The position numbers and the translations under genes were made by a program. This document shows positions 1 to 64,000 of a stretch of DNA of 64,000 bases, one piece after another. Each line of letters begins with the position of its first letter. Positions within the stretch are counted from its first letter, which is position 1. Below the pieces are notes generated by a model. The model saw nothing but the letters and a program-made list of their open reading frames with translations. It had not been told where the DNA came from and did no database searches. Origin of the DNA: an uncultured Actinomycetota bacterium (GTDB lineage: Bacteria; Actinomycetota; Geothermincolia; Geothermincolales; RBG-13-55-18); assembly GCA_964462595.1 (NCBI GenBank), contig CAYWXM010000023.1, forward strand, positions 71,543 through 135,542. The letters run 5' to 3'.

Positions 1-157
1 GTATTGCCGCCACCCTTGCCTCTTCTCGCTGCCCGCGTCGCGAAACCGGTGGCTCCGCGTAATCAGCCCGTCCCTCATCGTACTCGAGCATCTCTTCGAA
101 TTCATCGTCCTCCACGAGCCCGAGATATATCAGGGCCCTGCGAAAAAACCCAGCCAT
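1..157 (-). CDS. sepF: cell division protein SepF, N-terminal part only; the 3' end of the gene runs off the window start
   Basis: The reverse strand reads ATG at 155-157 and then MAGFFRRALIYLGLVEDDEFEEMLEYDE..., matching the conserved SepF N-terminus (YLGLVEDD). A GGGAGG RBS sits just upstream. The gene lies directly downstream of yggS. It is not in the ORF track because there is no in-window stop. Confidence 0.55.
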   Translation of the reverse strand, partial: MAGFFRRALIYLGLVEDDEFEEMLEYDEGRADYAEPPVSRRGQREEARVAAI

Positions 158-177
158 TGCGATACCTCCCAAAAATC

Positions 178-855
178 TCAGGCCGCAAATATAGCCGTAC
201 CTATGCGGACCATATTGGCTCCCTCTTCCACTGCGACCTCGAAATCCTGCGTCATGCCCATACTCAGGACATCGAGTGCATGCGACGGATGTTCGCTCTC
301 GAGAACGTCGCGTAGCTCCCGCAAGTTGCGGAAGCAAGAACGAGTCTCCTCCGCGGCAACCATGGGAGCTATAGTCATAAGCCCCCGTACCCTGACTCCA
401 GGCAAGCTCAATGCTGACTCCAGCATGGACGGCGCGTCCTCCATGCTCATGCCGTATTTGCTCTCCTCGCCGGATACGTTCACCTGGAGCAGTATATCCT
501 GTTTTATCTCCAGTTCTTCCGCCCTGGAGGCCACAGCTTCCAGGAGCCGGCTGCTATCCACGGAATGGATCAAAGCCGCCCTCCCTACGACCATATTAAC
601 CTTATTTCGTTGCAAATGACCAATGAAATGCCACTGCAGGTTCAGTCCCAGCTGGTCGATCTTATCCTCGAACTCCTGTGCCCTGTTCTCGCCGAAAGCT
701 ACTTGACCTGACTCGTAAGCCTCCTTTATGGCCTGCAGGGGTCTTCCCTTGCTCACGGCCACCAACGTTATCCCGGCAGGATCCACCCCCGCTCTTGACG
801 CAGCACGGCCTATACGTTGCCTGACCGACTCCATGTTCTTCGCTAAACTTCCCAA
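178..855 (-). CDS. yggS: YggS-family pyridoxal-phosphate homeostasis protein (alanine-racemase-fold PLP-binding)
   Basis: 225-aa ORF with the typical ITLVAVSKGRP, FGENRAQE and HFIGHLQRNK motifs of the YggS/PROSC family. Confidence 0.85.
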   Translation of the reverse strand: MGSLAKNMESVRQRIGRAASRAGVDPAGITLVAVSKGRPLQAIKEAYESGQVAFGENRAQEFEDKIDQLGLNLQWHFIGHLQRNKVNMVVGRAALIHSVDSSRLLEAVASRAEELEIKQDILLQVNVSGEESKYGMSMEDAPSMLESALSLPGVRVRGLMTIAPMVAAEETRSCFRNLRELRDVLESEHPSHALDVLSMGMTQDFEVAVEEGANMVRIGTAIFAA

Positions 856-874
856 AACATCTCCTTTCCGTCAG

Positions 875-1534
875 TCATTCTTCAAAGCTGACGGAGTGTA
901 CCCCCTCTATTTCATAAAGCCTGTCCATTACCACCAGGATGTCCGTTTTTGCGGGCACGTTGACCCGCATGAGGATGGAACATTCTTTTTCCTCTCCTCC
1001 ACATTGATAGAACCTCAGCAGAACAGAGGCCAAGGCGAGCTCGTCCAGTGTGGCCTGCACGTCTTCAACCAGACCTCGCCTTGGGCTGCTGCGTATGGTG
1101 AAGTATAACCTGCGAGTTCGGAAGCGGGATATCAAGTTGTTTTCCACCCACGGAAGGGCTATTAGCACGACGAGGATTATACCCGTACAGTACAGTGAGG
1201 TAACGAAGCGGCCGGCTCCGGCAGCCATACCAACCGCCGCTGCGGCCCACATCGTTGCCGCCGTGGTTATACCGACTACGTGCGTTCCGCCGTATACGAC
1301 GATTACTCCCACACCGAGGAAACCGATGCCCACCACCACCTGCGCAGCTACCCTTGCAGGATCGGAGCCCGGGAACGCGACAAGCGAAAGTGCGGTGAAT
1401 AGAGCGGATCCCAGCGAGACCATGATATAGGTACGGAACCCGGCTGGTCGGTCTCCCCTTTCGCGCTCAAGGCCGATGATACCGCCGCACGCAGTGGCCA
1501 TGAGCAATCTCAATAGCAGGTCTGTCTCTTCCAC
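875..1534 (-). CDS. MgtC/SapB-family membrane protein
   Basis: 219-aa ORF. The N-terminal LLRLL-A-GG-IG-ERE motif plus four hydrophobic helices and a C-terminal ACT-like soluble domain are typical of MgtC. Confidence 0.8.
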   Translation of the reverse strand: MEETDLLLRLLMATACGGIIGLERERGDRPAGFRTYIMVSLGSALFTALSLVAFPGSDPARVAAQVVVGIGFLGVGVIVVYGGTHVVGITTAATMWAAAAVGMAAGAGRFVTSLYCTGIILVVLIALPWVENNLISRFRTRRLYFTIRSSPRRGLVEDVQATLDELALASVLLRFYQCGGEEKECSILMRVNVPAKTDILVVMDRLYEIEGVHSVSFEE

Positions 1535-1583
1535 CTGTCTCCCCGATAAACTAGATCCACCCCGTAATCACGGGACTCTCGCG

Positions 1584-1877
1584 TCACCCGTCTTTCCGAT
1601 ACCTGTAGGACACCACGAAATCCAGGAACTCTCCCGTCGCCTCCCCCCATTCAACCTCTACATTCGTGACCATCGAGGAAGGAGATCCCTGCCAGCACCA
1701 GTCGATCATCTTCCTGGCTGCCTCCTCCTCCCCCTCGAAGACCGCTTCGACCAGTCCTCCTTCGATGTTGCTGATCCAACCCTTGATCCCCAGCGCCTTT
1801 GCTTCGTCAACCGCATAGGAACGGTAATATACTCCCTGTACCCTGCCGTGGACTATAACGTGTGCCCTAACCGTCAT
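1584..1877 (-). CDS. acyP: acylphosphatase
   Basis: 97-aa ORF with VHGRVQGVYYR and GWISNIEGG-VEAVFEG motifs characteristic of acylphosphatase. Confidence 0.8.
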   Translation of the reverse strand: MTVRAHVIVHGRVQGVYYRSYAVDEAKALGIKGWISNIEGGLVEAVFEGEEEAARKMIDWCWQGSPSSMVTNVEVEWGEATGEFLDFVVSYRYRKDG

Positions 1878-1894
1878 TTCCTTATCGCATTTCG

Positions 1895-2731
1895 CTATCC
1901 GCGCAGGAAGACGAACGTGCCCTGCCTGCCCGTTTTTCCTTCTCTACGATAGGAGAAATATCGCCTATCGCAGCACGTGCATCCACCATGTCTCCGTATG
2001 TTGTCCTCTCTGACCCCCGCTTCCACGAGATTTATCGTATTCGCCCTGAAAAGATCGACATGATAGCCATCGCCTCTGCTCACTACGGCGCTGTTCTCGC
2101 CATATCTTTCGACGAAGAGGTGTCCTCTGCCTTCATCCACTTCGTAGCAGCAGCCGTCTATCGCCGGTCCCATCATGACCATCGCCTCTGATTGTTTTAC
2201 CCCCAGCTCTTCCCGCATCTTCTTCAACGCCAGCGCTGCGATATTTCCTATCGTTCCCTTCCAGCCCGCGTGCAGAACCGCTACCGCCCCCGCGGAGGAA
2301 AAGGCGATGATCATAGGGACGCAGTCCGCGGTCAGTACGGCCAAGACGAGGCCTTTCTCCGTCGTGAAGACCCCGTCCGTCTGCGGCAGTTCCATCGGTT
2401 TATCGCCCTCGTTCTTTGCCTCAGTCCGCGAGAAAGCGCGGGCCACACTCAAACCGTGCACCTGTTCGAGAAAGACGAATCTTCCTTGATCCATGCCCAT
2501 CTTTCGAGCGACTATCGCGCGGTTTTCACACACGCTATGCGGATTATCCCCCGTGTGATAGGCGAGGTTCAGCGAATCGTACGGCGCTCCGCTCACGCCC
2601 CCTCTGCGATCTGTGAATAAAAGCCCTATGCCCTTGCTCAGCATGTTGCCCGTGTCATGCCACCGCCAGTTCCGTATTCCGTAATGCCTGCCGACGACAG
2701 ATCCTGACCCCCAGCTACCCGTCGCATTCAT
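1895..2731 (-). CDS. pgeF: peptidoglycan editing factor PgeF / YfiH (DUF152, purine-nucleoside phosphorylase/laccase-like)
   Basis: LLFTDRRGGVSGAPYDSLNL, LTADCVP, HAGWKG and CTCCD motifs. The true start is probably the Met at about 2644, because the longer ORF overlaps the upstream corC gene. Confidence 0.8.
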   Translation of the reverse strand: MNATGSWGSGSVVGRHYGIRNWRWHDTGNMLSKGIGLLFTDRRGGVSGAPYDSLNLAYHTGDNPHSVCENRAIVARKMGMDQGRFVFLEQVHGLSVARAFSRTEAKNEGDKPMELPQTDGVFTTEKGLVLAVLTADCVPMIIAFSSAGAVAVLHAGWKGTIGNIAALALKKMREELGVKQSEAMVMMGPAIDGCCYEVDEGRGHLFVERYGENSAVVSRGDGYHVDLFRANTINLVEAGVREDNIRRHGGCTCCDRRYFSYRREGKTGRQGTFVFLRG

Positions 2732-4040
2732 CCCGTTCCAGAACCTCGAGGAGTACCATGTATATACGCCTGCCGACGACTTTCTGGGCGGTAAGGCGCA
2801 TCCCCTCGAACTCCACCGCTTCTCCCTGTTTGGGGATCTTCCCCATCAGGTTGTACATGAGTCCTCCCAGCGTGTCCCATTCGTGCGCCGGCAGCTTCGT
2901 GTCCAAGAGCTCGTTCAGGTCGTCTATGGAAATGCGCGCATCGAAAGAATACTTGCCGTCCCCAAGGCTCTCGTACAGCTCGAGGGCACTGTCGTATTCG
3001 TCGAATATCTCGCCCACTATCTCTTCCAGGAGATCCTCGATGGTCACCAGCCCGGAGGTGCCTCCATACTCGTCCAGCACGATGGCCATGTGTATTGTCA
3101 GGGTCCGCAATTCGGTCAGCAGTTCGCTGACCCTCTTGGTCTCGGGCACGAAATACGCCTCGCGCAGAAAATCTTTCGGCCTTACGTCGCTTTCGCCTCG
3201 TTTCAGGTAAGGGAGAAGGTCCTTGGCATACAGCACCCCCGCTATGTGATCGAAATCGCCGCTGAATACGGGTATGCGGGAAAAGCCCGAGCTCAGAATC
3301 ATCTCCAGCGATTCCTCCAGGTTCGCTTCCTCGTCGAGCATGACCATGTCCGTCCTGGGTATCATGACCTCGCGCACCAGGGTGTCTCCGAATTCGAAAA
3401 TGGAGTGGATAAGCTTTTTCTCCTCTGCCTCTATAACGTCCTGCTCCTCGGCGGCCGATACCAGGGCTTTTATGTCTCCCTCCGTCACGAAAGGCCCCTC
3501 CTTTATCGTCTTGCCCCCCAAGATGCGGATAACGCCGTTGGATATAAGGATGAGCAATCGCACCAGCGGGTAAAATACCACCGACAAGGCGTTTACTATA
3601 GGCGCGACGGCCATGGCCACTTTCTCGGTATTGTTGGTCGCGTAGGTCTTGGGGGCCATCTCGGAAAAGATGAAGATCAGAAAGGTCATAACGCCCGTGG
3701 CCACGGCGGCAGCCACGGGAAGCCCAAAGCTTAGCGCCAGCCCTGTCGCTATAGACGAGGCTCCCACTTGGACAAGCAGGGTGAGCATGAGTATCGTCGA
3801 GAGAAAGCGGTTCGGGTGATCCATCAGGCGGCAAAGTTTCCCCGCCCTGCGGTTTCCATCCTCTCTTAGCGAGCGGATGCGAAACCGGTTCACGCTCACC
3901 AGCGATATCTCCGCTGCCGACAGGAAAGCCGCAATGACAAGCAGTACCGCGAGTGCTGTAATGCGCCAGGCCAGTTCTCCTCCGCTTATAGCGGCAGGCA
4001 ATGGCGCAGCCGTGGTCGCATAATGGATAATGGGTATCAT
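2715..4040 (-). CDS. hemolysin/CorC-family protein (CNNM/DUF21 transmembrane domain, CBS pair, CorC_HlyC)
   Basis: 441-aa ORF with a four-TM N-terminal DUF21, a central CBS pair and a C-terminal transporter-associated domain. It occupies the conserved position after ybeY. Confidence 0.85.
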   Translation of the reverse strand: MIPIIHYATTAAPLPAAISGGELAWRITALAVLLVIAAFLSAAEISLVSVNRFRIRSLREDGNRRAGKLCRLMDHPNRFLSTILMLTLLVQVGASSIATGLALSFGLPVAAAVATGVMTFLIFIFSEMAPKTYATNNTEKVAMAVAPIVNALSVVFYPLVRLLILISNGVIRILGGKTIKEGPFVTEGDIKALVSAAEEQDVIEAEEKKLIHSIFEFGDTLVREVMIPRTDMVMLDEEANLEESLEMILSSGFSRIPVFSGDFDHIAGVLYAKDLLPYLKRGESDVRPKDFLREAYFVPETKRVSELLTELRTLTIHMAIVLDEYGGTSGLVTIEDLLEEIVGEIFDEYDSALELYESLGDGKYSFDARISIDDLNELLDTKLPAHEWDTLGGLMYNLMGKIPKQGEAVEFEGMRLTAQKVVGRRIYMVLLEVLERDECDG

Positions 4041-4471
4041 TGCTCTTCCCCTTCAAGCAGATCGAGTATTTTTCTCAACTTCCGTTCCATGAGGTCCGCG
4101 CCTTCCTCATCATCATCTTCGTAACCAAGCAGATGCAGAAGGCCGTGAGCGGCAACGAACTCCACTTCCCGCCCTCTTTTCACCCCGTATTCACGGCTCC
4201 TGGATATCACGTGCTCCGGGCAGATAACCACGTCGCCGAGAAGGTAGCCCTCGGCGCTCTCCTCGTGCAAGGGGAATGCCAGCACATCTGTGCAACCTTG
4301 CCTGGACAGGTAGCGATAGTTCATGGCCGCCATCTCATCTTCTGAGATCGTCGCTACCGAGAGCACCGCATCACTCCTGACCCCCTCCGCTCTCATCACC
4401 TTGAGGCAGCATCTTTTCAATGCCCTGAGGTCGACGGGTATGGTGGCAGCCTGGTTCACTGCCACCCTCAT
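4037..4471 (-). CDS. ybeY: rRNA maturation RNase YbeY
   Basis: 144-aa ORF with the HGLLHLLGYED zinc-binding motif. It overlaps its neighbours by 4 nt at both ends, consistent with translational coupling. Confidence 0.9.
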   Translation of the reverse strand: MRVAVNQAATIPVDLRALKRCCLKVMRAEGVRSDAVLSVATISEDEMAAMNYRYLSRQGCTDVLAFPLHEESAEGYLLGDVVICPEHVISRSREYGVKRGREVEFVAAHGLLHLLGYEDDDEEGADLMERKLRKILDLLEGEEQ

Positions 4472-6588
4472 GATATCTTTTCCTCCTTGACCAATACCGG
4501 GTACCCGATTCTTTCATGATACATACTGGAGAGTATACGCACGAACACCTTGCTCGTCTTCTCCAGCTCTTCGAGAGTGAGGCTCGAATCGCTCAACTGG
4601 CCATCTGCCAGCCTCTCTTCGATAAGCGACTGCATCAGCTGCTCCAGTTTGGCGGGCGTTGGTTTATCCAGTGTCTTGGCAGCCGCCTCGGCTGCGTCCG
4701 CGAGCATCACCAGGGCCGCCTCCTTGCTGCGTGGCTTCTCTCCCGGGTATCGGAAACGGGTTTCCGTCACCGCGTCGGAACTTGCGCCCTGCTCTAGTGC
4801 GCGGGAATAGAAATAACGTATCAGGGAAGTCCCATGGTGCTGCTTGATTATATCGGTTATCTCCTGCGGAAGACCGTATTCACGCGCCAGCTCTACACCG
4901 TCTCTTACGTGGGAGGTTATCACCAGTGCGCTGAGGTTGGGTTTTAGATTGCCATGCTCGTTCGCGCCCGCGGGCTGGTTTTCGATAAAAAAATGCGACC
5001 TCTTTATCTTGCCTATGTCGTGATAGTAAGAAGCCACCCTGGCAAGATGCGCGTCAGCGCCGATCTCCAGCGCAGCCGCATTCGCGAGGTTTCCCACCAC
5101 TACGCTGTGGCTGTACGTGCCGGGAGCCTTGGAGATGAGCTCACGTAGCAGGGGCTGGTCGGGCGAGGCCAGGTCCAGAAGCCGCATAGTAGTGGTTATG
5201 CCCGAGATCTTCTCCAGCAGCGGTAGGGAACCCAGGGTGATGATCGCGGTGAGGATGCCATTCCCCAGTCCCAGCAGTCCCGCTAGAAAGATGAACTGCA
5301 GGTCCTTGATGAGGCTAGCGGTTATCATCGAGATAAGGGAGAGAAACAGCGACAGCTCCAGCGCCGCACGTATGAGGTCCTCACGTTTCTTGATCTCCGT
5401 AACCAGCAAGGCTCCCGCGATGCCTCCCAGAAAAGCTGCGAAAGTTACGTAAATATTGCCCTTGATGAATAAGCCCGTCAGCACCCCGCCCAGTGCGACC
5501 ATGAAAAGCGCCACCAGGTCGTCAAGCAGGATCGCGAGTATCAGGCCCACCAGTGCCAGCGGGATCAGGTAACCCCACAGTGGGCTTTCGTCCATGAATA
5601 CGGAAGAGACGCGTGCCGATATGCAGAAGATGAGGAAAACCAGGCACACCATGGACACGACCCTCCAGTTGCCCGCGACCCGCGGGCGGAACCGCTTGAA
5701 AAAGACGAGAGCCATGGCATACAACACGATGGCCAGGACGCTTACGCCCAGGACCTGCTGGTAATTGCCTACCGGCGACAAGGCTCCCGCTTCGCTTAAA
5801 GAGTCCAGGGTGAGATCGTCGATGATCTCCCCCTTCTCTACGATCTTCTGTCCAACGGTGTAGGTTATGGTCACCTCCTCAACCATTTCCACTGCCGCCT
5901 CGATATCCCGTTCGATAGTCGCTGAAGAATATGCCGTGTTGGGGGCGAGAAAAGCTGCGGCCAGCTCTTCCGCCGCACGCTGATACTTTTCTTCCAGAGA
6001 TATATTATCCGCCCGCTGATATATCTCCTCACGCTTTTCATCGAGATTGTCGTAGGAGACGGGGCCGGACATGGAGGTCATGAGCAGGTCCATGGCCGCA
6101 GAATAGATCACCGATGATTCCTCTTCCGAAGCCTCGAGTATGATCTTCAGTGCACTGAAGCTTATATCTTGCTCGGTCTGTGACAGCAGCAAACCTGCTT
6201 TTTCCGTCAGCTCGGTTTCCTGGGATGAGATGTCGCGGGCAAGGTCAAAGAAGAATCCCAGCTCCGAAAGTGCCTCCATGTTTGCGGCATCGTCTACGTA
6301 AAGGCTCTCTCTCCTGCTGCGTTCAGTCTCGCGGGCGATACGCGTCGACTCCTCGTCAACCACGCTGAAGTCTCGCTGTGATATCATCGTCTCGGTGCTA
6401 GGTTTTCCGACCTCGAAACGCGCTACACGTGGCAGATATTCCATGATGAGCATAGCGAGGATCAGCGACAGAAGAATCGCCGAAATCAGTAGGGACCTTT
6501 TCTCACCGCTTTGCGGCACAAAGGACCTGTACCAGGGTTTTCGATCTTTTGAACCTTCTTTATCGTCCATCTTATCTATCACGATCAT
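4468..6588 (-). CDS. pgpH: 7TM-receptor with intracellular HD hydrolase (PgpH/YqfF-type HD phosphohydrolase)
   Basis: 706-aa ORF with an extracellular N-terminal domain, seven TM helices and a C-terminal HD domain (HDIGK motif). It sits between phoH and ybeY. Confidence 0.85.
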   Translation of the reverse strand: MIVIDKMDDKEGSKDRKPWYRSFVPQSGEKRSLLISAILLSLILAMLIMEYLPRVARFEVGKPSTETMISQRDFSVVDEESTRIARETERSRRESLYVDDAANMEALSELGFFFDLARDISSQETELTEKAGLLLSQTEQDISFSALKIILEASEEESSVIYSAAMDLLMTSMSGPVSYDNLDEKREEIYQRADNISLEEKYQRAAEELAAAFLAPNTAYSSATIERDIEAAVEMVEEVTITYTVGQKIVEKGEIIDDLTLDSLSEAGALSPVGNYQQVLGVSVLAIVLYAMALVFFKRFRPRVAGNWRVVSMVCLVFLIFCISARVSSVFMDESPLWGYLIPLALVGLILAILLDDLVALFMVALGGVLTGLFIKGNIYVTFAAFLGGIAGALLVTEIKKREDLIRAALELSLFLSLISMITASLIKDLQFIFLAGLLGLGNGILTAIITLGSLPLLEKISGITTTMRLLDLASPDQPLLRELISKAPGTYSHSVVVGNLANAAALEIGADAHLARVASYYHDIGKIKRSHFFIENQPAGANEHGNLKPNLSALVITSHVRDGVELAREYGLPQEITDIIKQHHGTSLIRYFYSRALEQGASSDAVTETRFRYPGEKPRSKEAALVMLADAAEAAAKTLDKPTPAKLEQLMQSLIEERLADGQLSDSSLTLEELEKTSKVFVRILSSMYHERIGYPVLVKEEKIS

Positions 6589-6696
6589 TATACAGCAACA
6601 TGCAACGGGGGATGCGCAGCTACCTGCATGTCAGACGCGCCGGGCCGGCCTACTGGTGAGCTCCCGCAACGTGACTGGATTTGACTTCCCCGGCTG

Positions 6697-7707
6697 TCAC
6701 CTTTCGGCCTTGCCCCTATCTATTAGCAGATCGTCGTAAAGACGGTATGCCCGCACGATCTCCTGCACGATCTTGTGTCGGACTACATCTCTTTCGTCCA
6801 TGTAGATAAATTCTATACCCTCGATGCCTTTTAGTATCTCCCTCACCACGTTCATGCCCGATGGCTGCCCTACCGGCAGGTCGATCTGCGTGATGTCCCC
6901 AGTGACCACCGCCCTCGAACCGAATCCAAGCCTGGTGAGGAACATCTTCATCTGTTCCGGCGATGTGTTCTGTGCTTCGTCCAGAACGATGAAGGAATCG
7001 TTCAGGGTGCGACCACGCATAAAAGCCAACGGTGCTACTTCGATTATCCCCTGTTCCATGTACCTGGAGAACTTCTCTACCTCCATCATCTCGTAAAGGC
7101 AGTCATATAGTGGCCTGAGATAGGGGTCTACCTTCTGGTAGATGTCCCCCGGCAAGAAACCCAGCCGCTCGCCCGCTTCCACCGCCGGACGGGTGAGTAT
7201 TATCCTTCCCACATCTTTGGAGAGAAGCGCTTTCACCGCCATGGCCATGGCCAGGTAGGTTTTACCGGTTCCCGCCGGCCCGATGGAAAAGACTATCGTG
7301 TTGGAGCGGATGGCCTCCACGTAGCGTTTCTGGTTTGGTGTCTTGGGCCTGATGACTTTTCCCCGCCTGGAGATGATGATGTCCGTGAATACCTCGGTCG
7401 GGTTGAGCTCCCCCTTCTCCATGACCATCTCGATCGCCTTTTCAACGCTATCTGTGCTCAGCGCCATACCCGACTTCAGGAGCTCTATCAACTCCTCGAA
7501 AAGCCTTCCTATGGTCTCGAGTTCTGCGGCATCGCCACTTATGGTTATCTCGTTTCCGCGTACCATTATCGTGCTTTTGAAAGCCCTCTCAATTATCTTC
7601 AACAGCTCATCGCGGTCTCCGAGGAGGCTCACCATGGGCTGGCTCCCAGGAACCAGTATCTTGAGTTCTCCGCGTCCGGAACCTTTTTCCTCCGCCAATC
7701 TTTTCAC
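6697..7707 (-). CDS. ybeZ: PhoH-family ATPase (YbeZ)
   Basis: 336-aa ORF with Walker A GPAGTGKTYLAMA and the characteristic PhoH C-terminal region. Confidence 0.9.
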   Translation of the reverse strand: MKRLAEEKGSGRGELKILVPGSQPMVSLLGDRDELLKIIERAFKSTIMVRGNEITISGDAAELETIGRLFEELIELLKSGMALSTDSVEKAIEMVMEKGELNPTEVFTDIIISRRGKVIRPKTPNQKRYVEAIRSNTIVFSIGPAGTGKTYLAMAMAVKALLSKDVGRIILTRPAVEAGERLGFLPGDIYQKVDPYLRPLYDCLYEMMEVEKFSRYMEQGIIEVAPLAFMRGRTLNDSFIVLDEAQNTSPEQMKMFLTRLGFGSRAVVTGDITQIDLPVGQPSGMNVVREILKGIEGIEFIYMDERDVVRHKIVQEIVRAYRLYDDLLIDRGKAER

Positions 7708-7731
7708 GCCCTTCCATACTCCGCCATGCAG

Positions 7732-8076
7732 TTATCCGGGCGGCCAGTGCATCTTTCTTCCTCCAAGGACATGGAAGTGCAGGTGTTGCACGATCTGCTC
7801 CGCGTCTCTTCCAACATTTGTTACAACACGCATGCCCGTAGCGGCTATGTTTTCCTCTACTGATACCATCTTCGCCACATCGAAGATATGGGAGAGAAGT
7901 TCTGCATCTCCAGCCGTCAGTTGGAGAACCGACACGATGTGCTTCCTCGGCACCACGAGGAAATGGACCGGCGCCTGGGGGTTGATGTCGCGGAACGCGA
8001 TAACCGTATCGTCGCTGTAGAGAATGTCAGCGTCCATCTTCCCGCTTGCAATGTTGCAGAAAATACAATCTTCCAT
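7732..8076 (-). CDS. HIT-family histidine-triad nucleotide-binding protein
   Basis: 114-aa ORF starting MEDCIFCNI, with the HLHFHVLGG histidine-triad motif. Confidence 0.85.
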   Translation of the reverse strand: MEDCIFCNIASGKMDADILYSDDTVIAFRDINPQAPVHFLVVPRKHIVSVLQLTAGDAELLSHIFDVAKMVSVEENIAATGMRVVTNVGRDAEQIVQHLHFHVLGGRKMHWPPG

Positions 8077-8118
8077 AATAAACCTCTCTCTATCTCATGA
8101 GCTGCTATTATTCAAGCT

Positions 8119-9426
8119 CTAACCCAATCGCTCCCGGGCTGGCAGGTTAAGAAGCGCCCTGCCGTCTTTAACCCCGCAGATCTCCAGCCTCAATATCTCG
8201 CCTGTCTTTACGTTTTCAGGAAGCCCGCTGGAGTACCCTTTTATGTAATCCTCCGTCGTCCCCGTTGCGGAGACCTCATCGTCCGTGACCGTAAGACTTT
8301 CAACTAGCATATCGCGCATTTCTCCCTTGCGATCCTCAATGTAACCTAAACGCCACTCCTCCGCCAGCCTCCTGATCGTCTGCGATCTCCTTTCTATTTC
8401 CGCGCTCGAGACACCGTCCTCGCGCCCCCAGGCCTTCGTCCCACGGCGTGCTGAAAAACGGAAAACGTGAACGCGCGACGGCCTGACTTGCTTAAGAAGG
8501 CTTACCGTATTCTGGAATGCCCCGGGGCTCTCTCCCGGATACCCCACTATCACCTCCGATGTCAGGGCAACGCGGGGCCATAGGTTATAGATGGATCCCA
8601 CCTCGTGAAGAAATCCGATCGGAGAATAACCCCTTCCCATGTCGCGGAGGATGTCCTCGTCTCCGCTCTGCAACGGAAGATGCAGATGCGGGCAGACGCG
8701 CTTATCGGCGGACCATTCGGATACCCACTCCTCCTTCAGGTCCTCCGGCTCTATCGAGCTCAACCTTACCCTGTGGTCATCTCCGATGGCGAGGATATGG
8801 CGCATGAGGTAAGCCAGATCTTTTCCCGGTCCCCGGTTGTAGCGCCCCAGGTTTACGCCGCATAAGACGATCTCCCTGATCCCCGCGGTTATTAATTCGC
8901 TTACTATTTCCAGTATCTCCCGCGTGGGACGCGATCTCTCCCTCCCCCTGGCGCGTGGAACGATACAGTAAGAGCAGTTTCTCTCGCATCCGTCCTGTAC
9001 CTTTACAAAGCCCCTGGCTCTCCTTGGCACTGTCTTTTCCGCGTTCCCCTCCGGCTGCGGAAGCATGTCCAGGATCTCTTCCAGCAAGTTATCCTTGTGC
9101 GTATTGGGAATAACCCGAACCACCCCCGGCAGGAATCGGAGTTCCTCGGGACAGACCTCCGCGTAACATCCTGCAACCACAGTTGCCGAGGCACCATACC
9201 TGTTCAACATGCGGATGATCTTGCGGCTCTTGCGGTCGCTCTCTGCCGTTACCGTGCACGTATTGACCACGCAGAGATCGGCCGTGGCCACATCGCTGGT
9301 GATGCTGTGCCCTGCTTTTTCCAGGCCCATCGCGAGTTCGTCGTTTTCCGCCTGATTCACCTTGCAGCCTATGGCATATAGCGCCACATCAGCCAATATA
9401 CACCTCACAGAAGTCCATAATGGCAC
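8119..9426 (-). CDS. mtaB: tRNA (N6-threonylcarbamoyladenosine) methylthiotransferase MtaB (radical SAM MiaB-like)
   Basis: 435-aa ORF with an MTTase N-terminal domain (the cysteines in VVNTCTVT), a radical-SAM CSYCIVP motif and a TRAM C-terminus. Its position next to rsmE and dnaJ is the usual one for mtaB (yqeV). Confidence 0.8.
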   Translation of the reverse strand: MPLWTSVRCILADVALYAIGCKVNQAENDELAMGLEKAGHSITSDVATADLCVVNTCTVTAESDRKSRKIIRMLNRYGASATVVAGCYAEVCPEELRFLPGVVRVIPNTHKDNLLEEILDMLPQPEGNAEKTVPRRARGFVKVQDGCERNCSYCIVPRARGRERSRPTREILEIVSELITAGIREIVLCGVNLGRYNRGPGKDLAYLMRHILAIGDDHRVRLSSIEPEDLKEEWVSEWSADKRVCPHLHLPLQSGDEDILRDMGRGYSPIGFLHEVGSIYNLWPRVALTSEVIVGYPGESPGAFQNTVSLLKQVRPSRVHVFRFSARRGTKAWGREDGVSSAEIERRSQTIRRLAEEWRLGYIEDRKGEMRDMLVESLTVTDDEVSATGTTEDYIKGYSSGLPENVKTGEILRLEICGVKDGRALLNLPARERLG

Positions 9427-10133
9427 CTGACGGCAGCCAAAAGCACCATCCCGGCCGTCTCTGTTCTCAACACGTTGTATCCCAGGGTAACGGGTTTTGC
9501 TCCCATGCCTGAAAGCAGTTCCCTCTCCTCGCTCGTGAATCCTCCCTCCGGGCCTATGACCAGCGCCAGGTCGCTCGGCCTCTTTGCTCCCAGTGCCTCT
9601 GCGGTCTTCGCCCCACCTTCCTCATCGGCAAATAACGAGGTTTCGAACCCCTTGAGCAGCTGCAGCGCATCTTCCCAGACGGCGACATCATCGATACGGG
9701 GAAGGAAAGGCCTTCCAGCGATACGGGCTGTTTCCAGCGCTATCCTGCGCCACCTATCCATGCGCCCGTTCAAGGATCCGTGCGGCCTGGAGGCACGCGC
9801 GCTTAAAAAGGGCTTCACGGAAGATGCCCCCAATTCCACGCTTAACTGCACGACGATATCCATCTTCGTGCCGCCTGGAAGGGCTTGAAAGATATGCATG
9901 CGTGGGCTCTCGTCCTCTATCATGATCCTGTCGTCCACGGCAACCGTTGTGTGGGTTGGAGTTATACCCATGATGGTGCCGCGTCCGGCAAGTCCCCTGC
10001 CGTCCAGCAGTATGACGCCCTCTCCGACCCGCATCCTGAGCACTCTGCTGGCGTGATGGTGATCTCCGCCCTCCAAGGTCAGGCGTTCCGCCCTTAGATC
10101 CTGCGTGGAAACATAGAACCTGGAAGTGGTCAA
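9405..10133 (-). CDS. rsmE: 16S rRNA (uracil1498-N3)-methyltransferase RsmE
   Basis: 242-aa ORF with the RsmE PUA-like N-terminus and SPOUT C-terminus (LVIGPEGGFT). It overlaps dnaJ by 4 nt. Confidence 0.85.
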   Translation of the reverse strand: MTTSRFYVSTQDLRAERLTLEGGDHHHASRVLRMRVGEGVILLDGRGLAGRGTIMGITPTHTTVAVDDRIMIEDESPRMHIFQALPGGTKMDIVVQLSVELGASSVKPFLSARASRPHGSLNGRMDRWRRIALETARIAGRPFLPRIDDVAVWEDALQLLKGFETSLFADEEGGAKTAEALGAKRPSDLALVIGPEGGFTSEERELLSGMGAKPVTLGYNVLRTETAGMVLLAAVRCHYGLL

Positions 10134-11239
10134 TAATCCTGCCCCATCGCCTTGCGCAGGCGGCTCATGATACCGTGCTTTTCCATTTTCTCGTCCTCCA
10201 TAAGCTTGAATTCATGCAGAAGTATTTTCTGCTCGGCGCTGAGTTTTTTCGGCACCTTCACCTCGAGCGTGAGGTACAGATCGCCCAGGGAGCGAGAACG
10301 TACGCTGGGCATACCTTTTCCACGTAATTTGAAAACCTCTCCCGGCTGGCTCCCCGCCGGGATCTGTAGCTTCTCCTGACCATTCAAGGTGGTCACGTCG
10401 ATATCGGTCCCCAGGGCAGCCTCGGACATGTCTATACTCACCATGGCGTGGAGGTCGCTACCGTGACGCGTAAATATATCGTGTTCGCTTATCCTGACCT
10501 CCACGTAGAGGTCTCCTGGCGGGCCTCCCCTCAGGCCGGCTTCCCCGCGGCCGTTCATCCTTATGCGATCCCCGTTGTCGACCCCTGCGGGCATGTTGAC
10601 CTCGAACCGGTCTACTATCTGCTTCGCTCCTTCTCCGCCGCATGAAGGGCAGGGATGTGTGTTTATCTCTCCAGTCCCACCGCAACGGCTGCAGACGGTA
10701 GTCGAAGTGAAGGTGCCGAGAGCGCTGCGGCGCGTATGTACCGTCTTTCCCTCTCCCCCGCACTGGGGGCAGATGTCATGGCTGTAGCCCTTCGCCAGTC
10801 CTGTCCCTCCGCACTCTTCGCATCTTTCGGTTCTGGGCAGTTCTATCTCCCGCAACGTACCCGTATATGCTTCCGAGAGCGTCAACGTAACCACCGTCAA
10901 GAGGTCGCTTCCCCGTTGTGGGGAGTAGTCTGCCCTGCCAGGTCCGCGTCCGAAAAACATGTTGAAGATATCGCCTATGGGCCCGCCGAATACATCGAAG
11001 CCGCTACCCGCAGCAGCAGGAGAGCTGCCCTCCTCGCCGAAAAGATCGTACCTTCTTTTTCTTTCCGGGTTGCTAAGCACCTCGTAGGCCTCGTTTATCT
11101 CTTTGAAGAAATCTCCCCCGTCACCGCCTCCCTGACTGACATCGGGGTGGTGGCGTCGTGCCATGCTGCGGTAAGCTCTTTTTATCTCCTCCTGGTCGGC
11201 ACTGCGTGTAATTCCTAGAATATCGTAATAATCCTTCAT
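10130..11239 (-). CDS. dnaJ: molecular chaperone DnaJ
   Basis: 369-aa ORF with a J domain containing HPD (DYYDILGI...HPDV), a G/F-rich linker, four CxxCxGxG zinc-finger repeats and the C-terminal substrate domain. Confidence 0.95.
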   Translation of the reverse strand: MKDYYDILGITRSADQEEIKRAYRSMARRHHPDVSQGGGDGGDFFKEINEAYEVLSNPERKRRYDLFGEEGSSPAAAGSGFDVFGGPIGDIFNMFFGRGPGRADYSPQRGSDLLTVVTLTLSEAYTGTLREIELPRTERCEECGGTGLAKGYSHDICPQCGGEGKTVHTRRSALGTFTSTTVCSRCGGTGEINTHPCPSCGGEGAKQIVDRFEVNMPAGVDNGDRIRMNGRGEAGLRGGPPGDLYVEVRISEHDIFTRHGSDLHAMVSIDMSEAALGTDIDVTTLNGQEKLQIPAGSQPGEVFKLRGKGMPSVRSRSLGDLYLTLEVKVPKKLSAEQKILLHEFKLMEDEKMEKHGIMSRLRKAMGQDY

Positions 11240-11260
11240 CTTTGCTTTATTTCGCCTCTC

Positions 11261-12289
11261 TTAGCCCCTGAGCATCTCTAAAGTACGGCTGAGCGATTTG
11301 GCGATGAAATCCACTGTAGGTATCACGCGGGCATAGTCCATGCGTGTCGATCCCAGCACGCTCACCGTTCCGACCATCTCCTCGCCGATGGCGTACGGTG
11401 TAGCCACCAGGCTGAAAGATTGCAGTTCCTTGTAAAGGTTCTCATCTCCTATGCGCACCAGAAGCTCCTTTGAACCGAGTGCCTCGCTGAGCATGTTGAG
11501 CAGGAAGTACTGTTCCTCGAAATGCTCGAGCAGGTTCTCGATACGCTTCAGGCCCTCTCCGTCCAGATAGCGCAGCAGGTTGACAGTCCCACCCACGAAA
11601 ACCTTTTCGTACTCTTCCTCTGAGAGGATATCTCTTATCACGGATATCACCCTCGCGGTCAGGGAGGGCGATCTCAGCCTGCTTATATCGCCTTGCAGGG
11701 TCAGCTCGGCCATCTTTTCCAGCCCCCTTCCCTGTAGTTTGTGATTCAGGAAGGACTGGATCTCCTCTAGATCGATGGCCTCGTTCGAATCCCTGATATC
11801 TATCAGTTTTTTCTCCACGCGGCCCGTGTCCGTGATGATTACCAGGAGGACTACATCCTCCGCGAGATTAACCAGGTCGACGTGCTTGATGGAGTTGCGG
11901 CGCAGGCGTGGCGCTATGACCATGGCCGCAGCGCTGGTAAGACGCGAAAGCAGGGTGCTCGTCTCCTGCAGCAGGTTCTCGAGCTCCTTAGTCTTATGGG
12001 AGAAGAGGGTTATAATAGAGTTCCTTTCATCCTCGCGCAGGCGTGTCCGCCCACTCAGGCTGTCCACGTAGAACCTGTAGCCGAGGTCGGTAGGCACCCT
12101 TCCCGCAGAGGTATGGGGCTGGTAGAGGTATCCCAACCCCTCAAGCTTGCTCAGCTCGTTGCGTATGGTTGCTGCACTTACGCCCAGGTTAAGACCCTGT
12201 GCGAGGGATTTTGAACCGACCGGAATCCCGGTAGTTATATACCTGCATACTACCGCCTTCAGTATTTTCTGTTGTCTTTTATCTATCAT
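11261..12289 (-). CDS. hrcA: heat-inducible transcription repressor HrcA
   Basis: 342-aa ORF with an N-terminal winged helix (QQKILKAVVCRYITTGIPVGSKSL), full-length HrcA architecture, and a CIRCE operator immediately upstream. Confidence 0.95.
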   Translation of the reverse strand: MIDKRQQKILKAVVCRYITTGIPVGSKSLAQGLNLGVSAATIRNELSKLEGLGYLYQPHTSAGRVPTDLGYRFYVDSLSGRTRLREDERNSIITLFSHKTKELENLLQETSTLLSRLTSAAAMVIAPRLRRNSIKHVDLVNLAEDVVLLVIITDTGRVEKKLIDIRDSNEAIDLEEIQSFLNHKLQGRGLEKMAELTLQGDISRLRSPSLTARVISVIRDILSEEEYEKVFVGGTVNLLRYLDGEGLKRIENLLEHFEEQYFLLNMLSEALGSKELLVRIGDENLYKELQSFSLVATPYAIGEEMVGTVSVLGSTRMDYARVIPTVDFIAKSLSRTLEMLRG

Positions 12290-12316
12290 TTAGCACTCTC
12301 CTCCTTAGAGTGCTAC
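12290..12316 (-). promoter_or_regulatory. CIRCE operator (HrcA binding site), TTAGCACTC-N9-GAGTGCTAc
   Basis: The plus strand reads ttagcactc-tcctcctta-gagtgcta, a perfect 9-bp inverted repeat with a 9-nt spacer that directly abuts the hrcA ATG at 12287-12289. On the coding strand the spacer reads TAAGGAGGA, which is the Shine-Dalgarno. Confidence 0.85.
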
Positions 12317-12325
12317 CCCAATATT

Positions 12326-12355
12326 AAAGTATCGGTTCTCGCCGCCATGCGTCAA
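12326..12355 (-). promoter_or_regulatory. putative sigma-A-type promoter for hrcA-dnaJ (TTGACG-N18-TACTTT)
   Basis: The reverse strand reads cTTGACGcatggcggcgagaaccgaTACTTTaatatt just upstream of CIRCE. The assignment is by eye only. Confidence 0.3.
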
Positions 12356-13461
12356 GCGGGAAGGAGCTCCAATATCACCGTATTCGAAACAAGCATGCCA
12401 CGTCCGGTGAGGCGGATGCGTCCCGTATCCCTGTGCAGCAGGCCAAGGTCCTCGAGCTCATAAAGCCGGTCTCCGTGGACGTCGAGCATGCTGTCCGGCA
12501 CGCCAAGGACGGTCCTCAAGCCCAGCATTATCCTTTCCTTGCGTTCTTCCGCTTTGCCTATATACTCGCATCCCTCGATGGCGGATATGCCCCGCGTAAT
12601 CCTGCGCATGTAATCTAAGAGGGAAAGCACGTTATTGAAGCGGCAACCCCCGACGAAAGAGTAGGCGCCGGCCCCCACGCCCAGGTACTCTTCGCGTTCC
12701 CAGTAAGCCAGGTTGTGGCGGCTGCGATGTCCGGGAAGGCAGAAGTTGGATATCTCGTAATGCTCGTAGCCTGCTTCCCGCAGTTCTTCGCAGGCCGCCA
12801 GGTACTGTTCCGCCGCTTCGTCCTCGTCTGGAAGCGCGAGTTCCCCCCTCTGGATGGCTCTTGACATCCGTGACCTTCCCGACAGGGTAAGCGCGTAAAG
12901 GCTTATGTGATGGACACCTGCTCCTATGACCTTGCGCAGCCCCTGCAACAGCGTTTCCTTATCCATACCCGGCAATCCGAACATCAGGTCCACGGACACG
13001 GATAAAACACCGCTTCCAAGCGCATCCTTTATGGCCATCATGGCTTTCGCGGCATCGTGCAACCTTCCCAGTCTTACCAGCGAGGGATCGTGCAGCGACT
13101 GCACGCCCACACTTATGCGATTGACGCCTCCCGTCCGAGCGGCTGCGTAATCCCCGGCTTTCCAGGTGGCCGGGTTTACCTCCACGGTGGTCTCTGCATC
13201 GTCGCTCAAGCCAAACCGGGAACCTATCCCGCCTAAAAGTTCCGATATCTCCACCCCGCTGAGGGTGGAAGGCGTGCCGCCTCCCAGGTAAACGGACCTC
13301 AGCCCTCTCTTTTCTTCGCCCATCAGCTCTGCCCAGGCGGATATCTCCGAAAGAAGGGCGCACATGTACTCGCGCATGCGGCGGCCGTCGCACACCCGCG
13401 AGTTGAAATCGCAATAAGAACAGCGGGAGATGCAGAAAGGCCAGTGAACGTAAAGCCTCAC
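12352..13461 (-). CDS. hemW: radical-SAM heme chaperone HemW (oxygen-independent coproporphyrinogen-III-oxidase-like)
   Basis: It has the CxxxCxxC radical-SAM motif ([12 protein letters not shown]) and the HemW/HemN-like C-terminus. The long ORF extends to 13608 through the lepA 3' end. The likely real start is the GTG at 13459-13461, which overlaps the lepA TGA (a GTGA junction). Confidence 0.85.
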
Positions 13462-15272
13462 TTTCCGCCCTCCTCCCTGGTGACCCTGAGCGCGGATATG
13501 AAGGCTTCCTGGGGAATCTCGACCTTGCCCACCATCTTCATGCGTTTTTTCCCCTCTTTCTGCTTCTGAAGCAGCTTCTTCTTCCTGGTGATGTCGCCGC
13601 CGTAGCATTTGGCCAGCACGTCCTTGCGCTTGGCCTTTATCGTCTCCCGCGCCACCACCCTGCCGCCTATGGCCGCCTGTATCGGTACGTCGAAGAGCTG
13701 CCGGGGGATGAGTTCCCGCAGACGTTGCGTGATACGCCTTCCGTAGTCGTAAGCGCGGCCCCTATCCACTATGGACGAAAAGGCATCTATTGGCTCCCCG
13801 TTGATGAGTATGTCCAGTTTTACCAGGTTACCCGGAAGAAATCCTGCGTGTTCGTAATCCAGGGAAGCATAACCCCTGCTGCGGGATTTCAACTGGTCGT
13901 AGAAATCGACCACGATCTCCGCCAGAGGCAAGCGGCAGCGTATCTCCACCCGGCGCCCGGAGAGGTAGGCCAAGTCATGGAATATCCCCCTCCTCTCCTT
14001 CACCAGCTCGAGCATGACGCCCATGTAGTCCGGAGGGACCAGTATGGTCGCCTGCACGTACGGCTCGCGCATCTCGCTCAAGGTGGCCGCGTCGGGCATA
14101 TCCGAGGGGTTACGCACGTAGGTTACCGTTCCTTCCCTCTCCTCGACCTCATATACGACGTTGGGGGCGGTTATGACCAGGTCGAGGCCGTATTCCCTCT
14201 CCAGCCTCTCCTGCACTATCTCCATGTGCAGCAGACCGAGAAACCCGCAGCGGTACCCGAAACCCAGCGCCTTGGAGGTCTCCTTGGCGAAGGTGAGGGC
14301 GGCTTCGTTAAGCTTCAATCTTTCCAGGGCGTCGCCCAAGTCGGTGAAATCGTCCGAATCCACCGGGTATATTCCGGCGAACACCATAGGTTTGGGCTCG
14401 AGATATCCGGGCAGCGGCCCGGAAGCGGGGTTATCCCTGCCGGTCACCGTGTCCCCGACCTTGATCCTGGTGACGTCCTTGATGCCGGTGATGATGTAAC
14501 CGACCTCCCCCGCCTCCAGGATGCCGGTGGAGATCATGTCTGGTGAGAAGTACCCCACCTCGTCTATCTCCACCGCCTTCCCCTCCACCATGAAACGGGC
14601 TTTCATGCCCTTGCGGACCACGCCCTCTGCCACGCGCACGAAGGCCACCACGCCGCGGTAGAGGTCGTAGGTGGAGTCGAAGACCAGCGCGCGCAGCGGC
14701 AGCCCGGTCTCAGCCGGGGGCGGCGGCACGCGCCCGATTATCTCCCCCAGCAACTCCTCCACGCCCTCCCCCGTCTTGGCCGATACCGCCATGACCTCCG
14801 CCGGGTCTATGCCGAGCAGGTCAGCCACCTCCATGGCGCTGTCCTCGAAGTCCGCGCTGGGGAGATCTATCTTGTTGACCACCGGGATCACGGTGAGCCC
14901 GGCCTCCACGGCCAGGTAGGCATTGCCGACGGTCTGGGCCTCCACGCCCTGCGACGCGTCCACCAGCAGCACGGCTCCCTCGCAGGCGGCCAGGCTGCGC
15001 GAGACCTCGTAGGAAAAGTCCACATGGCCCGGCGTGTCGATGAGGTTGAGCTGGAATTCTTCCTCTCCCGCGGGCGCATACCGCATGCGCACCGCCTGGG
15101 CCTTGATGGTGATGCCTCGCTCGCGCTCGAGATCCATACGGTCCAGGTACTGGTCCGCCATCTTCTGGTGCGGCACCGTCTGCGTTATCTCGAGGAACCT
15201 GTCAGCCAGCGTGGACTTGCCGTGGTCTATATGCGCGATGATGCAGAAATTGCGTATTCTCTTTTCCTCCAT
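13458..15272 (-). CDS. lepA: translation elongation factor 4 (LepA)
   Basis: 604-aa ORF with the GTPase G1 motif AHIDHGKST and a full-length LepA-specific C-terminal domain. Confidence 0.95.
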
Positions 15273-15535
15273 ATATATACACCTCGGTCATTATCGCATA
15301 TTAATTCGCGTTTGAGTTACGGCTCGATTACCTTTGGACAGGCTTCTCTGCCGGAGCGGTGGTCATGCCGCTTCCGGCGCTGAACCCCTTAAGTTTGCGC
15401 TCAGGATCAAGTCCCGCAATTACCGGGATTTATAATGATCGAACCGACCGTATGACATCCGGAGACGTATAAGTGGTAACGACTCGCCTACTTATGCTAC
15501 AATTTGCCCTGTTTGCGGAAAGGAGGGAAAATAAC

Positions 15536-15799
15536 TTGCCTAATATCAAACAGCAGGAAAAGCGCATGAGGCAGGCGGAGAAGAGGCGCGTGCGCAATAA
15601 GTCGCGCAAGTCGGAGATAAAGACATACATCGGGCGTTTCGAAGCCGCGCTGCAGCGAGGAGACCGCGAAGAAAGCACGGAATTCCTGAACAAGGCAGTC
15701 AGGGCGCTGGACAAGGCGGCCAGCGACGGAATCATCCACAGGAACAACGCCGCCAACCATAAGTCTCGTCTCCTGGCCAAATACAACAAGACCCTCTGA
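15536..15799 (+). CDS. rpsT: 30S ribosomal protein S20
   Basis: It reads PNIKQQEKRMRQAEKRRVRNKSRKSEIKTYI..., the typical S20 sequence. The probable TTG start at 15536 is preceded by GAAAGGAGGG. The listed ORF (from 15473) has an implausible N-terminal extension. Confidence 0.85.
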   Translation: MPNIKQQEKRMRQAEKRRVRNKSRKSEIKTYIGRFEAALQRGDREESTEFLNKAVRALDKAASDGIIHRNNAANHKSRLLAKYNKTL

Positions 15800-15808
15800 A
15801 CGAGCCCT

Positions 15809-15833
15809 GAACCTTCGCGGCCTCGCAAGGTTC
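15809..15833 (+). terminator. possible rpsT terminator hairpin (GAACCTT-N11-AAGGTTC)
   Basis: A 7-bp inverted repeat lies 10 nt after the rpsT stop, followed by the partially T-containing ccgggtatattt. The U-tract is weak. Confidence 0.3.
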
Positions 15834-15988
15834 CGGCCGGGTATATTTCCACGTACTATCTCCATCCATTTTGATAATCGGGCGTGGATGCGTTTCGGCC
15901 TGGTGCAGGCCAGATAAATCGATCATCCGGGTCATTACCCTTGTTCTTTCAACCGGGAAACAGAGTAACAGTAATCAATGACCGTCCT

Positions 15989-18403
15989 TCAGCGCAGTCT
16001 TGCCCCCAACCTTTCGCCCAGGGCGGCGATGATCCCCTCGTAAGTAGAGCGCACCTCCTCGTCCCTCAGGGTACGGTCCAGGGCGTAGAAGGAGAGGCTG
16101 TAGGCCAGGCTCTTGCTGCCGGCATCGAGCTGCTCGCCGCGGTAGAGGTCGAAGAGCCGCACCTCCCGCAGCAGATCCCCGCCATGCTCCTTGATTACCC
16201 CCTCCACATCACCTTCGCATACGGCATCGTCCACCACTATCGCCAGGTCCATCTGGATGGAGGGAAAGCGCGGTATCTCCTCATAAGGTACGGGCTCCAG
16301 GGCGGCTTTTATCAGGTTTTCCAGTTCTATCTCGAGCACGGCCGTGTTCTCGGGAAGGTCCGCCTCAGAGGCGATCCGCGGATGAATCATACCCAGCCAG
16401 CCCGAATCCCTGCCGTTGATGTTTACAACGCACGATTGTGCGGGGTGCAGGAATGGCAGGGATTTTCTGTCCAGGGATACAGACCTGACGTGAAGAGATG
16501 ACGCCAGCTTCTCCAGTATTCCCTTGGCGGTGAAGAAGTCCGCATCTTCCGCATCCGAGTACCACTGCTTGGGGGTCCACATCCCGGCGAGCGCACAGCA
16601 CAGCTTCTGAGGCTCAGCGGGAAGCACCTCCTCCGTCCGCGGGATGAACGCCCTCCCAATCTCGAAGAAAAGCGTCCCGGTAACCTGACGGTTGAGGTTG
16701 AAACGCACCGCCTCCAGCAGCCCAGGAAGCAGCGTGGGGCGCATCACCGACATCTCCTCGCTTATGGGATTGCGCAGACCTATGCACGCGGTCGGTATAT
16801 ATTCCCTGGCGGGATCCAGGATATCAAGCCAACGAGGGGAGATAAAAGCATTTGAAATGGCCTCGTGCAGTCCCATGCCAGCCAGGATGCGCGCGATCTC
16901 GCGGCGTTTTACCTGTTGCGGCGTCAGCGACCCGATATTGTGTTGAGTGCACGGCAGCGTGGACCTTATCCTCCCGTAGCCATGTAGGCGGGCTACCTCC
17001 TCTACCAGGTCTATCTCCCTCCCGAGATCGGCTCGGAATGTGGGCACCGTAGCCTCGATGATCTCCTCGTCCAGGCCCCCTCCGGCAATCCGCGCATCCA
17101 GCTCGATGGAGCGAAGGTGTGAGGCCATCTCCTCGCCTGTTATATCCGCGCCGATTAGCCGGGCGGTTCTTTTCACCCTGAGCTTAATGCGCACGGGCTC
17201 GATAATTCTGGCGCGTGCGTCCACCGCTCCGGGCATTACAGAACCACCGGCAATTTCCTGCATGAGGAATGCAGCCCGGTCCGCAGCACGCACGCATCCT
17301 CCCGGGTCAACTCCCCTCTCGAAACGATAGGAGGCCTCAGAGGTAAGGTCCTGCATCCTGGCGGTGCGCATTATGTTGGCCGGGTCGAAATGTGCGGACT
17401 CCAGCAGTACCCTCGCGGTGGAAACGCTCACCTCGGTGTGTTCCCCTCCCATGACCCCGGCGAGCGCGACCGGCCCCGAGGGATCGCATATGAGTAGGTC
17501 ATCGCGGACGAGCTGCCTCTCCACGCCATCAAGGGTAGTCATCTTTTCGCCCTCCACCGCTCTCCTTACTATGATATGTCCCCGCTCCACCAGGTCCAGA
17601 TCGAATGCGTGCAGGGGCTGACCCATCTCGAGCATGACGTAGTTGGTCACGTCGACGATGTTGCAGATCGGGCGCACTCCCGCGGCCTGCAGCCTGCGCC
17701 GCATCCACCAGGGAGATGGAGCGATACGGATCCCCTCGATGACCCTGGCTACATAACGGGAGCACAGGTCACCGTCCTCTATTTCAACGCGCACGGTTTC
17801 CGTTGCCTCCGCGCCCACCTCCAGCAATTCAAATGCGGGCCTCCTTAGCTTCCGGCCCGTGAGTGCCGCTACCTCCCGTGCGATGCCCAGCATAGATAGG
17901 CAGTCGGGACGGTTTGGGGTTATTTCCAGGTCCAGAACCGTATCACTCATCCCCAGCACTTCGGACAGGATGGCACCCGCCCGTGCTCCCTCCTCCAGTA
18001 TCATGATGCCCTCCGCTTCCTCCGATATCCCCAGCTCCTTCTCGGAGAGCAGCATGCCTCGCGATGCGATGCCGCGTATTGTCGCCTCCGTTATCGGAGT
18101 GCCGTCGGGAAGGCTGCTTCCCGGCGTTGCAACGGGCACGAAGATATCCGGACGCACGTTGGGGGCACCGCAGACGATGTCCGCCACTTCTTTTCCCAGG
18201 TCCACCTGGCACAAAGACAGCCTGTCCGCGGCGGGGTGGGGTTTTACCTCGAGCACGTGCCCCACGACGAAGCCGTCAAGGGCAGCCCCCAATTCCTCAA
18301 CACCCTCGACGGCGGTTCCGGAGTCGGTCAGCATTTCCGCCAGTTCCAGGGCGCTCCTTGTAATATCGATATATTCCGCCAGCCATTCAAGAGAAACGCG
18401 CAT
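15989..18403 (-). CDS. pheT: phenylalanine--tRNA ligase beta subunit
   Basis: 804-aa ORF with the tRNA-binding N-terminal domain, B3/4, B5 and C-terminal FDX-ACB domains. Confidence 0.95.
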   Translation of the reverse strand: MRVSLEWLAEYIDITRSALELAEMLTDSGTAVEGVEELGAALDGFVVGHVLEVKPHPAADRLSLCQVDLGKEVADIVCGAPNVRPDIFVPVATPGSSLPDGTPITEATIRGIASRGMLLSEKELGISEEAEGIMILEEGARAGAILSEVLGMSDTVLDLEITPNRPDCLSMLGIAREVAALTGRKLRRPAFELLEVGAEATETVRVEIEDGDLCSRYVARVIEGIRIAPSPWWMRRRLQAAGVRPICNIVDVTNYVMLEMGQPLHAFDLDLVERGHIIVRRAVEGEKMTTLDGVERQLVRDDLLICDPSGPVALAGVMGGEHTEVSVSTARVLLESAHFDPANIMRTARMQDLTSEASYRFERGVDPGGCVRAADRAAFLMQEIAGGSVMPGAVDARARIIEPVRIKLRVKRTARLIGADITGEEMASHLRSIELDARIAGGGLDEEIIEATVPTFRADLGREIDLVEEVARLHGYGRIRSTLPCTQHNIGSLTPQQVKRREIARILAGMGLHEAISNAFISPRWLDILDPAREYIPTACIGLRNPISEEMSVMRPTLLPGLLEAVRFNLNRQVTGTLFFEIGRAFIPRTEEVLPAEPQKLCCALAGMWTPKQWYSDAEDADFFTAKGILEKLASSLHVRSVSLDRKSLPFLHPAQSCVVNINGRDSGWLGMIHPRIASEADLPENTAVLEIELENLIKAALEPVPYEEIPRFPSIQMDLAIVVDDAVCEGDVEGVIKEHGGDLLREVRLFDLYRGEQLDAGSKSLAYSLSFYALDRTLRDEEVRSTYEGIIAALGERLGARLR

Positions 18404-18414
18404 CTCTATCTCTC

Positions 18415-19485
18415 CTAGTACTGTTTGAGCAGGCGCAGGTCGTTATCGAAGAAATATCTTATATCCGGCACGCCATATTTAAGCAGGGCGATGCGCTCCA
18501 CGCCCATGCCGAAGGCGAAACCGCTTATCTCTTCGGGGTCGTACCCCACGTAGCCGTATACGTTGGGATCGACCATGCCTGCTCCCAGTATCTCCAGCCA
18601 GCCAGTACCCTTACATACCCTGCAGCCTATCCCGCCGCACATGTTACAGGATATGTCCACTTCCGCGCTGGGCTCCGTGAAGGGGAAGAAATGCGGGCGG
18701 AAACGCACGCCGCGATCCTCTCCGAACATGCGCCGTGCGAAATATTCCAGGGTTCCCTTCAGGTCTCCCAGGGTAATAGCCTTGTCCACCGCCAAACCCT
18801 CTACCTGGTGGAACATGGGGGAATGGGTGGCATCCGGCACGTCACGCCTGTATGCCTTTCCGGGCGATATCACGTACAGGGGTGGTGGGGTTGATTCCAT
18901 CACCCTTACCTGCACCGGAGAGGTCTGGGTGCGCAGCAGCACGTCCTCTCTGCCGCTGCCGGGGATGTTAACATAGAAAGTATCCGAGAGCGATTTCGAG
19001 GGATGCCATTCCGGCGTGTTCAAGGCCTCGAAATTGTAGTAATCGAGCTCGACCTCGGGTCCCTCCACGACGCGGTAGCCAATGCCGACGAAGATATCCT
19101 CTATCTCCTCGATGATACTTGAAAGCAGGTGCCTCGTGCCTGGGGGAGACATCCTTCCCGGCAACGTGGTGTCCACTTCTTCCCTGGCCAGCGCTTCCTC
19201 CATCTCGCTCCGTCTGAGCATGCCTCCCTTCTCGTCCAGGGAACTCTCCAGCCATGCCTTGAGCAAGTTCCCGAGGCGACCTACCCGGCGCTTTTCCTCG
19301 GGTTCGAGCTGCTTTATACCCTGCAGCAATAGAGATAGCCTTCCCTTGCGGCCAAGATATGCCACGCGTACTTCGTCAATGGCTTCGGAATCACCTGCTG
19401 CCTCGAGTGCACTACGTGCGTCTTCGTATATGCCTCCCAACTCGGGATCGGCGATGATCTCTTCGCGAAAGTCGTCGGCTGCCAT
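18415..19485 (-). CDS. pheS: phenylalanine--tRNA ligase alpha subunit
   Basis: 356-aa ORF with class II aaRS motifs (FRPHFFPFTEPS, GMGVERI). Confidence 0.95.
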   Translation of the reverse strand: MAADDFREEIIADPELGGIYEDARSALEAAGDSEAIDEVRVAYLGRKGRLSLLLQGIKQLEPEEKRRVGRLGNLLKAWLESSLDEKGGMLRRSEMEEALAREEVDTTLPGRMSPPGTRHLLSSIIEEIEDIFVGIGYRVVEGPEVELDYYNFEALNTPEWHPSKSLSDTFYVNIPGSGREDVLLRTQTSPVQVRVMESTPPPLYVISPGKAYRRDVPDATHSPMFHQVEGLAVDKAITLGDLKGTLEYFARRMFGEDRGVRFRPHFFPFTEPSAEVDISCNMCGGIGCRVCKGTGWLEILGAGMVDPNVYGYVGYDPEEISGFAFGMGVERIALLKYGVPDIRYFFDNDLRLLKQY

Positions 19486-20325
19486 TCAGAAATCCTCCCT
19501 ATCGGCATCTCTCACGTTCCTGCACCTTGCCGCCTCGTAAAGAAGCACCGCCGCGGCGGCGGCCACGTTAAGCGATTCGGCCTCCCCGATTATCGGGACC
19601 CGCACCAGGCCATCTACCAATGAGGATTCGTCCTCCGGAATGCCCCACGACTCGTTGCCCACGACCAGGGCCAGCCTTTCGGGCCATTCCAACTCCCACA
19701 TCACGGTACCGGCATGGGCATCGGCCGCAAGGACGGTGAAGCCGGCTTTTTTCAAGACATTTATATTCTCGGACGCCTCCCCGCCGACCGCGAGGGGGAT
19801 GTGAAATAGAGAACCCGCGCTGCTTCGCACCGTCTTGGGGTTATAGAGGTCCGCGCTTTCCGCGCATATCGCCATTCCACCCACGCCTGCCGCATCGGCG
19901 ATCCTTATCATATTCCCCAGGTTGCCTGGGTCTCTCACCCTGTCGGCGACAAGCACCGCCGCCGGGTTGGAGTCGCAAATAGCCTCGATACCCACGTGGA
20001 CCAGCGGGGATACGGCGATTATCCCCTGCGGGGTTACCGTATCCGAAAGGCTGTCTATCACCTCGTCTCTCGCGGTCAGGCAGGGTATATTCCGTGCCTT
20101 GATCAGGTCCGTATAAGCCTCCAGGGACTCCCGTCCTTTGTGATTGCAGATAATGCACTCGGGCGCATGGGGTGATCTCAGTGCCTCCGCTACGCATTGC
20201 AGGCCCTCGATAATGAACAATCCCTCACGGTAGCGGAAATTTCTCTTGCGCAGGCGTCGGTATCGCCTGACGCGCTCGTTTTTCGGGCTCTCGATCACGG
20301 CGTACAGGCGAACCCCATCAGGCAC
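19486..20325 (-). CDS. TrmH/SpoU-family RNA 2'-O-methyltransferase (TsnR/YsgA-like)
   Basis: 279-aa ORF with the SPOUT motifs [10 protein letters not shown] and AAAAVLLYE. It occupies the conserved position between rplT and pheS. Confidence 0.8.
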
Positions 20326-20704
20326 TCGCCTCCTTTACCTGTGGTTCCTTTACCAGCTGTTCCTTGGCCTTCTGCGCCAGTTCCGAGAAAGAGGCGGGAT
20401 CCGATACGGCCATTTCAGCCAGCATTTTGCGATTAACGTCGATCTCCGCAAGCTTCAATCCCTGGATAAACCTGCTGTAGGATATGCCGTTCTGCCGTGC
20501 GGCGGCGTTAATGCGAGCGATCCACAGGCGCCGGAAGTCCCTCTTCTTGTTGCGCCGGTCGCGGTAAGCGTATTGTAGTGAATGCATGACCTGCTCGTTG
20601 GCGCTGCGATACGACCTGCTGCGGGCGCCGCGATAGCCCTTGGCCATGCTCATAACTTTCTTTTTTCTCTTTTTCCTCGCAACCGAATGTCTTGTTCTGG
20701 ACAT
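20318..20704 (-). CDS. rplT: 50S ribosomal protein L20
   Basis: 128-aa ORF containing [52 protein letters not shown], a near-consensus L20 sequence. Confidence 0.95.
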
Positions 20705-20762
20705 ATGAACTCAGTCCTTTCCTGCCTTATATGATCCGCTTCAACAGGCGGTGCAGGCCTTA

Positions 20763-20960
20763 TCAGCCCTGCCGCAACATCTTTCTCACGCTGGGGACGT
20801 CGCTTTTCGCCACCTCGGCCTTGGAGCGGTAGGAGCGTTTACGGGTAGGACTCTTCTTGGAAAGAAGGTGGCTGCCGTATCCCTTCCTTCTTCGCAGTTT
20901 GCCTCCTCCGGTTATCTCAAACCTCTTGGCCGCTCCCCGGTGTGTCTTCATTTTTGGCAT
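20763..20960 (-). CDS. rpmI: 50S ribosomal protein L35
   Basis: 65-aa ORF reading [14 protein letters not shown]... Confidence 0.9.
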
Positions 20961-21492
20961 TCTTTCCTCCGTCTTTTTTAATCGCCGGCAACGGCGCCAT
21001 GATCATCTGCATGTTCCGTCCGTCGAGCTTGGGCATCGATTCCACTGTCCCTAGTTCCACCAGCTCTTCGGCCAGTTGCTGCAGAAGATTCCTTCCGAGT
21101 TCCGTGTGGCTCATCTCTCTGCCGCGAAACATTATCGTTACCTTGACCTTGAACCCGGAACTCAGGAATCGCTCTATGTGTTTTCTCTTGATCTCGTAAT
21201 CGTGCCTGTCGATCTTCGGGCGCAGTTTCATCTCCTTGTACGTAACCACGCTTTGTTTCTTGCGCGCCTCCTTCATCTTCACTGTCTGCTCATAGCGATA
21301 CTTGCCGTAATCCATGATCTTGCAGACCGGGGGTTGTGCCTGCGGTGCCACCTCGACCAGATCCAGGTCAAGCTCTTCGGCCATAGCCAGGGCTTCGTCT
21401 ATGCTTTTGATGCCTATCTGGTTGCCCTCCGGCCCTACGAGGCGCACCTCTCTCGCCCTGATCCCCTCGTTAATGCGCGCGTTCTTGTCTAT
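20917..21492 (-). CDS. infC: translation initiation factor IF-3
   Basis: It contains [24 protein letters not shown]...[15 protein letters not shown], the IF-3 sequence. The SD AAGGAGGG is followed 7 nt later by an in-frame ATA codon (21490-21492), which is the probable non-AUG start. The listed ORF begins at an upstream TTG (21513) that contains the SD. The 3' end overlaps the rpmI start. Confidence 0.85.
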
Positions 21493-21510
21493 CTGGCATC
21501 CCTCCTTAAT

Positions 21511-21545
21511 CAAAACAAAAGGATAGCGGTTTCTCCCCGCTATCC
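21511..21545 (-). terminator. intrinsic-terminator-like hairpin in the infC leader (candidate L20-responsive attenuator)
   Basis: On the coding strand: GGATAGCGG-ggagaaa-CCGCTATCC (perfect 9-bp stem) followed directly by TTTTGTTTTG and then the infC SD. Confidence 0.5.
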
Positions 21546-21674
21546 ACGGGATCCTGCTCCCAGGAACCCTGGCGGCATCGTATCCGCAGGGTGAGAAGCC
21601 GAACCGCTTCTTCTTCGCTTATATTGCGTTTTCAAGCAGAAAGTATAGTGTATCCTCCAGCTTCAGGCAACTTC

Positions 21675-23897
21675 TCATCCTGCAGCCGCCTTACCCGAGT
21701 CGCCCGTAAAGCCTGCCCGCGAATCCCTTTTAATACCGTATAGGGGAAGGGTTATGTTGAAGGTGGTGCCTCCGCCCTTGGAGCTGTTCGCCCATATCTC
21801 ACCCCCGTGGGCGTTTACCAGCTGCCTGGTGATGGAAAGCCCCAGCCCGGTGCCGCTCTGGTGCCGTGTCGAGGATGAGTCCACCTGATAGAATTTATCG
21901 AAAATCCTCGGGAGATCCTGCGCAGAGATACCGATACCGTTGTCCGATATCTTTATCAGGCAATCCGTTACGGAAGATGTCGCGCTAACCGTGACCTCTC
22001 CGTTTTCCGGGGTGAACTTGATCGCGTTGTGTATGAGGTTCATGAACACCTGGCTCAAGCGCTCGCTGTCGCCGCTGATCAGGGGCATGTCAGCCGGTAT
22101 AGCCAACCTCAGGGTGATGCCCTTCTCTTTTGTGAGGTTGTCCAACTGCTGTGCCACTCCCCCGACAACCCCCGAGAGCTTCACGGGCTCGCTTCGTACT
22201 TTTATCGTCCCCGCCTCGATCCTTGACAGATCCAGGAGATCGTTAATGAGCATGGTGAGCGATTCGGACTGCCTCAACACAACGTCCAGGTAATGCTTCT
22301 GCTTTTCATTGACCCTGCCCACCCTCTCGGCCGCGAGCAGCCTCACGAATCCCTTGATGGAAGTCAGCGGGGTCTTCAGCTCGTGGGACACGATAGATAT
22401 GAAGTCGGACTTCAAGCGGTCCAGCTCGATGAAGTCCGTGATATCGTGAAGCAGTATCACGCCCCCGCCGACTTTTCCTTCGCTGTCTTTCAGGGGAACC
22501 CATATGACGTTGAATATTATCGGTGGCTCCAGCTCCAGGACCATCTCGCTCCTCAGGCCTTCCCCTCCATGCAATACCCTTTCCAGCGCCTTGTGGCAGG
22601 ATACCTCCTTGAACTTCGTGCCACAACGCAATCGCTCAAAGATCTCGATAAGCGGCAGCTGGTAATCCTCCTGCTTCAAACCCATAAGGCGCGATATGAA
22701 CGGGTTTGCCAGTACCAGCCTTCCTCCCTCGTCGATTACCATAAGGCCGTCGGTGAGGCTGTTGATGATAGTCTCTATCTTCGTCTTGTCCTCCAGGGTC
22801 GTACGATACAGGGCGGCCTTTTCCAGTGCCATTGCAGCCTCACTCGACATGGTTAGAAGGATCCTGGCGGAGTCGTCGTCGAAAGAATCTCTTTTTTTCG
22901 AGAAACAGCTCAAGACGCCTATCACGCTCGAGCTGGCGAATAAAGGCACGGCGATCATCGAGGAATATCCTGACTCCTGCAGGTATGGACGGAAACGAGG
23001 GTCCTCTTCGATATCCTTGAGGATGACAGGAAGCACGGCCGAAGCAGACATATAAAGGGGGTTGTCCTTTTCCTGGCCCATCAGGCCGTTAATACGGTTC
23101 TCCTCCAGATTACGGTGCGCCTTAGGGTTCAAAAGCCCCTGCTGGTCGAGCAGAGCCACGGCAATGGCATCGTTTTCGACCAGCTCAGCTGCATTTTCGA
23201 TGAGTACGAAAAGCATCTCCTCTTCGTCTAGCGTAGACGCGAATTTGAGTGATGTGGCGTACAGGGTGGACATCTCCCTGCGCTTGGTGTCGGCCTGGTC
23301 GTAAAGGTTGGTCAGATCCTGCTTTTCCCTTTCCTGCTCGCGTGCCTTGTTGATCACGAAAGACCCCCCCAGCGCTATTATCATGTATATGGGGACGGCC
23401 ATGGCCATGTTCTTGAGGGTTTCGAGGGAAATGGACTCGTAAACAAGGGGCGCGAAATAGACCAGGCAGGTCACGGCGGTTATCAACATCGTCTCCAGCA
23501 GCTCGAAATAAGCGGAAGAGAATATGATCACCGCCAGGAAGAGCAGGGAAATACTGCTCTCGATACCGCCGGCCAGGTATACCATCACCGCTATCAGGAT
23601 GTCTGTCGCCAGGAGAAGGGCGAAATAGGCGATGGGATGGTAACCCTCGTAAGGGAAATAGCGGTTTCCGAGGAACACGAGAACCGACAGGGCGATGAAA
23701 ACGTAAAAAACGACAGACCTGCTGCGCTCGGAATATGGCAGGACGAAGAGCATGGTCGCTACGATAATGGTCAGCCAGAATATCGATGCTATGAAGCGTG
23801 TGGAAGACAGAAGCATGCGCACTCCCTCGCGCTGTTCGCCGCTCTCCGTCTTCGAATACTCCTGTCTTCGGGAAGAACTCGAGTTCATCTGCCTCAA
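21675..23897 (-). CDS. sensor histidine kinase with multi-pass membrane N-terminal domain, GAF, PAS, HisKA and HATPase_c
   Basis: 740-aa ORF. The N-terminus of about 190 aa is strongly hydrophobic (about 6 TM). It has the H-box SHELKTPLTSIKGF and N, G1 and G2 boxes (NLIHNAIKF, DNGIGI, GTGLGL). Confidence 0.85.
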   Translation of the reverse strand: MRQMNSSSSRRQEYSKTESGEQREGVRMLLSSTRFIASIFWLTIIVATMLFVLPYSERSRSVVFYVFIALSVLVFLGNRYFPYEGYHPIAYFALLLATDILIAVMVYLAGGIESSISLLFLAVIIFSSAYFELLETMLITAVTCLVYFAPLVYESISLETLKNMAMAVPIYMIIALGGSFVINKAREQEREKQDLTNLYDQADTKRREMSTLYATSLKFASTLDEEEMLFVLIENAAELVENDAIAVALLDQQGLLNPKAHRNLEENRINGLMGQEKDNPLYMSASAVLPVILKDIEEDPRFRPYLQESGYSSMIAVPLFASSSVIGVLSCFSKKRDSFDDDSARILLTMSSEAAMALEKAALYRTTLEDKTKIETIINSLTDGLMVIDEGGRLVLANPFISRLMGLKQEDYQLPLIEIFERLRCGTKFKEVSCHKALERVLHGGEGLRSEMVLELEPPIIFNVIWVPLKDSEGKVGGGVILLHDITDFIELDRLKSDFISIVSHELKTPLTSIKGFVRLLAAERVGRVNEKQKHYLDVVLRQSESLTMLINDLLDLSRIEAGTIKVRSEPVKLSGVVGGVAQQLDNLTKEKGITLRLAIPADMPLISGDSERLSQVFMNLIHNAIKFTPENGEVTVSATSSVTDCLIKISDNGIGISAQDLPRIFDKFYQVDSSSTRHQSGTGLGLSITRQLVNAHGGEIWANSSKGGGTTFNITLPLYGIKRDSRAGFTGDSGKAAAG

Positions 23898-23915
23898 GAC
23901 CTCGCTGTAATCCTT

Positions 23916-25022
23916 TTAATCCCTGCGCCTCCGGTCGAAAACAAGATTACTGCCTTGCATGTTCTTGGCATATTTCTTCAGTTCCGCCGCGATCTGCGCC
24001 ACCTTGCCCGGATGGTCCAAAGAGCGGTAAGTGTTATGAACTACGGCGATGCTGATGGTCATGATAGGAAAATTGTTTACCTTACCCTGCCGGTCGGTGC
24101 TGATGATATATCCCTTTTCGCGGTCATCCGGTGCGTACTGTGAAGGTATACGCGTATCGAACAACTTGATTATCTCCTGGGATATCAGGGGTGCTCGTTC
24201 CATCTCGGTGATCACGATGAAGTCGTCTCCTCCGATATGACCGACGAAATCATCCTTGACGCCGAACTTCTCCAGAGCATCCATGATAGCCTTCGTAGTC
24301 AGCTTTATGACCTCGCTCCCCGCCAGAAAGCCATAGCGGTCGTTGTAGGCCTTGAAGTCGTCTAAGTCGATGTAGCAGACGGCGAACTTCGCTCCCGTCT
24401 TTATACGCGCTTCTATGACTTCCTCAAGGGCTCGATTACCGGGAAGACCGGTTAACGGGCTTGCTTCACCGTCGCGGACAGACCGTCTGAGGTGCATGTT
24501 TATCCTGGCCTCGAGCTCCAGGGGATCAAATGGTTTGGTCATGTAATCGTCCGCACCGGTTTCCATACCCTTTATCTTGTCTTCCAGCATGCCCTTCGCT
24601 GTAAGCAGGATGATGGGGATATGGCTGGTCAAAGCCTCCCCTCGTAACCTCAGGCAGACCTCGAGGCCATCGAGATCGGGCATCATCACGTCCAGCACGA
24701 TTATATCCGGCCTATCCGTCTCGCATATCTGAAGCGCTTCCCTTCCATCTCTTGCCACTACGGGGTCGTATTTCCCGTCGCCAAGTGTCTCCAGGATAAG
24801 CTCGCGGATGTATGGATCGTCGTCCACCACGAGGATCTTGTGTCTCTTGGTCCTCTCCAGGGTTTCCGCCGTTTCACCCCTCAGTATCTCGTCGAACAAT
24901 TTTTCACCTCCGACACGGATCCCCACCTCTCCAGCGCGCACCGCTATGCATCGCAACCATGGAGTCCCCACGAAAAACATTGACGCATGGTCTCCTTCAC
25001 CTGATGACCGGATCACCCCCAT
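23916..25022 (-). CDS. response regulator with receiver domain fused to GGDEF-type diguanylate cyclase domain (GGDDF variant)
   Basis: REC (ILVVDDDP...IIVLDVMMPDLDG...TAKG) followed by a GGDEF domain (TGLPGNRALE...YIDLDDFKAYND...GHIGGDDFIV). The 5' end overlaps the upstream HD-GYP gene, so the real start is probably internal (around MFFVG or later). Confidence 0.85.
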   Translation of the reverse strand: MGVIRSSGEGDHASMFFVGTPWLRCIAVRAGEVGIRVGGEKLFDEILRGETAETLERTKRHKILVVDDDPYIRELILETLGDGKYDPVVARDGREALQICETDRPDIIVLDVMMPDLDGLEVCLRLRGEALTSHIPIILLTAKGMLEDKIKGMETGADDYMTKPFDPLELEARINMHLRRSVRDGEASPLTGLPGNRALEEVIEARIKTGAKFAVCYIDLDDFKAYNDRYGFLAGSEVIKLTTKAIMDALEKFGVKDDFVGHIGGDDFIVITEMERAPLISQEIIKLFDTRIPSQYAPDDREKGYIISTDRQGKVNNFPIMTISIAVVHNTYRSLDHPGKVAQIAAELKKYAKNMQGSNLVFDRRRRD

Positions 25023-26997
25023 GCCTGTCGAGGATTTCCATGAATATGGATACTATCTCCGGATCGAACTGGCCTCCGGAGTTACGCTTCAGTTCGTCTA
25101 TCGCCTTTTCCAGCGGAAGTGCGCGACGGTAAGGGCGGTCGGATCGCATGGCCTCGAAGGCGTCCGCCACGGAAAGGATGCGCGCGCACAGCGGTATCCC
25201 GTTTCCCTTGAGACCATCCGGATATCCCTTGCCGTCAAAGCGTTCGTGGTGATGAAGGATAATGGGCCTGGGGCCCTGGAGGAACTCCACCGGCTCAACG
25301 ATGCTGTCTCCCAGCGCCGGGTGCGTCTTCACGTGAGAATATTCCTCGTTCGTAAGGCTCCCCGGCTTGTTGAGAACCCTTCCGGCTATCCCTATCTTAC
25401 CGATATCATGCAGGGTGGCCGCGTATTTGAGCTTCTGCTTATCCCTTTCTTCAAGGCACATGGTATCAGCGATCATCATCGCGTATTCCGTCACCCTTTC
25501 GGAATGGCCGTGTGTATATGGGTCCTTTACCTCTATCGCTTTGGCCAGAGCCTTCACCGTGGAGAAATAGCTCTTTTCTATGTCTTCGTACAGGGCGGCG
25601 TTTTCTATGGCCATGGAAGCTTGTGCGGCGATAGCCCTTACCACCTCCACCTCATCCCTCTTCAGCCCAACTGCATATTTACAGGGATAGAAGAGCGCGA
25701 ATAGCCCCCTGAGTCTCTCCTTGGAGCTCAGGGGGAACATGGAGACCAGGCCCACCCCATGTTCGTTCATTACTTCCCCGGGAAGCAGGCAGGCGGCTTG
25801 CGAGGCAGGAAGGAAGACGGGATCGCCCCGCATCAAGGTTTCTACCTCCAGGTCCTGCAGGCCATCTACGGTGAATCCCGCCTCTGTTCCGCCGCTCCAA
25901 TGGCTTTCTTCTATGAAGCCGTAGTGAGCCGAGGGCTCGAATCTCTCCGCCTCCTCGTCGTGGAGGTAGATGATACACATGACAACGCCACAGAGGTCCA
26001 CGGTCATCTGTACGACCTGCTCCAGTATCTGGCTTATATCCAGGGTGGAATTGATAGCCCTGGTTATCTCCAGCAAAGCCACCGTCTCCTTGATCTTTCT
26101 CTGTTCCCGCTCGTGCAGATAAGCGTTTTCCAGGGCTACGGCCATCCGTCTGGCAAACCTGCTCGCAAGTTCCGCATCACCGGCCGTGAAATCCCCTCTT
26201 TCCTTTCCGGCCGCGATCATTATGAGTCCCGTAGTGCGACCTCTCACCAGCATGGGTATAAGCAGCGAGGCTGCCGCCTCGATCCTTCTCGTTTGTTCTC
26301 CCAGGAACGAATCCTCTTCTCCTGGAACCCACCGGTGCGGTTCCCCTTTATGCAGCAGATGATGTGCTGCGGCCTCGTCCAGCCGCATGCAGGATCCATC
26401 GTCTCCGTGCAGAGCCTTTTCGCCTCCCACTAACGTCAGGAACCGTGAGGCATCGACTTCGAACATGGCGGCGTATGGGATGCCAAGGAGCTTTTTCAAC
26501 CTGGCGAGCCCGATCTTTGTGAGCGTAGGAGGATCGAGTGTCGCCGCTATGGTATCCGGGAAAGCGTCTATCTCTCGCAGTTGCTGCGCCATGACTTCGC
26601 GCTTCCTTTCCTCGGCCTTCATGTAGGAGTCGAAGATCAGCGCTTGCGCTTTGAGCATGCCGCTGCTGATCCCGTTCAGGCCGAAGCAGTCATCGCCGCA
26701 CTTGAGCCTGTCCTGTACACCCGAGATCAGCGCTTTGACGAATACGCTTGCCGCGCTCCAGTCGAGGCCGCACTGCGACAGACTAACGGCCAGCTCGCTC
26801 AGCCCCTTTCCCGCTGAGGATATCTCCTTCTCGTCCTGCTCCAAGGCGTAATCGAAGAGCATGGCCAATACCCGGTGGCAATCGATTCCTTTATTCGCCA
26901 TTAGGCTATGTTCTGCGGTCGATAGCGCCTGCAAGGCGTGGTCCAGCACGTCGTCGCGCTCGCCTGCTAGCAGGGTTTTTTCTGACCAGATGGTCAT
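24997..26997 (-). CDS. GAF-GAF-HD-GYP c-di-GMP phosphodiesterase
   Basis: 666-aa ORF with two GAF-like regions and a C-terminal HD-GYP domain (HDIGKIGI...HHHERFDGKGYPDGLKG). Confidence 0.85.
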   Translation of the reverse strand: MTIWSEKTLLAGERDDVLDHALQALSTAEHSLMANKGIDCHRVLAMLFDYALEQDEKEISSAGKGLSELAVSLSQCGLDWSAASVFVKALISGVQDRLKCGDDCFGLNGISSGMLKAQALIFDSYMKAEERKREVMAQQLREIDAFPDTIAATLDPPTLTKIGLARLKKLLGIPYAAMFEVDASRFLTLVGGEKALHGDDGSCMRLDEAAAHHLLHKGEPHRWVPGEEDSFLGEQTRRIEAAASLLIPMLVRGRTTGLIMIAAGKERGDFTAGDAELASRFARRMAVALENAYLHEREQRKIKETVALLEITRAINSTLDISQILEQVVQMTVDLCGVVMCIIYLHDEEAERFEPSAHYGFIEESHWSGGTEAGFTVDGLQDLEVETLMRGDPVFLPASQAACLLPGEVMNEHGVGLVSMFPLSSKERLRGLFALFYPCKYAVGLKRDEVEVVRAIAAQASMAIENAALYEDIEKSYFSTVKALAKAIEVKDPYTHGHSERVTEYAMMIADTMCLEERDKQKLKYAATLHDIGKIGIAGRVLNKPGSLTNEEYSHVKTHPALGDSIVEPVEFLQGPRPIILHHHERFDGKGYPDGLKGNGIPLCARILSVADAFEAMRSDRPYRRALPLEKAIDELKRNSGGQFDPEIVSIFMEILDRHGGDPVIR

Positions 26998-27529
26998 AGT
27001 GGCTTTATTCTCCTGTAACCTACAAAAGCGCCGATGCTTCCATAGAGATTATCGGCAAGGCAGCAATCGTGTTTTAACTTTGCGGCTTATATTACTGTAG
27101 GGTAGCTTCAACGGCGCCGTAGATGGCAAACGGCGGTGCCGTCTACCCCCTCATATTCCTGCCTGCCGTGGTTTTAGAGAAGGGGCATTACCCATAGAGC
27201 CTTTGGTTATATCAGGGGTTTGATTTTTCCAGTCAAGGTCATGTCGGGGTGGCCATGGCTGCTTACCGCCAGCGCGGAGCGTACAGCCAGGGCCTTTCCC
27301 GGTAAAGGAATCCCCTCGTCAGCACGGACAATTACTCGCTAAAGGGCTGCCAGATCGAGTTCGATACTCGTGAAGGGGTTTATCCGTCCATATTGTATCA
27401 AGCAGGACAGGCGTTGCTTTTGCCCGTTCCCCCGGGATGGAAAGGCATCCGCAAGGGGAGCCTCTTAGGCCGTGGCCCTGGAGCTGAAATGTGGGGATGG
27501 GGTAGCGTGCTGCCCTCTTCCGCCGCGCC

Positions 27530-27994
27530 CTATTTTATCTCTTTCAGCAGATTGCCCATCTCCACTGCGGTAATTGCGGCTTCCCAGCCCTTATTGCCCT
27601 GCTTGGCTCCGGCTCTATCGACCGCCTGCTCAATCGTGTCCGCGGTAATGACGCCGAAAACAGCTGGAATGCCCCTGTCCAGGCTTACCCTGGCTACACC
27701 CTTTGAGACCTCGGAGGCCACGTAATCGAAATGCGGCGTCGAGCCGCGTATAACGGCTCCGAGGCATATCACGGCATCATAGATTCCGCTTGCAGCAAGC
27801 TTGGACGCAACCAGGGGTATCTCGAACGCCCCGGGGACCCAGGCGATATCCACATTCTCCATGTCGGCATCATGTCGCTTGAGGGCATCCAGGGCGCCGT
27901 CAAGCAATCGCGTGCTTATAAATTCGTTGAATCGCGCTACCACGATGGCGAATTTGAGCCCCGCTGCTACCAGGTGTCCCTCATAGGTCGGCAT
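27530..27994 (-). CDS. ribH: 6,7-dimethyl-8-ribityllumazine synthase
   Basis: 154-aa ORF with RFNEFI...GAFEIP...[18 protein letters not shown], the lumazine synthase signature. Confidence 0.95.
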
Positions 27995-28008
27995 TGCGTT
28001 CTCCTTTC

Positions 28009-29244
28009 CTAGAAATCAAGGATGTGGTTCAGTTTATCCTGTTTTGTCTTTAGATAGGCGTAATTATCCTCGCACGGTTCCACTATCAGGGGTATGCGTT
28101 CGACCACTTTCAGCCCGTATCCTTCCAGGCCGACCCTTTTAGCCGGGTTGTTGGTCATCAGCCTCATCGTCGTAAGCCCGAGATCGGACAGGATCTGCGC
28201 CCCGATGCCATAATCTCGCGCATCTGGCGGGAAGCCCAGTTCCAGATTCGCCTCGACGGTGTCCTTTCCGTTCTCCTGCAGCTCGTAGGCCTTCAGCTTG
28301 TGGGTAAGGCCGATGCCCCGGCCCTCGTGCCCGATGATATACAGGAAGACGCCTTCCCCTTCCTCTTCGATCATCTGCAGCGCCATGCGTAATTGCAGGC
28401 CACAATCGCAGCGCAAAGACAGAAACACGTCTCCGGTCAGGCATTCGGAGTGCACCCTTACCAGTACGTTTTCCTTCCCCTCGACGTCTCCTTTCACCAG
28501 GGCGATAAGGTTGCGCCCATCTATCAGCGATTCGTAACCTATGGCGCGAAATACGCCGAATACAGTGGGTAGGCGCACCTCGGCGATACGCCTTACGAGC
28601 GTCTCATAGCGATTTCTATATCGTATGAGGTCTTCGATGGTGACCATCTTCAGGCCGAACTTCTCTTTTATCTTCGCCAGTTGTGGTACGCGGGCCATGC
28701 TGCCGTCATCGTTCATGATCTCGCATATTACTCCAGCCGGGAAAAGGCCGGCCAGCCTGGACAGGTCCACCGCGGCCTCCGTGTGGCCTGCCCTGCGCAA
28801 TACCCCTCCGTCGCGAGCCCGCAGGGGGAACACATGCCCCGGCCTCGAGATATCCTCGGGCCTGGTTTCGGGGTCCAGTACCGCCTGGACTGTAACGGCA
28901 CGGTCGTAAGCTGAGATACCCGTGGTTATCTTCCCTTTGGCTCCTATGGATACGGTGAACGCCGTCTCGTGCGTGGAGGTGTTTTCCGGCACCATTGGAT
29001 GTATGTTCAGCTCGTCCAGCCGCTTTCCCACGCAGGGCATGCATATCAGGCCTCTTCCGTTCTTGGCCATGAAATTGATGGCTTCTGGAGTCACTCTTTC
29101 GGCCGCCATGAGGAAATCGCCCTCGTTCTCCCTGTCCTCGTCATCGACCACGATTATCAGCTTCCCCTCGCGGATGTCCTCTATGGCCTCCTCTATCGAG
29201 TTGAAAGGTCTCCCTTCGTTTACGCTCTGCTCTTCTTTCATCAC
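28009..29244 (-). CDS. ribBA: bifunctional 3,4-dihydroxy-2-butanone-4-phosphate synthase / GTP cyclohydrolase II
   Basis: 411-aa ORF with a DHBP synthase N-half ([10 protein letters not shown]) and a GTP cyclohydrolase II C-half (CDCGLQ zinc motif). Confidence 0.95.
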
Positions 29245-29903
29245 ATAAAACCTCCTTCAACGAGCTTCTCGCGCAAAGACGCATCGCTTTCCCCGGTATA
29301 ATCTGTGCCGTTGATGCCGCGCCTCATATAGCTGTAAACGTATTTCGCCAGTATATCCACCTCGAGGTTAACCTCATCGCCGGGCTTTATCCCCCCCAGG
29401 TTAGTGTTTTCAATGGTATGGGGAATAGCGGCTACGCTGACCCTGCCGTCCCCCAAAGCGCTGACGGTAAGGCTTATCCCGTTAACCGCCACCGACCCTT
29501 TCTCGACCAGATAGCCCATGACCTGCGGGGGGGCGGAGAAAGAATACACACAACCTTGCCCGGATCTTTTTATCTCCGTCGCCTTGCCTACGCCGTCAAC
29601 GTGTCCCTGCACTATGTGCCCCCCCAGACGTTCTCCCAGGCTGAGGGCTCTCTCCAGGTTTACCGCAGAGCCTCTGTCGAGACCCCCCAGGTTGGAGCGC
29701 TCGAGGCTTTCCTCGGATATATCCGAGACGAATTCCCCCCTGTTTTTCTCCACCACGGTCAGGCAGACGCCGTTTACCGCCACCGAATCGCCTATCTTTA
29801 GCTCGTCCCATATCGAGGAGCACGAAACGGATATCCTCGCCCCCGGCGCGAGCATCCTGATATCCCTCACGGTTCCGATCTCCTCGATTATCCCGGTGAA
29901 CAA
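29241..29903 (-). CDS. ribE: riboflavin synthase alpha subunit
   Basis: It contains [11 protein letters not shown] and a second lumazine-binding repeat ([10 protein letters not shown]). The probable TTG start gives (M)FTGIIEE. The listed ORF has a 65-aa R/G-rich extension running through ribD. Confidence 0.9.
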
Positions 29904-29905
29904 CT

Positions 29906-31057
29906 TCAACCCCTCTCTATCATATCCGCCTCCAGGAGCAGGTCTTCTCCCAGGCAACTCGCTTTCCTCCACCTCATGCGCATCCCTTCTTCCGGATCGA
30001 ATACTTCCCTTCCCTCTATCCAAGATCGCGCCTTCTCGTCCCCGAATATCTTCGGGGCCACGAAAAGGGATAGTCTGTCCACCAGGCCGCGTTCGCAAAG
30101 AGCGCTTACCAGCGTAGGGCCTCCTTCAACCAGGAGTTGAGCCACCCCCCTCTTTCCCAGCACCAGCAGCAGCTCATCGAGGTCCACTCTCTTACCGCTG
30201 CCCCCTATAACCTCGACTTCAACTCCCCGGTCTCGAAGCACTCCTGCCTTGAAACGGTCATGCTGGTGGGTGGTAGCCACCATGACCTGTGGCTCTTTTC
30301 CTTGTGCAATCTCGCATTCCAGGGGGATGGAAAGCATCGAATCCACTATCACTCTCAACGGGGGCTTCGCTCCACGCATGGGCACCATGCGCACGGTAAG
30401 CTCTGGGTCGTCGGCTTCAACGGTACCTTTTCCCACCATTACCGCGTCGCTCTCGCGGCGCATGGCATGCACCCTTCTCCGCGCTTTTTCCCCGCTTATC
30501 CATCTCGATGCTCCTCCTCGAGCCGCAACCTTTCCATCCGCCGTGATAGCCATCTTCACAATGACCAGCGGTATCCCGGTCCTTATATATTTTTCGTAAG
30601 CCTCGTTAAGGCGCGACGACTCGCCGCCCATAAGCCCGCTTTGCACAGTCAATCCAGCCTCTCTCAGTCTCTCCATGCCCCCGCCTTTTACACCCGTGTT
30701 GGGGTCCGTCGCTGCAATCACCACCCTTTCTATCCCCGCGGCAATGATCGCCTCCGTGCACGGCGGAGTCCTGCCGTGGTGGTTGCATGGCTCCAGGGAA
30801 ACGTACATCGTGGCTCCGCAGGCATCTTCTCCCGCCTGCTTCAGCGCCTCCACCTCAGCGTGCGCAGTGTATGGCCCGCGGTGATACCCTTTTCCCAGGA
30901 TATTCCCGTTCTTAACGACTAGCGCTCCCACCATGGGGTTCGGGTGCGCCATGCCCTTTCCTCTGCCCGCAAGGGAGATGGCTTTCCTCATGAAGACCCT
31001 GTCCTGCGAGCTTAATCCCGTATCCACTTCCGCTCCCCGTGAATCCAAACACTTCAT
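29906..31057 (-). CDS. ribD: bifunctional diaminohydroxyphosphoribosylaminopyrimidine deaminase / 5-amino-6-(5-phosphoribosylamino)uracil reductase
   Basis: It has a deaminase motif (HAEVEAL...PCNHHGRTPPC) and a reductase C-half. The start is ambiguous between the ATG at 31055-31057 (GGAG 4 nt upstream) and the ATG at about 30991. The listed ORF (to 31144) runs into the riboswitch. Confidence 0.9.
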   Translation of the reverse strand: MKCLDSRGAEVDTGLSSQDRVFMRKAISLAGRGKGMAHPNPMVGALVVKNGNILGKGYHRGPYTAHAEVEALKQAGEDACGATMYVSLEPCNHHGRTPPCTEAIIAAGIERVVIAATDPNTGVKGGGMERLREAGLTVQSGLMGGESSRLNEAYEKYIRTGIPLVIVKMAITADGKVAARGGASRWISGEKARRRVHAMRRESDAVMVGKGTVEADDPELTVRMVPMRGAKPPLRVIVDSMLSIPLECEIAQGKEPQVMVATTHQHDRFKAGVLRDRGVEVEVIGGSGKRVDLDELLLVLGKRGVAQLLVEGGPTLVSALCERGLVDRLSLFVAPKIFGDEKARSWIEGREVFDPEEGMRMRWRKASCLGEDLLLEADMIERG

Positions 31058-31077
31058 GTCTCCGTGTGTCTCCGCCC

Positions 31078-31246
31078 TGAAATAATAAAGGGCACCGGGG
31101 AGAATACCCGGCGCCCAAAATGAACGCCTCAGGTCTTCTCCCATCCGGACTCTAACCGTCGGTGCCGGAATTTCGCCGGCTCTGCCTTGCGGCTCGCGGA
31201 CTTTAACCGCCGGTCGGGGATTTCACCCTGCCCCGAAGACCGTTAA
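31078..31246 (-). promoter_or_regulatory. FMN riboswitch (RFN element) with intrinsic terminator expression platform, upstream of ribD
   Basis: The reverse strand reads GGTCTTCGGGGCAGGGTGAAATCCCCGACCGGCGGTTAAAGTCCGCGAGCC...GCCGGCGAAATTCCGGCACCGACGGTTAGAGTCCGGATGGGAGAAGACC, with closing P1 GGTCTTC/GAAGACC. Then GGGCGCCGGG-tattctc-CCCGGTGCCC follows, and then CTTTATTATTTCA. Confidence 0.9.
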
Positions 31247-31335
31247 CAATAAAATTATATGGCTAAAACATGTATGTTGTCCATCAGGTCCACCATGTTG
31301 CGGCCTCGAATGACGCTGGTTGTCATTGACATCCT

Positions 31336-31998
31336 CTATGCCCGGTCCAACATAGCCCTTATTCCCAGGGCTGCCTGGCGGGGATCGGGAGCGCCGTAAA
31401 TGGAGGATCCGACGACGAGGATATCGGCACCGGCCTGCAATACCTCTTCCAGGTTGTCTATCTTTATCCCCCCGTCCACCTCGACCTCTATCTCCAAGCC
31501 CTGTCTTTCCGCCTCTTTCTTGAGGCTCCCTATCTTCTGCAGGGCCTCGGTTATCATCGACTGGCCGCCGAATCCCGGCATCACCGTCATGACCAGCACG
31601 AAGTCGATGAGCTCGAGATAGTCGAAGACCTTCTCCGCAGGCGTCTGTGGGTTTATCACCACTCCCGCTCGCTTGTTGTGACTGTGTATGAGCCCACATA
31701 TCTCGCCGGGATGACGGGTTACCTCGGCATGAAAGGAGATCCAATCCGCTCCCGCGCTCACGAAGTCCTCTACGTATTCCGCGGGATGGGCGATCATGAG
31801 GTGAACGTCCAGGGGTATCCCGGTTATTGATTTTACAGCCTTCACCACCAGCGGCCCGAAGGTTATATTGGGCACGAAGTTGCCATCCATGACATCCAGG
31901 TGGATGACGTCAGCTGCTCCTTCTATGAACGACACTGCCCTGCGCAGGTCGCTGAAGTCTGCGTTCAGCAGCGAAGGAGCCAGTTTAACCTTTCTCAC
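31336..31998 (-). CDS. rpe: ribulose-phosphate 3-epimerase
   Basis: 220-aa ORF with the HLDVMDG and HLMI motifs of a TIM-barrel RPE. Confidence 0.95.
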   Translation of the reverse strand: MRKVKLAPSLLNADFSDLRRAVSFIEGAADVIHLDVMDGNFVPNITFGPLVVKAVKSITGIPLDVHLMIAHPAEYVEDFVSAGADWISFHAEVTRHPGEICGLIHSHNKRAGVVINPQTPAEKVFDYLELIDFVLVMTVMPGFGGQSMITEALQKIGSLKKEAERQGLEIEVEVDGGIKIDNLEEVLQAGADILVVGSSIYGAPDPRQAALGIRAMLDRA

Positions 31999-32599
31999 CC
32001 GGTTTCCCTCCCAAGGGCATCCTCTCCAGCGCTATATATGTTGGACTCTCTGGTCCCAGTATACTGCGATAAAGCACCACCTCGCCCGCATAAAACATGT
32101 GGTCGCTCAAACCCTCCAGCCCGGATGCCAGCGATTTCAGAAGGCACGTGCAGTCCCCGGGCTTCTTCATCCTCGCCAGGGTAATATGGCCTTTGAAGGG
32201 GCGTTTTTCTCTCTTCACTCCCACCCTTTCCAGACGCGCATCCAGCTTCCGCGCTACCGCTCTTGCTTCTTCCGCCGCCGTGGACATTCCCACCCACAAT
32301 ATGCGTGTTTTAGCGGCCGATGGGAAAGCGCCACAACCCCCGAGAGATGCCATGAAACCCGTGCATCTTTCAACCGAAGCCCTTATCTCCCTCACCAGGC
32401 TTTCCAGCCTCGCCTCCTCGTAATCGCCGATGAACTTAAGGGTGATATGGAGGTTGCCGGTTTTTACCCATCGTGCACCGGGGAGCATATCCCGCAGCCC
32501 TTCCATGCCTGCCGAAATGATCTCTTTTACCTCTTCGGGGATATCAAGGGCCAGGAACAGCCTCGGGTTTCTATCTGACATGCGGCAAATCCTCGCCAC
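31985..32599 (-). CDS. thpR: RNA 2',3'-cyclic phosphodiesterase (2H phosphoesterase, LigT/ThpR)
   Basis: 204-aa ORF with two H-x-T-x motifs (HITLKF and HITLARM). Confidence 0.85.
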   Translation of the reverse strand: MARICRMSDRNPRLFLALDIPEEVKEIISAGMEGLRDMLPGARWVKTGNLHITLKFIGDYEEARLESLVREIRASVERCTGFMASLGGCGAFPSAAKTRILWVGMSTAAEEARAVARKLDARLERVGVKREKRPFKGHITLARMKKPGDCTCLLKSLASGLEGLSDHMFYAGEVVLYRSILGPESPTYIALERMPLGGKPGEKG

Positions 32600-33818
32600 G
32601 CACGTGTAGATAAGCTATGGTCAGTAGCACCGTTGAAGCGAATTGCCTTACCAACTCGCGGTCCCCGGGAAGGCGATATTTCCACGCATAGGACCCCGCT
32701 TCATCCGATAGTCCGAAAACGACCGTTCCGGCAGGTTCGCTTTCCCCTCCGCTGTCCGGGCCGGCGATTCCGGTCAGCGCTATGCCTATATTAGACGCCA
32801 GTCTCTCCCTTACTCCCTCGGCCATGGCACGCGCCACCTCCTCGCAGACCGCCCCCCGCGAGTTGAGAAGGCCGCTTTCGACTCCAAGCAGGCCGCTCTT
32901 GGCTTCGTAGGTGTATGCGACCACTCCTCCCTTGAAATAATCCGAACTCCCCGGAACGCTCGTTATCTTCTCCCCCACCATTCCCCCGGTCAGAGATTCA
33001 GCGACCGAAAGCGTCAGACCCCGAGCGCGCAACTCCCTGCCCAGGTTTCCCTCCAGGGTTTCCTTGCCCTCTGCTACTATCCACGGCCCCAAAACGGCCC
33101 TGACCTTGTCTTCGGCCTCTTTCAAAAGGACAAGATCATCTTCCGCCGACAGTTTTATCTCTATCTGCCCCATCATGGCCCGGTATGATACCCTGATCCC
33201 CTGCATCCCGGGCAGGGCCCCTTCCACGACCTCCGCAAGCTCCGACTCGGGCCTCGCAGCGACTATGAGGTTTACGGTCACGCCTTTATGCCCTGCCTGG
33301 AACCTTTCGGCGAGCAACGGCATGACGTCTCCCTCTATCATGTCGCGCATCTCCCTCGGCACGCCCGGGACCAGGATGACGATTTTTCCGTCTCTTTCAA
33401 CCCATTGCCCCGGAGCCGTTCCCAGCCGCGCTATAATCGGCACCGCTCCTTCCAGCAGGTCAGCCTGCTTCAAGTTGGTATGGGACATCTCGCGTCCCAT
33501 AGCCGCGAAAAACCCCCTCAGGGAATCCGCGAGCGAGTTTTCCCTCCTCAGTGATATTCCCAGCGCTTCGGCCACCGCCTCACGGGTCAGATCATCACCT
33601 GTCGGTCCCAGGCCACCGGTCAATATAACCGCTTCTGAAAGCTCCAGGGCCAGTTTTAGCGCGCCCCCTATTAAACCTTTATCGTCTCCCACCACGATCC
33701 GTATCGGAACCAGCACGCCAAGGTCGTGTAATCTTTCCGTGATAAAGTCAGAGTTGGTGTCCTTGGTCCTGCCGTCCAGAAGCTCGTCGCCTATGGCCAG
33801 CAGCGAGCAGGTGTTCAC
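32571..33818 (-). CDS. cinA: competence/damage-inducible protein CinA (MoCF-binding domain plus nicotinamide-nucleotide amidohydrolase PncC domain)
   Basis: The CinA N-domain starts (V)NTCSLLAIGDELLDG and the C-terminal CinA domain contains IALTGIAGPDSGG. The probable GTG start at 33816-33818 has GGAGGA 10 nt upstream and lies 2 nt after the pgsA stop. The listed ORF has a spurious 63-aa extension. Confidence 0.85.
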   Translation of the reverse strand: MNTCSLLAIGDELLDGRTKDTNSDFITERLHDLGVLVPIRIVVGDDKGLIGGALKLALELSEAVILTGGLGPTGDDLTREAVAEALGISLRRENSLADSLRGFFAAMGREMSHTNLKQADLLEGAVPIIARLGTAPGQWVERDGKIVILVPGVPREMRDMIEGDVMPLLAERFQAGHKGVTVNLIVAARPESELAEVVEGALPGMQGIRVSYRAMMGQIEIKLSAEDDLVLLKEAEDKVRAVLGPWIVAEGKETLEGNLGRELRARGLTLSVAESLTGGMVGEKITSVPGSSDYFKGGVVAYTYEAKSGLLGVESGLLNSRGAVCEEVARAMAEGVRERLASNIGIALTGIAGPDSGGESEPAGTVVFGLSDEAGSYAWKYRLPGDRELVRQFASTVLLTIAYLHVRGEDLPHVR

Positions 33819-33820
33819 TT

Positions 33821-34420
33821 TTATGCATCCTCCGGTACATCGAGGTAGTCTCCCGCCTTGAGAATATAGTCCAAACCGGAGTATAAGGTAAGGGCTACAG
33901 AAAGATAGACCGCCGCTTTTTCCACTGCTTTGTACGCGGGGTCGTCTCTCTTCATGATCGTCAGCAACACGGTAATGAGCTGCGAGTTCGTTTTCAGTTT
34001 TCCCCATATGCTCGCGGGCACGGACGAGCCCCGGGTGCCGGCATAGACGCGGAAAAGCGTGATGAATATCTCGCGCCCGATTATTACGCCAGGCACCCAG
34101 GATGGGAGTCTTCGCCTCACCGCAAGCATCACGAAAGATGTCGATATACAGATCTTGTCCGCAAGCGGGTCCAGGAACTGTCCCAGGCGCGTCTCCTTGC
34201 CCTGTTTGCGCGCAAGGTGTCCGTCAAGGAAGTCGGTAAAGGCAGCGGTCAGCACCGTAGCCGCGGCAAGGTCGTTCTTGAGGCGGTCGTCTTCGGACAG
34301 CAGGAATGCGATCAACGGCGCCAGCAGCACGCGAGAGAGCGTAAGTGCATTGGGAAGGTTCCAGTAGTCCTCGCATTTCAAAGTACTCGTATTGCTTTCA
34401 CGCGCTTTCAACGATACCAA
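33821..34420 (-). CDS. pgsA: CDP-diacylglycerol--glycerol-3-phosphate 3-phosphatidyltransferase
   Basis: 199-aa ORF with the CDP-alcohol phosphotransferase motif DFLDGHLARKQG...G...DPLADK. Confidence 0.9.
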   Translation of the reverse strand: MVSLKARESNTSTLKCEDYWNLPNALTLSRVLLAPLIAFLLSEDDRLKNDLAAATVLTAAFTDFLDGHLARKQGKETRLGQFLDPLADKICISTSFVMLAVRRRLPSWVPGVIIGREIFITLFRVYAGTRGSSVPASIWGKLKTNSQLITVLLTIMKRDDPAYKAVEKAAVYLSVALTLYSGLDYILKAGDYLDVPEDA

Positions 34421-35723
34421 TCAGGTCTATCCCTTCACTCGCCGTTATCCTTGCCTCACGCAAGGAGCCGGGCCTTAAGCCCTCCTCGTGCGGTATGAAG
34501 ATAATCCCGTCGATCTCCGGAGCTTCGCGCTGAGACCTCGCCTCCCAGTATCCAGCGGCCTCGTCGCTTTCGCATTCCAGAAGAACTCGCAGCCTTCTCC
34601 CTATCATCTTGCGGGCTTTTTCCCGCATGATCTCTTCCTGCAGGCCAGAAAGCTCACCCAACCTTTCTCTGGCCACAGTCCTGGAAGCCCCTTTTCCCAG
34701 GGAATACGCGGGTGTTCCTTCCTCATGAGAATAGCTGAAGAGGCCCAGCCAGTCAAAACGCATACCGGCGACAAAATCCCTCAGGCGGTCGAAGGCTTGC
34801 CTGTCCTCGCCCGGAAAACCGACCATAAAAGTCGCACGTATCGCCACTTCTCCCATTATCGCATTGGCCGATTCTATCAGGTCGCGATGGGATCCGGCAT
34901 CTCCCTTCCTGCCCATAGCCTTTAGAATCCTCCGGTCAACATGCTGGAACGGAAGGTCGAGATAGCGGCAGACGCGGCTGTTGCTCATCGCCCCCAGGAC
35001 GTCTTCGTTTACCCCCTCGGGATGCAGGTACATGACCCGCAACCGCCAATCACCGTCTACCTTGCATAATTCCTCGATCAGCGTTGGGAGCGACGGTTCC
35101 CCGTAGATATCTATTCCATAAGAGGTTGTGTCCTGAGCGATGAGGATTATCTCTCTAATCCCCCTGCTCACGAAGTAAGCCGCTTCTTCCACTATTCCGT
35201 TCATATTGCGCGAGCGCAGGGGTCCCCTGATCGACGGTATGCTGCAGAACGAGCATCTTCTCTGGCATCCTTCTGCTATCTTCAGATACACAAAGCCCCT
35301 GTTCAGAGTCGAAGCATACTCCCTCTTCCCCGTTCCCGCTTTGCGCATAACGGGTTTACTTGTAAGCGTATCCATCAGCGTGGTGAAGTTTGCGTAATCC
35401 GGGAAATCTACGAACATGTCCACCTCGGGGAGCAACGAGGTCAGAGACTTTTTTCCATACCTGGACACCAGGCATCCCATCACCACCAGATATCTCGATC
35501 CATCCAGCCTGAGGTCGCTCAGGTCCAATATGGCTTCCAGGGATTCTTCCACGGCAGGGACGATGAACGAGCACGTGTTAACGAGCATCACGTCCGCATC
35601 TTGCGCTCTCCCTGCCATATGCCAACCTGAGCGCATGAGCTCAGACACGAGGCAATCGGAGTCCACGTCGTTCTTTGGGCATCCCAGGCTCAGCAGGTAG
35701 AAAGCCTTGTTCCCCTTCTTCAT
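34398..35723 (-). CDS. rimO: ribosomal protein S12 methylthiotransferase RimO (radical SAM MiaB family)
   Basis: 441-aa ORF with MTTase N-terminal cysteines (GCPKN...NTCSF...MGC), a radical-SAM CQRRCSFCSIP motif and a TRAM C-terminus. The position upstream of pgsA-cinA is typical of rimO. Confidence 0.75.
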   Translation of the reverse strand: MKKGNKAFYLLSLGCPKNDVDSDCLVSELMRSGWHMAGRAQDADVMLVNTCSFIVPAVEESLEAILDLSDLRLDGSRYLVVMGCLVSRYGKKSLTSLLPEVDMFVDFPDYANFTTLMDTLTSKPVMRKAGTGKREYASTLNRGFVYLKIAEGCQRRCSFCSIPSIRGPLRSRNMNGIVEEAAYFVSRGIREIILIAQDTTSYGIDIYGEPSLPTLIEELCKVDGDWRLRVMYLHPEGVNEDVLGAMSNSRVCRYLDLPFQHVDRRILKAMGRKGDAGSHRDLIESANAIMGEVAIRATFMVGFPGEDRQAFDRLRDFVAGMRFDWLGLFSYSHEEGTPAYSLGKGASRTVARERLGELSGLQEEIMREKARKMIGRRLRVLLECESDEAAGYWEARSQREAPEIDGIIFIPHEEGLRPGSLREARITASEGIDLIGIVESA

Positions 35724-35810
35724 GACACGTCTCCTTTTTACGGCATTTCGAGCAAGAACATATGTCGCAGATAATCACGGATAGTATTCCTGAGGCCTTA
35801 TCACTTGAAG

Positions 35811-35837
35811 AGACCGGCCATGCCCCCTGATGCCGGT
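35811..35837 (-). terminator. possible terminator hairpin between the small ORF and rimO (GACCGGC-N13-GCCGGTC)
   Basis: A perfect 7-bp inverted repeat, with only a weak T-tract. Confidence 0.25.
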
Positions 35838-35916
35838 CCTATTCTTCCCGAGTATTCGATTGGCCAGCCGCGTTCCTTGCCTCTCCAGTTCCCTTGCTTA
35901 ACGGGATATCGCGATT

Positions 35917-36150
35917 TTAAGCCTTGATGGTTTTTATTTTCTCCGCCACCCCGCCTCCGACATCCTTTCCCGAAAAGAAGGATACCGATTTCTCGATCTT
36001 TTCAGCCAGGGAAGGCAGCTGATCGGCCGTCAGATCATCCGGCGTAGTGCCTATAAGCTCGCAGTTCTTCTTAACCGTCGCCTTGGCGATGAAATCCCCC
36101 ACTGCCGCCGAGAGTATCTTCTCAACCTCTTGAGCTAATCTGTTGGCCAC
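35917..36150 (-). CDS. hypothetical small protein (77 aa)
   Basis: An ORF with host-like codon usage and a plausible compact Lys/Glu-rich sequence between ftsK and rimO. I recognised no domain. Confidence 0.4.
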   Translation of the reverse strand: MANRLAQEVEKILSAAVGDFIAKATVKKNCELIGTTPDDLTADQLPSLAEKIEKSVSFFSGKDVGGGVAEKIKTIKA

Positions 36151-36252
36151 TATGACCTCCTACAAGTTTTCCTTTGGGTAGATTATACCAGAGTTGTAAA
36201 TTGTGTTTAAATCGGGACAGCGTGGGCACGAACCTCACCCTACAGCCTGGGA

Positions 36253-38619
36253 TCAATCCGGGCTGACGTTTTCATCTTTCGCCATCATTCGCCTCTTCCT
36301 CTCCTGCAGCTCTTCTGCCGTCATCAACACCGCTCGTGGCTTGCTCCCCTCGTAGCCTCCAACGACTCCGAGTTCCTCCATGAGGTCTACCAAGCGCGCG
36401 GCGCGAGCGTATCCTACCCGCAGCTTTCTCTGCAGGAGCGAGGCGGATGCCACCCCCGAGCCCACTACCACCTGTATGGCCTCCTCCAGCAGCTCGTCTC
36501 CGCGTGACCGCTCTCTTCTCCCGCCACCAACGCTCTCCATTATCTCGTCACGATAATCCGCCTGTCGCTGTCTCTTGATAAAGCCTATGATGGACGTTAT
36601 CTCTCTCTCCGCGATGTAGGAACCCTGGACCCTTATCGGTTTCGAGCTTCCAGCGGGCAGGAAAAGCATGTCTCCATGTCCCACCAGCTTCTCCGCCCCC
36701 CCCACGTCGAGGATAACGCGCGAATCGGCCTGGCTGGCAACGGTAAAAGCTATGCGCGATGGCATGTTCGCCTTTATCATGCCAGTCACCACGTCCACCG
36801 ACGGGCGTTGTGTCGCCACCACCAGGTGTATCCCCACCGCCCGCGCCATCTGCGCTATCCTGGCAATTGAGTCTTCCACTTCCGCCGGAGCCACCATCAT
36901 CAGGTCAGCAAGCTCGTCTATCACCACGAGTATGTAAGGCATGTACGGGAACTCTTCCTCCCCTACCTCTTCTTTTCCCAGGCCTTCCCTCAGAGCGTTT
37001 CTGTAAGCGACGATGTTCTTGACGCCCGACCTGGAGAGCAACTGGTAACGTTGTTCCATCTCTCTGACCACCCAGGAAAGCGCTCCGGAAGCTTTCTTGG
37101 GATCGGTTATAACGGGCGTCAGCAGGTGGGGTATGCCGTTGAAGTGAGATAACTCAACGTACTTGGGGTCTACCATCAGCATGCGTACCTCGTGGGGAGG
37201 CGAAGTCACGAGAACCGACGCAACCATGGAGTTTATACAGCAGCTCTTTCCCGTCCCGGTTGCTCCTGCCAGCAGGAGGTGCGGCATCTCACGCAGATCT
37301 ACGATGATCGGTTGTCCCGAAACATCCATACCCAGGCCTACTTTAAGGGGTGAGCCTGACTTCATGGCCTTAGGGGTGGCCATGATATCTCCCAGGGTCA
37401 CAAGGTCCCTTTCCCGATTTGGTATCTCGATTCCGATAGCCGACTTTCCGGGTATGGGAGTTATTATCCTTATGTCCGGCGACGCCAGTGCATACGCTAT
37501 GTCGTCGCTCAAGTTCAGCACCCGGTTGACCTTTACTCCCGAACCCAGTTCAACTTCGAACCTGGTAACCGTAGGTCCTCGCGTTACGCGCGTAACCGCT
37601 GCGTCCACTCCGAATTCGCGCAGCGTTTTCTCCAGTATCGCTATACTCTCATTCACGCTCTTATGCGATATCGGATTGCGGTCACTTGCCCTGTTGAGCA
37701 GTTCAAGAGGAGGGAGCTTGTATGCCTTACCCCCGTCTTTCTCCTGCATCTCAATGGCCAGTTGCCCCGTGTCCTCGATGACTATCGGCGGCGGCGCAGG
37801 CATCTCCGAGGCTAAATCCGGCAGGGCCGTCGCCTCCGGTTCTGCGTTCTCCCTGTCAACGGCCACCTCCCTCATTTTGGTTTCCGTAGTCTCCGACGTC
37901 CTGGAGGCGTCGCTATCCTTCGAGCGTGTCGAAACCATCACGGCCGGGGCTGTCCGGCTTGGCCTGCTCTGCCTTTTTTCAATTCGTAATTTTCGCCTTT
38001 TTTCCACTCTATCCTGGAATAGTTTAGATATCGTCAACCCTGTGAGCAGAAGAAAACCCACGACAAGCATCGCCGAAAGCAGGACGTATGACCCGGTTTT
38101 GCTGAACATCTTCACCAGCGGCCATGCTATCAATGCCCCCACGAGTCCTCCTCCACTCTCCAGGTTCGCCCGGGTGAACATAGCCTCGGCCTCCCCCACC
38201 CTTAGATGGAGCAACGCACATATGGCCATGAACATTACCGCCATCCCTGACATCTCGACCCAGGTTATCCGCCAGCCTTCCTTCTCGCCCGGTATCTCAC
38301 CCAGCCTTCCCATAAGCAGGGCAATACCAATAGCAAGAAATATGAATGGCAGGGAAAAACGCACACCACCGGTCAGGTAAGAGAAGAACAGGTCGAGACC
38401 TCTTCCCACGGGCCCCAACGCCGTGAGGAAGAAGGCCAGGAAGAAGAGCGCCGCCAGGGTTATAATCGACACGCCGTATATCTCTCTCAGGTTGCGCGGC
38501 AAGCCCCGCTGCCTCGCGTTCTTTACCGGCCTTTTTTTATTAGCCGCGGACGCTCCCGCTTTGCTCGACGTTTTTTTTCTAGCGCCCTTTTCCTTCCCTG
38601 CCGACATATCAGCTCCCAC
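36253..38619 (-). CDS. ftsK: DNA translocase FtsK/SpoIIIE
   Basis: 788-aa ORF with N-terminal TM helices, a Pro/Ala-rich linker, a motor domain with Walker A GATGTGKS, and a C-terminal winged-helix gamma domain. Confidence 0.95.
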   Translation of the reverse strand: MGADMSAGKEKGARKKTSSKAGASAANKKRPVKNARQRGLPRNLREIYGVSIITLAALFFLAFFLTALGPVGRGLDLFFSYLTGGVRFSLPFIFLAIGIALLMGRLGEIPGEKEGWRITWVEMSGMAVMFMAICALLHLRVGEAEAMFTRANLESGGGLVGALIAWPLVKMFSKTGSYVLLSAMLVVGFLLLTGLTISKLFQDRVEKRRKLRIEKRQSRPSRTAPAVMVSTRSKDSDASRTSETTETKMREVAVDRENAEPEATALPDLASEMPAPPPIVIEDTGQLAIEMQEKDGGKAYKLPPLELLNRASDRNPISHKSVNESIAILEKTLREFGVDAAVTRVTRGPTVTRFEVELGSGVKVNRVLNLSDDIAYALASPDIRIITPIPGKSAIGIEIPNRERDLVTLGDIMATPKAMKSGSPLKVGLGMDVSGQPIIVDLREMPHLLLAGATGTGKSCCINSMVASVLVTSPPHEVRMLMVDPKYVELSHFNGIPHLLTPVITDPKKASGALSWVVREMEQRYQLLSRSGVKNIVAYRNALREGLGKEEVGEEEFPYMPYILVVIDELADLMMVAPAEVEDSIARIAQMARAVGIHLVVATQRPSVDVVTGMIKANMPSRIAFTVASQADSRVILDVGGAEKLVGHGDMLFLPAGSSKPIRVQGSYIAEREITSIIGFIKRQRQADYRDEIMESVGGGRRERSRGDELLEEAIQVVVGSGVASASLLQRKLRVGYARAARLVDLMEELGVVGGYEGSKPRAVLMTAEELQERKRRMMAKDENVSPD

Positions 38620-39057
38620 TTGGCGACTCGCTTGCTATCCCGTACCGGATTATCCGGACCTGAACAAAAAACTCCTCCTATAAATCCTACTACTGTTTTC
38701 AACAGGGATTTGCCTATAACCTTTATCGTCCACGACAGCGCCCTATGGCTGCTCAGGGGCCCGGCAGTAAAAAAGCAGGGGCATATGGCTCTTGGAACGG
38801 CGGGCGGTTTTGCGGGCTTTTCCGTAATGCACGCACTCAGACAAGACCGCATTTTCCATGGAATTCATAAACAGGTATACGTGCACTTGCATCACCGTAC
38901 CCGTGCCCGGTGGGCCGTTCCTGTTCTTTATGCCGGGCACTGTGATCGCCGCCATGGATACGCTCCGTACGCCGTTCCAGTTCAATGCGAAACATGTATC
39001 CTGCGTGTGCGGAGCTGAGGTCGCTACCCGGCTGTCCGTGCAGGTATGATCATGCGT

Positions 39058-39879
39058 TCAGAACGGGCGTTGCCTGTCTTTGCGCCAGTTGTCCATGGAC
39101 TTGTCGGCTCCCAGGACATGAAAAACAAAATCGATAGCCCTGGGCATGCAGAGGCCCCTTAAAAAGGAGACCAGGAGCACGTTGGCGCGGGGAACGCAAA
39201 TCTCGGCCTTGTTCTTTTTCACCGCATCCACAACGGCCTTTGAAACCCTCATCGGATCCTGCCAGCTGGTGATGATGGGCACCTTGGCCCCCTCGAACAT
39301 GCCGGTGGATACGTACCCGGGATTCACTATGGTGAAATCCACCCCGCTACCGCGGGTTTCCATGCGAATGGCGTCCGTAATGCCGATGCCGGCAAACTTG
39401 GTGGCGCAGTAACCGCCCATCTTCGCCGTGCCCACTTTACCGGCTACTGAGCATATGTTAACCACGTGTCCAGACCCTCTTTTCACCATCTCCGGGACCA
39501 CGGCCTGCATCATCCAGACATAACCCATGTAGTTGACTTCCATCATTCGCCGCACCGACTTCTCGGACAGCTCCAATACCGCGTAGCATTCGGTTATTCC
39601 CGCATTGTTGATAAGCACGTCTATGGGGCCGACCTCTGACATGACCTTCTCCGCTACTTCGAAGCAGTTGGAACGGTCCGATACGTCGAGCTTGTGGCCG
39701 TGCGCATCGCAACCATGCTGGCGCAATTCTCCCAAAGCCTCTTCCAGCCCCTGTTCATCGACGTCAGTGAGCACCACCCTGCAGCCTTCCCGACAGAAAT
39801 TCTCCGCATGTAATCTTCCCATTCCGCGAGATGCCCCCGTCACCAGCACGGTTTTTCCTCTCAGTTCCTTCATCTCCAT
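39058..39879 (-). CDS. SDR-family short-chain dehydrogenase/reductase
   Basis: 273-aa ORF with TGASRGMG (the TGxxxGxG motif), NNAG and a YxxxK-type catalytic region. Confidence 0.85.
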   Translation of the reverse strand: MEMKELRGKTVLVTGASRGMGRLHAENFCREGCRVVLTDVDEQGLEEALGELRQHGCDAHGHKLDVSDRSNCFEVAEKVMSEVGPIDVLINNAGITECYAVLELSEKSVRRMMEVNYMGYVWMMQAVVPEMVKRGSGHVVNICSVAGKVGTAKMGGYCATKFAGIGITDAIRMETRGSGVDFTIVNPGYVSTGMFEGAKVPIITSWQDPMRVSKAVVDAVKKNKAEICVPRANVLLVSFLRGLCMPRAIDFVFHVLGADKSMDNWRKDRQRPF

Positions 39880-39938
39880 ACCTTTCTCTTGCCTGACGAC
39901 CCCTTATCGACTTCCTGCAACATATCGATCATCGTGGG

Positions 39939-40721
39939 TCAGCTCAGCTCCATGAGCTTGTCCAGCCCAAGTATTAGCCCCCGCAGTTCGGCAGATTTCC
40001 TGATTGCCATTATAACCCCGGGCATAAAGGAGGTGCGGTCAAGTGAATCGTGGCGTATGGTGAGTGTCTGCCCCATGCCGCCGAATATCACTTCCTGGTG
40101 GGCAACCAGGCCGGGAAGGCGCACGGAATGAATATGGATTCCGCCCACGTCCAGCCCCCGTGGACCATCATGTTCATCATGTTCATCCTGCATGTCTTCC
40201 TGCTCTCGTATAAGCCTGGCGGTCAAGAGCGCGGTGCCGGATGGCGCGTCCAGTTTTCCTGCGTGGTGTAGTTCGACGATCTCACATTGCGGGAGAAAAC
40301 GCGCTGCGCGGCGCGCGAAATCCATCATCAGCACTGCACCGATAGCGAAGTTCGGAGCGATCAGGCATCCTGTCTCTTTCTGGCTGGCTAAGCTTTCGAA
40401 ACTATCCAGGTCCGATGTATCGAATCCAGTAGTTCCCACCACGCAGGGCATTCCCTGCCCGAGGGCATAGCTTATGTTGTGTCTCGCGGCGGTAGCGATC
40501 GAGAAATCGACCATGACCTCCGCCCCACTCTCGTCCAGGCTCTCTACCAGGCCGGATACCGGCAGATCGCTTTCAATATCCGGCACCAGTTCGTCTACTC
40601 TCTTTCCCTCCCATGCAGGATCCACGGCGCATACGAGATCGAGATCTTGCTCCGCCGATACGGCCCTGCAGACTTCCCTTCCCATGCGCCCACCCGCACC
40701 GCAAACGCCTACTTTCATCAA
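39939..40721 (-). CDS. dapB: 4-hydroxy-tetrahydrodipicolinate reductase
   Basis: 260-aa ORF with the N-terminal Rossmann motif VGVCGAGGRMG and the EIVELHHAGKLDAPSGTA DapB signature. Confidence 0.9.
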   Translation of the reverse strand: MMKVGVCGAGGRMGREVCRAVSAEQDLDLVCAVDPAWEGKRVDELVPDIESDLPVSGLVESLDESGAEVMVDFSIATAARHNISYALGQGMPCVVGTTGFDTSDLDSFESLASQKETGCLIAPNFAIGAVLMMDFARRAARFLPQCEIVELHHAGKLDAPSGTALLTARLIREQEDMQDEHDEHDGPRGLDVGGIHIHSVRLPGLVAHQEVIFGGMGQTLTIRHDSLDRTSFMPGVIMAIRKSAELRGLILGLDKLMELS

Positions 40722-40825
40722 AGCTCTCCCCCTCGAAAAAGGCCGCCGATGCTTTATATCGATATCATCATGTCATGCTGCGATCATGGAGCATACGCTA
40801 AATGCGGGCCTCAGCTGTTTCTTTA

Positions 40826-42088
40826 TCAGAACAGGTGGCCCTGTATCTCTTTCCCCTCGAATGGGCCGATGGCCGTCACCACAAGCTTTCTCGAGCCGAA
40901 AATCTCTCTTGCCAGTTTGCAAACGTCTTCTTCCGTTACCTTGTCAATACGCTGCAGCAACTCGTCGAGGCTCAGTATCTCTCCCTGGCATATTTCGGCT
41001 TTCCCGAGGCGGGTCATGCGGCTGCCGCTGTCTTCCAGGCTCAGGACAAGGTTGCCTTTTATATGCCCCTTGGCCCGCTCGAGTTCTTCGGGGCTTATCC
41101 CCCTTTCCAGCATCTGTTCGATCTCCTCCTTTATCAACTCCAGAACGGCGGAGACGTTCTCGGGATTGGTCCCGGCGTAAACGGCCATCAATCCCGTCTC
41201 CACGTACATGGAATGATAGGAGAATATGGAGTAGGCAAGGGAGCGCTCTTCCCTTATTTTTTGAAAGAGCCGGGAACTCATACCTCCGCCCAGGATATTG
41301 TCGAGTATCGCCAGTATAAAGCGAGACGGGTGCTGCCTGGGCAGGCCTTGCGTCCCCAGAACGATATGGGCCTGCTCGGTAGGCCGGTTATAGACCACGG
41401 TATGGGGCCTTATCTGGGGCAACACGCTGTGCCTCTCGTGCCTCTCCTTACCTCCGTCGTTGTCCATCAATCGTTCCACCAGTTCAACCACTTCTTCGTG
41501 CTCTATGTTGCCCGCTGCAGCGACCACGGTGTTCCCGGGACGGTAGAAACGGCCGAAATACGCCATGATTTCCTCGCTGCCCAGGGTACGGACCACGTTC
41601 TGCTGGCCCAGTACACTCTGCCCGAGTGGGTGCGATTCCCATAAAGCCGAAACAAACAGGTCATGTATGATGTCATCGGGTGAATCCTCGTGCATGGCGA
41701 TCTCCTCGAGGATCACCTTTCTTTCAGAATCCACGTCCTTGGGGCGCATGAGGGACCGCATGAGCATGTCCGTCATAACCTCGAAGGCGTCCTTGACCTT
41801 CTCGTCCAGCACCTTTGCGTAATAGCAGGTGTATTCCTTGGCGGAGAACGCGTTAAGCTCTCCTCCCATGGTATCGAATTCCTCGGCTATGCGTTTTGCG
41901 CTACGCCTTGATGTGCCCTTGAAGAGGAGGTGTTCGATGAAATGGCTTATACCCGAGAGCTCCTGGGGTTCATCGCGCGAGCCAACCCCCACCCAGAACC
42001 CCGTTGTCACGCTGCGCAGGTTTGGCATCCGCTCCGTGAGGATACGGATGCCTTTACTGCTGTCGCTGCGCTGGAAATGCTTTTCCAT
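40826..42088 (-). CDS. M16-family zinc metallopeptidase (pitrilysin/insulinase-like)
   Basis: It has the HxxEH inverted zinc motif (HFIEHLLFKG) and the M16 C-terminal domain. The probable start is the ATG at 42086-42088. The listed ORF (to 42274) overlaps the pnp 3' end. Confidence 0.85.
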   Translation of the reverse strand: MEKHFQRSDSSKGIRILTERMPNLRSVTTGFWVGVGSRDEPQELSGISHFIEHLLFKGTSRRSAKRIAEEFDTMGGELNAFSAKEYTCYYAKVLDEKVKDAFEVMTDMLMRSLMRPKDVDSERKVILEEIAMHEDSPDDIIHDLFVSALWESHPLGQSVLGQQNVVRTLGSEEIMAYFGRFYRPGNTVVAAAGNIEHEEVVELVERLMDNDGGKERHERHSVLPQIRPHTVVYNRPTEQAHIVLGTQGLPRQHPSRFILAILDNILGGGMSSRLFQKIREERSLAYSIFSYHSMYVETGLMAVYAGTNPENVSAVLELIKEEIEQMLERGISPEELERAKGHIKGNLVLSLEDSGSRMTRLGKAEICQGEILSLDELLQRIDKVTEEDVCKLAREIFGSRKLVVTAIGPFEGKEIQGHLF

Positions 42089-42104
42089 GATGGAACGGGT
42101 ACCG

Positions 42105-44405
42105 CTACCAGTTCTTTCTGTCCTGTCTTGGACGGTTGGGATCTCCCTTATCCCTGTCCTTGCCCTGCGGCGGGCCGGACTGGTAGCGTGGCTGCCGTGA
42201 GTCCCTGCGCCCATCGGGCCTGCGCTCGTTACGGGGCGGTCCCTCGGGAAGATCGTCCGGAATCTTGAGGTCAATTGCCCTCAAGTTTATCCTTCCCATC
42301 TTGTCGATCTCCATTACCTCAACGTTAACCTTGTCTCCGACGTTGATAACGTCTTCCACGCGTGGTATGTGGCGATCGGCCAGCTTGGATATATGTATCA
42401 GACCTTCCTTGCCCGGGAGGATCTCTACGAAAGCCCCGAAGCTGGTGGTGCGGGTGACCGTTCCCTCGTACTGTTCCCCGGCTTTAGCTTCACGTATGAT
42501 CTGCTCTACCATACGCCTGGCCCCCTGTGCGCTCGCCAGGTCTTTGGCGGTGATGAACACGCGACCGTCATCCTCTATGTCCAACTCTACGTCATGCTCG
42601 GCCATGATGCGGTGGATAACCTTGCCCCCGGGGCCGATAACCTCGCGTATCTTGTCCACCGGCACCTCGAATGTGACTACGCGCGGTGCGTAAGGCGATA
42701 GATCGCCTCTTGGCTCCTGCATGGTTTCCCTTATCTTGCGCAGTATGTAGAGGCGGGCTTCCCGGGCTTGAGCCAGGGCACGCTGCATGGTTTCAACCGT
42801 TATACCCTGTACCTTCATATCCATCTGCAGCGCGGTAATACCCGTATCGGTTCCCGCGACCTTGAAGTCCATGTCTCCGTACTTATCCTCGAAACCCTGG
42901 ATATCCGTGAGAACCGATACCTTATCCTCTTCTTTTATCAGGCCCATGGCTATTCCAGCCACTGCCTTGTTGCCTTTCAGGGGCACGCCGGCATCCATCA
43001 ACGCCAGGGTAGATGCGCACACCGAGGCCATGGAGGTTGATCCATTGGACGACAGGACCTCGGAAACAAGCCGGATCGTATACGGGAACACATCTTCGTC
43101 CGGGATGATGCTCACCAGCGCCCTCTCGGAGAGTGCCCCGTGCCCTATTTCCCTGCGGCGTGGACCTCGCAGCATGCCTGTCTCCCCCACGGAGAAGGGT
43201 GGGAAATTATAATGATGCAGGTAGCGCTTGCTCTCGTCTGGAGAGAGGTCGTCTATTTTCTGCATGTCACTGATGGGGCCCAGGGTAAGCAATGTCAGTA
43301 CCTGGGTAAGGCCCCGCTTGAACAATCCCGAGCCATGAGTGCGGGATATCAGACCTACCTCGCAGGATATGGGCCGTATCTCTTCCGGGCGCCTGCCATC
43401 AATACGCATATCCTCTTCCAGGATCATGCGGCGCATGGTTTTTCCCACCATTTTGCTGAAGTATTCCCTGGTGGCCTCGATAAATTCTCCGTTCGCCCCC
43501 TCCATCTCGGCCGCCAGGATCATCTCGGTCTGCAGATTTTCCATGCCGCGATCGCGCTCCGTCTTGTCCAGCTGGTTACGTGCCGTATCCCTCACCAGTT
43601 GCTCGACGCGGGAATCCATATCGGGAAAACGCGTGCGCACGGCGTCAAAATCGAAGTTCCTGAGGTTAACGCTTCGTTTCTCCTTCCCGACCTCCCTCAT
43701 CATCTGCTGCTGTATTTTGATTATCTCCCGGATACCCTGCTTCGAGAACTCGAGGGCATCAACCATATCTTCCTCGGGTACCTGGGATGCCCCCGCTTCC
43801 ACCATTATCACGTCTATCTCGTTTGTATCCTTGTTCAACACTCCTGCAACCACGAGGTCAAGGCTGCTTTCCTCCAGCTCTTGAAGGGTAGGATTGAGCC
43901 TTGGCCCATCCGCGAACAACCCGACCCTGACCGCCCCAACGGGTCCGTTAAAGGGAATATCGGATATGCTCAATGCCGCAGATGCGCCGTTTATGGCCAT
44001 TACGTCCGGAGGGTTTGTCTGGTCAACGGAAAGTATGGTGGCGATAACCTGTACCTCTATGCGCATTCCCTCCGGGAAAGTCGGCCTTAGGGGGCGGTCT
44101 ATGAGACGCGCGTTCAGGATGGACTTTTCGGAAGGCCTTCCTTCACGGCGAAAAAAACCGCCCGGTATCTTACCTGCCGCATACATCCTCTCCTCTACAT
44201 CAACGACCAGGGGAAAGAAATCGCGGTCCACCTCGTGCTTTGAGCCCATGGCGGTTACCAGGATATCGGTGCCGCCACAGGATACGACGACCGCTCCGTC
44301 AGCTAATCCGGCGAGTTTCCCGACCTCCAGCTCGGTTACCTTTCCGGTGATCTCCAACGAGTATTTTCTAATGTCTTCTTCGGTCATTTCTTCTCTCATC
44401 TCCAT
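42105..44405 (-). CDS. pnp: polyribonucleotide nucleotidyltransferase (PNPase), with a basic C-terminal tail
   Basis: 766-aa ORF with two RNase PH domains, KH and S1 domains, and an extra tail of about 60 aa rich in Arg/Pro/Asp. Confidence 0.95.
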   Translation of the reverse strand: MEMREEMTEEDIRKYSLEITGKVTELEVGKLAGLADGAVVVSCGGTDILVTAMGSKHEVDRDFFPLVVDVEERMYAAGKIPGGFFRREGRPSEKSILNARLIDRPLRPTFPEGMRIEVQVIATILSVDQTNPPDVMAINGASAALSISDIPFNGPVGAVRVGLFADGPRLNPTLQELEESSLDLVVAGVLNKDTNEIDVIMVEAGASQVPEEDMVDALEFSKQGIREIIKIQQQMMREVGKEKRSVNLRNFDFDAVRTRFPDMDSRVEQLVRDTARNQLDKTERDRGMENLQTEMILAAEMEGANGEFIEATREYFSKMVGKTMRRMILEEDMRIDGRRPEEIRPISCEVGLISRTHGSGLFKRGLTQVLTLLTLGPISDMQKIDDLSPDESKRYLHHYNFPPFSVGETGMLRGPRRREIGHGALSERALVSIIPDEDVFPYTIRLVSEVLSSNGSTSMASVCASTLALMDAGVPLKGNKAVAGIAMGLIKEEDKVSVLTDIQGFEDKYGDMDFKVAGTDTGITALQMDMKVQGITVETMQRALAQAREARLYILRKIRETMQEPRGDLSPYAPRVVTFEVPVDKIREVIGPGGKVIHRIMAEHDVELDIEDDGRVFITAKDLASAQGARRMVEQIIREAKAGEQYEGTVTRTTSFGAFVEILPGKEGLIHISKLADRHIPRVEDVINVGDKVNVEVMEIDKMGRINLRAIDLKIPDDLPEGPPRNERRPDGRRDSRQPRYQSGPPQGKDRDKGDPNRPRQDRKNW

Positions 44406-44438
44406 TCATTTCTTTTCTTGTCCTGGATGCGGGCTCCA

Positions 44439-44708
44439 TCACCGCCTCAGTCCCAACCTCTCGATAAGCTCGCGGTAACGCTCCACATCCTTGTCCTTGA
44501 GGTAGTCGAGTAATCTTCTTCTCTTTCCTACCATTTTCAGCAGTCCTCTGCGGGAATGGTGGTCTTTCTTGTGCAGCTTGAGATGTTCGGTAAGGTCATC
44601 GATGCGCTTAGAGAGGATGGCTATCTGTACTTCTGCGGATCCCGTATCCTTTTCGTGAGACCTGTACTCCTCGATAATCTCGAGTTTACGATCGCTGCTG
44701 AGGGGCAT
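44439..44708 (-). CDS. rpsO: 30S ribosomal protein S15
   Basis: 89-aa ORF reading ...[49 protein letters not shown]. Confidence 0.95.
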
Positions 44709-44919
44709 GCCTTTTCACCTCCTTTATCCCCATGAACCCAAGAAGGAAGTCGGCACTCTCCCTACCTAGGTCCAGGTTTAGACGGCCCTCATGCCGCCTA
44801 TACTTATTTCTGCTCGTTATCCTACCCGATGAGATGATAACACAGCGCTTAACTGGCGGTAAATCCGGCAGCTAATGCTGGTGTCTTCTCGTTTCCGGTA
44901 TGTGGCCAACGATGTTCGT

Positions 44920-45879
44920 TCAGGCTCGAGAGCTGTTTCCCTTCTTTCCTTCAAATCTGTTCAGGGCGTTTCTCACGTCTCGTCCGATCTGGTCGACCAG
45001 AGAACGGGGGTCTGGGAACCTCTTCTCCCCCCGCAATCTGAACTGGAACGATATGCCCAGAAAGCGGCCGTAAAGATCCTCTTCCCAGCCGGGGATATGC
45101 ACCTCGACTCGCCTCTTTACCTCCTGGTCGTGCTCGAAAGTCGGCACGTCCCCAACGTAGCTCACGGCCGGCAACACCTGATGTTCGAGGTAGGCCTGGC
45201 CGGAGTAAACTCCGTTTGCAGGAATACAGCGGTTGTCGTGGATCTCGATGTTTGCGGTTGGAAATCCCAGCTTCCTGCCTCTTGCTTCACCCCGCACCAC
45301 CATGCCCTCGATCATGTAGTCCCACCCCAGTCGCTTTTTTGCTTCCTCAACCTCTCCGCGTTCGATCATCTTTCTTATCAGCGTGCTGGATATCACCTCT
45401 CCATTATCGCGCAGCAGGGGAACCGATATCGCCGATATGCCTAGGCGCTTCCCCAGTCCGTCCAGGAAAGCGATATCCCCCTCGCCTCCTTTTCCAAAAT
45501 GGAAATTCTCACCCAGGACCACTTCACGTGAGTGCAACTCCCCCGCCAGCAATCCCTCGACGAAATCCTCGGCTGAAATAGACGCGAACTCATCGTCAAA
45601 ATGGGCCATGAGCACTATATCCACATCAAGTTCTTCCATCAGCCTCAGTTTCTGCGCGCTCGAGGAAAGGAGTTTGGGGTGTTTCCCGGGTTTCAGTATC
45701 TCGAGAGGATGACGATCGAAGGTGAAAACCACGCAGCGCAGGCCCAGTTCCCGTGCCCTCTCATGTGCGATATGTATTATCTTCTGATGGCCGCGGTGCA
45801 CTCCGTCGAACATGCCGATGGTCACCACCGTTTCGCTCATGTTCTGTGGTATAGCACCCGTACCCGGTATTATCTCCAT
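44920..45879 (-). CDS. ribF: bifunctional riboflavin kinase / FMN adenylyltransferase
   Basis: 319-aa ORF with an FAD synthetase N-half (GMFDGVHRGHQ) and a riboflavin kinase C-half (GFPTANI, PANGVY). Confidence 0.95.
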   Translation of the reverse strand: MEIIPGTGAIPQNMSETVVTIGMFDGVHRGHQKIIHIAHERARELGLRCVVFTFDRHPLEILKPGKHPKLLSSSAQKLRLMEELDVDIVLMAHFDDEFASISAEDFVEGLLAGELHSREVVLGENFHFGKGGEGDIAFLDGLGKRLGISAISVPLLRDNGEVISSTLIRKMIERGEVEEAKKRLGWDYMIEGMVVRGEARGRKLGFPTANIEIHDNRCIPANGVYSGQAYLEHQVLPAVSYVGDVPTFEHDQEVKRRVEVHIPGWEEDLYGRFLGISFQFRLRGEKRFPDPRSLVDQIGRDVRNALNRFEGKKGNSSRA

Positions 45880-46020
45880 TTCCAGATGTTCTCTTTTCTT
45901 TCTTCTTCCGCGCCCTCATCCCCGTTTCCGTCCGCGGTCTCCGGATATCTCCATATAGAGTAAATGCATGGACCGCCCTTTTCAATCTTCGCATAGACCA
46001 GACTACGGGCCTGGCTTCCC

Positions 46021-46935
46021 CTACATCATGCGCAGGGCACGGGATTTGTAAGGTTTAACGCTTGAGACCAGGTGCATGCCTATTAACTCGCCGGCGCCGA
46101 AAACGGCCACCACATCGCCATCGGTTATGCCCTCATCGGCTTCCTGCAATATGTCGGGTCCAATGGGCATGCCGTTGCGGACCACCTTAATGCCCTTCTC
46201 GGTTGCCTTTACGCGTTTATAACCCTGCAGCGCCGCATCCAGCGAAAGCGGAAACTCGTATCCTTTCAGCAAACGCTCCTTTAATTCCTCCAGGCTCAAC
46301 GCATCCGCCACGTTGAACGGTCCGGAAGCTAAGCGTCGCAGCCTCGATATAGTCCCGCCGCAAGCGAGCATGTCTCCAATGCGAGCGGCCAGCTCCCTCA
46401 CATACGTTCCCGGAGAGCAGGCCACCAGGAAATCTACCTCTGCACAGGCTCCACTCCTGCGGAATCCCTTCATCTCCGCGCTGTAAACCTGCACATGCCT
46501 GCTTTTCCTGGGTACATGCTCTCCCATGCGTGCATAGCGATAGAGCGGCTTGCCCCGGTACTTCACCGCCGAATACATGGGCGGTAACTGCTCGAGCTCT
46601 CCGACAAGCGAAGCGAGTGCCTCTTCTACCGCTTCCGGCCCATCCTTATACCCGTTATGCGACGTCACCTTGCCCTCGACATCCATGCTGTCCGTAGTCA
46701 AACCGAGCAGGATACAGCCCTCGTATATCTTGGGGTCACCCTGTATATAGGAGGCGAGCTTAGTCGCCCTGCCCGTAAGCACGACGAGGATTCCCGAAGC
46801 CAGGGGATCAAGGGTGCCTGTATGTCCTGCCTTGTCGATGCCCAGGATGCCTTTTACGGATGCCACAACGTCGTGCGAGGTCGGACCGCACTGCTTGTCT
46901 ATCAGGAGGAAACCCGGCCTTTGCCACCTAAGCAC
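46021..46935 (-). CDS. truB: tRNA pseudouridine(55) synthase
   Basis: 304-aa ORF with KxxGxTSHD (KQCGPTSHDVV) and GTLDPLASG motifs and a PUA C-terminus. Confidence 0.95.
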   Translation of the reverse strand: MLRWQRPGFLLIDKQCGPTSHDVVASVKGILGIDKAGHTGTLDPLASGILVVLTGRATKLASYIQGDPKIYEGCILLGLTTDSMDVEGKVTSHNGYKDGPEAVEEALASLVGELEQLPPMYSAVKYRGKPLYRYARMGEHVPRKSRHVQVYSAEMKGFRRSGACAEVDFLVACSPGTYVRELAARIGDMLACGGTISRLRRLASGPFNVADALSLEELKERLLKGYEFPLSLDAALQGYKRVKATEKGIKVVRNGMPIGPDILQEADEGITDGDVVAVFGAGELIGMHLVSSVKPYKSRALRMM

Positions 46936-47896
46936 GCCTGTCCTTCAGTCTTTCTACCAGGTCCGCTATACTGCCCTCGATATCCAAATCGGAGGTATAA
47001 CCGGCGGCCATGGCGTGCCCGCCTCCACCCATTTTGCGAGCGATCGGCCCTACCTCGAAACCGTCACGAGAGCGAAGGCTGACCCTGACCTTACCGTCTT
47101 CCAGCTCCTTGAACAGGGCAGCTACGAGAGTACCGCGCACCGATCTCAAATGGTCTATGAGGTCCTCCGTCTCCGGCAGGATCGCCCCCGTATCAGACAG
47201 GTCCTGCTGGGTTATAAAGCTGTACGCAAGCCCGCAATCTTCCACTAATTCTACGCGCTCCAGAGTCCGCCCCAGCAGCCTGGTATAGGAAAGAGACTGG
47301 TTACCATAAACTTCATGCACTACCTGGAATATATCCGCTCCCGCGGACGCCAGCTCGTAAGCCATGACAAAGGAATCCGAATTAGTGTTGCGGTGCTGGA
47401 AACGTCCGGTATCCGTTACCAGGCCGGTGTATAGGCAGGTAGCCTCCCGATCATCGATTTTCCAACCCGCGCGTTTTATAACCCTGTAGATTATTTCCGA
47501 AGCAGACGAAGCCTTTTTATCCACGAGGTTGAAAGTCCCGTACATCTTGTTGTCCTCGTGATGGTCGATGTTAATAAGCGTCCCGGCCGAAAAAGCCGTT
47601 TCCTTCACCGGACCCAGCCGTTCCGGGTTGCTGCAGTCTAGTGCTATGAACAGCCCCAGCCCCGGCTCTATATCCCCCGGGTCGATCAGCAACTCCCTCC
47701 CTGGCAGGAATTCATATTGAGGCGGATATTTCCACGGTTCGGGGATACAGGGATAGACGCGTTTTCCTTCCTCGCGCAGGACCATGGCCAGCGCCAGCAA
47801 TGAACCTATGCTGTCCCCGTCGGGGTTGATATGGGACGTTATGCCCGCTGCCTCGACTTCCCTCATCTTCGAGATGATGCTCTCGAGCTCGCTCAT
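46928..47896 (-). CDS. nrnA: bifunctional oligoribonuclease / pAp phosphatase NrnA (DHH-DHHA1)
   Basis: 322-aa ORF with DHH motifs (HINPDGDSIGS, DHH) and a DHHA1 domain with GGGH. Confidence 0.85.
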   Translation of the reverse strand: MSELESIISKMREVEAAGITSHINPDGDSIGSLLALAMVLREEGKRVYPCIPEPWKYPPQYEFLPGRELLIDPGDIEPGLGLFIALDCSNPERLGPVKETAFSAGTLINIDHHEDNKMYGTFNLVDKKASSASEIIYRVIKRAGWKIDDREATCLYTGLVTDTGRFQHRNTNSDSFVMAYELASAGADIFQVVHEVYGNQSLSYTRLLGRTLERVELVEDCGLAYSFITQQDLSDTGAILPETEDLIDHLRSVRGTLVAALFKELEDGKVRVSLRSRDGFEVGPIARKMGGGGHAMAAGYTSDLDIEGSIADLVERLKDRRA

Positions 47897-48252
47897 CTTC
47901 CTTCCTCTCCGAGCTCGCGCAGGATATCTTGCACCCTCTCGCTTATCTCCGGCCCGCGATCCAGGATAATCTTGAGTTCGGGCGTGTATCTCATTCGCAC
48001 CCGCATTCCCAGCTCCTTTCGCAAGAAGCCCTTCGCTTTCTCCAGTACCTGCATGGCGGTTTCGACCTCTTCATCAGAGCCCATTACACTGAACCATACC
48101 TTTGCCTGGTGAAGGTCGGGGCTTACCTCCACGCTGGTAACGGTTACCAACCCCAGGCGCGGATCCTTCATCTCTTCCAGCAATATCTCACCCAGCGCTT
48201 CCCGGCAGGCCTCGTTGACCCTCTTTATACGATCGGGGATCACTTCTCTCAC
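47893..48252 (-). CDS. rbfA: ribosome-binding factor A
   Basis: 119-aa ORF with the KH-like RbfA sequence (RVNEACREALGEIL...VTVTSVEVSPDL). Confidence 0.9.
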   Translation of the reverse strand: MREVIPDRIKRVNEACREALGEILLEEMKDPRLGLVTVTSVEVSPDLHQAKVWFSVMGSDEEVETAMQVLEKAKGFLRKELGMRVRMRYTPELKIILDRGPEISERVQDILRELGEEGR

Positions 48253-48274
48253 CTCGATATTAGAAAGAAAGCTA

Positions 48275-48586
48275 TCAGGGTCTGAAGATGGTCACGGGCG
48301 ATTCAAGGACTTCCGCTTTCCCCGCAGCCCTGACACTGCGATCGACATTGCTGAGTATCTTGCGCACAGTGTATTCGCTGTTGCTCACGCAGGTTATTCC
48401 CAGGCTGCATACCTGCCACAGGTCCTGTTTGTCCACCTCTGCAACCGCGACATTGAAACGGCTGTGTGTACGATCGATAATCGACTTCACTACCTGGCGT
48501 TTTTCCTTGAGGGTCCGGCACTGGGGCATATACAGTTCGATCCTCAGCGCTCCAACGAACATGGCGCCGCCCTCCTCAGGAGCCAT
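48275..48586 (-). CDS. DUF503-family protein (YlxP-like)
   Basis: 103-aa ORF in the conserved slot between infB and rbfA. It has the typical sequence LRIELYMPQCRTLKEKRQVV. Confidence 0.75.
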   Translation of the reverse strand: MAPEEGGAMFVGALRIELYMPQCRTLKEKRQVVKSIIDRTHSRFNVAVAEVDKQDLWQVCSLGITCVSNSEYTVRKILSNVDRSVRAAGKAEVLESPVTIFRP

Positions 48587-50954
48587 CCGCCTCTCCGCCC
48601 CTCGGTATCTCGCGCATCTCGACGACCTCTATCACGTCGCCTTCCTTGACATCCTGGAAGTTCTCGAGGCCCACTCCACATTCGTATCCCGCAGATACCG
48701 AACGGACATCGTCCTTGAACCTCCGCAGCGAAGAGACCCCGCCTTCGTATATGATCGCTCCATCCCTCACGAGTCTCGTGCGGGAATTCCTGTTTATCTC
48801 GCCTTCCCTTACGTATGCACCGGCGATGACTCCCTGTCGCGGCACGCGGAAAACAGCTCTTACCTCGAGTTCGCCGACCTTTATCTCTTCAAACTCCGGC
48901 TTGAGCATGCCGACTAACGCCGCTTCCAATTCCTCCAGGAGCTGATATATGACACGATAAGTCCTTACTTCCACCTTTTCCTTTGCCGCCATCTCCTGGG
49001 TGCTGGAGTCCGGCCTCACGTTAAAGCCGATGACCACCGCGTTTGATGCCCTGGCGAGCATGATGTCGTTTTCGGTTATGGCCCCTACCCCGGAGTGGAT
49101 GATGTTTACCACGATATCCCCGATCTTTATCTTGGACACGGAGTCCTTCACCGCTTCGACCGAGCCCTGGGTATCGCCCTTGATAATCAGGTTGAACTCC
49201 TGTACTTCTCCTTCCTGGATCTGACGGAATAGATCCTCCAGGGATAGTGTGCGTACCGATTTGCGATCATCTGCCGCCCTTTCCCTGGAAACCCTGGCTT
49301 CGGTTATGGCGCGCGCCTTGCGTTCGTCATCAACCACCGCAAATTCGTCACCGGCCTCGGGCACCATGTTTAATCCGAGGATCTCCGCCGGTGTTGAGGG
49401 CCCGGCCTCTTGCAATGTCCTGCCCTTGTCGTCCAGGAGCGCTCGCACCCTGCCATAGGCTTTACCGGCCATCAAGGCGTCGCCCCGCCTCAAAGTCCCC
49501 CGCTCTACCAAAAGGGTCGCTACCGGCCCCCTCCCCCTGTCAAGTCGCGCCTCCACTATGTTCCCGCTTGCAGGCGCGTTAGGATTCGCCCGGTAATCCT
49601 GGATCTCCGCTATGAGCAGTATCATCTCCAGCAGGTGATCCAGGTTCGTTCCCTGTTTTGCGGAGACGTCCACGTAGACCGTTTCACCGCCCCATTCTTC
49701 TGGAAGCAGGTTGAACTCCGTCAGCTGCTGGCGAACGCGAGTCGGATTGGCCTCAGGCTTGTCGATCTTGTTCACGGCCACAACGATTGGGACCTCGGCC
49801 GCTCGCGCATGATCTATGGCCTCTACCGTCTGCGGCATCACGCCATCATCGGCGGCCACCACGAGCACCGCCATATCGGTAACCCTGGCTCCCCTGGCGC
49901 GCATGGCCGTAAAAGACTCGTGGCCTGGCGTATCGATGAAAGTGATGGTCTTGCCCTCGAACTCGACTACCGAAGCCCCGATATGCTGCGTTATGCCCCC
50001 CATCTCCTCATCCGTTACGGAGGTATTGCGTATGGCATCCAGTAACGACGTCTTGCCATGATCCACGTGTCCCATTACCGTCACCACCGGCGGCCTCGGC
50101 AGCATGGATTCCGGCGCATCCTCTATCTCCGTCAACTCCTCGCCGGGCCGGGATTTTATCTCCAGCTCCACCTTCAGCTCCTCGGCTACCAGCGCCAGGG
50201 CGTCCTCTGAAATGGACTGGTTAACGGTTATCGTCTCTCCAAGATCCATGAGTATGGAGATTATCTGAGATGGCGTCTTGCCGACTCTCTGCGCGAAATC
50301 ACGGACGGTGATGCCCGCCGGCACGCGCAGCTTTTTTTTCATGGGCTTGGTTCCAGGCTCACGCGGTAAGGCGGGTTTTTCCACGTGAGTTGAATCTCGT
50401 CTCCCTTCCCTGCTCCTGAGGGGTTGTCTTTGCTGCGACCTGCCCCCTCTCTTCTGGCCGGCCCTGTCTCTCGGCGCTTCCGGCTTTACCGTGGGTTGCC
50501 GCTGTTGCGGGGCTTTCGGCTTCGTGGCACGGCTTTCTCCTTCAGCGGCTGTTTTATGTCTCTCCGGGGTTGTCTCATGCGCCCTTCCTGTTCCTGCAGC
50601 CCCTTTCGTTTTAGCGCTATCCTGCACTGCCTGTGCCTTGGGTTTTGTGGCTGGCTTCTCCTGCTTTTCCACCTCACGTGCCGGAGCCGTCCTGGCCTTC
50701 GCCTTTGGCGACTGCGAAGGTGGCTTTGTTTCGACCTTGGCTTGTTCCCTGGCCTTGGTCGCAGTCTTCTTCTTCGTCTTTTCCTGCTTCTGAGAGGACA
50801 GCTTTTTCACGGCTGCCTTCTCAATCTCCTCGCTTATAGAGGATAGTGGGTTCTGGATATCCTCACCCATTGACTGCAGGACTTCCAGCAGTTCCTTGCT
50901 GGCAATCCCCAGCTCTTTAGCCAATTGGTGGACTCTCTTTCCCGCCATGCTCAC
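48576..50954 (-). CDS. infB: translation initiation factor IF-2
   Basis: 792-aa ORF with a basic/Pro-rich N-terminal region, a G domain ([22 protein letters not shown]) and C-terminal beta-barrels. Confidence 0.95.
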
Positions 50955-51031
50955 TCCCTGTTTGGCCTCAACGAAGCTTTTTTCGATGATCTAGACTCCC
51001 CGTGCAGAAGATATTTCCTAAGGACATCGTA

Positions 51032-52192
51032 TCAAGTCCCGGACGTGTCAGTACCTGCAATATCCTCATCCGGGGCATCAGCGGTTTTCATCATGACTTG
51101 ATTCTCGCCGTCCGTTTCTACAGCCTCATCGCCATCTCCGGCTAAACCCTCCTCATCCTCCAGGCCCTCACGCTGAGTCCCCTCGTCACCTTCTTCAGCA
51201 TGCGCCACATATCCTTCCCTCTCGTCCCTTGCCTGGGATTCGCTCTTGATATCTATTCTCCACCCTGTCAACTTCGCCGCCAAGCGTGCATTCTGCCCTT
51301 CCTTGCCTATAGCCAGGGAAAGCTGGCTTTCGGGGACGATCACTTCCGACAACTCCTCGTCTTCATATACGTTGACCTCTTTTACCTTGGCCGGACTGAG
51401 CGCATTTGAAACGTATTCCCTCGGATCCTCTCTCCAGGGGATGATATCGACCTTTTCGCCTTTAAGCTCGTTAACAACCATGCGTACCCGCGAACCCCTG
51501 GCACCCACACACGCTCCCACCGGATCTATATTGCGGTCGTTTGATACCACCGCGATTTTCGAGCGATGGCCGGGTTCTCTAGCCACCGCCTTGATCTCGA
51601 CGTATCCCTCCGCTATCTCTGGTACTTCCAACTCGAACAGCCGCTTCAGCAATCCAGGATGGGTCCTGGATACGAGGATCTGTGGCCCCTTGCTCGTCTT
51701 CCGGACCTCTACGATATACACTTTTATCCGCATCCCGTGCTTGCACCTCTCCCCCGGCATCTGCTCGGAGACTGGGAGCAGGGCCTCCACCTTTCCCAGG
51801 TCAACAAGGGTATAGCGCTGGTCCGACTGCTGTACTATTCCGGTTACGATATCGCCGGTCTTTTCCCGGTATTCCTCGAACATGAGGTCTCTCTCGGCTT
51901 CTCTGATTCGCTGCAGTATAACCTGTTTGGCTGTTTGGGCGGCGATCCTTCCGAAGTTGCCGGGGGTGACTTCTTCCTCTTTCACCTCTCCGCTGTCTTC
52001 GTCGGCTATTTCCGCGAAAACGTGTATTGACCCCGTTTCCCGGTTCACCTCGACCCGCGCTTCCTCCTCGGTGGAATAATTCTTCTTGTATGCCGAGAGC
52101 AACGCCGCTTCCAGGGCCTGGATGATCGTCTCCGCATCTATGCCCTTTTCGCGCTCGATCTGCCGCAGCGCCTCAAGCCACTCCACATTCAC
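51032..52192 (-). CDS. nusA: transcription termination/antitermination factor NusA, with an acidic C-terminal tail
   Basis: 386-aa ORF with the NusA N-terminal domain and S1 and KH1/KH2 domains, followed by a tail of about 50 aa rich in Glu/Asp/Gly. Confidence 0.95.
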   Translation of the reverse strand: MNVEWLEALRQIEREKGIDAETIIQALEAALLSAYKKNYSTEEEARVEVNRETGSIHVFAEIADEDSGEVKEEEVTPGNFGRIAAQTAKQVILQRIREAERDLMFEEYREKTGDIVTGIVQQSDQRYTLVDLGKVEALLPVSEQMPGERCKHGMRIKVYIVEVRKTSKGPQILVSRTHPGLLKRLFELEVPEIAEGYVEIKAVAREPGHRSKIAVVSNDRNIDPVGACVGARGSRVRMVVNELKGEKVDIIPWREDPREYVSNALSPAKVKEVNVYEDEELSEVIVPESQLSLAIGKEGQNARLAAKLTGWRIDIKSESQARDEREGYVAHAEEGDEGTQREGLEDEEGLAGDGDEAVETDGENQVMMKTADAPDEDIAGTDTSGT

Positions 52193-52222
52193 TCGCGTTC
52201 CCTCCGTTTCCGCGCGTCACGC

Positions 52223-52699
52223 CTACCAGGGGGCATCGAAATAAAGTTTCGTTTTCTTCAAGGCCTGATAGGGAAAGGACATCTCCTCGCCATCGACGAA
52301 AACCGTAATACCCTCTTCGTCTGCTCCCTTCAGCCTGCCGCGTATTTTCTGCCGGCCCTCGAAAGCCTGACGCAATACTATTTCTACCTCCCTGCCCACA
52401 AAGGCGTGGAATTCCCTTGGTTTACGCAGCACACGCTGCAGTCCTGGCGATTCGACCTCCAGGTTATAGCTCTCGCTTATCACATCCTCGACATCGAGGT
52501 GGCGGCTTATCTCTTCGCTCATCCCCGCGCAGGTATCCACGTCGATACCCCCCTCCCTGTCGAGGCATACCGTTACCACCAGCCGCTTACCCCTTCTCTC
52601 GACATCAACCGATACAAGGCGCAGCCCCGCATCCGCCACCAGGGGGTCTATCGTTTCCTCCAGAAGGCTTTCAATATCCTTCAATGGTTGTACGTGCAT
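52223..52699 (-). CDS. rimP: ribosome maturation factor RimP
   Basis: It has the RimP N-domain and Sm-like C-domain. The probable start is the ATG at 52697-52699 (preceded by GATGATGAGGCGG). The listed ORF start (52732) lies inside the T-tract of the leader terminator. Confidence 0.85.
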   Translation of the reverse strand: MHVQPLKDIESLLEETIDPLVADAGLRLVSVDVERRGKRLVVTVCLDREGGIDVDTCAGMSEEISRHLDVEDVISESYNLEVESPGLQRVLRKPREFHAFVGREVEIVLRQAFEGRQKIRGRLKGADEEGITVFVDGEEMSFPYQALKKTKLYFDAPW

Positions 52700-52734
52700 T
52701 AACCGCCTCATCATCAAATAAAAAGTGGGCAATC

Positions 52735-52761
52735 GCCCACTCGGCTCCCTTGTTCGCTCTT
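52735..52761 (-). terminator. intrinsic terminator hairpin in the rimP-nusA leader
   Basis: The reverse strand reads AGTGGGC-gatt-GCCCACT (perfect 7-bp stem) followed by TTTTTATTT, about 25 nt upstream of the rimP start codon. Confidence 0.55.
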
Positions 52762-52999
52762 ATACCTTTGAAGTATAGCATATCCCGCTTTTTCCGGGCA
52801 ACTTGCGTTTCAAGCATCAAATGGCCTTTTAACAGGTAAAATACAATCTCTTTCCAAGGTTCGCTCGCTCACTATCACTGCTCGCCCTGCTGGCCGGCGG
52901 GCGACCCGGCGTACATGGAATAAGCTATGGCCTCGAGGCTGTGCCACGCATATAATAATTAGCGTTATCCAGACGACAAGGAAAGGAACGTGGATTCCC

Positions 53000-55078
53000 A
53001 TGGACAGGTTCGTGATGGAGAAGATTCGTAACGTTGCCCTATTTGGCCATGGAGATTCCGGCAAGACCTCCCTGGCCGAGGCCATGCTTTTCAATGCAGG
53101 GGTTATAAAGCGCATGGGACGTGTTGACGAGGGCAATACGGCGAGCGATTTTGACCCCGACGAGCAGAAACGCGGCATCTCCGTTAACGCGACCCCGCTG
53201 GTCATGGAATGGAAGGGTTACAAGATAAATCTCCTGGATACTCCCGGTTTCGCTGACTTCATGGGAGAGGTTACATCAGCTCTCAGGGTTATAGACGGAG
53301 CTGTTTTCGTGATATCGGCAGTCAGCGGAGTCGAGGTGCAGACGGAGCTCATTTGGAAGATGGCGGATTCGTACGGTTACCCCCGCATCGTCTTCGTCAA
53401 CAAGATGGACAGGGAAAACGCAAGCTTCCAGCGCTGCCTCGAGCAATTGCAGCAGCTCTATGGCTCAAGCGTCATCCCCTTCCAGCTTCCCATCGGCGAG
53501 GAGCACGACTTTCGCGGCGTTGTCGATCTCATCACCGCAAAGGCCTATATCTATGAAGAAGACGGCAAGGCACGAGAGTCGGAGGTCCCGCAGGAGCTTT
53601 CGGAGCGCGTTCAGGAAGCACGCGAAAAGATAATCGAGGGGGCTGCCGAGTCCAACGATGAGCTCATGGAAAAATACCTCGAGGAGGAGGAACTCGATGA
53701 GCATGAGGTCTTGTCCGCACTTCTGAGCGGAGTTTCCAAGGGGGTCATCGTGCCCGTTCTATGCGGCAGCGCTACCCATAATATCGCCATCGATACCCTT
53801 GCCAATGCCATCGTCAATTCCCTTCCCTCACCGGCCCGTCTGGAAGAGATCCTGGGGACAAAGAAAGGTAGCGACGATGAGATCTCGTTTAAGGCAAGCG
53901 ATGACTCTCCCCTGGCGGCTCTGGTCTTCAGCACCATTTCGGATCCTTATGTGGGAAAACTTACTTACTTCCGCGTGTTTTCGGGCTCCCTGTCCTCGGA
54001 CAGCACGGTCTATAATCCCAACCGCGATAAAGAAGAACGCGTGGGGCAGGTGTTCATAATCCGCGGTAAGAACCAGATAGTCGTGCGTGAGATCCCGGCT
54101 GGCGATATGGGGGGGGTAGCCAAGCTCACGGACACCTCTACGGGAGATACCCTTTGCGATAAAGAGAACCCCATCGTGCTCCCGAGCATCGACTTCCCCG
54201 AGCCCATCATGTCACTCGCGGTGGAGCCGAAAACCAAGGGCGACGAGGATAAGCTATCCGTCGCTCTTTCGCGCGTAAGCGAAGAGGACCCTACTTTCCA
54301 CGTGCGCAGGGATACTGAGGTCAAGCAGACCATAGTCTCCGGTATGGGCGAGGCGCATCTCGATATCATGATGGAGCGTATGGCGCGCAAATTCGGCGTG
54401 AACGTGAATACCGAACTCCCCCTCGTCCCTTACAAGGAAACCATCCGCAGGAGCGCCAGGGCCGAGGGAAAGCACAAGAAGCAGACGGGCGGACATGGCC
54501 AGTTCGGTATCGCCTGGGTCGAGCTGGAACCCCGGGAAAAGGGATCGGGGTTCGAATTTGTCGACAAGATCGTTGGTGGCGTCATACCCAGGCAATTCAT
54601 CCCTTCCGTCGAAAAAGGAGTGCGCAAGGCGATGGATGAAGGTATCCTTGCCGGCTTCCCGGTGGTCGATATGCGTGCCACCGTCTACGATGGCAAGTAC
54701 CACCCCGTTGACTCATCGGATATTTCTTTCCAGATAGCCGGTGCCCTGGCGCTGAAGAACGCCATGGACAACGCGGAGCCCTATCTTCTTGAACCTATAA
54801 TGAACGTGGAGATAATGGTCCCGGAAGCATACATGGGAGACGTGATCGGCGACTTGAACGCGAAGCGAGGCCGCATACTGGGCATGGAGTCCGAGGGAGG
54901 GCTACAACTCGTGAGGGCTCAGGTTCCCATGTCCGAGATGTTGCGTTATTCCATCGATCTGCGTTCGATCACCGGCGGGAGGGGCACTTTCCGTATGAGT
55001 TACTCTCATTATGAGGAAGTACCGTCTCATATCGCCTCGAAGATAATAGAGGCAGGGAAGGAAGCCAAGAAGGAATGA
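53000..55078 (+). CDS. elongation factor G family GTPase (EF-G paralogue)
   Basis: 692-aa ORF with G1 GHGDSGKTSL, DTPGFADF and NKMD motifs and EF-G domains II to V. It stands alone, not in an rpsL-rpsG-fusA-tuf context. Confidence 0.85.
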   Translation: MDRFVMEKIRNVALFGHGDSGKTSLAEAMLFNAGVIKRMGRVDEGNTASDFDPDEQKRGISVNATPLVMEWKGYKINLLDTPGFADFMGEVTSALRVIDGAVFVISAVSGVEVQTELIWKMADSYGYPRIVFVNKMDRENASFQRCLEQLQQLYGSSVIPFQLPIGEEHDFRGVVDLITAKAYIYEEDGKARESEVPQELSERVQEAREKIIEGAAESNDELMEKYLEEEELDEHEVLSALLSGVSKGVIVPVLCGSATHNIAIDTLANAIVNSLPSPARLEEILGTKKGSDDEISFKASDDSPLAALVFSTISDPYVGKLTYFRVFSGSLSSDSTVYNPNRDKEERVGQVFIIRGKNQIVVREIPAGDMGGVAKLTDTSTGDTLCDKENPIVLPSIDFPEPIMSLAVEPKTKGDEDKLSVALSRVSEEDPTFHVRRDTEVKQTIVSGMGEAHLDIMMERMARKFGVNVNTELPLVPYKETIRRSARAEGKHKKQTGGHGQFGIAWVELEPREKGSGFEFVDKIVGGVIPRQFIPSVEKGVRKAMDEGILAGFPVVDMRATVYDGKYHPVDSSDISFQIAGALALKNAMDNAEPYLLEPIMNVEIMVPEAYMGDVIGDLNAKRGRILGMESEGGLQLVRAQVPMSEMLRYSIDLRSITGGRGTFRMSYSHYEEVPSHIASKIIEAGKEAKKE

Positions 55079-55308
55079 GGCCCCGTCAGAAAACCCCGGT
55101 TTTATATGCGCTCTTGCGTTAATCCTTCGCCAGTAACGCAGTTGATCCTGCTGATGACCAGCGTCTGAAACCGCGCGCCCGACAAAGCCGCTCCGGTTCG
55201 GGTTTCTTCGTACGCGAGCATGCCTTCCCGGTCTCTGAAGGAAAACAGCGACCCTTCAACCCCTGGCAGGACACCTCGTTATTGCATCGCCCAGGGAAAC
55301 AGGCCCGC

Positions 55309-55815
55309 CTAATGCTCTCCCGGGAGGAAAGCCCTGAACGCACGCAGCAACCTGTCGTACGTGTCCTCGATGTTCTCGGGCATAACCTTAGCGTCGCCTA
55401 CCACGGTCATGAAATTGCTATCTCCCTTCCAGCGAGGAACTATATGCACGTGAACGTGCCGGTCAAATCCCGCACCCGCCACTTTGCCCACATTGATTCC
55501 CAGGTTAAAACCCTGGGGGCGCATTTCCTCCTTGATGACCCTGACGGCTGTTGTGGCGAGGTTCATCATCTCCAGTATCTCCTCACCGTCAAGATCTTCC
55601 AGCTCCCCCACGTGGCGGAAAGGGGCTACCATGACATGCCCGGTATTGTATGGATACAGGTTCATGATTATATATGCCGTCTTGCCGCGATGCAGGATAA
55701 GGGAAGCACGGTCGTCGCCGGCGGCGGGCTTGGTACAGAAGATGCATCCCTTTTCTCGTATGCTCTCGATATTACGCACGTATGCGTTCCTCCAGGGTCT
55801 CCAAAGCCTTTCCAT
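55309..55815 (-). CDS. HIT-family protein, Ap4A-phosphorylase/GalT-like branch
   Basis: 168-aa ORF with the histidine triad HVHVHIV. It lies immediately downstream of thrS (a 4-nt gap). Confidence 0.75.
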   Translation of the reverse strand: MERLWRPWRNAYVRNIESIREKGCIFCTKPAAGDDRASLILHRGKTAYIIMNLYPYNTGHVMVAPFRHVGELEDLDGEEILEMMNLATTAVRVIKEEMRPQGFNLGINVGKVAGAGFDRHVHVHIVPRWKGDSNFMTVVGDAKVMPENIEDTYDRLLRAFRAFLPGEH

Positions 55816-55818
55816 GGA

Positions 55819-57738
55819 TTAATCCAGTGCGCTCGACTTGCTTTTATCCGCCACCATCTTCATCACTTTCTCCACGAATTCTTCCAGGGGCATTCCCCTT
55901 CTCTCCAGGCCACTCCTGTCTCGCGCTGAAATAGTCCCGTTTTCCACCTCTTTATCACCTACCACGATGGAGAACGGTACCTTTTGCATCTGGGCGCGGC
56001 GGATTTTCATGTTAACCGTCTGACGGTCGTCGTCAACCTCGACCCTGAGCCCCGCTGCGAGCATGGCTTTTTCTACCTCCCGGGCGTATTCTATATGCCG
56101 ATCCGCCACGGGAATCATCACCGCCTGAACCGGGGCCAGCCATAACGGGAACTCGCCGGCATAATGTTCGATCAGGACACCGAAAAAACGCTCTATGCCT
56201 GCCAGGACCACACGGTGGATCATAACCGGACGGTGTGGCTTGTTATCCGCCCCGGCATAAGTGAGGTCGAAACGCTCGGGCAGGTTGAAGTCAGCCTGAA
56301 CGGTCGGTCCCTGCCATGACCTGCCGATGGCGTCCTTGAGCTTGATGTCTATCTTGGGCCCGTAGAAAACACCCTCCCCGGGATCCACTTCGAAGGGTAT
56401 TCCCAGATCCTCGAGGGCTTGTCCCAGCACCGCCGTGGCTTTCTCCCATAGTTCGTCGCCTCCGACTGCGTTCTGGGGGCGCGTACTCAAGTAGACCTCG
56501 AAATCCTCGAATCCGAAAGATCTCAGGGAATAGAAGGCGAACTCCAGGCACTCTCCCACCTGCTCCTCCAGCTGTTCCTCGGTGCATATTATATGCGCGT
56601 CATCCTGGGTGAAACCCCGCACCCGCAAAAGACCGTGCAATACGCCCGAGCGCTCGTATCTGTACACCGTACCCAACTCGAAATATTTAAGCGGCAGATC
56701 GCGGTAGCTGCGTGGACGGGTCTTGTATATGAGCAGGTGGCCGGGGCAATTCATGGGCTTGACCACGTATTCCATGCCGTCCTTCTCGAAGTAGTACATG
56801 TTTTCCTTGTAGTAATCCATGTGCCCGGATATGTGCCAGAGTTGCCCCTTGAAGAGATGTGGCGTTACCACCATCTGGTAACCGCGTTTTCTATGCTCCA
56901 GCCTTAAGAAATCCTCAATCACTTCTCTGATCGCGGCACCCTTGGGGTGGTAGAAAACCACCCCCGGACCGGCTTCCTCGTGAAAGCTGAACAGATCCAT
57001 CTCTTTCCCGAGCCGCCTGTGATCCCTGCGTTCGGCTTCCTGTAGAAAGGACAGGTAATCCAACATCTCGGATTCTACGTCGAAGGCCGTGCCGTAAATA
57101 CGCTGTAACATAGGCCTTTTTTCGTCGCCCCGCCAGTAAGCACCTGCCAGGTTCAGCAGTTTGAAATAACGCAGCCTTCCCGTGGAGGCTAGATGCGGCC
57201 CCCTGCACAGGTCCACAAAATCTCCCTGCCGGTAAACCGATACCTTTTCATCGTCCATGTCCTCCAGGAGTTCCACCTTGTAGTCCTGCCCGAGGTCGCG
57301 GAAGAATGATATAGCCCTGTCACGCTCCCACACCTCTCTGAACAAAGGAAGGTCCCTCTCCACTATCTCCGCCATGCGCGATTCGATCAGCGGGAGATCT
57401 TCTGGCGACAGGCTCTGCGCCAGGTCAAAATCATAGTAGAACCCCTCATCGATGGCCGGCCCTATCGCATATTTTGTTCCCGGGAACAGCTCTAGTACCG
57501 CCTGGGCCATGACGTGGGCTGCGGTATGGCGATATACCTGGGATGCTCCCTCGTCCCCCCAAGATACTATCTCGAGCTTTCCCTCCTCCAGCGGGGCGGT
57601 GATGTCAACCAGGCTACCATTAAGCCTTGCCGCGATCGCAGATGCGGCCATCTCCGGGTCGATCTCGCTGATCAGATCCCCGACACTTTTCCCCGCTGAG
57701 GCCTCAACTTCGGTCGAACCCGCAATGACTACCTTCAA
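55819..57738 (-). CDS. thrS: threonine--tRNA ligase
   Basis: 639-aa ORF with a TGS N-terminal domain, a second additional domain with HxxxH-type zinc residues, class II core motifs and an anticodon-binding C-terminal domain. Confidence 0.95.
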   Translation of the reverse strand: MKVVIAGSTEVEASAGKSVGDLISEIDPEMAASAIAARLNGSLVDITAPLEEGKLEIVSWGDEGASQVYRHTAAHVMAQAVLELFPGTKYAIGPAIDEGFYYDFDLAQSLSPEDLPLIESRMAEIVERDLPLFREVWERDRAISFFRDLGQDYKVELLEDMDDEKVSVYRQGDFVDLCRGPHLASTGRLRYFKLLNLAGAYWRGDEKRPMLQRIYGTAFDVESEMLDYLSFLQEAERRDHRRLGKEMDLFSFHEEAGPGVVFYHPKGAAIREVIEDFLRLEHRKRGYQMVVTPHLFKGQLWHISGHMDYYKENMYYFEKDGMEYVVKPMNCPGHLLIYKTRPRSYRDLPLKYFELGTVYRYERSGVLHGLLRVRGFTQDDAHIICTEEQLEEQVGECLEFAFYSLRSFGFEDFEVYLSTRPQNAVGGDELWEKATAVLGQALEDLGIPFEVDPGEGVFYGPKIDIKLKDAIGRSWQGPTVQADFNLPERFDLTYAGADNKPHRPVMIHRVVLAGIERFFGVLIEHYAGEFPLWLAPVQAVMIPVADRHIEYAREVEKAMLAAGLRVEVDDDRQTVNMKIRRAQMQKVPFSIVVGDKEVENGTISARDRSGLERRGMPLEEFVEKVMKMVADKSKSSALD

Positions 57739-57746
57739 TCCTCCTC

Positions 57747-58322
57747 CTAGCTGCTCCTGAGTATTATCTCCAATTCCAGATCATCGAGGTGGGTTATAGA
57801 ACCTTCGCCGATGATCCGGGTGCTGAGCGACAGGTCGCTTCCTTTGTTGCTTAAATCCTCTCCTAAAAACGCCAGTATCTTCATGGCATAGGTAATTGCC
57901 TGGCGCCCATGGGCGTGAACGCGTGGGCACTGACCTTTGCCGAGTTGGTCTTCAAGGCTGCGCATGACCGCCGCCCCGTCCGATTCAGAGGTTATCGTTA
58001 TCGCTTCAACCGCCAAGTTCTCATCTTCCTTTTGCCTGGTGGTTCTGGACTCCTCCTCTATCCTCTCGATCTCCTCTTCCGAGACCATCAGGGAATCGAG
58101 ATCCTCGAAGACGAATCCACACCTCAAGCAGAACTGCGAATCAAGTGGGCTCAAGGAATAGCAGCTGGGGCAGCGCAATTTCGCCCCGCTGTGCTTCTCC
58201 TGCATGCGGCTCGCGGCTTCATCCACATCGCTCGACCTCAAGGAGACCTGAAAACGCGTGTAACACAATGAGCAGAACTCGGCATCGTCCGGGTTCTCAG
58301 CATGACATTTAGGACATTTCAT
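57747..58322 (-). CDS. double zinc-ribbon domain protein of unknown function
   Basis: 191-aa ORF with two CxxC...CxxC zinc-ribbon modules (CPKCH...CSLC and CPSCY...CLRCG), an acidic central region and an unrecognised C-terminal domain. It ends 9 nt before thrS. Confidence 0.55.
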   Translation of the reverse strand: MKCPKCHAENPDDAEFCSLCYTRFQVSLRSSDVDEAASRMQEKHSGAKLRCPSCYSLSPLDSQFCLRCGFVFEDLDSLMVSEEEIERIEEESRTTRQKEDENLAVEAITITSESDGAAVMRSLEDQLGKGQCPRVHAHGRQAITYAMKILAFLGEDLSNKGSDLSLSTRIIGEGSITHLDDLELEIILRSS

Positions 58323-58498
58323 GATTACCCCCGGGTATTCCCTTTCAACTCGGAAAGGCCCGGCACCCCGCGAAAGCCTTGGTCCCGAGAATGCCGTTTC
58401 TTTATCACCCTGCTGCCCGCTCTCCTAAGCGGCTTTTACCTTACTTAGCGGATGGTTCACGAGCCGGTTGATTCCATGACTCACCGTCTGTTGCTTTA

Positions 58499-58573
58499 TG
58501 GTGGGCGCGGAGGGGATTGAACCCACGGCCTCTTCCGCGTCAAGGAAGCGCTCTCCCTCTGAGCTACGCGCCC
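58499..58573 (-). tRNA. tRNA-Val (anticodon GAC)
   Basis: The reverse strand reads GGGCGCGTAGCTCAGAGGGAGAGCGCTTCCTTGACGCGGAAGAGGCCGTGGGTTCAATCCCCTCCGCGCCCACCA. It forms a cloverleaf with a 7-bp acceptor stem, anticodon loop TTGACGC and encoded CCA. There is one U-U mismatch in the T-stem. Confidence 0.8.
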
Positions 58574-58646
58574 ATAACGCTAATATTCTCTGCGATTTAC
58601 GCTCATTTCGCAACAGCGTTCAAAGTATGGTTAAGTTTAAGAGTTC

Positions 58647-59723
58647 GTGTCTCATGCCGAATTAACCACTATGAGCAGACGAGAGAACGTGGACTTATAC
58701 GATAGCCTGTCGCGTAATCGCAGGCACCTGATATATGCCACCGCGCTACTGATGGCGGTCATCATGACCATTTCCGGTCTCGCGATACTCATCTTGCGCG
58801 ACGCCTTTGATATAGCCATCAATTTCTGGTTCCTGTGGACCATGTTCTGGCTCCTCTTCGCGGTATATGTCGTGCTACGTTATGCCCTGGGGGGGATGTG
58901 GTTACTCAATGGCGTCAAGACACTTCCTGCCTCAAAGAGAGATATTTGTATCGATGGTTCTGTTATGGCCGCTGCCTTGGCCTCGGGTATGACAGGCCGA
59001 GTCCGCATTTTCGAGATCGAGGATGACGATATCAATGCCTTCTCCCTCTCCCTGCCCGATGCCAGCTTCGCCATCTTCCTGACCGAGGGAATAGCCTGGA
59101 AGGTCGAGGAAAGAGAGCGCGTGGCGATTATCGCCCACGAGATAGCGCATATGCAGGCCGGTGACACGGCTGTTCATACCCTGATAATACGAATGGCCGG
59201 GCGCAGGTCCCTGAAAAAGATGATAAGAGGCCTTCCGAACAAGGGTTTTGTTTTCGCGAGATACGTATCTACGTCGGTTATCGCTTTCCTGTTCGCGACG
59301 ATTGTCTTTATAGAGCTGTTCGGCACCGCCAACGATCCCGGCCTCGGTCTTTCCCCGGCAGCATTCTTCTGGCTTTTCCTGTTATCGCTCTTCGTCATGC
59401 TGATGCTCTTACTTCCCCTGGCAAGCAGAGCCCTGCTGAGATTTTTTCTGGACAGGGACCGGGAATATAACGCTGATATGCATGCCGTCTTTCTCACCCG
59501 CGATCCAGATGCAGTATACAACGCCCTAAGGCTCGCGGCGGAAGACGTGCGCGACGTCATATTCCTGCCCGCGTGCTTTGACGCCCTGCTGTTCAATCCC
59601 GTTGTCGATTATTCCTCCTACAGGCCCTATCGCACCCAACCTACGATGTCGCATCGCATGCAGCGACTGTGTGAAGCCTTTCCCATGCTCATTTTGCAGG
59701 CTCAATCCAAGAGGCCCCGTTAG
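58647..59723 (+). CDS. M48-family (HtpX-like) membrane zinc metallopeptidase
   Basis: 358-aa ORF (GTG start) with TM helices, the HEIAH zinc motif (HExxH) and a downstream EYNAD third-ligand motif. Confidence 0.75.
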   Translation: MSHAELTTMSRRENVDLYDSLSRNRRHLIYATALLMAVIMTISGLAILILRDAFDIAINFWFLWTMFWLLFAVYVVLRYALGGMWLLNGVKTLPASKRDICIDGSVMAAALASGMTGRVRIFEIEDDDINAFSLSLPDASFAIFLTEGIAWKVEERERVAIIAHEIAHMQAGDTAVHTLIIRMAGRRSLKKMIRGLPNKGFVFARYVSTSVIAFLFATIVFIELFGTANDPGLGLSPAAFFWLFLLSLFVMLMLLLPLASRALLRFFLDRDREYNADMHAVFLTRDPDAVYNALRLAAEDVRDVIFLPACFDALLFNPVVDYSSYRPYRTQPTMSHRMQRLCEAFPMLILQAQSKRPR

Positions 59724-59730
59724 AGGGGCC
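59711..59730 (+). terminator. hairpin (AGGCCCC-gttaga-GGGGCCT) at the M48 peptidase stop, with tRNA-Cys on the opposite strand
   Basis: A perfect 7-bp stem overlaps the TAG stop and is followed by tatatat. It is a possible bidirectional terminator. Confidence 0.35.
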
Positions 59731-59739
59731 TATATATCC

Positions 59740-59813
59740 TGGAGGCGGCGACCGGATTTGAACCGGTGATCAAGGTTTTGCAGACCTTTGCCTTACCACT
59801 TGGCCACGCCGCC
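59740..59813 (-). tRNA. tRNA-Cys (anticodon GCA)
   Basis: The reverse strand reads GGCGGCGTGGCCAAGTGGTAAGGCAAAGGTCTGCAAAACCTTGATCACCGGTTCAAATCCGGTCGCCGCCTCCA, with a 3-bp D-stem and U73 discriminator typical of tRNA-Cys. CCA is encoded. Confidence 0.9.
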
Positions 59814-59879
59814 ATTTCTAAATGTCCGCATTATCGGCTGCGGCAAAAAGGTAGGCGATTTGACGCCTACCTGTTATCC

Positions 59880-59924
59880 TGGAGCGGAAGACGGGATTCG
59901 AACCCGCGACCTTCACCTTGGCAA
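59880..59924 (-). repeat. partial tRNA-Gly 3' copy (anticodon loop to CCA, 45 nt); direct repeat of the 3' half of tRNA-Gly at 62741-62785; candidate attR
   Basis: It is identical to the 3' 45 nt of the full tRNA-Gly except for one position (A versus G in the variable region). The upstream sequence cannot form the D-arm or the 5' acceptor strand. Confidence 0.8.
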
Positions 59925-60146
59925 TCCGAAACTGCGTGCATACTGTGTTTCGCCATGTTTCGCGATTTCCGCCATAACCTGCATAAAAACAATTTCCGCT
60001 CTTTCTATTTTTAACCACGTTTCGCGTTGTTTTGCAACGACCTGCTAGATATTCGCTAGAAAGAACTCACATATTTATTATTGATAGTGAGCCATAAATT
60101 TAACTAGGACGAAACGGAACTATGACAACCCCGGAAGACAGAGATA

Positions 60147-60959
60147 TTAAAGACTGCCCCAATTATGGTTTTCTTCGTCCCACTTGAGTCGCTCCTCTGG
60201 CCGTTCAACTGCCTCCAGTAGCCTATCAAGTGCTTGCTTTAGTACGTCTGGATCGGAGCTACATATCTGTAATCTTTTCGCTATCGACCCATCAGTGTCT
60301 CTAAATATTCGGAAGTCAATCTGTGTAGGCTCCGGAATCTTAGATATTTCTTTATTAGCGTTCTTACGATGCTTCAATAGAAGCAATATGCTGGCCCATA
60401 AAGCGTTAGCAATGACAGCAATTCCAATGCTCAATGCAATATTGGTGAAATCCACAATGATGCGACATGCAGGAACTGCGGCGAACTGATAAAGTCGCTG
60501 GATTCTAACTGGACCTAAACTAGTGAGTTTGCTTGCCGCCTTTTCAAGAATATCATCACTGAAATAAGCAGCGTCTGCAGCAATACTAAGGAAAGTACCG
60601 CTTCGCTTGGGGTCGATCGCATCAAGTTCTGCGATTGTCTCGCCGCACGTGAAGGAAATACCACCGGGTGCATTTATACTTGCCCAATCAGCTTCAATGG
60701 CACCCCAATCTGTTACATCGACTTCGAACTCTGCCTCAACGGCCTTTGTACCGCCAGGTAGTTCAATGACATCTGCACTGAGGCACTGAGCTTCCCACCG
60801 CTGCATGGGATCGTGATTGTTTACAAGAGGAATCAAATTCCCCTTGAGCTGTTCGACAAGCTGCCCTAGTACTTTTTCGGACAATCTAATGCCGCCATAT
60901 GCTTTAATTGGTCTATTTGTGGCAACCAAGATCTTGAGCGTCTTACGTTCCCCGTGCAT
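60147..60959 (-). CDS. hypothetical protein with a single C-terminal-proximal transmembrane helix (island cargo)
   Basis: 270-aa ORF with an N-terminal soluble domain of about 175 aa and a hydrophobic segment IIVDFTNIALSIGIAVIANALWASILLLL, followed by a tail of about 70 aa. It is lower in GC than the host genes. I recognised no family. Confidence 0.5.
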   Translation of the reverse strand: MHGERKTLKILVATNRPIKAYGGIRLSEKVLGQLVEQLKGNLIPLVNNHDPMQRWEAQCLSADVIELPGGTKAVEAEFEVDVTDWGAIEADWASINAPGGISFTCGETIAELDAIDPKRSGTFLSIAADAAYFSDDILEKAASKLTSLGPVRIQRLYQFAAVPACRIIVDFTNIALSIGIAVIANALWASILLLLKHRKNANKEISKIPEPTQIDFRIFRDTDGSIAKRLQICSSDPDVLKQALDRLLEAVERPEERLKWDEENHNWGSL

Positions 60960-61173
60960 CGTTTGCTCCCTACAAAGTTCGCCATTCCTACATGGCCTAT
61001 CTTATGTTACGCTTCGAGTTTCCTCAACATTAGTCATTCCGTCTTCTCCATACAAAGCGCCCTCAAGCCTGGAAACCGCTTGCTTCGCCTACCCCTCGAA
61101 GAGATTGCCGTAAACGTCCCAGGTCATCTTCGCGGAGGCGTGGCCCACCAAGGCCTGTATGGTCTTCACGTTC

Positions 61174-62499
61174 TCACCCTGGCTGATCAACATGCTGATG
61201 TAGCTCGATAGTATCTGATTTCATTGAAGAACCGGGATTCATCCCTGCTAAAACGCTAGCTACTCTTTGCGCTCCGCCAGAAGTTCTCCACTCGACCGCT
61301 TCTGGTATTTCGTTAAATTCAAGTAGCTGCTGCCCCCCTATTTCTTCAATCGCTTTTCGGACTTCTGAAGGTGTCGCGTAGAAATACTCCCTTCTCATAT
61401 TGACCAGGTTCAGCCGCCGGTCTGCGAAATACTTGTGTAGTTGGTTTTCAAGACCCACAGCATCATCGGAGAAAATGAGCGCATGAACATCGAAGTTGAA
61501 TGGTACACTCGCGTCCCCAAGCTCTCGCACCCGATCCATCGGCTCTAGCCTCCTGGTAAGGCCGATTTTTATAACATGTTCTCCAAAACTTCCGAAGTTT
61601 GATATTACGTATACGTATCCTGCCCTGATGTTGGCCTCTCGGTTTTCGATGCCTTCAATCGCCGCGCGGATTTCTGCCAACATAGATTCCATGTCTGCGG
61701 CCCCCTGTTCATCGCCCTTTTCACGGAGCTTTTCAAGGGTCGTCTGATAGTGAGACTGCTCCTTCTCCAACCGTCGCTTCTCCGCCTCTAATTCCCTTAT
61801 AGCTTTCTCTTCTTCTCTTTGGCGTGCTCGTTCTTCCTTTAATCGCTCCTTTTCTTCCTCAACCTTGTAGAGATAGTCTGAAGTAAGCTCTATCTCGTAT
61901 TTTCTCCAGCGATGATATTCGTCAGTAATACGCAGTTCTATCATCTTCCCAAGCTTGGCGATTGATTCGCGAGCCTTTTCCAGCCGTGAAATGGAAGATG
62001 CAAGCGTGTGAGGCTTGAGAGTTCTTACGATATTATCTGCCTCGGAATTATAAGCTCTTAGCATTAGCTTAGATAGATCATTTACGAACTTCTGGCCTTG
62101 TTTAGCAGAATTATTAAACGTGAAGTTCTTTATCGATGAAACAGCTCTACCTGATTTGACAAGTGCCTTTAAGTTGTCTTTGGTCTCAGCGAGTTTTCCC
62201 TTATAGGCTACTGCATCATCTAAAGGGTGCCTGTACTGGTATATACCGACTCCCTGCAAGATAGCCATCTCATCTGTCTCAACAATCTTGGCCTGGGCTT
62301 CCCTGACCTCTCGTTGCGCCTGGGTCAGTTGCGCCTGGGCGGTAGCCACCTGTTGCTCGGTCGCTGCAAGATTGGTGCGCATCGCCTCGACTTGCCGAGC
62401 AACCTCTACGGCTTCTACCCCCTTAAGGTACTCGACCCACTGTTTAAGATTGGCGTTCTCTGCCTCCAACTCTTCAAGCTTCTTTTTTCCAAAAACCAT
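61174..62499 (-). CDS. coiled-coil / DUF4041 / T5orf172 (MUG113, GIY-YIG-like) domain protein; putative nuclease (island cargo)
   Basis: 441-aa ORF with an N-terminal coiled coil of about 75 aa, a central region with the DUF4041 pattern and a second charged coiled coil, and a C-terminal region GYVYVISNFGSFGEHVIKIGLTRRLEPMDRVRELGDASVPFNFDVHALIFSDDAVGLENQLHKYFADRRLNLVNMRREYFYA that matches the T5orf172 domain pattern. Confidence 0.7.
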   Translation of the reverse strand: MVFGKKKLEELEAENANLKQWVEYLKGVEAVEVARQVEAMRTNLAATEQQVATAQAQLTQAQREVREAQAKIVETDEMAILQGVGIYQYRHPLDDAVAYKGKLAETKDNLKALVKSGRAVSSIKNFTFNNSAKQGQKFVNDLSKLMLRAYNSEADNIVRTLKPHTLASSISRLEKARESIAKLGKMIELRITDEYHRWRKYEIELTSDYLYKVEEEKERLKEERARQREEEKAIRELEAEKRRLEKEQSHYQTTLEKLREKGDEQGAADMESMLAEIRAAIEGIENREANIRAGYVYVISNFGSFGEHVIKIGLTRRLEPMDRVRELGDASVPFNFDVHALIFSDDAVGLENQLHKYFADRRLNLVNMRREYFYATPSEVRKAIEEIGGQQLLEFNEIPEAVEWRTSGGAQRVASVLAGMNPGSSMKSDTIELHQHVDQPG

Positions 62500-62740
62500 T
62501 GATTGTTCCTTTCTTTTATGTGTTGAATGTAACCCCCATCAACTGTAGCCAAAATCTTTTCTATTACCCCCCTCCAGTACATCATGTCCCAAGGGGGGCC
62601 AAGCTTAAACCTGGCTTCAATACACCCTCAGACTTACTGAGGCAGCCCAAGGCGGACGAACGTGTGAGGGTGACATGGGTATATTTGCTAGATTTCTGGA
62701 ACGTTTAAGGGGCCTCGGTTTCCCGAGACCCCTTCTGACC

Positions 62741-62816
62741 TGGAGCGGAAGACGGGATTCGAACCCGCGACCCTCACCTTGGCAAGGTGATGCTCTACCA
62801 ACTGAGCCACTTCCGC
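62741..62816 (-). tRNA. tRNA-Gly (anticodon GCC)
   Basis: The reverse strand reads GCGGAAGTGGCTCAGTTGGTAGAGCATCACCTTGCCAAGGTGAGGGTCGCGGGTTCGAATCCCGTCTTCCGCTCCA, a canonical cloverleaf with encoded CCA. Confidence 0.9.
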
Positions 62817-62873
62817 CTGCTTCACAACTCAAGATTCTAGCATCGCAAGGCGCGTTGCTCAAGGCTGTTCCCT

Positions 62874-63239
62874 CTACCTCCTGGCCTCTTTCTGCAACAC
62901 CTTGCTCACGATGATCAGCCTGCTCGCCCGGTCCTTGAGGGCTCTTTTGAAGTCTATGACCATCTTTTCGAAATCAGGCTCCGGCTTATACGCGTATATG
63001 GTCTCCGCGCCATCTCCCGCCCTGAACTCGTGAGTCAGTATTCCTTTAGCGGTCATGCGCTCGAGAAAAGGCTCGATATCCGAACCCAACCTCCCGATAC
63101 TCATGGCTATACTCGATGGAGATCCTACGGTATACGGGTTCTCGTGGAAAAAGAGGATCAGGTCCCAGGTTATAAAGGAGTCAACGTACTCCTCGACAAA
63201 ACCGGCTACCTGCTGATCAAGGTTTTCGAAATCCAGCAT
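62874..63239 (-). CDS. hypothetical protein (121 aa)
   Basis: An ORF with host-like composition directly downstream of the KaiC-like gene. No domain recognised. Confidence 0.45.
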   Translation of the reverse strand: MLDFENLDQQVAGFVEEYVDSFITWDLILFFHENPYTVGSPSSIAMSIGRLGSDIEPFLERMTAKGILTHEFRAGDGAETIYAYKPEPDFEKMVIDFKRALKDRASRLIIVSKVLQKEARR

Positions 63240-63266
63240 CGCGGAATCACACCTCGCTTACCTTAA

Positions 63267-64000
63267 TCACTTGAAAAACTCCTCGGCCTTCTTCAAGCGC
63301 CGCGTCACGTAAGGGTTGCCGCTCAATATGCCTTCCCTGCCCTCGAAGGCTGCCTTTACCTCTATGCCCGAGGGGGTTATCAGCATGCGGCGTATGCTTT
63401 TGTCATGGTCGGATGCGCGGTGTTTAAGGACAAACAGGGCGCGCTCGATGCTCGAGCTTATCTCAACATAGCGAAGCTGGATTATGGTGTCCACAATATA
63501 CGACAATCCCGCCTCGGCCACTGACATGTTGCCGGTAATGAAGGCGTCCTCCTGGGTAACGAGCGCCGTGATCTCGTAGCGCAGCAAACCGTTGAGGAAG
63601 GTGTACATTATCTCACGCAGCTGCACCGGTTCCTGGGTTATGCGCTCCAGCTGCGTCATCGAGTCTACGAACACCCTCTTGGCCGAAATCTCCTCTATGG
63701 TACGATCGAAAATGCCTCCAGGCTGCTGTATCTCCCTCAGGAAGACGGCGGGCGTAGTAAATACAGTTCTCAGCTTGTTCTCGCGCTCGTATGCTCGCAG
63801 ATCAAAACCAATCGAGACGGCATCGCGATAGAGCTGCCTCGGAAATTCCTCGAAGGTGATTATCAGTCCCGGCTCGTCATACTCCATGATGCCCCGGGAT
63901 ATGAACTCCATACCGATACAGCTCTTACCTGTTCCAGGCGCGCCCTTGATAACCGCGACAGAATTATATAGCAGGCCTCCCCCCAGCATATCGTCCAGAC
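63267..64000 (-). CDS. KaiC-like RecA-superfamily ATPase; the 5' end of the gene is beyond the window
   Basis: It has Walker A GAPGTGKS preceded by ...DDMLGGGL..., a Walker B-like VFVDSM motif and a KaiC/RadA-like fold. The reading frame stays open to the window edge. Confidence 0.75.
   Translation of the reverse strand, partial: LDDMLGGGLLYNSVAVIKGAPGTGKSCIGMEFISRGIMEYDEPGLIITFEEFPRQLYRDAVSIGFDLRAYERENKLRTVFTTPAVFLREIQQPGGIFDRTIEEISAKRVFVDSMTQLERITQEPVQLREIMYTFLNGLLRYEITALVTQEDAFITGNMSVAEAGLSYIVDTIIQLRYVEISSSIERALFVLKHRASDHDKSIRRMLITPSGIEVKAAFEGREGILSGNPYVTRRLKKAEEFFK

Follow-up and report, generated by a model that had tools for sequence, protein, structure and literature searches.

HrcA/CIRCE control is one of the most widespread heat-shock circuits of bacteria: HrcA binds its operator in a GroES/GroEL-dependent fashion and blocks transcription, while the spacer that separates the two operator arms is usually regarded as a functionless N9. 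In the stretch of DNA analyzed here (64,000 nucleotides from an uncultured member of the Actinomycetota; hereafter, the window), a candidate CIRCE element directly adjoins the start codon of hrcA. Where, then, does the ribosome bind on the hrcA transcript, and does a palindrome placed in this position control translation in addition to transcription?

The CIRCE operator and its genetic neighbourhood

The hrcA gene of the window (Table 1) encodes a repressor of 342 amino acids that is matched by the TIGR00331 profile with an E value of 1.1e-100 and a score of 337.6 bits (cut-off: 197.2 bits). Position 1 of the profile falls on residue 3 of the protein, and homologues of 340-345 amino acids align with it at 100% coverage. 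The downstream partner gene, dnaJ, is found next to hrcA in all relatives compared. Upstream, and separated from hrcA by an intergenic gap of 62 nt, lies hemW; its profile match begins at residue 52 of the open reading frame, whose start is probably the GTG at position 13461. The gene order lepA-hemN/hemW-hrcA...dnaJ-rsmE-mtaB of Bacillus subtilis presumably represents the same neighbourhood as that present in the window.

Table 1. Positions of genes and of known or predicted regulatory features in the hemW-hrcA-dnaJ region, numbered along the window
Feature	Positions	Strand	Basis
dnaJ, downstream partner of hrcA	10130..11239	-	TIGR02349, E 2e-117
hrcA, repressor, 342 aa	11261..12289	-	TIGR00331 profile
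hrcA start codon ATG	12287..12289	-	upstream stop; next start far; profile from residue 3
CIRCE operator, predicted HrcA binding site	12290..12316	-	consensus match, perfect repeat, conserved cores
Predicted 5'-proximal mRNA hairpin, 9-bp stem UAGCACUCU/AGAGUGCUA, loop AAGGAGG	12291..12315	-	folding
CIRCE spacer TAAGGAGGA with hrcA Shine-Dalgarno sequence	12299..12307	-	sequence; conservation; predicted loop
-10 hexamer TACTTT (TAnnnT type)	12326..12331	-	conserved in 13 loci; 18 nt after -35
-35 hexamer TTGACG	12350..12355	-	TTGAC invariant in 13 aligned loci
hemW, radical-SAM haem chaperone, upstream gene	12352..13461	-	TIGR00539, E 4e-79

Read along the minus strand, positions 12316-12290 correspond to G-TAGCACTC-TAAGGAGGA-GAGTGCTAA, and the ATG of hrcA (12289-12287) follows without a single intervening base. 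When compared with the consensus TTAGCACTC-N9-GAGTGCTAA, 17 of the 18 specified bases and 26 of the 27 pattern positions agree, and the arms are exactly 9 nt apart; the sole mismatch concerns the outermost base on the promoter side, which is a G and not a T. The core, TAGCACTCT/AGAGTGCTA, constitutes a perfect inverted repeat of 9 bp. A preliminary description of this DNA had spoken of a perfect CIRCE element that abuts the hrcA start codon; the adjacency is exactly as described, and the word perfect is correct for the core repeat but slightly overstated with respect to the consensus.

The site is the only CIRCE match with three or fewer mismatches in the 64-kb window, and neither a further copy nor any groES, groEL, dnaK or clpB gene was found there. 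No match is expected by chance. Neither the GCACTC nor the GAGTGC core varies among 13 orthologous loci. It could nevertheless be argued that the palindrome is a chance occurrence or a relic without function as an HrcA operator, and that hrcA is expressed through read-through from lepA-hemW; read-through transcripts are indeed probable, as no intrinsic terminator was found between hemW and hrcA. Yet, none of 100 shuffled sequences contained a CIRCE match, the arms remain invariant over the 13 loci (43-100% HrcA identity) while the flanking sequences diverge, and a full-length gene for the cognate repressor is located immediately downstream. We consider this explanation hardly credible and, as judged from the sequence, regard positions 12290-12316 as a genuine CIRCE operator that precedes hrcA.

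Promoter, Shine-Dalgarno sequence and start codon

The operator is situated directly 5' of hrcA-dnaJ, and a conserved promoter, TTGACG-N18-TACTTT, ends 9 nt upstream of it. The promoter had been noticed previously but was placed inside hemW; in fact, the overlap is confined to its -35 hexamer and the stop codon of hemW (TGA, 12354-12352). As a promoter, the call is supported by a phylogenetic footprint: a TTGAC-N17-19-TAnnnT arrangement is present in 13 of 13 compared loci, whose HrcA proteins share 43-100% identity, and TTGAC as well as the TA...T of the -10 region are invariant among them (TACTTT, TAACGT, TACCTT, TAAGTT, TAATCT, TAACTT, TAAGGT, TAATTT and TACCGT occur). One of the relatives (L136) keeps TTGAC although its hemW gene ends 109 nt upstream of hrcA. 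TTGACG-N16-GATACT, the promoter picked by a scan, was dropped because GATACT is not conserved, whereas N18-TACTTT is. This conservation pattern leads us to infer a promoter from which transcription would start near position 12319, 2-3 nt before CIRCE.

The start of hrcA is unambiguous since an in-frame TAA directly precedes the ATG and bars any start further upstream, no other in-frame ATG, GTG or TTG occurs until codon 52, and the HrcA profile aligns from residue 3 onward; the alternative in-frame start considered in the preliminary description thus falls away. Its proposal that the operator spacer contains the sole plausible ribosome-binding site is corroborated, as AAGGAGG (12306-12300) is the only Shine-Dalgarno (SD) sequence present. 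This heptamer is a perfect 7-nt complement to the anti-SD sequence and is placed 10 nt ahead of the ATG, a distance that we count in its favour because it lies within the 8-10 nt found for other GGAGG sites preceding long open reading frames in the same window.

The evolutionary record of the spacer is in keeping with this assignment. It reads (T/A)AAGGAGGA in eight relatives (67-87% HrcA identity) and GAAAGGGGA in a relative at 61% identity, and is nearly invariant within the clade, in contrast to the freely varying 9 nt that separate the -10 hexamer from CIRCE. In the distant relatives L130, L132 and L133 the spacer is variable; it is fixed as AAGGAGG in the clade of the window. This departure from the usual conservation of the CIRCE arms alone points to a second role of the spacer as an SD sequence. 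The complete layout, with the SD sequence in the spacer and the ATG abutting the operator, is identical in L001-L007 and L136 (67-87% HrcA identity), while L128 (61%) shows a 1-nt overlap of operator and ATG. In a neighbor-joining tree calculated without support values, the loci carrying the SD sequence in the spacer form a monophyletic group of uncultured Actinomycetota, and the distance between CIRCE and the ATG changes along this tree in a stepwise manner, from about 14 (13-15) to 11, 9-10, 5 and finally 0 or -1 nt. The lineage of the window represents a deep uncultured branch, and its relatives include a Candidatus Geothermincolia metagenome-assembled genome (MAG).

Leaderless mRNAs are common in the Actinomycetota, and an operator that abuts a start codon could also reflect a -10 region embedded in CIRCE, transcription from the A of the ATG, and a spacer GGAGG that is not used as an SD sequence. 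Two other loci are built in this way: upstream of clpB from a member of the Patescibacteria (L030) and of groEL from an uncultured member of the Actinomycetota (L125), TTGACA or TTGAGT is followed by N18, TAGAGT, 6-7 nt and the ATG. Like that of the window, these regions are extremely compact and bring the operator up to a genuine start codon, from which it is separated by 1-2 nt in L030 and L125; unlike it, they possess no SD sequence, and the spacer end together with the right arm supplies their -10 hexamer. Their mRNAs would consequently carry no CIRCE hairpin, while the window retains both a leader and an SD sequence. A -10 region about 6-8 nt ahead of the start codon without an SD sequence, as seen in L030 and L125, is not found at the window locus: the equivalent hexamer, GAGAGT, lacks the first T, and there is no -35 element 17-19 nt upstream of it. 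The separate promoter upstream of CIRCE, invariant in 13 loci, and the conservation of a 7-nt anti-SD complement in an otherwise free spacer likewise argue against leaderless initiation, which we deem very unlikely for hrcA of the window.

The mRNA hairpin and the question of translational control

Once transcribed, the palindrome is predicted to fold into a hairpin whose energy at 37 °C is -12.5 kcal/mol, with a z score of -3.8 relative to shuffled sequences; for 55, 65 and 75 °C, stem energies of -7.8, -5.3 and -2.75 kcal/mol, respectively, are predicted. The SD sequence occupies the 7-nt loop with a probability of 1.00 of being unpaired; the corresponding values for the AUG are 0.93-1.00 between 25 and 75 °C (about 0.95). 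The only paired part near the start is the 10-nt segment between the SD sequence and the AUG, which lies entirely in the stem. An extension of the stem by 1 bp into the spacer is not conserved (L002, L128). A reading of the hairpin as a terminator or attenuator was discarded, as it has no U-run and is followed by AAAUGAUAGAUAAAAG; no terminator-like site was found at 12290-12316. At the gathering score, Rfam covariance models gave no match at the operator; they recognised only an FMN riboswitch and, in addition, three tRNAs elsewhere in the window, away from 12.3 kb.

In the preliminary description, HrcA binding or the mRNA stem-loop was thought to occlude translation initiation directly, in a compact, dual-level autoregulatory layout. 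The compactness is real. The proposed occlusion is not supported in this form: HrcA is a repressor that binds double-stranded DNA and acts on DNA, not on mRNA; a DNA-bound repressor does not block a ribosome on the mRNA; to our knowledge, no RNA binding by HrcA has been described; and the SD sequence is looped out and the AUG unpaired in the predicted structure. Some damping of translation initiation, short of sequestration, is plausible since the segment between the SD sequence and the AUG is predicted to be paired in the stem.

A stronger version of the idea can be envisioned, in which HrcA acts on the DNA and a regulated melting of the hairpin, for instance as a thermosensor, acts at translation initiation. 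For accommodation of the 30S subunit, a stem of -12.5 kcal/mol that contains the complete segment between the SD sequence and the AUG would have to be unzipped, and effects of CIRCE at the RNA level have been documented elsewhere. Moreover, the 5'-UTR of this heat-shock gene is short and consists of a single hairpin that encompasses the ribosome-binding site, which resembles RNA thermometers of the ROSE, fourU and Synechocystis hsp17 types (PMC3074152, PMC4152365). However, RNA thermometers pair the SD sequence and/or the AUG in an imperfect, heat-labile stem, while a looped SD sequence and a free AUG, as predicted here, are the opposite of such a sequestration. The stem of 9 bp is perfect and stable and has neither mismatch nor bulge, so that melting under physiological conditions would not be anticipated unless the organism is a thermophile; with -2.75 kcal/mol remaining even at 75 °C, the stem does not have the appearance of a thermosensor. 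The DNA operator alone fully explains the sequence of the stem, the 1-bp extension being unconserved, and no affinity of HrcA for RNA is known. A dual-level switch of this type is, in our view, unlikely.

We favour, as the probable explanation, that the 62-bp gap harbours the promoter-operator-RBS module of an autoregulated hrcA-dnaJ operon in this uncultured lineage of the Actinomycetota. The housekeeping-type promoter TTGACG-N18-TACTTT would initiate transcription about 2-3 nt before CIRCE, and HrcA, held active by GroES/GroEL, would bind the DNA palindrome at approximately +3 to +29 and thereby block RNA polymerase; under protein-folding stress, HrcA would become inactive and transcription would be released. 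The SD sequence would have moved into the sequence-free 9-nt spacer of the operator, with the ATG abutting the last operator base (or overlapping it by 1 nt in some relatives), so that a leader of about 30 nt would consist of little else than the operator. At the RNA level, this palindrome would unavoidably fold into a 5'-proximal 9-bp hairpin that exposes the SD sequence in its loop and leaves the AUG free, and because the segment between them lies in the stem, this stem must unzip for initiation. The likely outcome would be a constitutive damping of HrcA translation, along with a transcript whose 5' end is protected; we would not expect translation to be switched in a regulated manner.

A more far-reaching, and rather improbable, idea is that CIRCE is bifunctional in this clade, serving as an operator in the DNA and as a 5'-terminal hairpin in the RNA that presents the SD sequence as a ribosome standby site, with HrcA synthesis gated by an opening of the stem that responds to temperature, to the availability of ribosomes or to an RNA helicase. 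If so, a post-transcriptional feed-forward arm would be added to the shut-off of the heat-shock response, and the stepwise approach of the start codon would be adaptive and not mere compaction.

A compacted layout among known CIRCE systems

How unusual this arrangement is can be gauged from a background sample of CIRCE sites with perfect 8+8 arms and an ATG within 0-4 nt, which provides rough frequencies and is not a census. Among the matches listed, in which the lineage of the window itself is not represented, GGAGG occurs in the spacer of 0 of 124 background sites from other bacteria, and in 62 loci with a recognisable GroES, HrcA, GroEL, DnaK or DnaJ start, the downstream gene begins at least 13 nt from CIRCE. 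Within the same matches, the SD sequence follows CIRCE in every displayed case with a distance below 90 nt, and the distances in 18 sampled hrcA loci are 13-56 nt except for a single one of 298 nt. Nearly all of the matched background ATGs are chance occurrences that open reading frames of a few codons; with the exception of L030 and L125, the long reading frames that start from them were rejected as artefactual N-terminal extensions (RpoH-like, DtxR-like, GroES) or as antisense. No description of an SD sequence within a CIRCE spacer was found in the open-access full-text literature searched, which is weak evidence of novelty. We regard the layout not as a new system but as a well-known one that has been compacted in a rare manner specific to this clade.

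Our understanding of the HrcA system itself is unchanged by these findings; what they add is that the CIRCE spacer can bear a second signal, a ribosome-binding site. The entire module of promoter, operator, RBS and start codon thus fits into about 65 bp, a state reached stepwise within one lineage, and the locus could serve as a minimal heat-inducible cassette of natural origin. Should translation be modulated by the hairpin, this would be a clean example of one palindrome that is used in the DNA as well as in the RNA. Pipelines for regulon prediction that assume an operator to lie upstream of the RBS, and start-codon callers that seek SD sequences in unstructured sequence, should be used with caution.

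The hrcA-grpE-dnaK-dnaJ and groESL CIRCE operators of B. subtilis (Zuber & Schumann 1994, as cited in PMC4245973 and PMC12597100) share with the window the 9-N9-9 palindrome, a promoter of the housekeeping-sigma type that immediately precedes the operator, and the position of hrcA as the first gene of an autoregulated operon. They differ in that the canonical layout has the SD sequence after CIRCE, whereas that of the window lies in the spacer at a distance of 0 between operator and start codon, and in that grpE-dnaK is missing between hrcA and dnaJ in the window. The hrcA-dnaJ2 operon of Mycobacterium (PMC13435591) comes from a member of the same phylum with an hrcA-dnaJ pair and a CIRCE element upstream of hrcA; neither an SD sequence in the spacer nor an abutting start codon is described for actinobacterial hrcA-dnaJ2 in the open-access literature searched. 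With regard to the mRNA, CIRCE of the Rhodobacter capsulatus groESL operon has been reported to stabilise the transcript at its 5' end (Jaeger et al. 2004), and a post-transcriptional role has been reported for that of B. subtilis (Homuth et al. 1999), both as cited in PMC3207917, with roles in mRNA stability in either organism. As in these two organisms, the transcribed CIRCE of the window would form a 5'-proximal stem-loop, whose predicted start is 2-4 nt away from the end of the transcript; in contrast to the hairpins of R. capsulatus and B. subtilis, which are separate from the RBS, the one predicted for hrcA carries the ribosome-binding site in its loop.

Operator and start codon of hrcA

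The reading frame opening at position 12289 on the minus strand encodes HrcA (TIGR00331 equivalog, E 1e-100, with profile position 1 at residue 3), and its homologues are 340-345 amino acids long at 100% coverage. Its start codon is fixed, since an in-frame TAA formed by the last three bases of the HrcA operator CIRCE lies immediately 5' of the ATG, and the next in-frame ATG, GTG or TTG is codon 52, initiation at which would cost the protein its N-terminal part. At this junction the minus strand reads ...TTGACGcatggcggcgagaaccgaTACTTTaatattgggG-TAGCACTC-TAAGGAGGA-GAGTGCTAA-ATGATAGATAAA, and the start codon indeed abuts the operator, as the preliminary description had stated. Its second proposal, that the only candidate ribosome-binding site resides inside the operator spacer, is likewise borne out: AAGGAGG, 10 nt 5' of the ATG, is the only purine-rich tract within reach, and this spacing is normal for the genome because other GGAGG sites preceding long reading frames in the window lie mostly 8-10 nt from the start codon.

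With up to three mismatches allowed, the 64-kb window contains a single match to TTAGCACTC-N9-GAGTGCTAA, and none of 100 dinucleotide-preserving shuffles matched. The operator had been called perfect; this holds for the core palindrome TAGCACTCT/AGAGTGCTA, whose 9-bp arms are fully complementary and 7 nt apart, but is slightly generous with respect to the consensus, from which the outermost base on the promoter side deviates (G for T). The pattern search found no second CIRCE in the window, which also lacks groES, groEL, dnaK and clpB. HrcA binds the palindrome as double-stranded DNA; it keeps housekeeping-sigma promoters repressed, both those of chaperone operons and its own, and stress lifts this repression (PMC13435591, PMC12597100). 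Motif, cognate repressor, the conserved arms and the conserved promoter beside them all fit such a role for the site in the window.

Promoter, gene order and predicted mRNA hairpin

The TTGACG-N18-TACTTT promoter proposed previously retains the key bases of both hexamers in all 13 aligned loci, in which the unchanged columns comprise TTGAC, T-A-n-n-n-T 17-19 nt downstream, and the GCACTC and GAGTGC cores. A consensus scan chose GATACT as the -10 element; it is disfavoured, as the column conservation supports N18-TACTTT. Transcription is predicted to start near 12319, 2-3 nt 5' of CIRCE. The -35-like TTGACG encloses the hemW stop codon TGA (12354-12352), and the entire hemW-hrcA gap measures 62 nt. 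TTGAC is conserved for more than coding reasons, since the relative L136 keeps it although its hemW stops 109 nt upstream of hrcA.

The genes lepA, hemW, hrcA, dnaJ, rsmE and mtaB follow one another on the same strand, an order that resembles that of Bacillus but without grpE-dnaK and prmA between hrcA and dnaJ/rsmE. Wherever the locus extends far enough, the relatives examined show this order too, down to an HrcA identity of 43%. The longest hemW frame (ATG 13608, minus strand) would overlap lepA by 150 nt, and the NCBIfam match begins only at its residue 52; the true start is probably the GTG at 13461, which has GGGAGGAGG in front of it, reaches into the lepA stop (13460-13458, minus strand) and would be translationally coupled to lepA. 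A scan of the window found no terminator between hemW and hrcA; therefore, read-through transcripts would bear the CIRCE hairpin too, and operator-bound HrcA could also act as a roadblock.

In the predicted RNA, a 9-bp stem (UAGCACUCU/AGAGUGCUA) closes a 7-nt loop consisting exactly of AAGGAGG (-12.5 kcal/mol at 37 °C; z = -3.8 versus shuffles). Direct occlusion of translation initiation, as claimed earlier, does not follow: HrcA bound to DNA is no obstacle to a ribosome on mRNA, and the Shine-Dalgarno sequence and the AUG are predicted to be unpaired (probabilities of 1.00 and about 0.95) at all temperatures between 25 and 75 °C. The paired segment is instead the 10 nt between them, so that a 30S subunit could dock on the loop but would have to unzip the stem to position the AUG, which predicts a constitutive damping of HrcA translation. 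No switch is predicted because the stem, mismatch-free and stable unlike those of RNA thermometers, retains a folding energy of -5.3 kcal/mol at 65 °C and of -2.75 kcal/mol at 75 °C. The operator alone accounts fully for the stem sequence, and one extra base pair from the spacer ends is not conserved (L002, L128). We regard regulation at two levels as an improbable reading, and prefer that of an operator acting on transcription. With a hairpin beginning 2-4 nt from its 5' end, the transcript should also be more stable; PMC3207917 reports such stabilisation by CIRCE in Rhodobacter capsulatus and discusses it for B. subtilis and M. tuberculosis.

Layout among relatives

The nearest HrcA proteins derive from uncultured 'Actinomycetota bacterium' metagenome-assembled genomes (MAGs); a Candidatus Geothermincolia MAG encodes one that is more distant. 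At 74-87% HrcA identity, seven relatives from metagenomes share with L136 (67%) the layout (G/C)TAGCACTC-(T/A)AAGGAGGA-GAGTGCTAA-ATG; L001 and L006 show a one-base overlap between operator and start codon (GAGTGCTAATG), and L128 (61%) carries GTAGCACTC-GAAAGGGGA-GAGTGCTAATG. The spacer hardly varies among these loci, while the 9 nt that separate the -10 element from CIRCE differ in almost all sequences. Because the spacer of CIRCE is elsewhere under no constraint, such constancy bears the mark of a second function, that of the Shine-Dalgarno sequence.

In a neighbour-joining tree of HrcA proteins, calculated without support values, these loci form one clade, and the CIRCE-to-ATG distance shrinks stepwise from 13-15 nt in outgroups to 11, 9-10, 5 and finally 0 or -1 nt. 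L134 and L135 appear intermediate: besides the AGGAG at the junction of spacer and arm, another AGGAG/AGGAA immediately adjoins the ATG. The observation is confirmed, and the feature is clearly real and conserved. Judged by its sequence, it is a CIRCE/HrcA family member with an unusual, derived architecture (ribosome-binding site in the operator spacer, start codon abutting) that, within the loci sampled, is confined to a single clade of uncultured Actinomycetota.

Positions of features in the window and in other loci
Feature	Position	Strand	HrcA identity	CIRCE to ATG	Remark
lepA-hemW-hrcA-dnaJ-rsmE-mtaB	8119-15272	-			
CIRCE of hrcA	12290-12316	-		0 nt	one mismatch
Shine-Dalgarno sequence	12306-12300	-			
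FMN riboswitch RF00050	31129-31244	-			115 bits, full-length model match
tRNA Val-GAC	58499-58573	-			
tRNA Cys-GCA	59740-59813	-			
tRNA Gly-GCC	62741-62816	-			
Last 4 kb	60001-64000				G+C 0.494, versus 0.55-0.60 elsewhere in the window
Relatives' spacing series, upstream of hrcA (L133, L130, L132, L134, L135, L128, L136)	about 1400-1503 in each				
L134, L135			55%, 54%	5 nt	AGGAG at spacer/right-arm junction
L130, L132			56%, 51%	9-10 nt	spacer without Shine-Dalgarno sequence
L133			43%	11 nt	classical compact form, CIRCE-GGAG-N7-ATG
L030 CIRCE	2295-2324	+			clpB, Patescibacteria MAG; abuts genuine start
L125 CIRCE	6394-6425	+			groEL, uncultured Actinomycetota MAG; abuts genuine start

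Comparison with other CIRCE sites

Perfect CIRCE arms with an ATG 0-4 nt after them occur at at least 120 loci in a scan that covered 185,579 species genomes. Nearly all ATGs among the matches listed are chance occurrences opening frames of few codons. Because such an ATG is expected by chance at about 1/8 of CIRCE sites (1/16 for ...TAATG plus 4 x 1/64), the 120 listed loci represent a quasi-random background about 8-fold enriched for true abutting starts. The downstream N-terminus was recognisable in 62 of them (GroES, HrcA, GroEL, DnaK or DnaJ), with CIRCE-to-start distances of 13-353 nt; the 18 hrcA loci among the matches listed span 13-56 nt apart from a single outlier at 298 nt. Wherever the distance is below 90 nt in these matches, the Shine-Dalgarno sequence lies downstream of CIRCE, and GGAGG occurs in neither orientation in any of 124 background spacers from the matches listed. 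The form with this sequence in the spacer was absent outside the window's clade among the matches listed, a rough sampling, and searches of open-access full texts returned no description of it.

In Beta- and Gammaproteobacteria, a canonical CIRCE lies directly 5' of an RpoH-like sigma-factor gene containing the RpoH box QRKLFFNLR (L061 and L101 from Xenophilus and Variovorax, L066 from Rhodanobacteraceae); HrcA would thus control sigma-32 there.

Only L030 and L125 among the matches listed have a genuine start abutting CIRCE, which, corrected for enrichment, puts such starts roughly on the order of 0.2% of canonical sites. These two mutually unrelated sites share this abutment with the operator of the window but are built differently: TTGACA or TTGAGT, N18, TAGAGT and 6-7 nt precede the ATG, a Shine-Dalgarno sequence is absent, and CIRCE sits between the -35 and -10 elements, the latter composed of the spacer end and the right arm. 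Both are presumably operator-in-promoter modules with leaderless mRNAs.

Follow-up and report, generated by a model that had tools for sequence, protein, structure and literature searches.

The closest described counterpart of the element discussed here is the L20 leader of B. subtilis, which precedes the infC-rpmI-rplT operon. There, ribosomal protein L20 binds the junction of two helices, H1 and H2, a structure that resembles its binding site in the helix 40/41 region of 23S rRNA, and L20 stimulates termination (2007, PMC1865079). Two adenosines 5′ of the upper helix are conserved in L20-binding sites, and their role has been described (PMC1865079, PMC3849166). In L20 leaders, a non-conserved "fourth stem" precedes the terminator (PMC3849166). 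The distribution of the L20 leader has been given as Firmicutes and Thermotogales (PMC3766115); a few homologs in Actinobacteria were put down to possible horizontal transfer (Deiorio-Haggar et al. 2013, PMC3849166). In Mycobacterium bovis BCG, an element called Mpr8 lies upstream of infC (DiChiara et al. 2010, PMC2896511). In E. coli, L20 acts through a translational operator that precedes rpmI (Guillier et al. 2002, cited in PMC3849166). More distant parallels are the rplJL (L10) attenuator of B. subtilis (PMC4538822) and the S10 leader of E. coli with L4, where a ribosomal protein binds its own leader and premature termination increases. The mechanism of L20 attenuation dates from 2007, and examples in Actinobacteria were added in 2010 and 2013; nothing in that picture is overturned here.

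The window, that is, the whole 64-kb stretch of DNA that was analysed, carries what appears to be a leader of the same kind. Its resemblance to the leader of B. subtilis and of the Rfam family RF00558 is as follows. It stands at the 5′ end of infC-rpmI-rplT, and contains the domain AAG-N-AGAAGC...GCUUCUC-ACC. Two helices are adjacent, and their junction is the L20 site, assigned in the window by homology. A variable stem lies between operator and terminator, the terminator is placed just before the infC Shine-Dalgarno sequence (SD), and the infC start codon is apparently not AUG. The differences are several. The host belongs to the Actinomycetota rather than the Bacillota, and its leader is shorter and G+C-rich: predicted start and U-tract lie ~125 nt apart, versus ~200 nt in B. 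subtilis. The operator is predicted to be stable alone, unlike that of the B. subtilis-type leader. The H1 loop reads GGUUCG, not the CCAUCC/ACCC of B. subtilis-type leaders, and for that reason the window is predicted to lack the B. subtilis pairing of the H1 loop and 3′ strand with the terminator 5′ arm.

The other systems stand further off. The Mpr8-type element of Mycobacterium resembles the L20 leader and stands ahead of infC in a Gram-positive organism of high G+C content, as does that of the window. The E. coli rpmI operator would share with the proposed window leader the effector L20, an mRNA mimic of the 23S H40/H41 junction and feedback on rpmI-rplT. Unlike the window leader, it is placed within the operon, 3′ of infC, and combines a pseudoknot with an irregular stem; its effect is repression of rpmI translation, it has no terminator, and it shows no sequence homology. 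A permissive Rfam search of positions 21300-21900 gave no match of the E. coli rpmI operator kind. The rplJL (L10) and S10/L4 leaders differ from the window in protein, RNA fold and operon, and offer a mechanistic analogy only.

The genes of the locus are read from the minus strand in the order response regulator, kinase, a 160-nt gap, infC, rpmI, rplT, a SpoU-type methyltransferase gene and pheS (Table 1). The product of rplT is L20, the presumed effector of the infC leader. infC and rpmI share 44 nt (20917-20960, minus strand), the 3′ end of the former running into the start of the latter, and the same overlap is present in 7 of the 12 relatives introduced below (L161-L165, L167, L169), which suggests translational coupling of the two genes. 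The GGDEF response regulator and GAF/PAS kinase genes (21675-25022, minus strand) lie directly 5′ of infC; there is no obvious functional reason for the kinase-infC order, which is kept in 10 of the 12 relatives. Elsewhere on the minus strand of the window there are an FMN riboswitch (RF00050) at 31129-31244, with 115 bits against a gathering score of 66.2, and three tRNA genes, at 58502-58573, 59743-59813 and 62744-62816, scoring 65-74 bits with the Rfam tRNA model.

Table 1. Genes and leader features of the infC locus, listed in the direction of transcription.
Feature	Coordinates	Strand	Basis
GGDEF-domain response regulator gene	25022-23916	-	ORFs and Pfam
GAF/PAS histidine kinase gene	23897-21675	-	ORFs and Pfam; stop codon 21677-21675
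Promoter-like site: TTGCCT (21670-21665), 17-nt spacer, TATACT (21647-21642)	21642-21670	-	Consensus scan
AAG 5′ of helix 1	21613-21615	-	Invariant in alignments A1, A2 and A3
Operator helix 1 (H1): AGAAGC (21611-21606)/GCUUCU (21599-21594), loop GGUUCG	21594-21611	-	RF00558 consensus, covariation, folding
Junction C (21593) and helix 2 (H2): ACCCUGCGG with CCG-C-CAGGGU, one C bulged	21566-21593	-	Covariation, folding, R1
Variable linker hairpin (P3), predicted: UCCUG GGAG CAGGA, purine-rich	21552-21565	-	Minimum-free-energy folds
Conserved CCCGU directly 5′ of the terminator	21546-21550	-	Nascent-RNA pair probabilities, RNAalifold
Intrinsic terminator	21511-21545	-	Sequence, terminator scan, folding, conservation in relatives
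Terminator 5′ arm GGATAGCGG	21545-21537	-	
Terminator loop GGAGAAA	21536-21530	-	
Terminator 3′ arm CCGCTATCC	21529-21521	-	
U-tract TTTTGTTTTG (= UUUUGUUUUG), directly 3′ of the stem	21520-21511	-	
infC ribosome-binding site: AAGGAGG (21507-21501) and probable ATA start (21492-21490)	21490-21507	-	Sequence, ORFs, relatives
infC	21492-20917	-	ORF; Pfam IF3_N/IF3_C
rpmI	20960-20763	-	ORF; Pfam Ribosomal_L35p
rplT	20704-20318	-	ORF; Pfam Ribosomal_L20

We consider the terminator hairpin first. In the terminator consensus scan, its stem has nine perfect pairs, of which six are G-C, closed by a 7-nt loop, and folding assigns the hairpin by itself -15.8 kcal/mol. A loose consensus scan of an 8-kb region gave nine terminator-like sites versus 6.6 expected, about the chance rate. 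A stricter scan of both strands of the whole 64 kb was done for this reason, in which a match needed eight or more Watson-Crick pairs around a 3-8-nt loop, with seven or more T in the next 10 nt. The infC-leader hairpin was the sole match in the window, and 20 shuffled windows gave 0. Canonical intrinsic terminators seem to be rare in the 64-kb segment, and the hairpin is real and unusual for it. Only 3 nt separate the U-tract from the infC SD, so that no promoter fits 3′ of the terminator and, therefore, every infC-bound transcript crosses it. When the scan was relaxed to 7 bp and at least 6 T in 10 nt, just two further T-tailed hairpins turned up in the 64 kb, at 42264 (plus strand) and 52741 (minus strand).

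What precedes the hairpin is a candidate L20 operator. At the gathering threshold, Rfam reports no family in the infC leader region. In the permissive search of 21300-21900, the sole meaningful match is RF00558 (L20_leader), which aligns to 21621-21509 over model positions 1-127; against all 4227 families, E is 0.0023. At 27.8 bits, the match does not reach the gathering score of 58.7, and the alignment is full-length, taking in the terminator. The window is identical to the RF00558 consensus at AAG-AGAAGC, GCUUCUC, CCU and CAGG. H1, formed by the "conserved domain" of ~25 nt at the 5′ end of the L20 leader, agrees with it at all upper-case positions. The gathering threshold has no biological meaning in itself, being a working cut-off that was tuned on low-G+C Firmicutes; among the Firmicutes loci recovered with the same IF3 query, RF00558 scores run from 42.9 to 61.6 bits, and some of these too are below the gathering score (42.9-58.2).

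A second line of evidence is R1, a covariance model of the operator constructed from 23 sequences that carry the operator pattern described below for Firmicutes and Actinomycetota loci, with the window and its closest relative, L001, left out. In the R1 alignment, 94% of the cells are standard pairs, versus 33-48% when the partners are slid, and across the 23 species both-sided changes are seen in 11 of the 15 pairs. For H1, 98% of the cells are paired and both-sided changes occur in five of six pairs; for H2, the figures are 92% and six of nine, and the basal ACC/GGU pairs of H2 are invariant in 23/23 sequences. When the 64-kb window is searched with R1, there is a single match, at 21621-21563 on the minus strand, with 26.6 bits and E = 7.9e-7. 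Because R1 was built without the window and matches only the infC leader, the homology of the window operator to the L20 operator, to judge from the sequence, is independent of the Rfam threshold.

Within the AAG upstream of H1 are the two conserved adenosines that L20 sites have on the 5′ side of the upper helix. H1 alone is assigned -7.4 kcal/mol by folding; H2, spanning 21592-21566, directly adjoins it and is assigned -13.6 kcal/mol. Across the junction, from 21615 to 21590, the window reads AAG-A-AGAAGC-GGUUCG-GCUUCU-C-ACC, and these columns are invariant in alignments A1 and A2. The E. coli 23S rRNA reads GAAGAGGGAAACAACCCAGACCGCC at about nt 969-999, a segment that we take to be H40/H41, the numbering and helix assignment being our own reading of the sequence; the organism's own 23S rRNA lies outside the window. 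Compared by eye, it has the layout AAG-N-(hairpin)-x-ACC-(helix), as in the window operator, where the corresponding string is GAAGA-AGAAGC..GCUUCU-C-ACC-CUGCGG. An R1 search of the E. coli 23S rRNA gave no match, which is expected because the two strands of H41 lie ~150 nt apart.

The leader has its own promoter-like site, from which transcription is predicted to start at about 21637-21633. The distance from TATACT to the operator is constant in 14/14 relatives, and most of them have a -35-like hexamer 17 nt 5′ of TATACT; the spacer sequence is variable. At the other end, infC probably starts at the non-canonical codon ATA. This codon is in frame with infC, 8 nt 3′ of the SD, and is invariant in 14/14 relatives despite a variable SD-to-start spacer; an NCBI-annotated 191-aa IF3 begins at the equivalent ATA. 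Two other codons are less likely as the infC start. An in-frame upstream TTG falls inside the U-tract, and a nearby ATG (within GGAGGGATG, 21499-21497) stands in another frame and follows the SD by only 1 nt. This ATG is itself kept in 13 of the 14 leaders; L167 has GTG.

The relatives were obtained in two ways. An IF3 protein query gave 160 loci from genome and metagenome collections; in these scans of contigs, no relative besides L001 (92%) exceeded 66% identity. In the protein database, the search brought up IF3 proteins of 73-92% identity, several of them named Candidatus Solincola, a member of Candidatus Geothermincolia in the Actinomycetota. The contigs of 12 IF3 relatives (76-92% identity; L161-L172) were then fetched via an exact-protein look-up. 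All 12 and L001 share the leader, namely TATACT, operator, variable linker, CCCGU, GGAUAGCGG...CCGCUAUCC with U-tract, GGAGGGAUG and ATA. RF00558 is the only Rfam match, at the same position, in 12/12 newly fetched relatives (25.9-39.4 bits), and likewise the sole Rfam match there in L001, L005, L078 and L081. R1 gives 18.9-32.9 bits in the Solincola-like relatives. Stem and U-tract of the terminator are kept in 14/14 related leaders; in the stem, L167 has C-G in place of a U-A pair, a compensatory change, and two leaders (L162, L164) have U-G wobbles.

Outside this lineage, the pattern AAG-N-(hairpin)-CACC-(helix)-GGU is found upstream of infC in Firmicutes and in nearly all Mycobacteriales loci fetched, as well as in an Acidimicrobiia MAG (L078) and in two loci whose IF3 is closest to Actinomycetota (L005, L081). 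In most Actinomycetota and Firmicutes loci, R1 has a match upstream of infC; in proteobacterial loci, the 400 nt before infC contain no R1 match at E<0.01. By these sequence criteria, the operator is near-universal among the sampled Actinomycetota loci, though RF00558 misses them.

Nearly all fetched Mycobacteriales loci contain, according to R1, this same domain, here AAGUGGAG..CUCCCACC together with H2, and in most of them a stem and U-tract follow. Most R1 scores in this group are 33-68 bits, and L018 has 20.3; RF00558 was not detected at E<=10 in the four Mycobacteriales scanned (L009, L010, L018, L020). The mycobacterial operator (L008-L058, L093-L108) reads AAGUGGAGUCCCACUCCCACC plus H2 and lies ~240 nt upstream of infC. 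Next come the conserved boxes GGUCCGGUC ... GAUCGGUCGGC and, at a distance of 100-150 nt from infC, the stem GGGCCCUGC..GCAGGGCUUUU and its U-tract. The leaders of the window and of mycobacteria therefore differ in build. The latter have a length of ~240 nt, the extra boxes and a distant terminator, whereas the window leader is compact and Firmicutes-like, its terminator abutting the SD; in H1, mycobacterial leaders have GGAG/CUCC where the window has AGAAGC/GCUUCU. A further, operator-like variant, AAGCGGACAUUGUUCCCACU, occurs upstream of infC in L003 (1434-1453), L083, L086 and L088, which are other Actinomycetota contigs. In these loci, no terminator-like hairpin was found between the motif and infC, and R1 gives no score; control there may be translational.

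Attenuation in the B. subtilis manner also calls up the question of an antiterminator. The nascent transcript was mimicked by folding the leaders with the terminator 3′ arm unavailable. The comparison set was 12 other compact leaders, i.e., nine with RF00558 scores of 42.9-61.6 bits, four of them known as Bacillota, together with L005, L078 and L081. The canonical antiterminator, in which the H1 loop and 3′ strand pair with the terminator 5′ arm while H2 is still folded, was predicted in 12/12; in their pre-terminator minimum-free-energy folds, the operator takes up 6-11 bases of the terminator arm. In the minimum-free-energy folds of the window and L001, 0 arm bases are paired to the operator. 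A sequence-only reading of this DNA had expected folding to bring out a mutually exclusive antiterminator; the canonical pairing is not what folding gives for the window sequence, nor was it found there by arm-shuffle duplexes, by native versus non-native pairing or by transcript-prefix folding. The window duplex compared with shuffled arms gave p = 0.11 for the 5′ arm plus loop and p = 0.02 when the 3′ arm was included. The duplex of the window operator with its own arm has -14.1 kcal/mol, and 5 of 13 other-species terminators did as well or better. Family-wide, an operator forms a stronger duplex with its native arm than with arms of other leaders (permutation p = 0.005). The predicted formation probability of H1 in nascent RNA, with no protein, is 0.94 in the window, 0.10-1.0 in the window's lineage and ~0 in Firmicutes-type leaders. 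With the stability of H1 taken at face value, the predicted default state of the window leader is termination.

Other structures may oppose the terminator. In a transcript ending before the 3′ arm, CCCGU (21550-21546) and GCGGG (21540-21536) form a local hairpin with a pair probability of 0.91-0.94. GCGGG is the 3′ half of the terminator 5′ arm plus the first loop base, and the hairpin is predicted to be a local competitor of the terminator. It is present in the RNAalifold consensus of 14 truncated leaders, where its sequence is conserved and shows no covariation. A composite alternative adds a pairing of UCUC in the H1 3′ strand (21596-21593) with GAGA in the terminator loop (21535-21532), which encloses H2, the linker hairpin and the local CCCGU:GCGGG hairpin. 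This fold lies 2.4-3.0 kcal/mol above the operator-closed fold. When the 3′ arm begins to emerge, the UCUC:GAGA helix can extend with GCGGUU (21607-21602):AACCGC (21531-21526), and this is the minimum-free-energy structure of the 110-nt prefix. No covariation was found for the composite alternative, its bases being invariant or merely purine-rich. By-eye reading of the alignment finds a GRGR complementary to UCUC in the terminator loop, or where the loop joins the 5′ arm, in 11 of 14 leaders, the exceptions being L001, L162 and L170; these tetramers fit the composite alternative and prove nothing. The composite structure of CCCGU:GCGGG plus UCUC:GAGA is our best candidate, from folding, for what opposes the terminator.

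A relay model was also tried, in which the H1 3′ strand pairs with the purine-rich linker and so frees CCCGU. The P3 linker could indeed pair alternatively with the H1 3′ strand (GCUUCUC:GGGAGC), with weak statistics: the mean duplex has -5.6 kcal/mol versus -3.8 kcal/mol for shuffled linkers, and GCUUCUC ranks 4th of 140 permuted heptamers. Pairing of linker and CCCGU is not conserved among the relatives in the alignment. The evidence was too weak, and the model was rejected. To summarize the folding results, the lineage keeps the L20 operator and the terminator, and appears to be without the textbook antiterminator. It may use a three-way junction, with the terminator loop held by the H1 3′ strand and the 5′ arm held by CCCGU; alternatively, its leader may terminate by default.

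As our main proposal, we take the hairpin to be the terminator of an L20-type leader through which infC-rpmI-rplT transcription is attenuated; we put the probability of this at about 80%. The sequence-only reading had already seen a perfect 9-bp stem with a 7-nt loop and a U-tract, followed by the infC SD, and coordinates and sequence are as it described them. It had taken the hairpin for the terminator arm of an L20-type infC leader switch, an identification supported by infC-rpmI-rplT downstream and by the RF00558 and R1 matches upstream. The comparative alignment of infC leaders that it suggested shows promoter, operator, terminator and ATA kept in 14 relatives.

The proposed sequence of events is as follows. 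Transcription would begin at the dedicated promoter, at about 21635, just past the kinase stop codon. The first ~70 nt would fold as adjacent H1 and H2, their junction, AAG ... C-ACC ... GGU, being laid out like the L20 site of 23S H40/H41. Free L20, when in excess of the available 23S rRNA, would bind and lock H1/H2. With H1/H2 locked, the terminator would form, and RNA polymerase would halt at 21515-21511, 5′ of the infC ribosome-binding site. When L20 is scarce, part of the operator would be free for other pairings, terminator folding would be delayed, and read-through would follow. For the window leader, both L20 binding and L20-stimulated termination are inferred by analogy with B. subtilis (PMC1865079).

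The rival that survives best is a regulatory leader that does not follow the B. subtilis model. Its control would be mainly translational, through L20 or another factor or through IF3 discriminating against the ATA, or else a default-on terminator would be relieved by some other antitermination input. We regard this as improbable. The absence of a predicted canonical antiterminator and the stability of H1 without protein speak for it, as does the invariant non-canonical ATA start; in E. coli, autoregulation of infC by IF3 through an unusual start codon is established. In addition, RNAalifold of 14 leaders pairs CCC (21550-21548) with GGG (21502-21500) of GGAGGG around the terminator, and this pairing with the SD region could add a layer of translational control. 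However, the CCC:GGG pairing amounts to 3 bp, invariant and with no covariation signal, and translational layers could add to attenuation rather than replace it. A strong stem with a U-tract is, moreover, typical of control at the level of transcription, and in that form it is conserved. The operator, for its part, is the L20-binding domain of a system that acts on transcription (PMC1865079).

A still less likely explanation, indeed a quite improbable one, is that the hairpin is a plain constitutive terminator, or insulator, of the upstream kinase gene, and that its place before infC is incidental. The kinase gene ends 130 nt upstream on the same strand, the kinase-infC order is found in 10 of the 12 relatives, and folding predicts terminator formation by default. 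The earlier statement that no gene ends here must be amended accordingly, since the kinase stop codon is so near; its other half, that this is not a simple end-of-operon terminator, agrees with the relatives, which place the hairpin in the infC leader. From the kinase stop codon to the hairpin, the DNA is occupied by a conserved promoter and operator. In two relatives, the gene upstream is another one, a divergent plsY-like gene in L167 and a gene for a B12-binding protein in L170, and both retain promoter, operator and terminator. Because the leader is kept beside other upstream genes, the hairpin is part of the infC leader rather than of the kinase gene. There is also no room for a promoter before the SD, and a fully efficient constitutive stop would silence three essential genes. 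Finally, homologous Firmicutes leaders carry the same terminator within the family model. A plain kinase-gene terminator was rejected on conservation and context. As to a chance inverted repeat without function, which the chance-level yield of the loose scan might suggest, it is scarcely credible and is refuted by conservation, the hairpin being kept with one compensatory change in 14/14 relatives, lying within the full-length RF00558 alignment and standing as the only strict match in 64 kb.

For the organism, the leader accounts for the 160-nt "empty" gap before infC, gives a place to the probable infC promoter and to a presumably regulated stop site, and puts the probable infC start at an ATA codon. 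For the family, entire lineages of Actinomycetota in which the operator is clearly present escape the RF00558 threshold. The presence of the operator in most Actinomycetota infC leaders argues for vertical inheritance over horizontal transfer. We offer a broader suggestion only tentatively, and consider it somewhat unlikely as it stands: the Geothermincolia-like lineage may have lost the canonical antiterminator and may use another switch, and the L20 leader may have been vertically inherited across Bacillati, rather than being a Firmicutes invention that was transferred. An operator-terminator pair that appears to do without the textbook antiterminator, in at least one lineage, would be a natural test of what L20-dependent attenuation needs.

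Follow-up and report, generated by a model that had tools for sequence, protein, structure and literature searches.

Genes and signals at the locus

Three signalling genes lie on the minus strand between ribDE(BA)H and infC in the analysed stretch of DNA (64,000 nt, the window). An ORF check placed them at the coordinates given by the initial annotation. In the direction of transcription, the features of the region are as follows.

27530-31244, minus strand: ribD-ribE-ribBA-ribH operon with an FMN riboswitch (by Pfam; conserved neighbour of the REC-GGDDF gene)
26998-27529, minus strand: spacer of 532 nt between ribH and the HD-GYP gene
24997-26997, minus strand: GAF-GAF-HD-GYP phosphodiesterase gene (666 aa; the first ~150 residues without a recognised domain)
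23916-24899, minus strand: REC-GGDDF regulator gene (327 aa from TTG 24899; the longest ORF, to ATG 25022, has 368 aa)
21675-23888, minus strand: membrane histidine kinase gene, 6TM-GAF-PAS (737 aa from ATG 23888; alternative start TTG 23897)
21509-21621, minus strand: boundary to the infC-rpmI-rplT operon, with a weak L20-leader-like element
20917-21513, minus strand: infC (Pfam IF3_N and IF3_C; conserved downstream neighbour)

The rib genes upstream of the module (ribD, ribE, ribBA, ribH by Pfam) occupy 27530-31144, and the FMN riboswitch scores 115 bits at 31129-31244. Downstream of the module follow infC, rpmI, rplT, a SpoU methylase gene, pheS and pheT. The boundary before infC-rpmI-rplT contains a terminator-like hairpin with a T-run (21545-21521) and the L20-leader-like element (RF00558; 27.8 bits, E 0.024, below the gathering score of 58.7). 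The spacer downstream of ribH is probably the site of the module's promoter. It contains a promoter-like site at 27077-27048, which is not above shuffle expectation. The folding z-score of this spacer is -1.4, and no RNA element was matched in it by Rfam, either at the gathering score or at E<=1.

The HD-GYP and REC genes had been described as overlapping by about 25 nt. The overlap is 26 nt if the longest ORF (from ATG 25022) is considered, but it is probably a start-codon artefact. The true start of the regulator is likely TTG 24899, which leaves a gap of 97 nt, because this codon is preceded by GGAGGTG with a 5-nt spacer and corresponds to the M/L-FDE with which the 327-aa homologues begin, whereas the 41 residues upstream of it lack conservation. 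The kinase gene is indeed adjacent to the REC gene, although not at the reported 19 nt: counted from the REC stop codon, the distance is 18 nt (TTG 23897) or 27 nt (ATG 23888, the start called in L001).

Conservation of the locus

The initial annotation described the three genes as inserted into a rearranged or accessory slot, since infC was expected to follow thrS. The distance itself is correct: thrS (55819-57738) is ~34 kb from infC. However, a thrS-infC linkage is not to be expected in these actinobacterial genomes; the recurrent arrangement in them is ribH-infC. The REC gene adjoins the rib operon in all ten distinct genomes of Candidatus Geothermincolia, with protein identity of 55-87%. 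The kinase gene is adjacent to it and co-oriented in nine genomes and absent from the locus in one. An HD-GYP orthologue is adjacent in six and missing at the locus in four. A pair or trio of these signalling genes recurs in the relatives. The order rpe - REC-GGDDF - ribD-H - infC - rplT - pheS was also observed in seven other Actinomycetota, including Salinispora. The initial annotation had itself named conservation at this position in the lineage as evidence against an accessory slot, and this is essentially what the synteny comparison gave. The module is a conserved fixture, core to the Geothermincolia lineage and not accessory.

A horizontally acquired island would fit the presence of the HD-GYP gene in only six of ten relatives, the differing orientation of the gene pair among genomes, and the additional genes inserted in L004 and L091. 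It is made very improbable by the constant position of the REC gene beside the rib operon and by its presence in the rpe-rib-infC block outside the lineage. Besides, GC content of the region (0.53-0.57) is typical of the window (mostly 0.52-0.60), and no mobility genes were found adjacent to the module.

Since the same block occurs in seven other Actinomycetota, the rib-infC adjacency and the REC-GGDDF regulator in the rpe-rib-infC block look ancestral in this phylum. In Geothermincolia the regulator gene would then have moved to the ribH end and been paired with the kinase, often with the HD-GYP gene too, and an Asp at its base-recognition site would have changed to Ser. In two other uncultured bacteria (L026 and L027), fusion proteins HisKA-HATPase-(GAF)-HD-GYP adjoin REC-GGDDF genes.

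Histidine kinase and receiver

The description of the kinase as a membrane GAF-PAS histidine kinase with a polytopic sensor agrees with both Pfam and hydropathy. The product of 21675-23897 has a weak 6TM_PilS-like membrane region followed by GAF, PAS, HisKA and HATPase_c domains; the hydrophobic segments lie between residues 25 and 180 and form about six transmembrane segments with short loops. NCBIfam matches cover only the PnpS, WalK and PhoR cores, and all are below the cut-offs. The H-box is SHELKTP. In the receiver, D67, D68, D111, T141 and K163 are invariant; these are the acidic pocket, the presumed phosphoacceptor, and the Thr and Lys of the domain. An H-box kinase and an intact receiver, encoded by genes adjacent in 9/10 genomes, are what is expected of a cognate two-component pair. 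We infer phosphotransfer between the two proteins from this adjacency and the intact motifs.

The GGDDF domain

The initial annotation of the second gene as REC-GGDEF holds for the domains but not for the motif, which is GGDDF. The ORF 23916-25022 matches Response_reg (1e-29) and GGDEF (PF00990, 56.2 bits against a cut-off of 23.8), the latter only at profile positions 5-91 of 161. The fold agrees with the profile score. The AlphaFold2 model reaches pLDDT 85, with values above 90 for the cyclase domain; its best Foldseek matches are WspR, PleD and DgcR (E from 4e-24 to 2e-18). Comparison of the domain with canonical GGDEF domains by hhalign gave a probability of 99.6 over 150 columns.

The canonical motif [G/A/S]G[D/E]E[F/Y] is replaced here by GGDDF. 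GH[IV]GGDDF is shared by 119 of the 120 homologues in the lineage and by 147 of the 150 family representatives, and the regulator belongs to a large GH[IV]GGDDF clade (897 clusters at 50% identity). It carries the complete signature of the clade, all of which is invariant in the family alignment: the GHxGGDDF motif, K353, S358, a C-terminal DRR, and an insertion specific to the family that contains Y296 and R311. The metal and nucleotide ligands D219, K224, N227, D228, D266 and K353 are invariant in the family alignment of 151 sequences. The fourth motif residue is Asp267 and not Glu, the proposed cross-dimer general base. The canonical phosphate-binding arginines are replaced as well (PleD R366 by H262, R446 by S358). 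The inhibitory RxxD site is absent from its place five residues before the motif: the sequence VKDD-FVGHI-GGDDF contains no Arg, and in the profile alignment a 3-residue insertion falls in the equivalent stretch.

One possibility is that the domain is catalytically dead and acts as a phosphorylation-controlled output by binding a nucleotide or a protein. The departure from [GAS]G[DE]E[FY], the loss of two arginines and the I-site, the match to half of the Pfam profile, and the lack of a phenotype of the GGDDF protein PA3258 in P. aeruginosa screens are all in line with this. On the other hand, the metal- and base-binding residues are invariant throughout the family, GGDDF is the only output of the regulator, and its gene is paired with that of a hydrolase having all catalytic motifs. 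Moreover, GSU1937 is active despite the same Asp at the fourth motif position (PMC8835794), and PA3258 (EAL-CBS-GGDDF) shows what looks like cyclase activity after inactivation of its EAL domain (PMC12900916). We therefore consider a dead domain unlikely.

The base-specificity site

Ser236 aligns with the guanine-specifying Asp (D344 of PleD) in 4urg and 4yme, and the hhalign comparison gives the same result. Ser236 together with D266 is found in 119/120 lineage homologues. This is the residue combination of the Hypr enzymes, which are defined by Ser (or Thr) at position 348 combined with Asp as the third motif residue (PMC6456294). Asp occupies position 236 in 106 of 151 GGDDF family sequences, and the actinobacterial relatives in the same gene block have kept it. 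That Ser is fixed in the lineage while the block relatives have Asp suggests that the change at the base-recognition site was selected.

Published work identifies this Ser as the determinant for ATP acceptance (PMC6456294), and the cyclase may thus produce cyclic GMP-AMP, either alongside c-di-GMP or in its place. However, when this Asp was mutated to Ser in ordinary cyclases, most of the mutants lost activity or were still diguanylate cyclases (PMC6456294), and therefore Ser alone is no proof of cGAMP synthesis. Of 118 Geothermincolia homologues, 117 carry a basic residue (R, K or H) at position 197. Hypr enzymes have a residue other than Arg at the cross-dimer stacking position (Tyr304 in GacA); its equivalent here would be Asn196 by the ungapped phmmer and hhalign alignments, but R/K/H197 by the helix-cap position in the model. 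Should the basic residue 197 correspond to the cross-dimer Arg, c-di-GMP would be the favoured product.

The initial annotation proposed a circuit that makes and breaks c-di-GMP. The architectures bear out a plausible kinase-controlled cyclic-dinucleotide circuit, whereas GGDDF and Ser236 leave the product uncertain. A diguanylate cyclase making c-di-GMP only, opposed by a c-di-GMP phosphodiesterase, is a serious if not the favoured reading. It is consistent with the c-di-GMP-type architectures of the wider GGDDF clade (REC-GGDDF-EAL, EAL-CBS-GGDDF, REC-GGDDF-MshEN), with Asp at 236 in most family members, with the basic position 197, with one D-to-S mutant that remained a pure diguanylate cyclase (PMC6456294), and with production of c-di-GMP by the GSU1937 fusion too (PMC8835794). 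The near-invariant Ser236 of the lineage, set against the Asp of its block relatives, and the published role of this Ser speak against it.

Since substrate-contacting positions S236, H262, D267 and S358 differ from those of canonical cyclases, the family has its own insertion with Y296 and R311, and Hypr enzymes also take other purine NTPs (PMC6456294), the product could be something else, such as c-di-AMP, a linear dinucleotide or another purine species. This seems improbable, as cGAMP and c-di-GMP are the products of the sole family member characterised so far (PMC8835794), and HD-GYP enzymes are known for these same two molecules.

The HD-GYP phosphodiesterase

Pfam and motifs confirm the GAF-GAF-HD-GYP architecture and the catalytic domain. 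The 24997-26997 protein contains two GAF stretches and HD_5/HD (E 8.9e-42), and its translation shows the HD (LHDIGK), HHE and GYP (DGKGYP) motifs. LHDIGK, HHHERFDGKGYP and RPYR align with PmGH and V-cGAP3, the latter being the best solved relative (5z7c, E 5.8e-47).

The cGAMP-specific HD-GYP enzymes of the PmxA / Bd2325 type have the signature Rxx(Q/N) instead of Rxx(K/R) (10.1101/600031). This signature was not found in the HD-GYP protein, where RPYR aligns with RPYK of PmGH (PDB 4mcw) as an Rxx(K/R) motif. Motifs of this type are found in c-di-GMP enzymes and in Vibrio V-cGAPs. Judged by the motif, the canonical RPYR does not tell the product and is compatible with c-di-GMP or cGAMP.

Proposed mechanism

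In the following scheme, the module is conserved in the lineage, is under two-component control, and both forms and degrades a cyclic dinucleotide, with Hypr-like synthesis of both c-di-GMP and 3',3'-cGAMP; in our opinion the scheme is about as likely to be true as false. The polytopic kinase would sense a membrane or cytoplasmic cue via its 6TM, GAF and PAS regions and autophosphorylate on the H-box histidine. The phosphate would pass to the receiver aspartate of the adjacent regulator (D111 when counted from the ORF start, D70 when counted in the 327-aa form). Phosphorylation would then favour dimerisation of the C-terminal GGDDF domain, which would join two purine NTPs, by analogy with PleD, WspR and DgcR. 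Relaxed Hypr-like purine specificity is predicted because Ser replaces the guanine-specific Asp and Asp is present at the third motif position; c-di-GMP would be formed together with 3',3'-cGAMP, as reported for GSU1937. The GAF-regulated HD-GYP protein would hydrolyse the cyclic dinucleotide. The initial annotation called the module self-contained and complete, but there is no effector gene within it, and neither a GEMM-type riboswitch nor another effector was found in the 64,000-nt window.

A broader suggestion, which we make tentatively and regard as rather doubtful, is that the uncultured class Candidatus Geothermincolia uses 3',3'-cGAMP, or mixed cGAMP/c-di-GMP, as a core second messenger made by the receiver-coupled GGDDF cyclase, the Hypr Asp-to-Ser switch having evolved independently from the Asp-type regulator of the actinobacterial rpe-rib-infC block. 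If true, GGDEF-based cGAMP signalling would reach into the Gram-positive bacteria, and base specificity would have been re-tuned convergently in the GGDDF clade, which is largely unstudied.

Comparison with known systems

The HD-GYP protein shares the HD, HHE, GYP and RPY(K/R) motifs with PmGH (4mcw) and V-cGAP3 (5z7c; E from 5e-41 to 6e-47), but its N-terminal sensor consists of tandem GAF domains and the ~150-residue region. The Glu of the 'PET' motif in PmGH, which we take to be a ligand of the third metal, aligns with Tyr here, and a binuclear metal site is therefore more likely.

GSU1937, a TM-HAMP protein with GGDDF and Ser348, is the only GGDDF enzyme with demonstrated synthesis of cGAMP and c-di-GMP: it raises cGAMP in Geobacter, and its domain makes both molecules in E. 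coli (PMC8835794). The cyclase domain described here is 44% identical over 181 residues, without gaps, to the TM-HAMP-GHVGGDDF protein P0370 of G. sulfurreducens, which we infer to be GSU1937 from organism, architecture and motifs, not from the locus tag. The two share GH[IV]GGDDF, Ser at the base-recognition position, the family-specific insertion and the C-terminal motif, and neither is fused to an EAL or HD-GYP domain. They differ in the input, a membrane HAMP sensor in GSU1937 and a receiver here, and at position 197, with Ile in GSU1937 and Arg/Lys/His here. In a rough NJ tree the Ser group of GSU1937 and that of Geothermincolia are set apart, and thus the Ser residues are probably convergent; the Hypr-like Ser seems to have arisen independently in Geothermincolia.

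The Hypr GMP-AMP cyclase GacA (GSU1658; PMC6456294) has the same REC-plus-cyclase architecture and likewise Ser at 348, Asn at 339 and Asp as the third motif residue. However, it is a GGDEF protein with the Glu general base and a functional RxxD I-site, and lacks the insertion in the second half of the domain. The solved GacA domain 6d9m is a weaker match (1.4e-5) than the ordinary Thermotoga cyclase 4urg (5e-12). PA3258 / RapA-type EAL-CBS-GGDDF proteins are likened by motif and architecture: they have GGDDF, and their architecture is seen among close family representatives. They differ as multidomain phosphodiesterases with a GGDDF domain of secondary importance. PleD, WspR and DgcR resemble the regulator in overall fold and domain order, and phosphorylation-dependent dimerisation is expected here too, whereas their GG[DE]EF, Asp344, NRR motif, R366, R446 and RxxD I-site are all altered in it. 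The module is ordinary in architecture, and its cyclase is of an unusual GGDDF type with Ser at the base-selecting site.

The signalling genes and their surroundings

The region between the rib operon and infC contains three open reading frames on the minus strand. Analysis of ORF calls and Pfam matches confirmed the domains expected for a histidine kinase, a receiver-coupled cyclase and a phosphodiesterase.

24997-26997, minus strand: HD-GYP gene, 666 aa, two GAF domains and an HD-GYP-type HD_5 domain (8.9e-42)
23916-25022, minus strand: regulator ORF (REC-GGDDF), 368 aa, receiver (1e-29) and GGDEF domains
21675-23897, minus strand: kinase ORF, 740 aa, weak PilS-like region with six transmembrane segments, then GAF, PAS, HisKA and HATPase_c domains

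The overlap between the HD-GYP and regulator genes that had been proposed in the initial annotation depends on the start codon. It amounts to 26 nt if the most upstream ATG (25022) is used, and disappears if translation starts at TTG 24899. The latter lies behind GGAGGTG with a 5-nt spacer and coincides with the start of the 327-aa homologues, and the 41 residues preceding it in the ORF are not conserved among homologues. In close relatives the regulator is called at 327 aa and follows the HD-GYP gene after a gap of 75-105 nt. For the kinase, ATG 23888 is the probable start, yielding 737 aa, as called in locus L001.

The genes ribD, ribE, ribBA and ribH lie upstream of the signalling genes, and infC, rpmI, rplT, a SpoU methylase gene, pheS and pheT lie downstream. 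Further features are as follows.

31129-31244: FMN riboswitch, with the upstream rib genes
26998-27529: non-coding spacer between ribH and the HD-GYP gene
55819-57738: thrS

The spacer is unusually long (532 nt, compared to 42-450 nt in relatives). It was searched for ORFs, Rfam families and exceptional folding, and none were found (folding z-score -1.4). A promoter-like site occurs at 27077-27048; it is weak evidence, such sites being no more common in this region than in shuffled sequence. A riboswitch or other RNA in the spacer or elsewhere in 21400-27600 was rejected, as the Rfam search at the gathering score and at E<=1 produced only a sub-threshold L20-leader-like match before infC. This match and a hairpin followed by a T-run (21545-21521) in the interval between the kinase gene and infC are consistent with a separate infC-rpmI-rplT unit.

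Conservation of the locus

Homologues of the regulator with 53-87% identity come from uncultured Actinomycetota, the two named sources being Candidatus Geothermincolales and Candidatus Anoxymicrobiaceae, both of the class Candidatus Geothermincolia. A contig identical to that of the window is present in a sample with the contig prefix MLSed, which we read as Mono Lake sediment.

Gene order was compared in ten distinct genomes of the lineage, those named with gene context being the window and loci L004, L006, L007, L008, L009, L089, L090 and L091; L009 was the one Geothermincolia genome added from the matches listed in a profile scan of genome contigs with the family alignment. The regulator gene adjoins the rib operon in all ten. 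The GAF-PAS kinase gene is adjacent in nine, being absent in L090, and in six (the window, L004, L006, L089, L090, L091) the HD-GYP gene separates ribH from the regulator/kinase pair. The infC-rpmI-rplT genes are found on the far side in all examined genomes but L007 and L009. Orientation differs from genome to genome, and there are small insertions in L004 and L091.

The scan of genome contigs also brought to light the order rpe - REC-GGDDF - ribD - ribE - ribBA - ribH - infC - rplT - pheS, observed in at least seven other Actinomycetota (L014, L016, L017, L018, L021, L022, which is Salinispora mooreana, and L028; approximately 9300-18000 of each locus). There the regulator is of the Asp type (see below), has no adjacent kinase, starts 10-60 nt past rpe and is separated from ribD by 15-460 nt. 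Thus the adjacency of rib and infC is a recurrent actinobacterial arrangement, and the REC-GGDDF gene is a part of the block. A literature search found no study on the function of the orphan regulator beside the actinobacterial riboflavin operon.

The initial annotation had placed the module in a rearranged or accessory slot, a view that universal conservation at this position would contradict. The synteny in the ten genomes is in substance such conservation, the block recurs in other Actinomycetota, and the GC content over the signalling genes shows no anomaly within the window. The module is core to the lineage rather than inserted. Location between housekeeping operons was no indicator of insertion, and linkage with the rib operon is conserved across Actinomycetota.

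Locus L018 is labelled as an uncultured gammaproteobacterium and has the actinobacterial order rpe-REC-GGDDF-rib-infC-rplT-pheS. Its infC and rplT products are 52-62% identical to those of the window, and this contig may have been mis-binned or given the wrong label.

Other features of the window

60147-60959, minus strand: ORF in the low-GC stretch
61174-62499, minus strand: ORF in the low-GC stretch
59743-59813 and 62744-62816: tRNA genes beside this stretch
63267-63989, minus strand: KaiC-like ATPase-domain protein (PF06745, 5.9e-42), at the window edge just past the stretch
4468-6588, minus strand: 7TMR-HDED / 7TM-7TMR_HD / HD protein
46928-47896, minus strand: DHH-DHHA1 protein, 322 aa
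53000-55078, plus strand: EF-G-like GTPase gene

GC content is clearly low in just one stretch of the window, 60000-63000 (0.45-0.50, compared with about 0.56). This stretch codes for a DUF4041 and T5orf172/MUG113 protein and for a 270-aa protein without a Pfam match. With tRNA genes next to it, it resembles a small mobile or defence islet, and it is the real accessory candidate of the window.

The protein encoded at 4468-6588 has the architecture of PgpH, known elsewhere as a c-di-AMP phosphodiesterase. The DHH-DHHA1 protein resembles the NrnA type, enzymes by which short linear di- and oligonucleotides are degraded, and might finish the breakdown of the products of the HD-GYP enzyme. Nearly all genes of the window are transcribed from the minus strand, and the EF-G-like GTPase gene belongs to the very few exceptions on the plus strand; the GC skew turns positive across it.

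Phosphodiesterase and kinase

V-cGAP3 (5z7c, 5.8e-47) and PmGH (4mcw, 5.4e-41) both align with the HD-GYP domain, whose HD, HHE and GYP motifs are intact. The guanine-contacting motif Rxx(K/R) is RPYR, as in V-cGAP3, and aligns with RPYK of PmGH; in the cGAMP-specific HD-GYP proteins PmxA and Bd2325 this place is taken by Rxx(Q/N) (10.1101/600031). The phosphodiesterase is predicted to be active on the strength of these motifs. The canonical RPYR was rejected as a signature that could settle the product, since it is uninformative.

In the kinase, residues 25-180 contain approximately six hydrophobic segments joined by short loops, and the H-box is intact; the conserved residue set of the receiver is complete. 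Overall, this is the architecture of an ordinary two-component cyclic-dinucleotide module. In two loci from other genomes, L026 (1167-3581) and L027 (9513-11846), HisKA-HATPase is fused to HD-GYP in a single protein, in L027 together with GAF, and the fusion is encoded directly behind the REC-GGDDF gene, tying the three functions together. This fusion architecture is possibly notable in its own right.

The cyclase domain and the GGDDF clade

Annotation pipelines label the regulator as "diguanylate cyclase" or "PleD family", a label that its predicted active site contradicts. In the lineage alignment, the motif GH[IV]GGDDF is invariant, as is Ser236 (numbering of the 368-aa ORF) within the stretch NDRYGFLAGSEVIK; of 120 homologues, 119 have both. 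In the phmmer alignment Ser236 is matched with the guanine-reading Asp of the solved cyclases 4urg and 4yme, and profile-profile alignment gives the same result.

A search with the GGDDF domain alone against 1.84 billion representative proteins produced 897 clusters (50% identity) at E<=1e-30. All best matches are end-to-end with 39-55% identity, and GH[IVL]GGDDF occurs in 147 of the best 150 clusters. Among the matches listed in the profile scan of genome contigs, GH[IV]GGDDF predominates as the family-wide pattern and many phyla are represented. This clade is thus very large and widespread, and the literature search found functional data for just two proteins with the motif. Its architectures include REC-GGDDF, REC-GGDDF-EAL, EAL-CBS-GGDDF, REC-GGDDF-MshEN, HAMP-GGDDF and hybrid-kinase fusions. 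L047, considered as a REC-GGDDF-HD-GYP fusion, has a canonical GGDEF domain instead (162 bits, full profile) and was left out of the family.

Invariant or nearly invariant positions of the family alignment are D219, F223, K224, N227, D228, H262, GGDDF, Y296, R311, K353, S358 and R365. The metal and base ligands of the canonical enzymes are kept. The substitutions, in PleD numbering, are R366 to His, E371 to Asp and R446 to Ser; furthermore, GN plus a hydrophobic residue stands in place of NRR, and there is no RxxD I-site. An extra insertion within the domain's second half explains why the Pfam match (56 bits, cut-off 23.8) covers only positions 5-91 of 161. The AlphaFold2 model of the domain has pLDDT >90, and the Foldseek top ranks are WspR, PleD and DgcR.

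Of the 151 family sequences, 106 have Asp at position 236, 23 have Asn and 22 have Ser. The residue is Asp in the genes of the actinobacterial rpe-rib block and Ser in all compared genes of Geothermincolia. A rough neighbour-joining tree (distance only, without support values) unites the Ser-bearing Geothermincolia sequences in one monophyletic group, placed amid sequences of the Asp type and separate from the Ser/Asn HAMP group. This placement speaks against derivation from the Geobacter Ser type, and the switch in Geothermincolia looks independent. A Ser fixed in one lineage, with Asp kept in relatives having the same block, is a clean natural experiment on the evolution of cyclic-dinucleotide specificity.

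Comparison with characterized enzymes

The cyclase is a receiver-coupled member of a barely studied clade, carrying the Ser of the Hypr enzymes, GGDEF-type cyclases that make cGAMP. The criteria for the latter are Ser/Thr at 348, Asp at the third motif position, Asn339 and Glu at the fourth motif position (PMC6456294). The window cyclase has the first three and lacks the Glu. The cross-dimer residue, a further Hypr criterion, would be Asn196 by ungapped and profile alignment, or Arg/Lys/His197 if Gly195 is an insertion, as the helix-cap argument has it. Our tentative reading, with a chance approaching one half, is a promiscuous, Hypr-like synthase of both cGAMP and c-di-GMP. A plain diguanylate cyclase, as in the pipeline label and the c-di-GMP circuit of the initial annotation, is a weaker possibility, deserving perhaps a third of our belief. 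The remainder falls to an inactive domain or a different product. As regards inactivity, PA3258 (EAL-CBS-GGDDF) showed apparent cyclase activity once its EAL domain was inactivated (PMC12900916), which argues that catalysis is possible with a GGDDF motif.

None of this is new in kind; the prediction of a Hypr-like synthase is testable and moderately novel. The window cyclase is a definite candidate for cGAMP signalling beyond Proteobacteria. Of the papers found, only one describes a GGDDF enzyme with activity, namely GSU1937 of Geobacter sulfurreducens, a TM-HAMP protein with GGDDF and a "diagnostic Ser348" (PMC8835794). Its deletion decreased cGAMP reporter activity, and its domain, placed on the GacA receiver, made cGAMP and c-di-GMP in E. 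coli (PMC8835794). The G. sulfurreducens protein P0370 (436 aa, GHVGGDDF, ...KASEVIK) has the described features of GSU1937, and we infer that the two are the same, since no other GGDEF protein of this species besides GacA has the Ser (PMC8835794). P0370 and the window cyclase domain are 44% identical over 181 residues without gaps.

Follow-up and report, generated by a model that had tools for sequence, protein, structure and literature searches.

In the window, by which we mean the whole 64-kb stretch of DNA analysed here, a segment of about 2.8 kb lies between an intact tRNA-Gly gene and a partial copy of the same gene. The locus raises the questions of whether this segment is an inserted element, whether it can still move, and what its genes do. 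The original prediction described an insertion and offered three options: a decayed element, a satellite-like element or a minimal mobilised defence cargo. The first of these is borne out by an integrase pseudogene remnant, an attP-type arm and a full-length integrase in a related locus (L015), and we are highly confident that the island is a decayed, immobilised tyrosine-integrase integrative element at a tRNA-Gly hotspot that has retained its cargo. The features concerned are listed in Table 1.

Table 1. Features of the island and its borders (positions in the window)
Positions	Strand	Feature	Basis
62741-62816	-	Intact tRNA-Gly(GCC); its 3' 45 nt and 2 nt downstream form the attL-side core (62739-62785)	ARAGORN, Rfam, repeat search
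62518-62738	-	Element DNA beside the tRNA; GC-rich hairpin (62707-62734) just past the tRNA, remainder without recognised feature	Sequence read
61174-62499	-	PD-lambda-1/SNIPE homologue, 441 aa	PADLOC, Pfam, relatives
61002-61205	-	Tyrosine integrase 3' remnant, ~68 codons	Translation, PHROGs, Pfam, tblastn
60147-60959	-	270-aa protein of an undescribed family	Intact ORF
59925-60070		attP-type arm adjoining the partial tRNA, ~146 nt	Alignable with L010, L015 and L071
59878-59924	-	attR-side core: displaced tRNA-Gly 3' part, anticodon loop to CCA plus 2 nt	Repeat, alignment
59740-59877	-	Host spacer with hairpin (59814-59877) and tRNA-Cys(GCA) (59740-59813)	ARAGORN, relatives

The tRNA-Gly locus and its direct repeat

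ARAGORN and Rfam both identified the tRNA-Gly gene (Rfam tRNA score 73.5 bits) and the tRNA-Cys gene at their predicted positions, together with a tRNA-Val gene (58499-58573, minus strand). The direct repeat had been given as 45 nt with one mismatch; the mismatch count stands, but alignment of the two copies extends the repeat to 47 nt, and no such repeat was obtained by chance (0 matches in shuffles). It starts with the first base of the anticodon loop (TTGCCAA) and ends 2 nt past the encoded CCA, and a repeat that begins at precisely this point of a tRNA is usual for integrase core sites. The sole mismatch of the attR-side core is a T at 59911, where every tRNA-Gly has a C. The possibility that the partial copy is a second functional tRNA gene was rejected, as neither ARAGORN nor Rfam called a tRNA there. 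No further core-like sequence indicative of a third att copy or of tandem elements was found in the island with up to 14 mismatches allowed, and a scan for promoters and terminators was uninformative, as it returned fewer sites than in shuffles.

GC content is 0.472 in the 2,814 bp enclosed by the repeats and 0.563 elsewhere in the window, which places the island at z = -6.2 in a set of 571 segments of equal size. The k-mer comparison with the flanks that had been proposed gave a tetranucleotide distance of 0.407, against 0.175 +/- 0.02, about 11 sd above background. The shift in composition is therefore real, although the earlier wording, a conspicuously AT-rich island in a GC-rich host, overstates a 9-point difference in GC.

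Empty and filled sites in relatives

A search for empty sites in relatives, also proposed originally, identified five distinct related loci from uncultured Actinomycetota (L008, L009, L011, L072 and L074) in which tRNA-Cys, a spacer of ~65 nt and an intact tRNA-Gly follow one another in this order. L008 and the MAG contig L070 have identical coordinates and scores and were counted once. As the tRNA-Gly gene lies only ~65 nt from tRNA-Cys in all five loci, these sites are empty. The same genes for a 121-aa protein and a KaiC-like protein as in the window (90-95% amino acid identity) follow in L008/L070, L011, L072 and L074, and the L009 contig is too short to reach them. Gene order is thus conserved to either side of the empty sites. 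The 3' half of the tRNA-Gly gene of the window is identical to that at the empty sites, and the spacer hairpin on the tRNA-Gly side of the empty sites differs from the hairpin next to tRNA-Gly in the window. The predicted insertion at the 3' end of tRNA-Gly is thus upheld by the repeat and the empty sites, as is the predicted ancestral adjacency of tRNA-Gly and tRNA-Cys, with the ~65-nt spacer between them.

The site is also occupied in other loci. The segment 62684-62819 of the window is 89% identical to positions 11870-12005 of L013, another filled site, and both L013 and L012 carry host-like genes (PAS histidine kinase) at this place, so some inserts at the site are not obviously mobile DNA. 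These genes, and the clustering of tRNA genes here (Val, Cys and Gly), would fit a reading in which the 2.8 kb have always belonged to the host genome and a tRNA gene duplication followed by decay accounts for the 47-nt repeat, with no insertion. This explanation is so improbable as to be negligible, given the empty sites at five distinct loci, the strongly deviating composition and tetranucleotide use, the start of the repeat exactly at the anticodon loop, and the presence of an integrase remnant and a family-specific arm.

The arm next to the partial tRNA and the core boundary (TTGGCAA followed by T) are common to the window and three other loci (L010, L015 and L071). Within this arm, GTTTCGC/CCATGTTT motifs recur that may be integrase arm sites. 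In contig L002, which is otherwise 99.99% identical, the arm is swapped for an unrelated sequence of 76 nt, and 8 nt are missing from the core as well. No complete element of the family was recovered at tRNA-Gly, where contigs stop at the element borders or a short way past them: the three contigs with the L015 integrase all end 177 nt upstream of int, and the L010 and L071 contigs end 0.4-0.9 kb from the arm. Which genes the ancestral element contained, and how many deletions took place, have therefore to be inferred. In the genome contigs, a single-sequence M48 peptidase query gave no match, and an alignment-based query was then used for this search.

A remnant of a tyrosine integrase between two intact genes

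The island had been described as carrying only two genes and no integrase. It does contain only two intact ORFs, of 441 and 270 aa, and a functional integrase beside the att site is absent, but the original prediction overlooked the 3' remnant of an integrase gene lying between them. The remnant corresponds to codons ~315-381 of a tyrosine integrase, the first ~314 codons being missing; it retains the region of the catalytic tyrosine and has an in-frame stop at 61089-61091. It matched the phrog_1 integrase (E=5.6e-8) and, below the curated cut-off, positions 138-167 of 172 of Pfam PF00589 (E=0.0037). It also aligned with residues 315-368 of the L015 integrase (78% identity, E=7e-23, tblastn) and with the int gene of L090 (81% nucleotide identity). 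No other integrase homologue was found within the 64-kb window, and a query of viral contigs with the L015 integrase gave no match. L015 encodes a full-length, 381-aa integrase at the corresponding tRNA-Gly position, separated from the partial tRNA by about 98 nt. The truncation and internal stop of the int gene in the window, set against this full-length gene, indicate that the island is a remnant of a member of the family rather than an active member. L090 represents a fuller element of the family, in which int is accompanied by HTH_17 and a primase Zn-ribbon protein.

We also considered whether the island is a minimal satellite-like element that remains mobile, with the Int (and Xis) of a related complete element acting in trans to excise and re-integrate it. 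Both 47-nt cores are nearly intact, the attR-side arm is common to three other elements, related integrases are present in the same clade, and contigs that are 99.99% identical elsewhere occur in two arm variants, which shows recent recombination at the arm end. We nevertheless regard such mobility as unlikely: the integrase remnant indicates decay rather than an architecture designed without int, the attR core carries a mutation absent from all tRNA-Gly genes, and in the L002 variant the arm is gone and the core shortened. Furthermore, the contigs from the same population revealed no empty site, no circular junction and no second location of the island, and all eight contigs encoding the exact SNIPE protein either share the neighbours seen in the window or end at repeats.

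On the decayed-element reading the locus has the following history. The target of the element family, in a clade of uncultured, Geothermincolia-like Actinomycetota, is the part of tRNA-Gly(GCC) between the anticodon loop and the 3' end. Integration duplicated the 47-nt core, with the element copy restoring the tRNA and the displaced host copy coming to lie beside tRNA-Cys, the ancestral neighbour of tRNA-Gly. Later deletion or replacement, in an order that we infer, took away the start of int (~314 codons) together with all further element genes that the comparison with L090 leads us to expect, one of them HTH_17/excisionase-like and one of primase type. What is left comprises both core sites, one arm, the 3' end of int and two intact cargo genes, and the island has lost the ability to move on its own.

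The island resembles elements integrated into the 3' part of tRNA genes (P4-type and actinomycete AICE-type islands) in a repeat that covers the tRNA between anticodon loop and 3' end, a tRNA regenerated from the element copy, its foreign composition, the empty sites in relatives and the reuse of the tRNA as a hotspot, and its relative L015 has an integrase beside one att site. However, only ~68 codons of the integrase are left in the window, the excisionase, replication and transfer genes are gone, and an island of 2.8 kb with two genes is a fossil rather than an active element. The cargo of P4-like satellites and prophages at integrase-proximal hotspots is comparable in that a defence gene is accompanied by an uncharacterised accessory gene beside an integrase and an att site, and the closest SNIPE homologue is likewise on another mobile element from the same environment. 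Unlike P4-like satellites, the window has none of their hallmark genes (primase, capsid-redirecting, cos or pac).

The PD-lambda-1/SNIPE homologue

The 441-aa gene is an intact, full-length PD-lambda-1/SNIPE homologue of the anchor-less subgroup. The prediction of a DUF4041/T5orf172 nuclease-like defence cargo was thus correct: residues 9-408 matched positions 68-470 of the 491 of the PADLOC profile PDLC03976 (E=2e-110), and the Pfam matches to DUF4041 (3e-19) and T5orf172 (2e-14) were both above the curated cut-offs. A coiled-coil N-terminus is followed by DUF4041 and the T5orf172/GIY-YIG nuclease domain. From its start to their natural C-terminus, the protein aligns collinearly with relatives of 419-433 aa, and its last 8 codons enter the integrase remnant in a different frame. 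The nuclease motifs GYVYVISN and KIGLTRR, as well as E351 and N364/N367, do not vary in a comparison of 10 homologues; in the E. coli protein the catalytic residue is E414. No transmembrane segment was detected (maximum 19-residue KD hydropathy 0.91), and the sequence does not allow a longer ORF with an upstream start.

In E. coli, SNIPE, which combines DUF4041 with a GIY-YIG nuclease, cleaves phage DNA during genome injection (PMC13190303). This activity has been shown only for the membrane-anchored E. coli protein, and the delta-TM form is toxic (PMC13190303). However, 34% of SNIPE homologues have no transmembrane segment and are proposed to use other N-terminal features for membrane localisation (PMC13190303), so the anchor does not define the family. 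The copy in the window shares with the described system its full-length PADLOC match, the order of the DUF4041 and T5orf172/GIY-YIG domains and its nature as a single-gene system on mobile DNA. It differs in lacking the N-terminal ~60 residues that bear the transmembrane anchor, in its 8-residue C-terminal tail, which is a read-through into the integrase remnant, and in its host, an uncultured actinobacterium. Phage defence by this homologue is the likely present function of the island.

Homology at the DNA level to L084 covers positions 61213-62517. The closest SNIPE homologue (86%) is located in a RepO/DnaB/HTH_17 mobile element from the same sample series, and the neighbours of the closest homologues P0010 and P0012, an HTH-repeat protein and a nucleotidyltransferase, are unrelated to those in the window. 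A query of viral contigs yielded only relatives with 39-42% identity, which are uninformative for this element.

The 270-aa protein and its family

The second intact gene encodes a protein for which Pfam, PADLOC, PHROGs, PDB sequence and PDB Foldseek searches returned nothing. Its family has no Pfam model; exhaustive HMMER searches recovered 496 clusters (~500 at 50% identity), and the 7 homologues given by a word-indexed search were misleading in this respect. An N-terminal domain, in which His49 is near-invariant and Ser102 invariant in the family, is followed by a hydrophobic helix (residues 174-196; KD 2.21) and, at the C-terminus, by a small alpha/beta domain. The family as a whole does not conserve the helix, so the original description of a membrane-anchored protein holds for this copy but not for its homologues.

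The module around the gene (60070-61030) is 84% identical to L058, in which the homologue directly follows a truncated integrase. In L060-L063, homologues lie between tRNA-Pro and the 400-aa integrase of an int/HTH_17/DUF3631/PrimPol element, and the neighbours of the homologues in the contexts examined are integrases, tRNA genes or unknown genes, with no phage head module (portal, protease, capsid). The gene is an accessory gene of such elements, beside int and att.

These neighbourhoods also bear on whether the two intact genes form one system, in which the helix of the 270-aa protein would tether or regulate the SNIPE homologue at the membrane in place of the missing N-terminal anchor. The delta-TM toxicity of E. 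coli SNIPE and the absence of a transmembrane segment from the homologue in the window are consistent with this proposal, as are the strongly hydrophobic helix and the location of both intact genes on the same strand. It is very unlikely, however, since the integrase remnant between the genes indicates that they were joined by rearrangement, SNIPE occurs in none of the other contexts of 270-aa homologues examined, the closest SNIPE homologues have other neighbours, and about one third of SNIPE homologues have no transmembrane segment and are proposed to reach the membrane by other N-terminal features. A split SNIPE, with its anchor supplied by the neighbouring gene, thus has no support from gene neighbourhoods or from conservation of the helix.

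In a profile-profile comparison over 90 columns, with marginal statistics, His49 and Ser102 fell on His65 and Ser114 of gp4, which are invariant in a 10-sequence protease alignment and form the catalytic pair. Weak fold matches were obtained with T4 gp21, herpesvirus assemblins and prohead proteases in BFVD, and Pfam searches with 76 family members gave no hit at E<=1, S78 included. The protein may be a Ser/His hydrolase related to prohead proteases. It would share with the HK97-type enzymes (MEROPS S78) the conserved His and Ser at positions aligned with marginal statistics, but differs in an additional helix and in its C-terminal domain, and its family adjoins the integrases of small integrative elements rather than head modules. 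A broader and rather unlikely proposal is that the family comprises undescribed, widespread stand-alone Ser/His hydrolases related to prohead proteases, carried by small integrative elements beside integrase and att, and perhaps acting on phage capsid assembly (defence or helper interference) or together with the SNIPE lacking a transmembrane segment.

Significance of the island

A stranded element that has lost nearly all of its integrase, with a known anti-phage nuclease and one uncharacterised gene, is a fairly ordinary genomic islet, and it leaves current concepts unchanged. It is nonetheless a clear and well-bounded case of a defence gene fixed in the chromosome, and it shows the path by which an element enters a tRNA hotspot, its integrase is destroyed and the useful cargo alone stays intact. 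It also extends the SNIPE/PD-lambda-1 family, in its anchor-less form, to uncultured Geothermincolia-like Actinomycetota from soda-lake samples, and draws attention to an integrase-associated family of 270-aa proteins that may merit a study of its own. If the hydrolase reading of that family is true, the island would keep a two-part anti-phage module, directed against DNA entry and head maturation.

Boundaries of the island and the ancestral tRNA-Gly site

The tRNA-Gly(GCC) gene and its partial copy near tRNA-Cys form a direct repeat, as originally predicted, but of 47 nt with one mismatch rather than 45 nt (chance expectation of 0, 100 shuffles). In tRNA terms, the repeat extends from the first base of the anticodon loop (TTGCCAA) to the encoded CCA and two further bases. 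The partial copy yielded no tRNA call with ARAGORN or Rfam, and is not a second functional tRNA. Between the repeats, GC content over 2,814 bp is 47.2%, versus 56.3% in the rest of the window (z = -6.2 among 571 equal-sized windows), and the tetranucleotide distance is about 11 sd above background; the AT-richness, predicted to be conspicuous, is a real but moderate shift.

The window sequence is identical to JGI contig Ga0643563_0000208, and the neighbouring genes, including those for RimP, NusA, EF-G and ThrRS, mark the host as bacterial. The M48 peptidase beside the island, used as the anchor for finding related loci, identified relatives (45–55% aa identity) in metagenomes and named MAGs of uncultured Actinomycetota. 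Five distinct empty sites (L008, L009, L011, L072 and L074; L008 was counted once with the named MAG contig L070, which had the same coordinates and scores) display the order tRNA-Val, M48, tRNA-Cys, a spacer of ~65 nt containing a hairpin, and intact tRNA-Gly, without the island, confirming the ancestral adjacency of tRNA-Gly and tRNA-Cys. Genes for a 121-aa and a KaiC-like protein (90–95% aa identity) lie beyond tRNA-Gly where the contig is long enough. The rate difference between neighbouring genes is striking: in the relatives in which these two proteins (the second a KaiC-like ATPase) are 90–95% identical, the M48 peptidase on the far side of the tRNA cluster is only 46–54% identical. The M48 orthologues of L012 and L013 carry an in-frame stop (…SRYI*ITIL…), which may mark them as pseudogenes or result from an assembly problem or recoding.

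Three other relatives (L010, L015 and L071) have a partial tRNA-Gly that stops at exactly the base (TTGGCAA|T) where the window's partial copy stops, followed by a homologous arm with conserved blocks including GTTTTGCCATGTTT and CTGC. The sole repeat mismatch, at 59911, is a T in the window's partial copy and a C in every intact tRNA-Gly and in these three partial copies, consistent with a post-integration mutation in a non-functional copy. At the same site, L013 and L012 contain another insert of ~2.8 kb with degenerate partial tRNA copies, including a tRNA-like fragment adjoining tRNA-Cys, and encoding a PAS histidine kinase (504 aa) and a 163-aa multi-TM protein. A 70-nt repeat in L013 takes in the post-tRNA hairpin, and this insert looks like the product of successive integrations followed by decay. 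Given these empty and variously occupied sites, the tRNA-Gly site is therefore a hotspot repeatedly used by one element family.

Features of the island and of related loci (window coordinates unless a contig is named)
Feature	Location	Strand	Remarks
tRNA-Val	58499-58573	minus	ARAGORN and Rfam agree
M48 peptidase	58689-59723		Orthologues with in-frame stop: L012 7954-8946, L013 8001-8993
tRNA-Cys	59740-59813	minus	ARAGORN and Rfam agree
Direct repeat	59878-59924, 62739-62785		47 nt
Arm	59925-60070		attP-type element DNA
270-aa protein	60147-60959	minus	Cargo gene
Integrase remnant	61205-61002	minus	Translation between the two ORFs (* = stop): SYISMLISQGENVKTIQALVGHASAKMTWDVYGNLFEG*AKQAVSRLEGALYGEDGMTNVEETRSVT*
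SNIPE homologue	61174-62499	minus	Cargo gene
tRNA-Gly(GCC)	62741-62816	minus	ARAGORN and Rfam agree
121-aa and KaiC-like genes	62874-63989
Insert at tRNA-Gly site	L013 9127-11926; L012 9080-11785		~2.8 kb
70-nt repeat	L013 9847-9916, 11870-11939
Cargo gene, truncated integrase, 270-aa homologue	L058 5702-9151		Second instance of arrangement
Mobile element with closest SNIPE homologue	L084 1-13584		Ga0643564_0000044; also contig of sample 3300077317
N-truncated integrase	L090 9625-10428		Closest in DNA to remnant

An integrase remnant between the two cargo genes

The island was thought to lack a recombinase, but it retains the 3' remnant of an integrase. Searches matched this remnant to integrase PHROGs (E=5.6e-8) and also to the C-terminal end of Pfam Phage_integrase, the latter as a weak match under the curated cut-off. 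L015 encodes a full-length tyrosine integrase (381 aa) ~98 nt from the partial tRNA, with which the remnant shares 78% identity over residues 315–368 (E=7e-23). Only this C-terminal part is matched and no further integrase homologue was found in the 64-kb window; ~314 integrase codons, and all other element functions, have therefore been lost. The remnant DNA shares 81% identity with the L090 integrase gene, part of an element of ~8.5 kb that has genes for an HTH_17 protein as well as for a primase-type Zn-ribbon protein. The L090 integrase lacks ~55 N-terminal residues, and its stop is one codon from that of the remnant (GHLF*G versus GNLFEG*). This integrase family may tolerate the absence of its last ~27 residues, or such a loss may recur in it.

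The SNIPE homologue

The nuclease-like cargo gene was correctly predicted: the 441-aa product carries DUF4041 and T5orf172/GIY-YIG domains and aligns along its whole length with PADLOC's PD-Lambda-1 models (E=2e-110). PD-lambda-1 is now named SNIPE; its DUF4041 binds DNA and the tape-measure protein, and phage DNA is cut during injection. SNIPE without its TM segment is toxic, and the predicted segment is absent from ~34% of homologues (PMC13190303). A hydropathy scan of the window protein revealed no hydrophobic segment. Since its N-terminus (MFGGKKKYEELEAEN...) is common to its closest relatives of 419–433 aa, N-terminal truncation was rejected and the protein is a normal member of a TM-less subgroup.

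The closest taxon-named homologue is from Candidatus Geothermincolia. The closest overall (L084, 86% aa identity; DNA homology over 61213-62517) belongs to a RepO/DnaB/HTH_17 mobile element, which comes from the sample series that also yielded the window; HTH_3 and HSDR_N-like genes are also present there, and a 160-aa protein of three HTH repeats is encoded directly downstream of SNIPE. In the window, the SNIPE gene joins the integrase remnant no more than a few bases from its natural stop, and the last eight residues are out-of-frame integrase sequence.

The 270-aa protein family

The second cargo protein had no match in Pfam, PADLOC or PHROGs. A word-indexed search recovered seven homologues, versus 496 clusters by exhaustive HMMER (191 at E<=1e-30). 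As in the window, the gene directly following a truncated integrase in L058 encodes a 77% homologue, and the module (60070-61030) shares 84% DNA identity. The gene before this module encodes an unrelated and otherwise uncharacterised 573-aa protein with a weak squalene-cyclase-like repeat match; after the module comes a 68-aa N-terminal fragment of a PifA-like defence protein, broken off by an IS that carries a DDE transposase. A 38% homologue in L060–L063 lies between tRNA-Pro(CGG) and a 400-aa integrase, in elements with int/HTH_17/DUF3631/PrimPol content. Such contexts make the gene of the 270-aa protein an accessory one, carried by integrative elements beside int and att.

Among 76 diverse members, Ser102 never varies and His49 is nearly invariant. 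The AlphaFold model (mean pLDDT 69.5) had no significant Foldseek match in the PDB, but matched prohead proteases in BFVD (E~0.03, prob 0.97). A weak profile-profile match to ten HK97-type proteases (P=1.3e-4 over 90 columns) paired His49 and Ser102 with His65 and Ser114 of gp4. These weak lines provide a lead to an HK97-type prohead-protease-like fold, not a classification. The predicted membrane anchor corresponds to a hydrophobic helix (174–196) that is strong in the window copy only, and does not extend to the family.

Origin, decay and mobility of the island

From the geometry of the repeat, together with the arm and the integrase of this family, we infer that a tyrosine integrase integrated the element at the anticodon-loop core of tRNA-Gly; subsequent decay left an immobile islet. 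The variant contig L002 (JGI 3300001533) matches the window over ~12 kb with one mismatch, except at the end by the partial tRNA, where an unrelated AT-rich stretch of 76 nt (L002 12430-12505) stands in place of 154 nt of the window (59917-60070, comprising the arm and the final 8 nt of the core). The boundary at 60070 coincides with the end of the L058 homology, suggesting recent cassette-like recombination at the arm end. Mobility of the island in trans is unlikely, and found no positive evidence: every contig with the exact cargo proteins has the same arrangement or breaks at the repeat, and such breaks are expected of k-mer assemblies.

A functional link between the two cargo genes is unlikely, since the remnant sits between them and their homologues did not co-occur in the contexts examined. 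The original reading of a decayed insertion at a tRNA 3' end stands, with the integrase remnant as its one correction: the island is a decayed tRNA-integrated element retaining an already known defence gene, and the uncharacterised 270-aa family is the only less ordinary part of the finding. Both cargo genes keep intact ORFs and conserved residues while int is destroyed, a pattern that selection for the cargo would produce.
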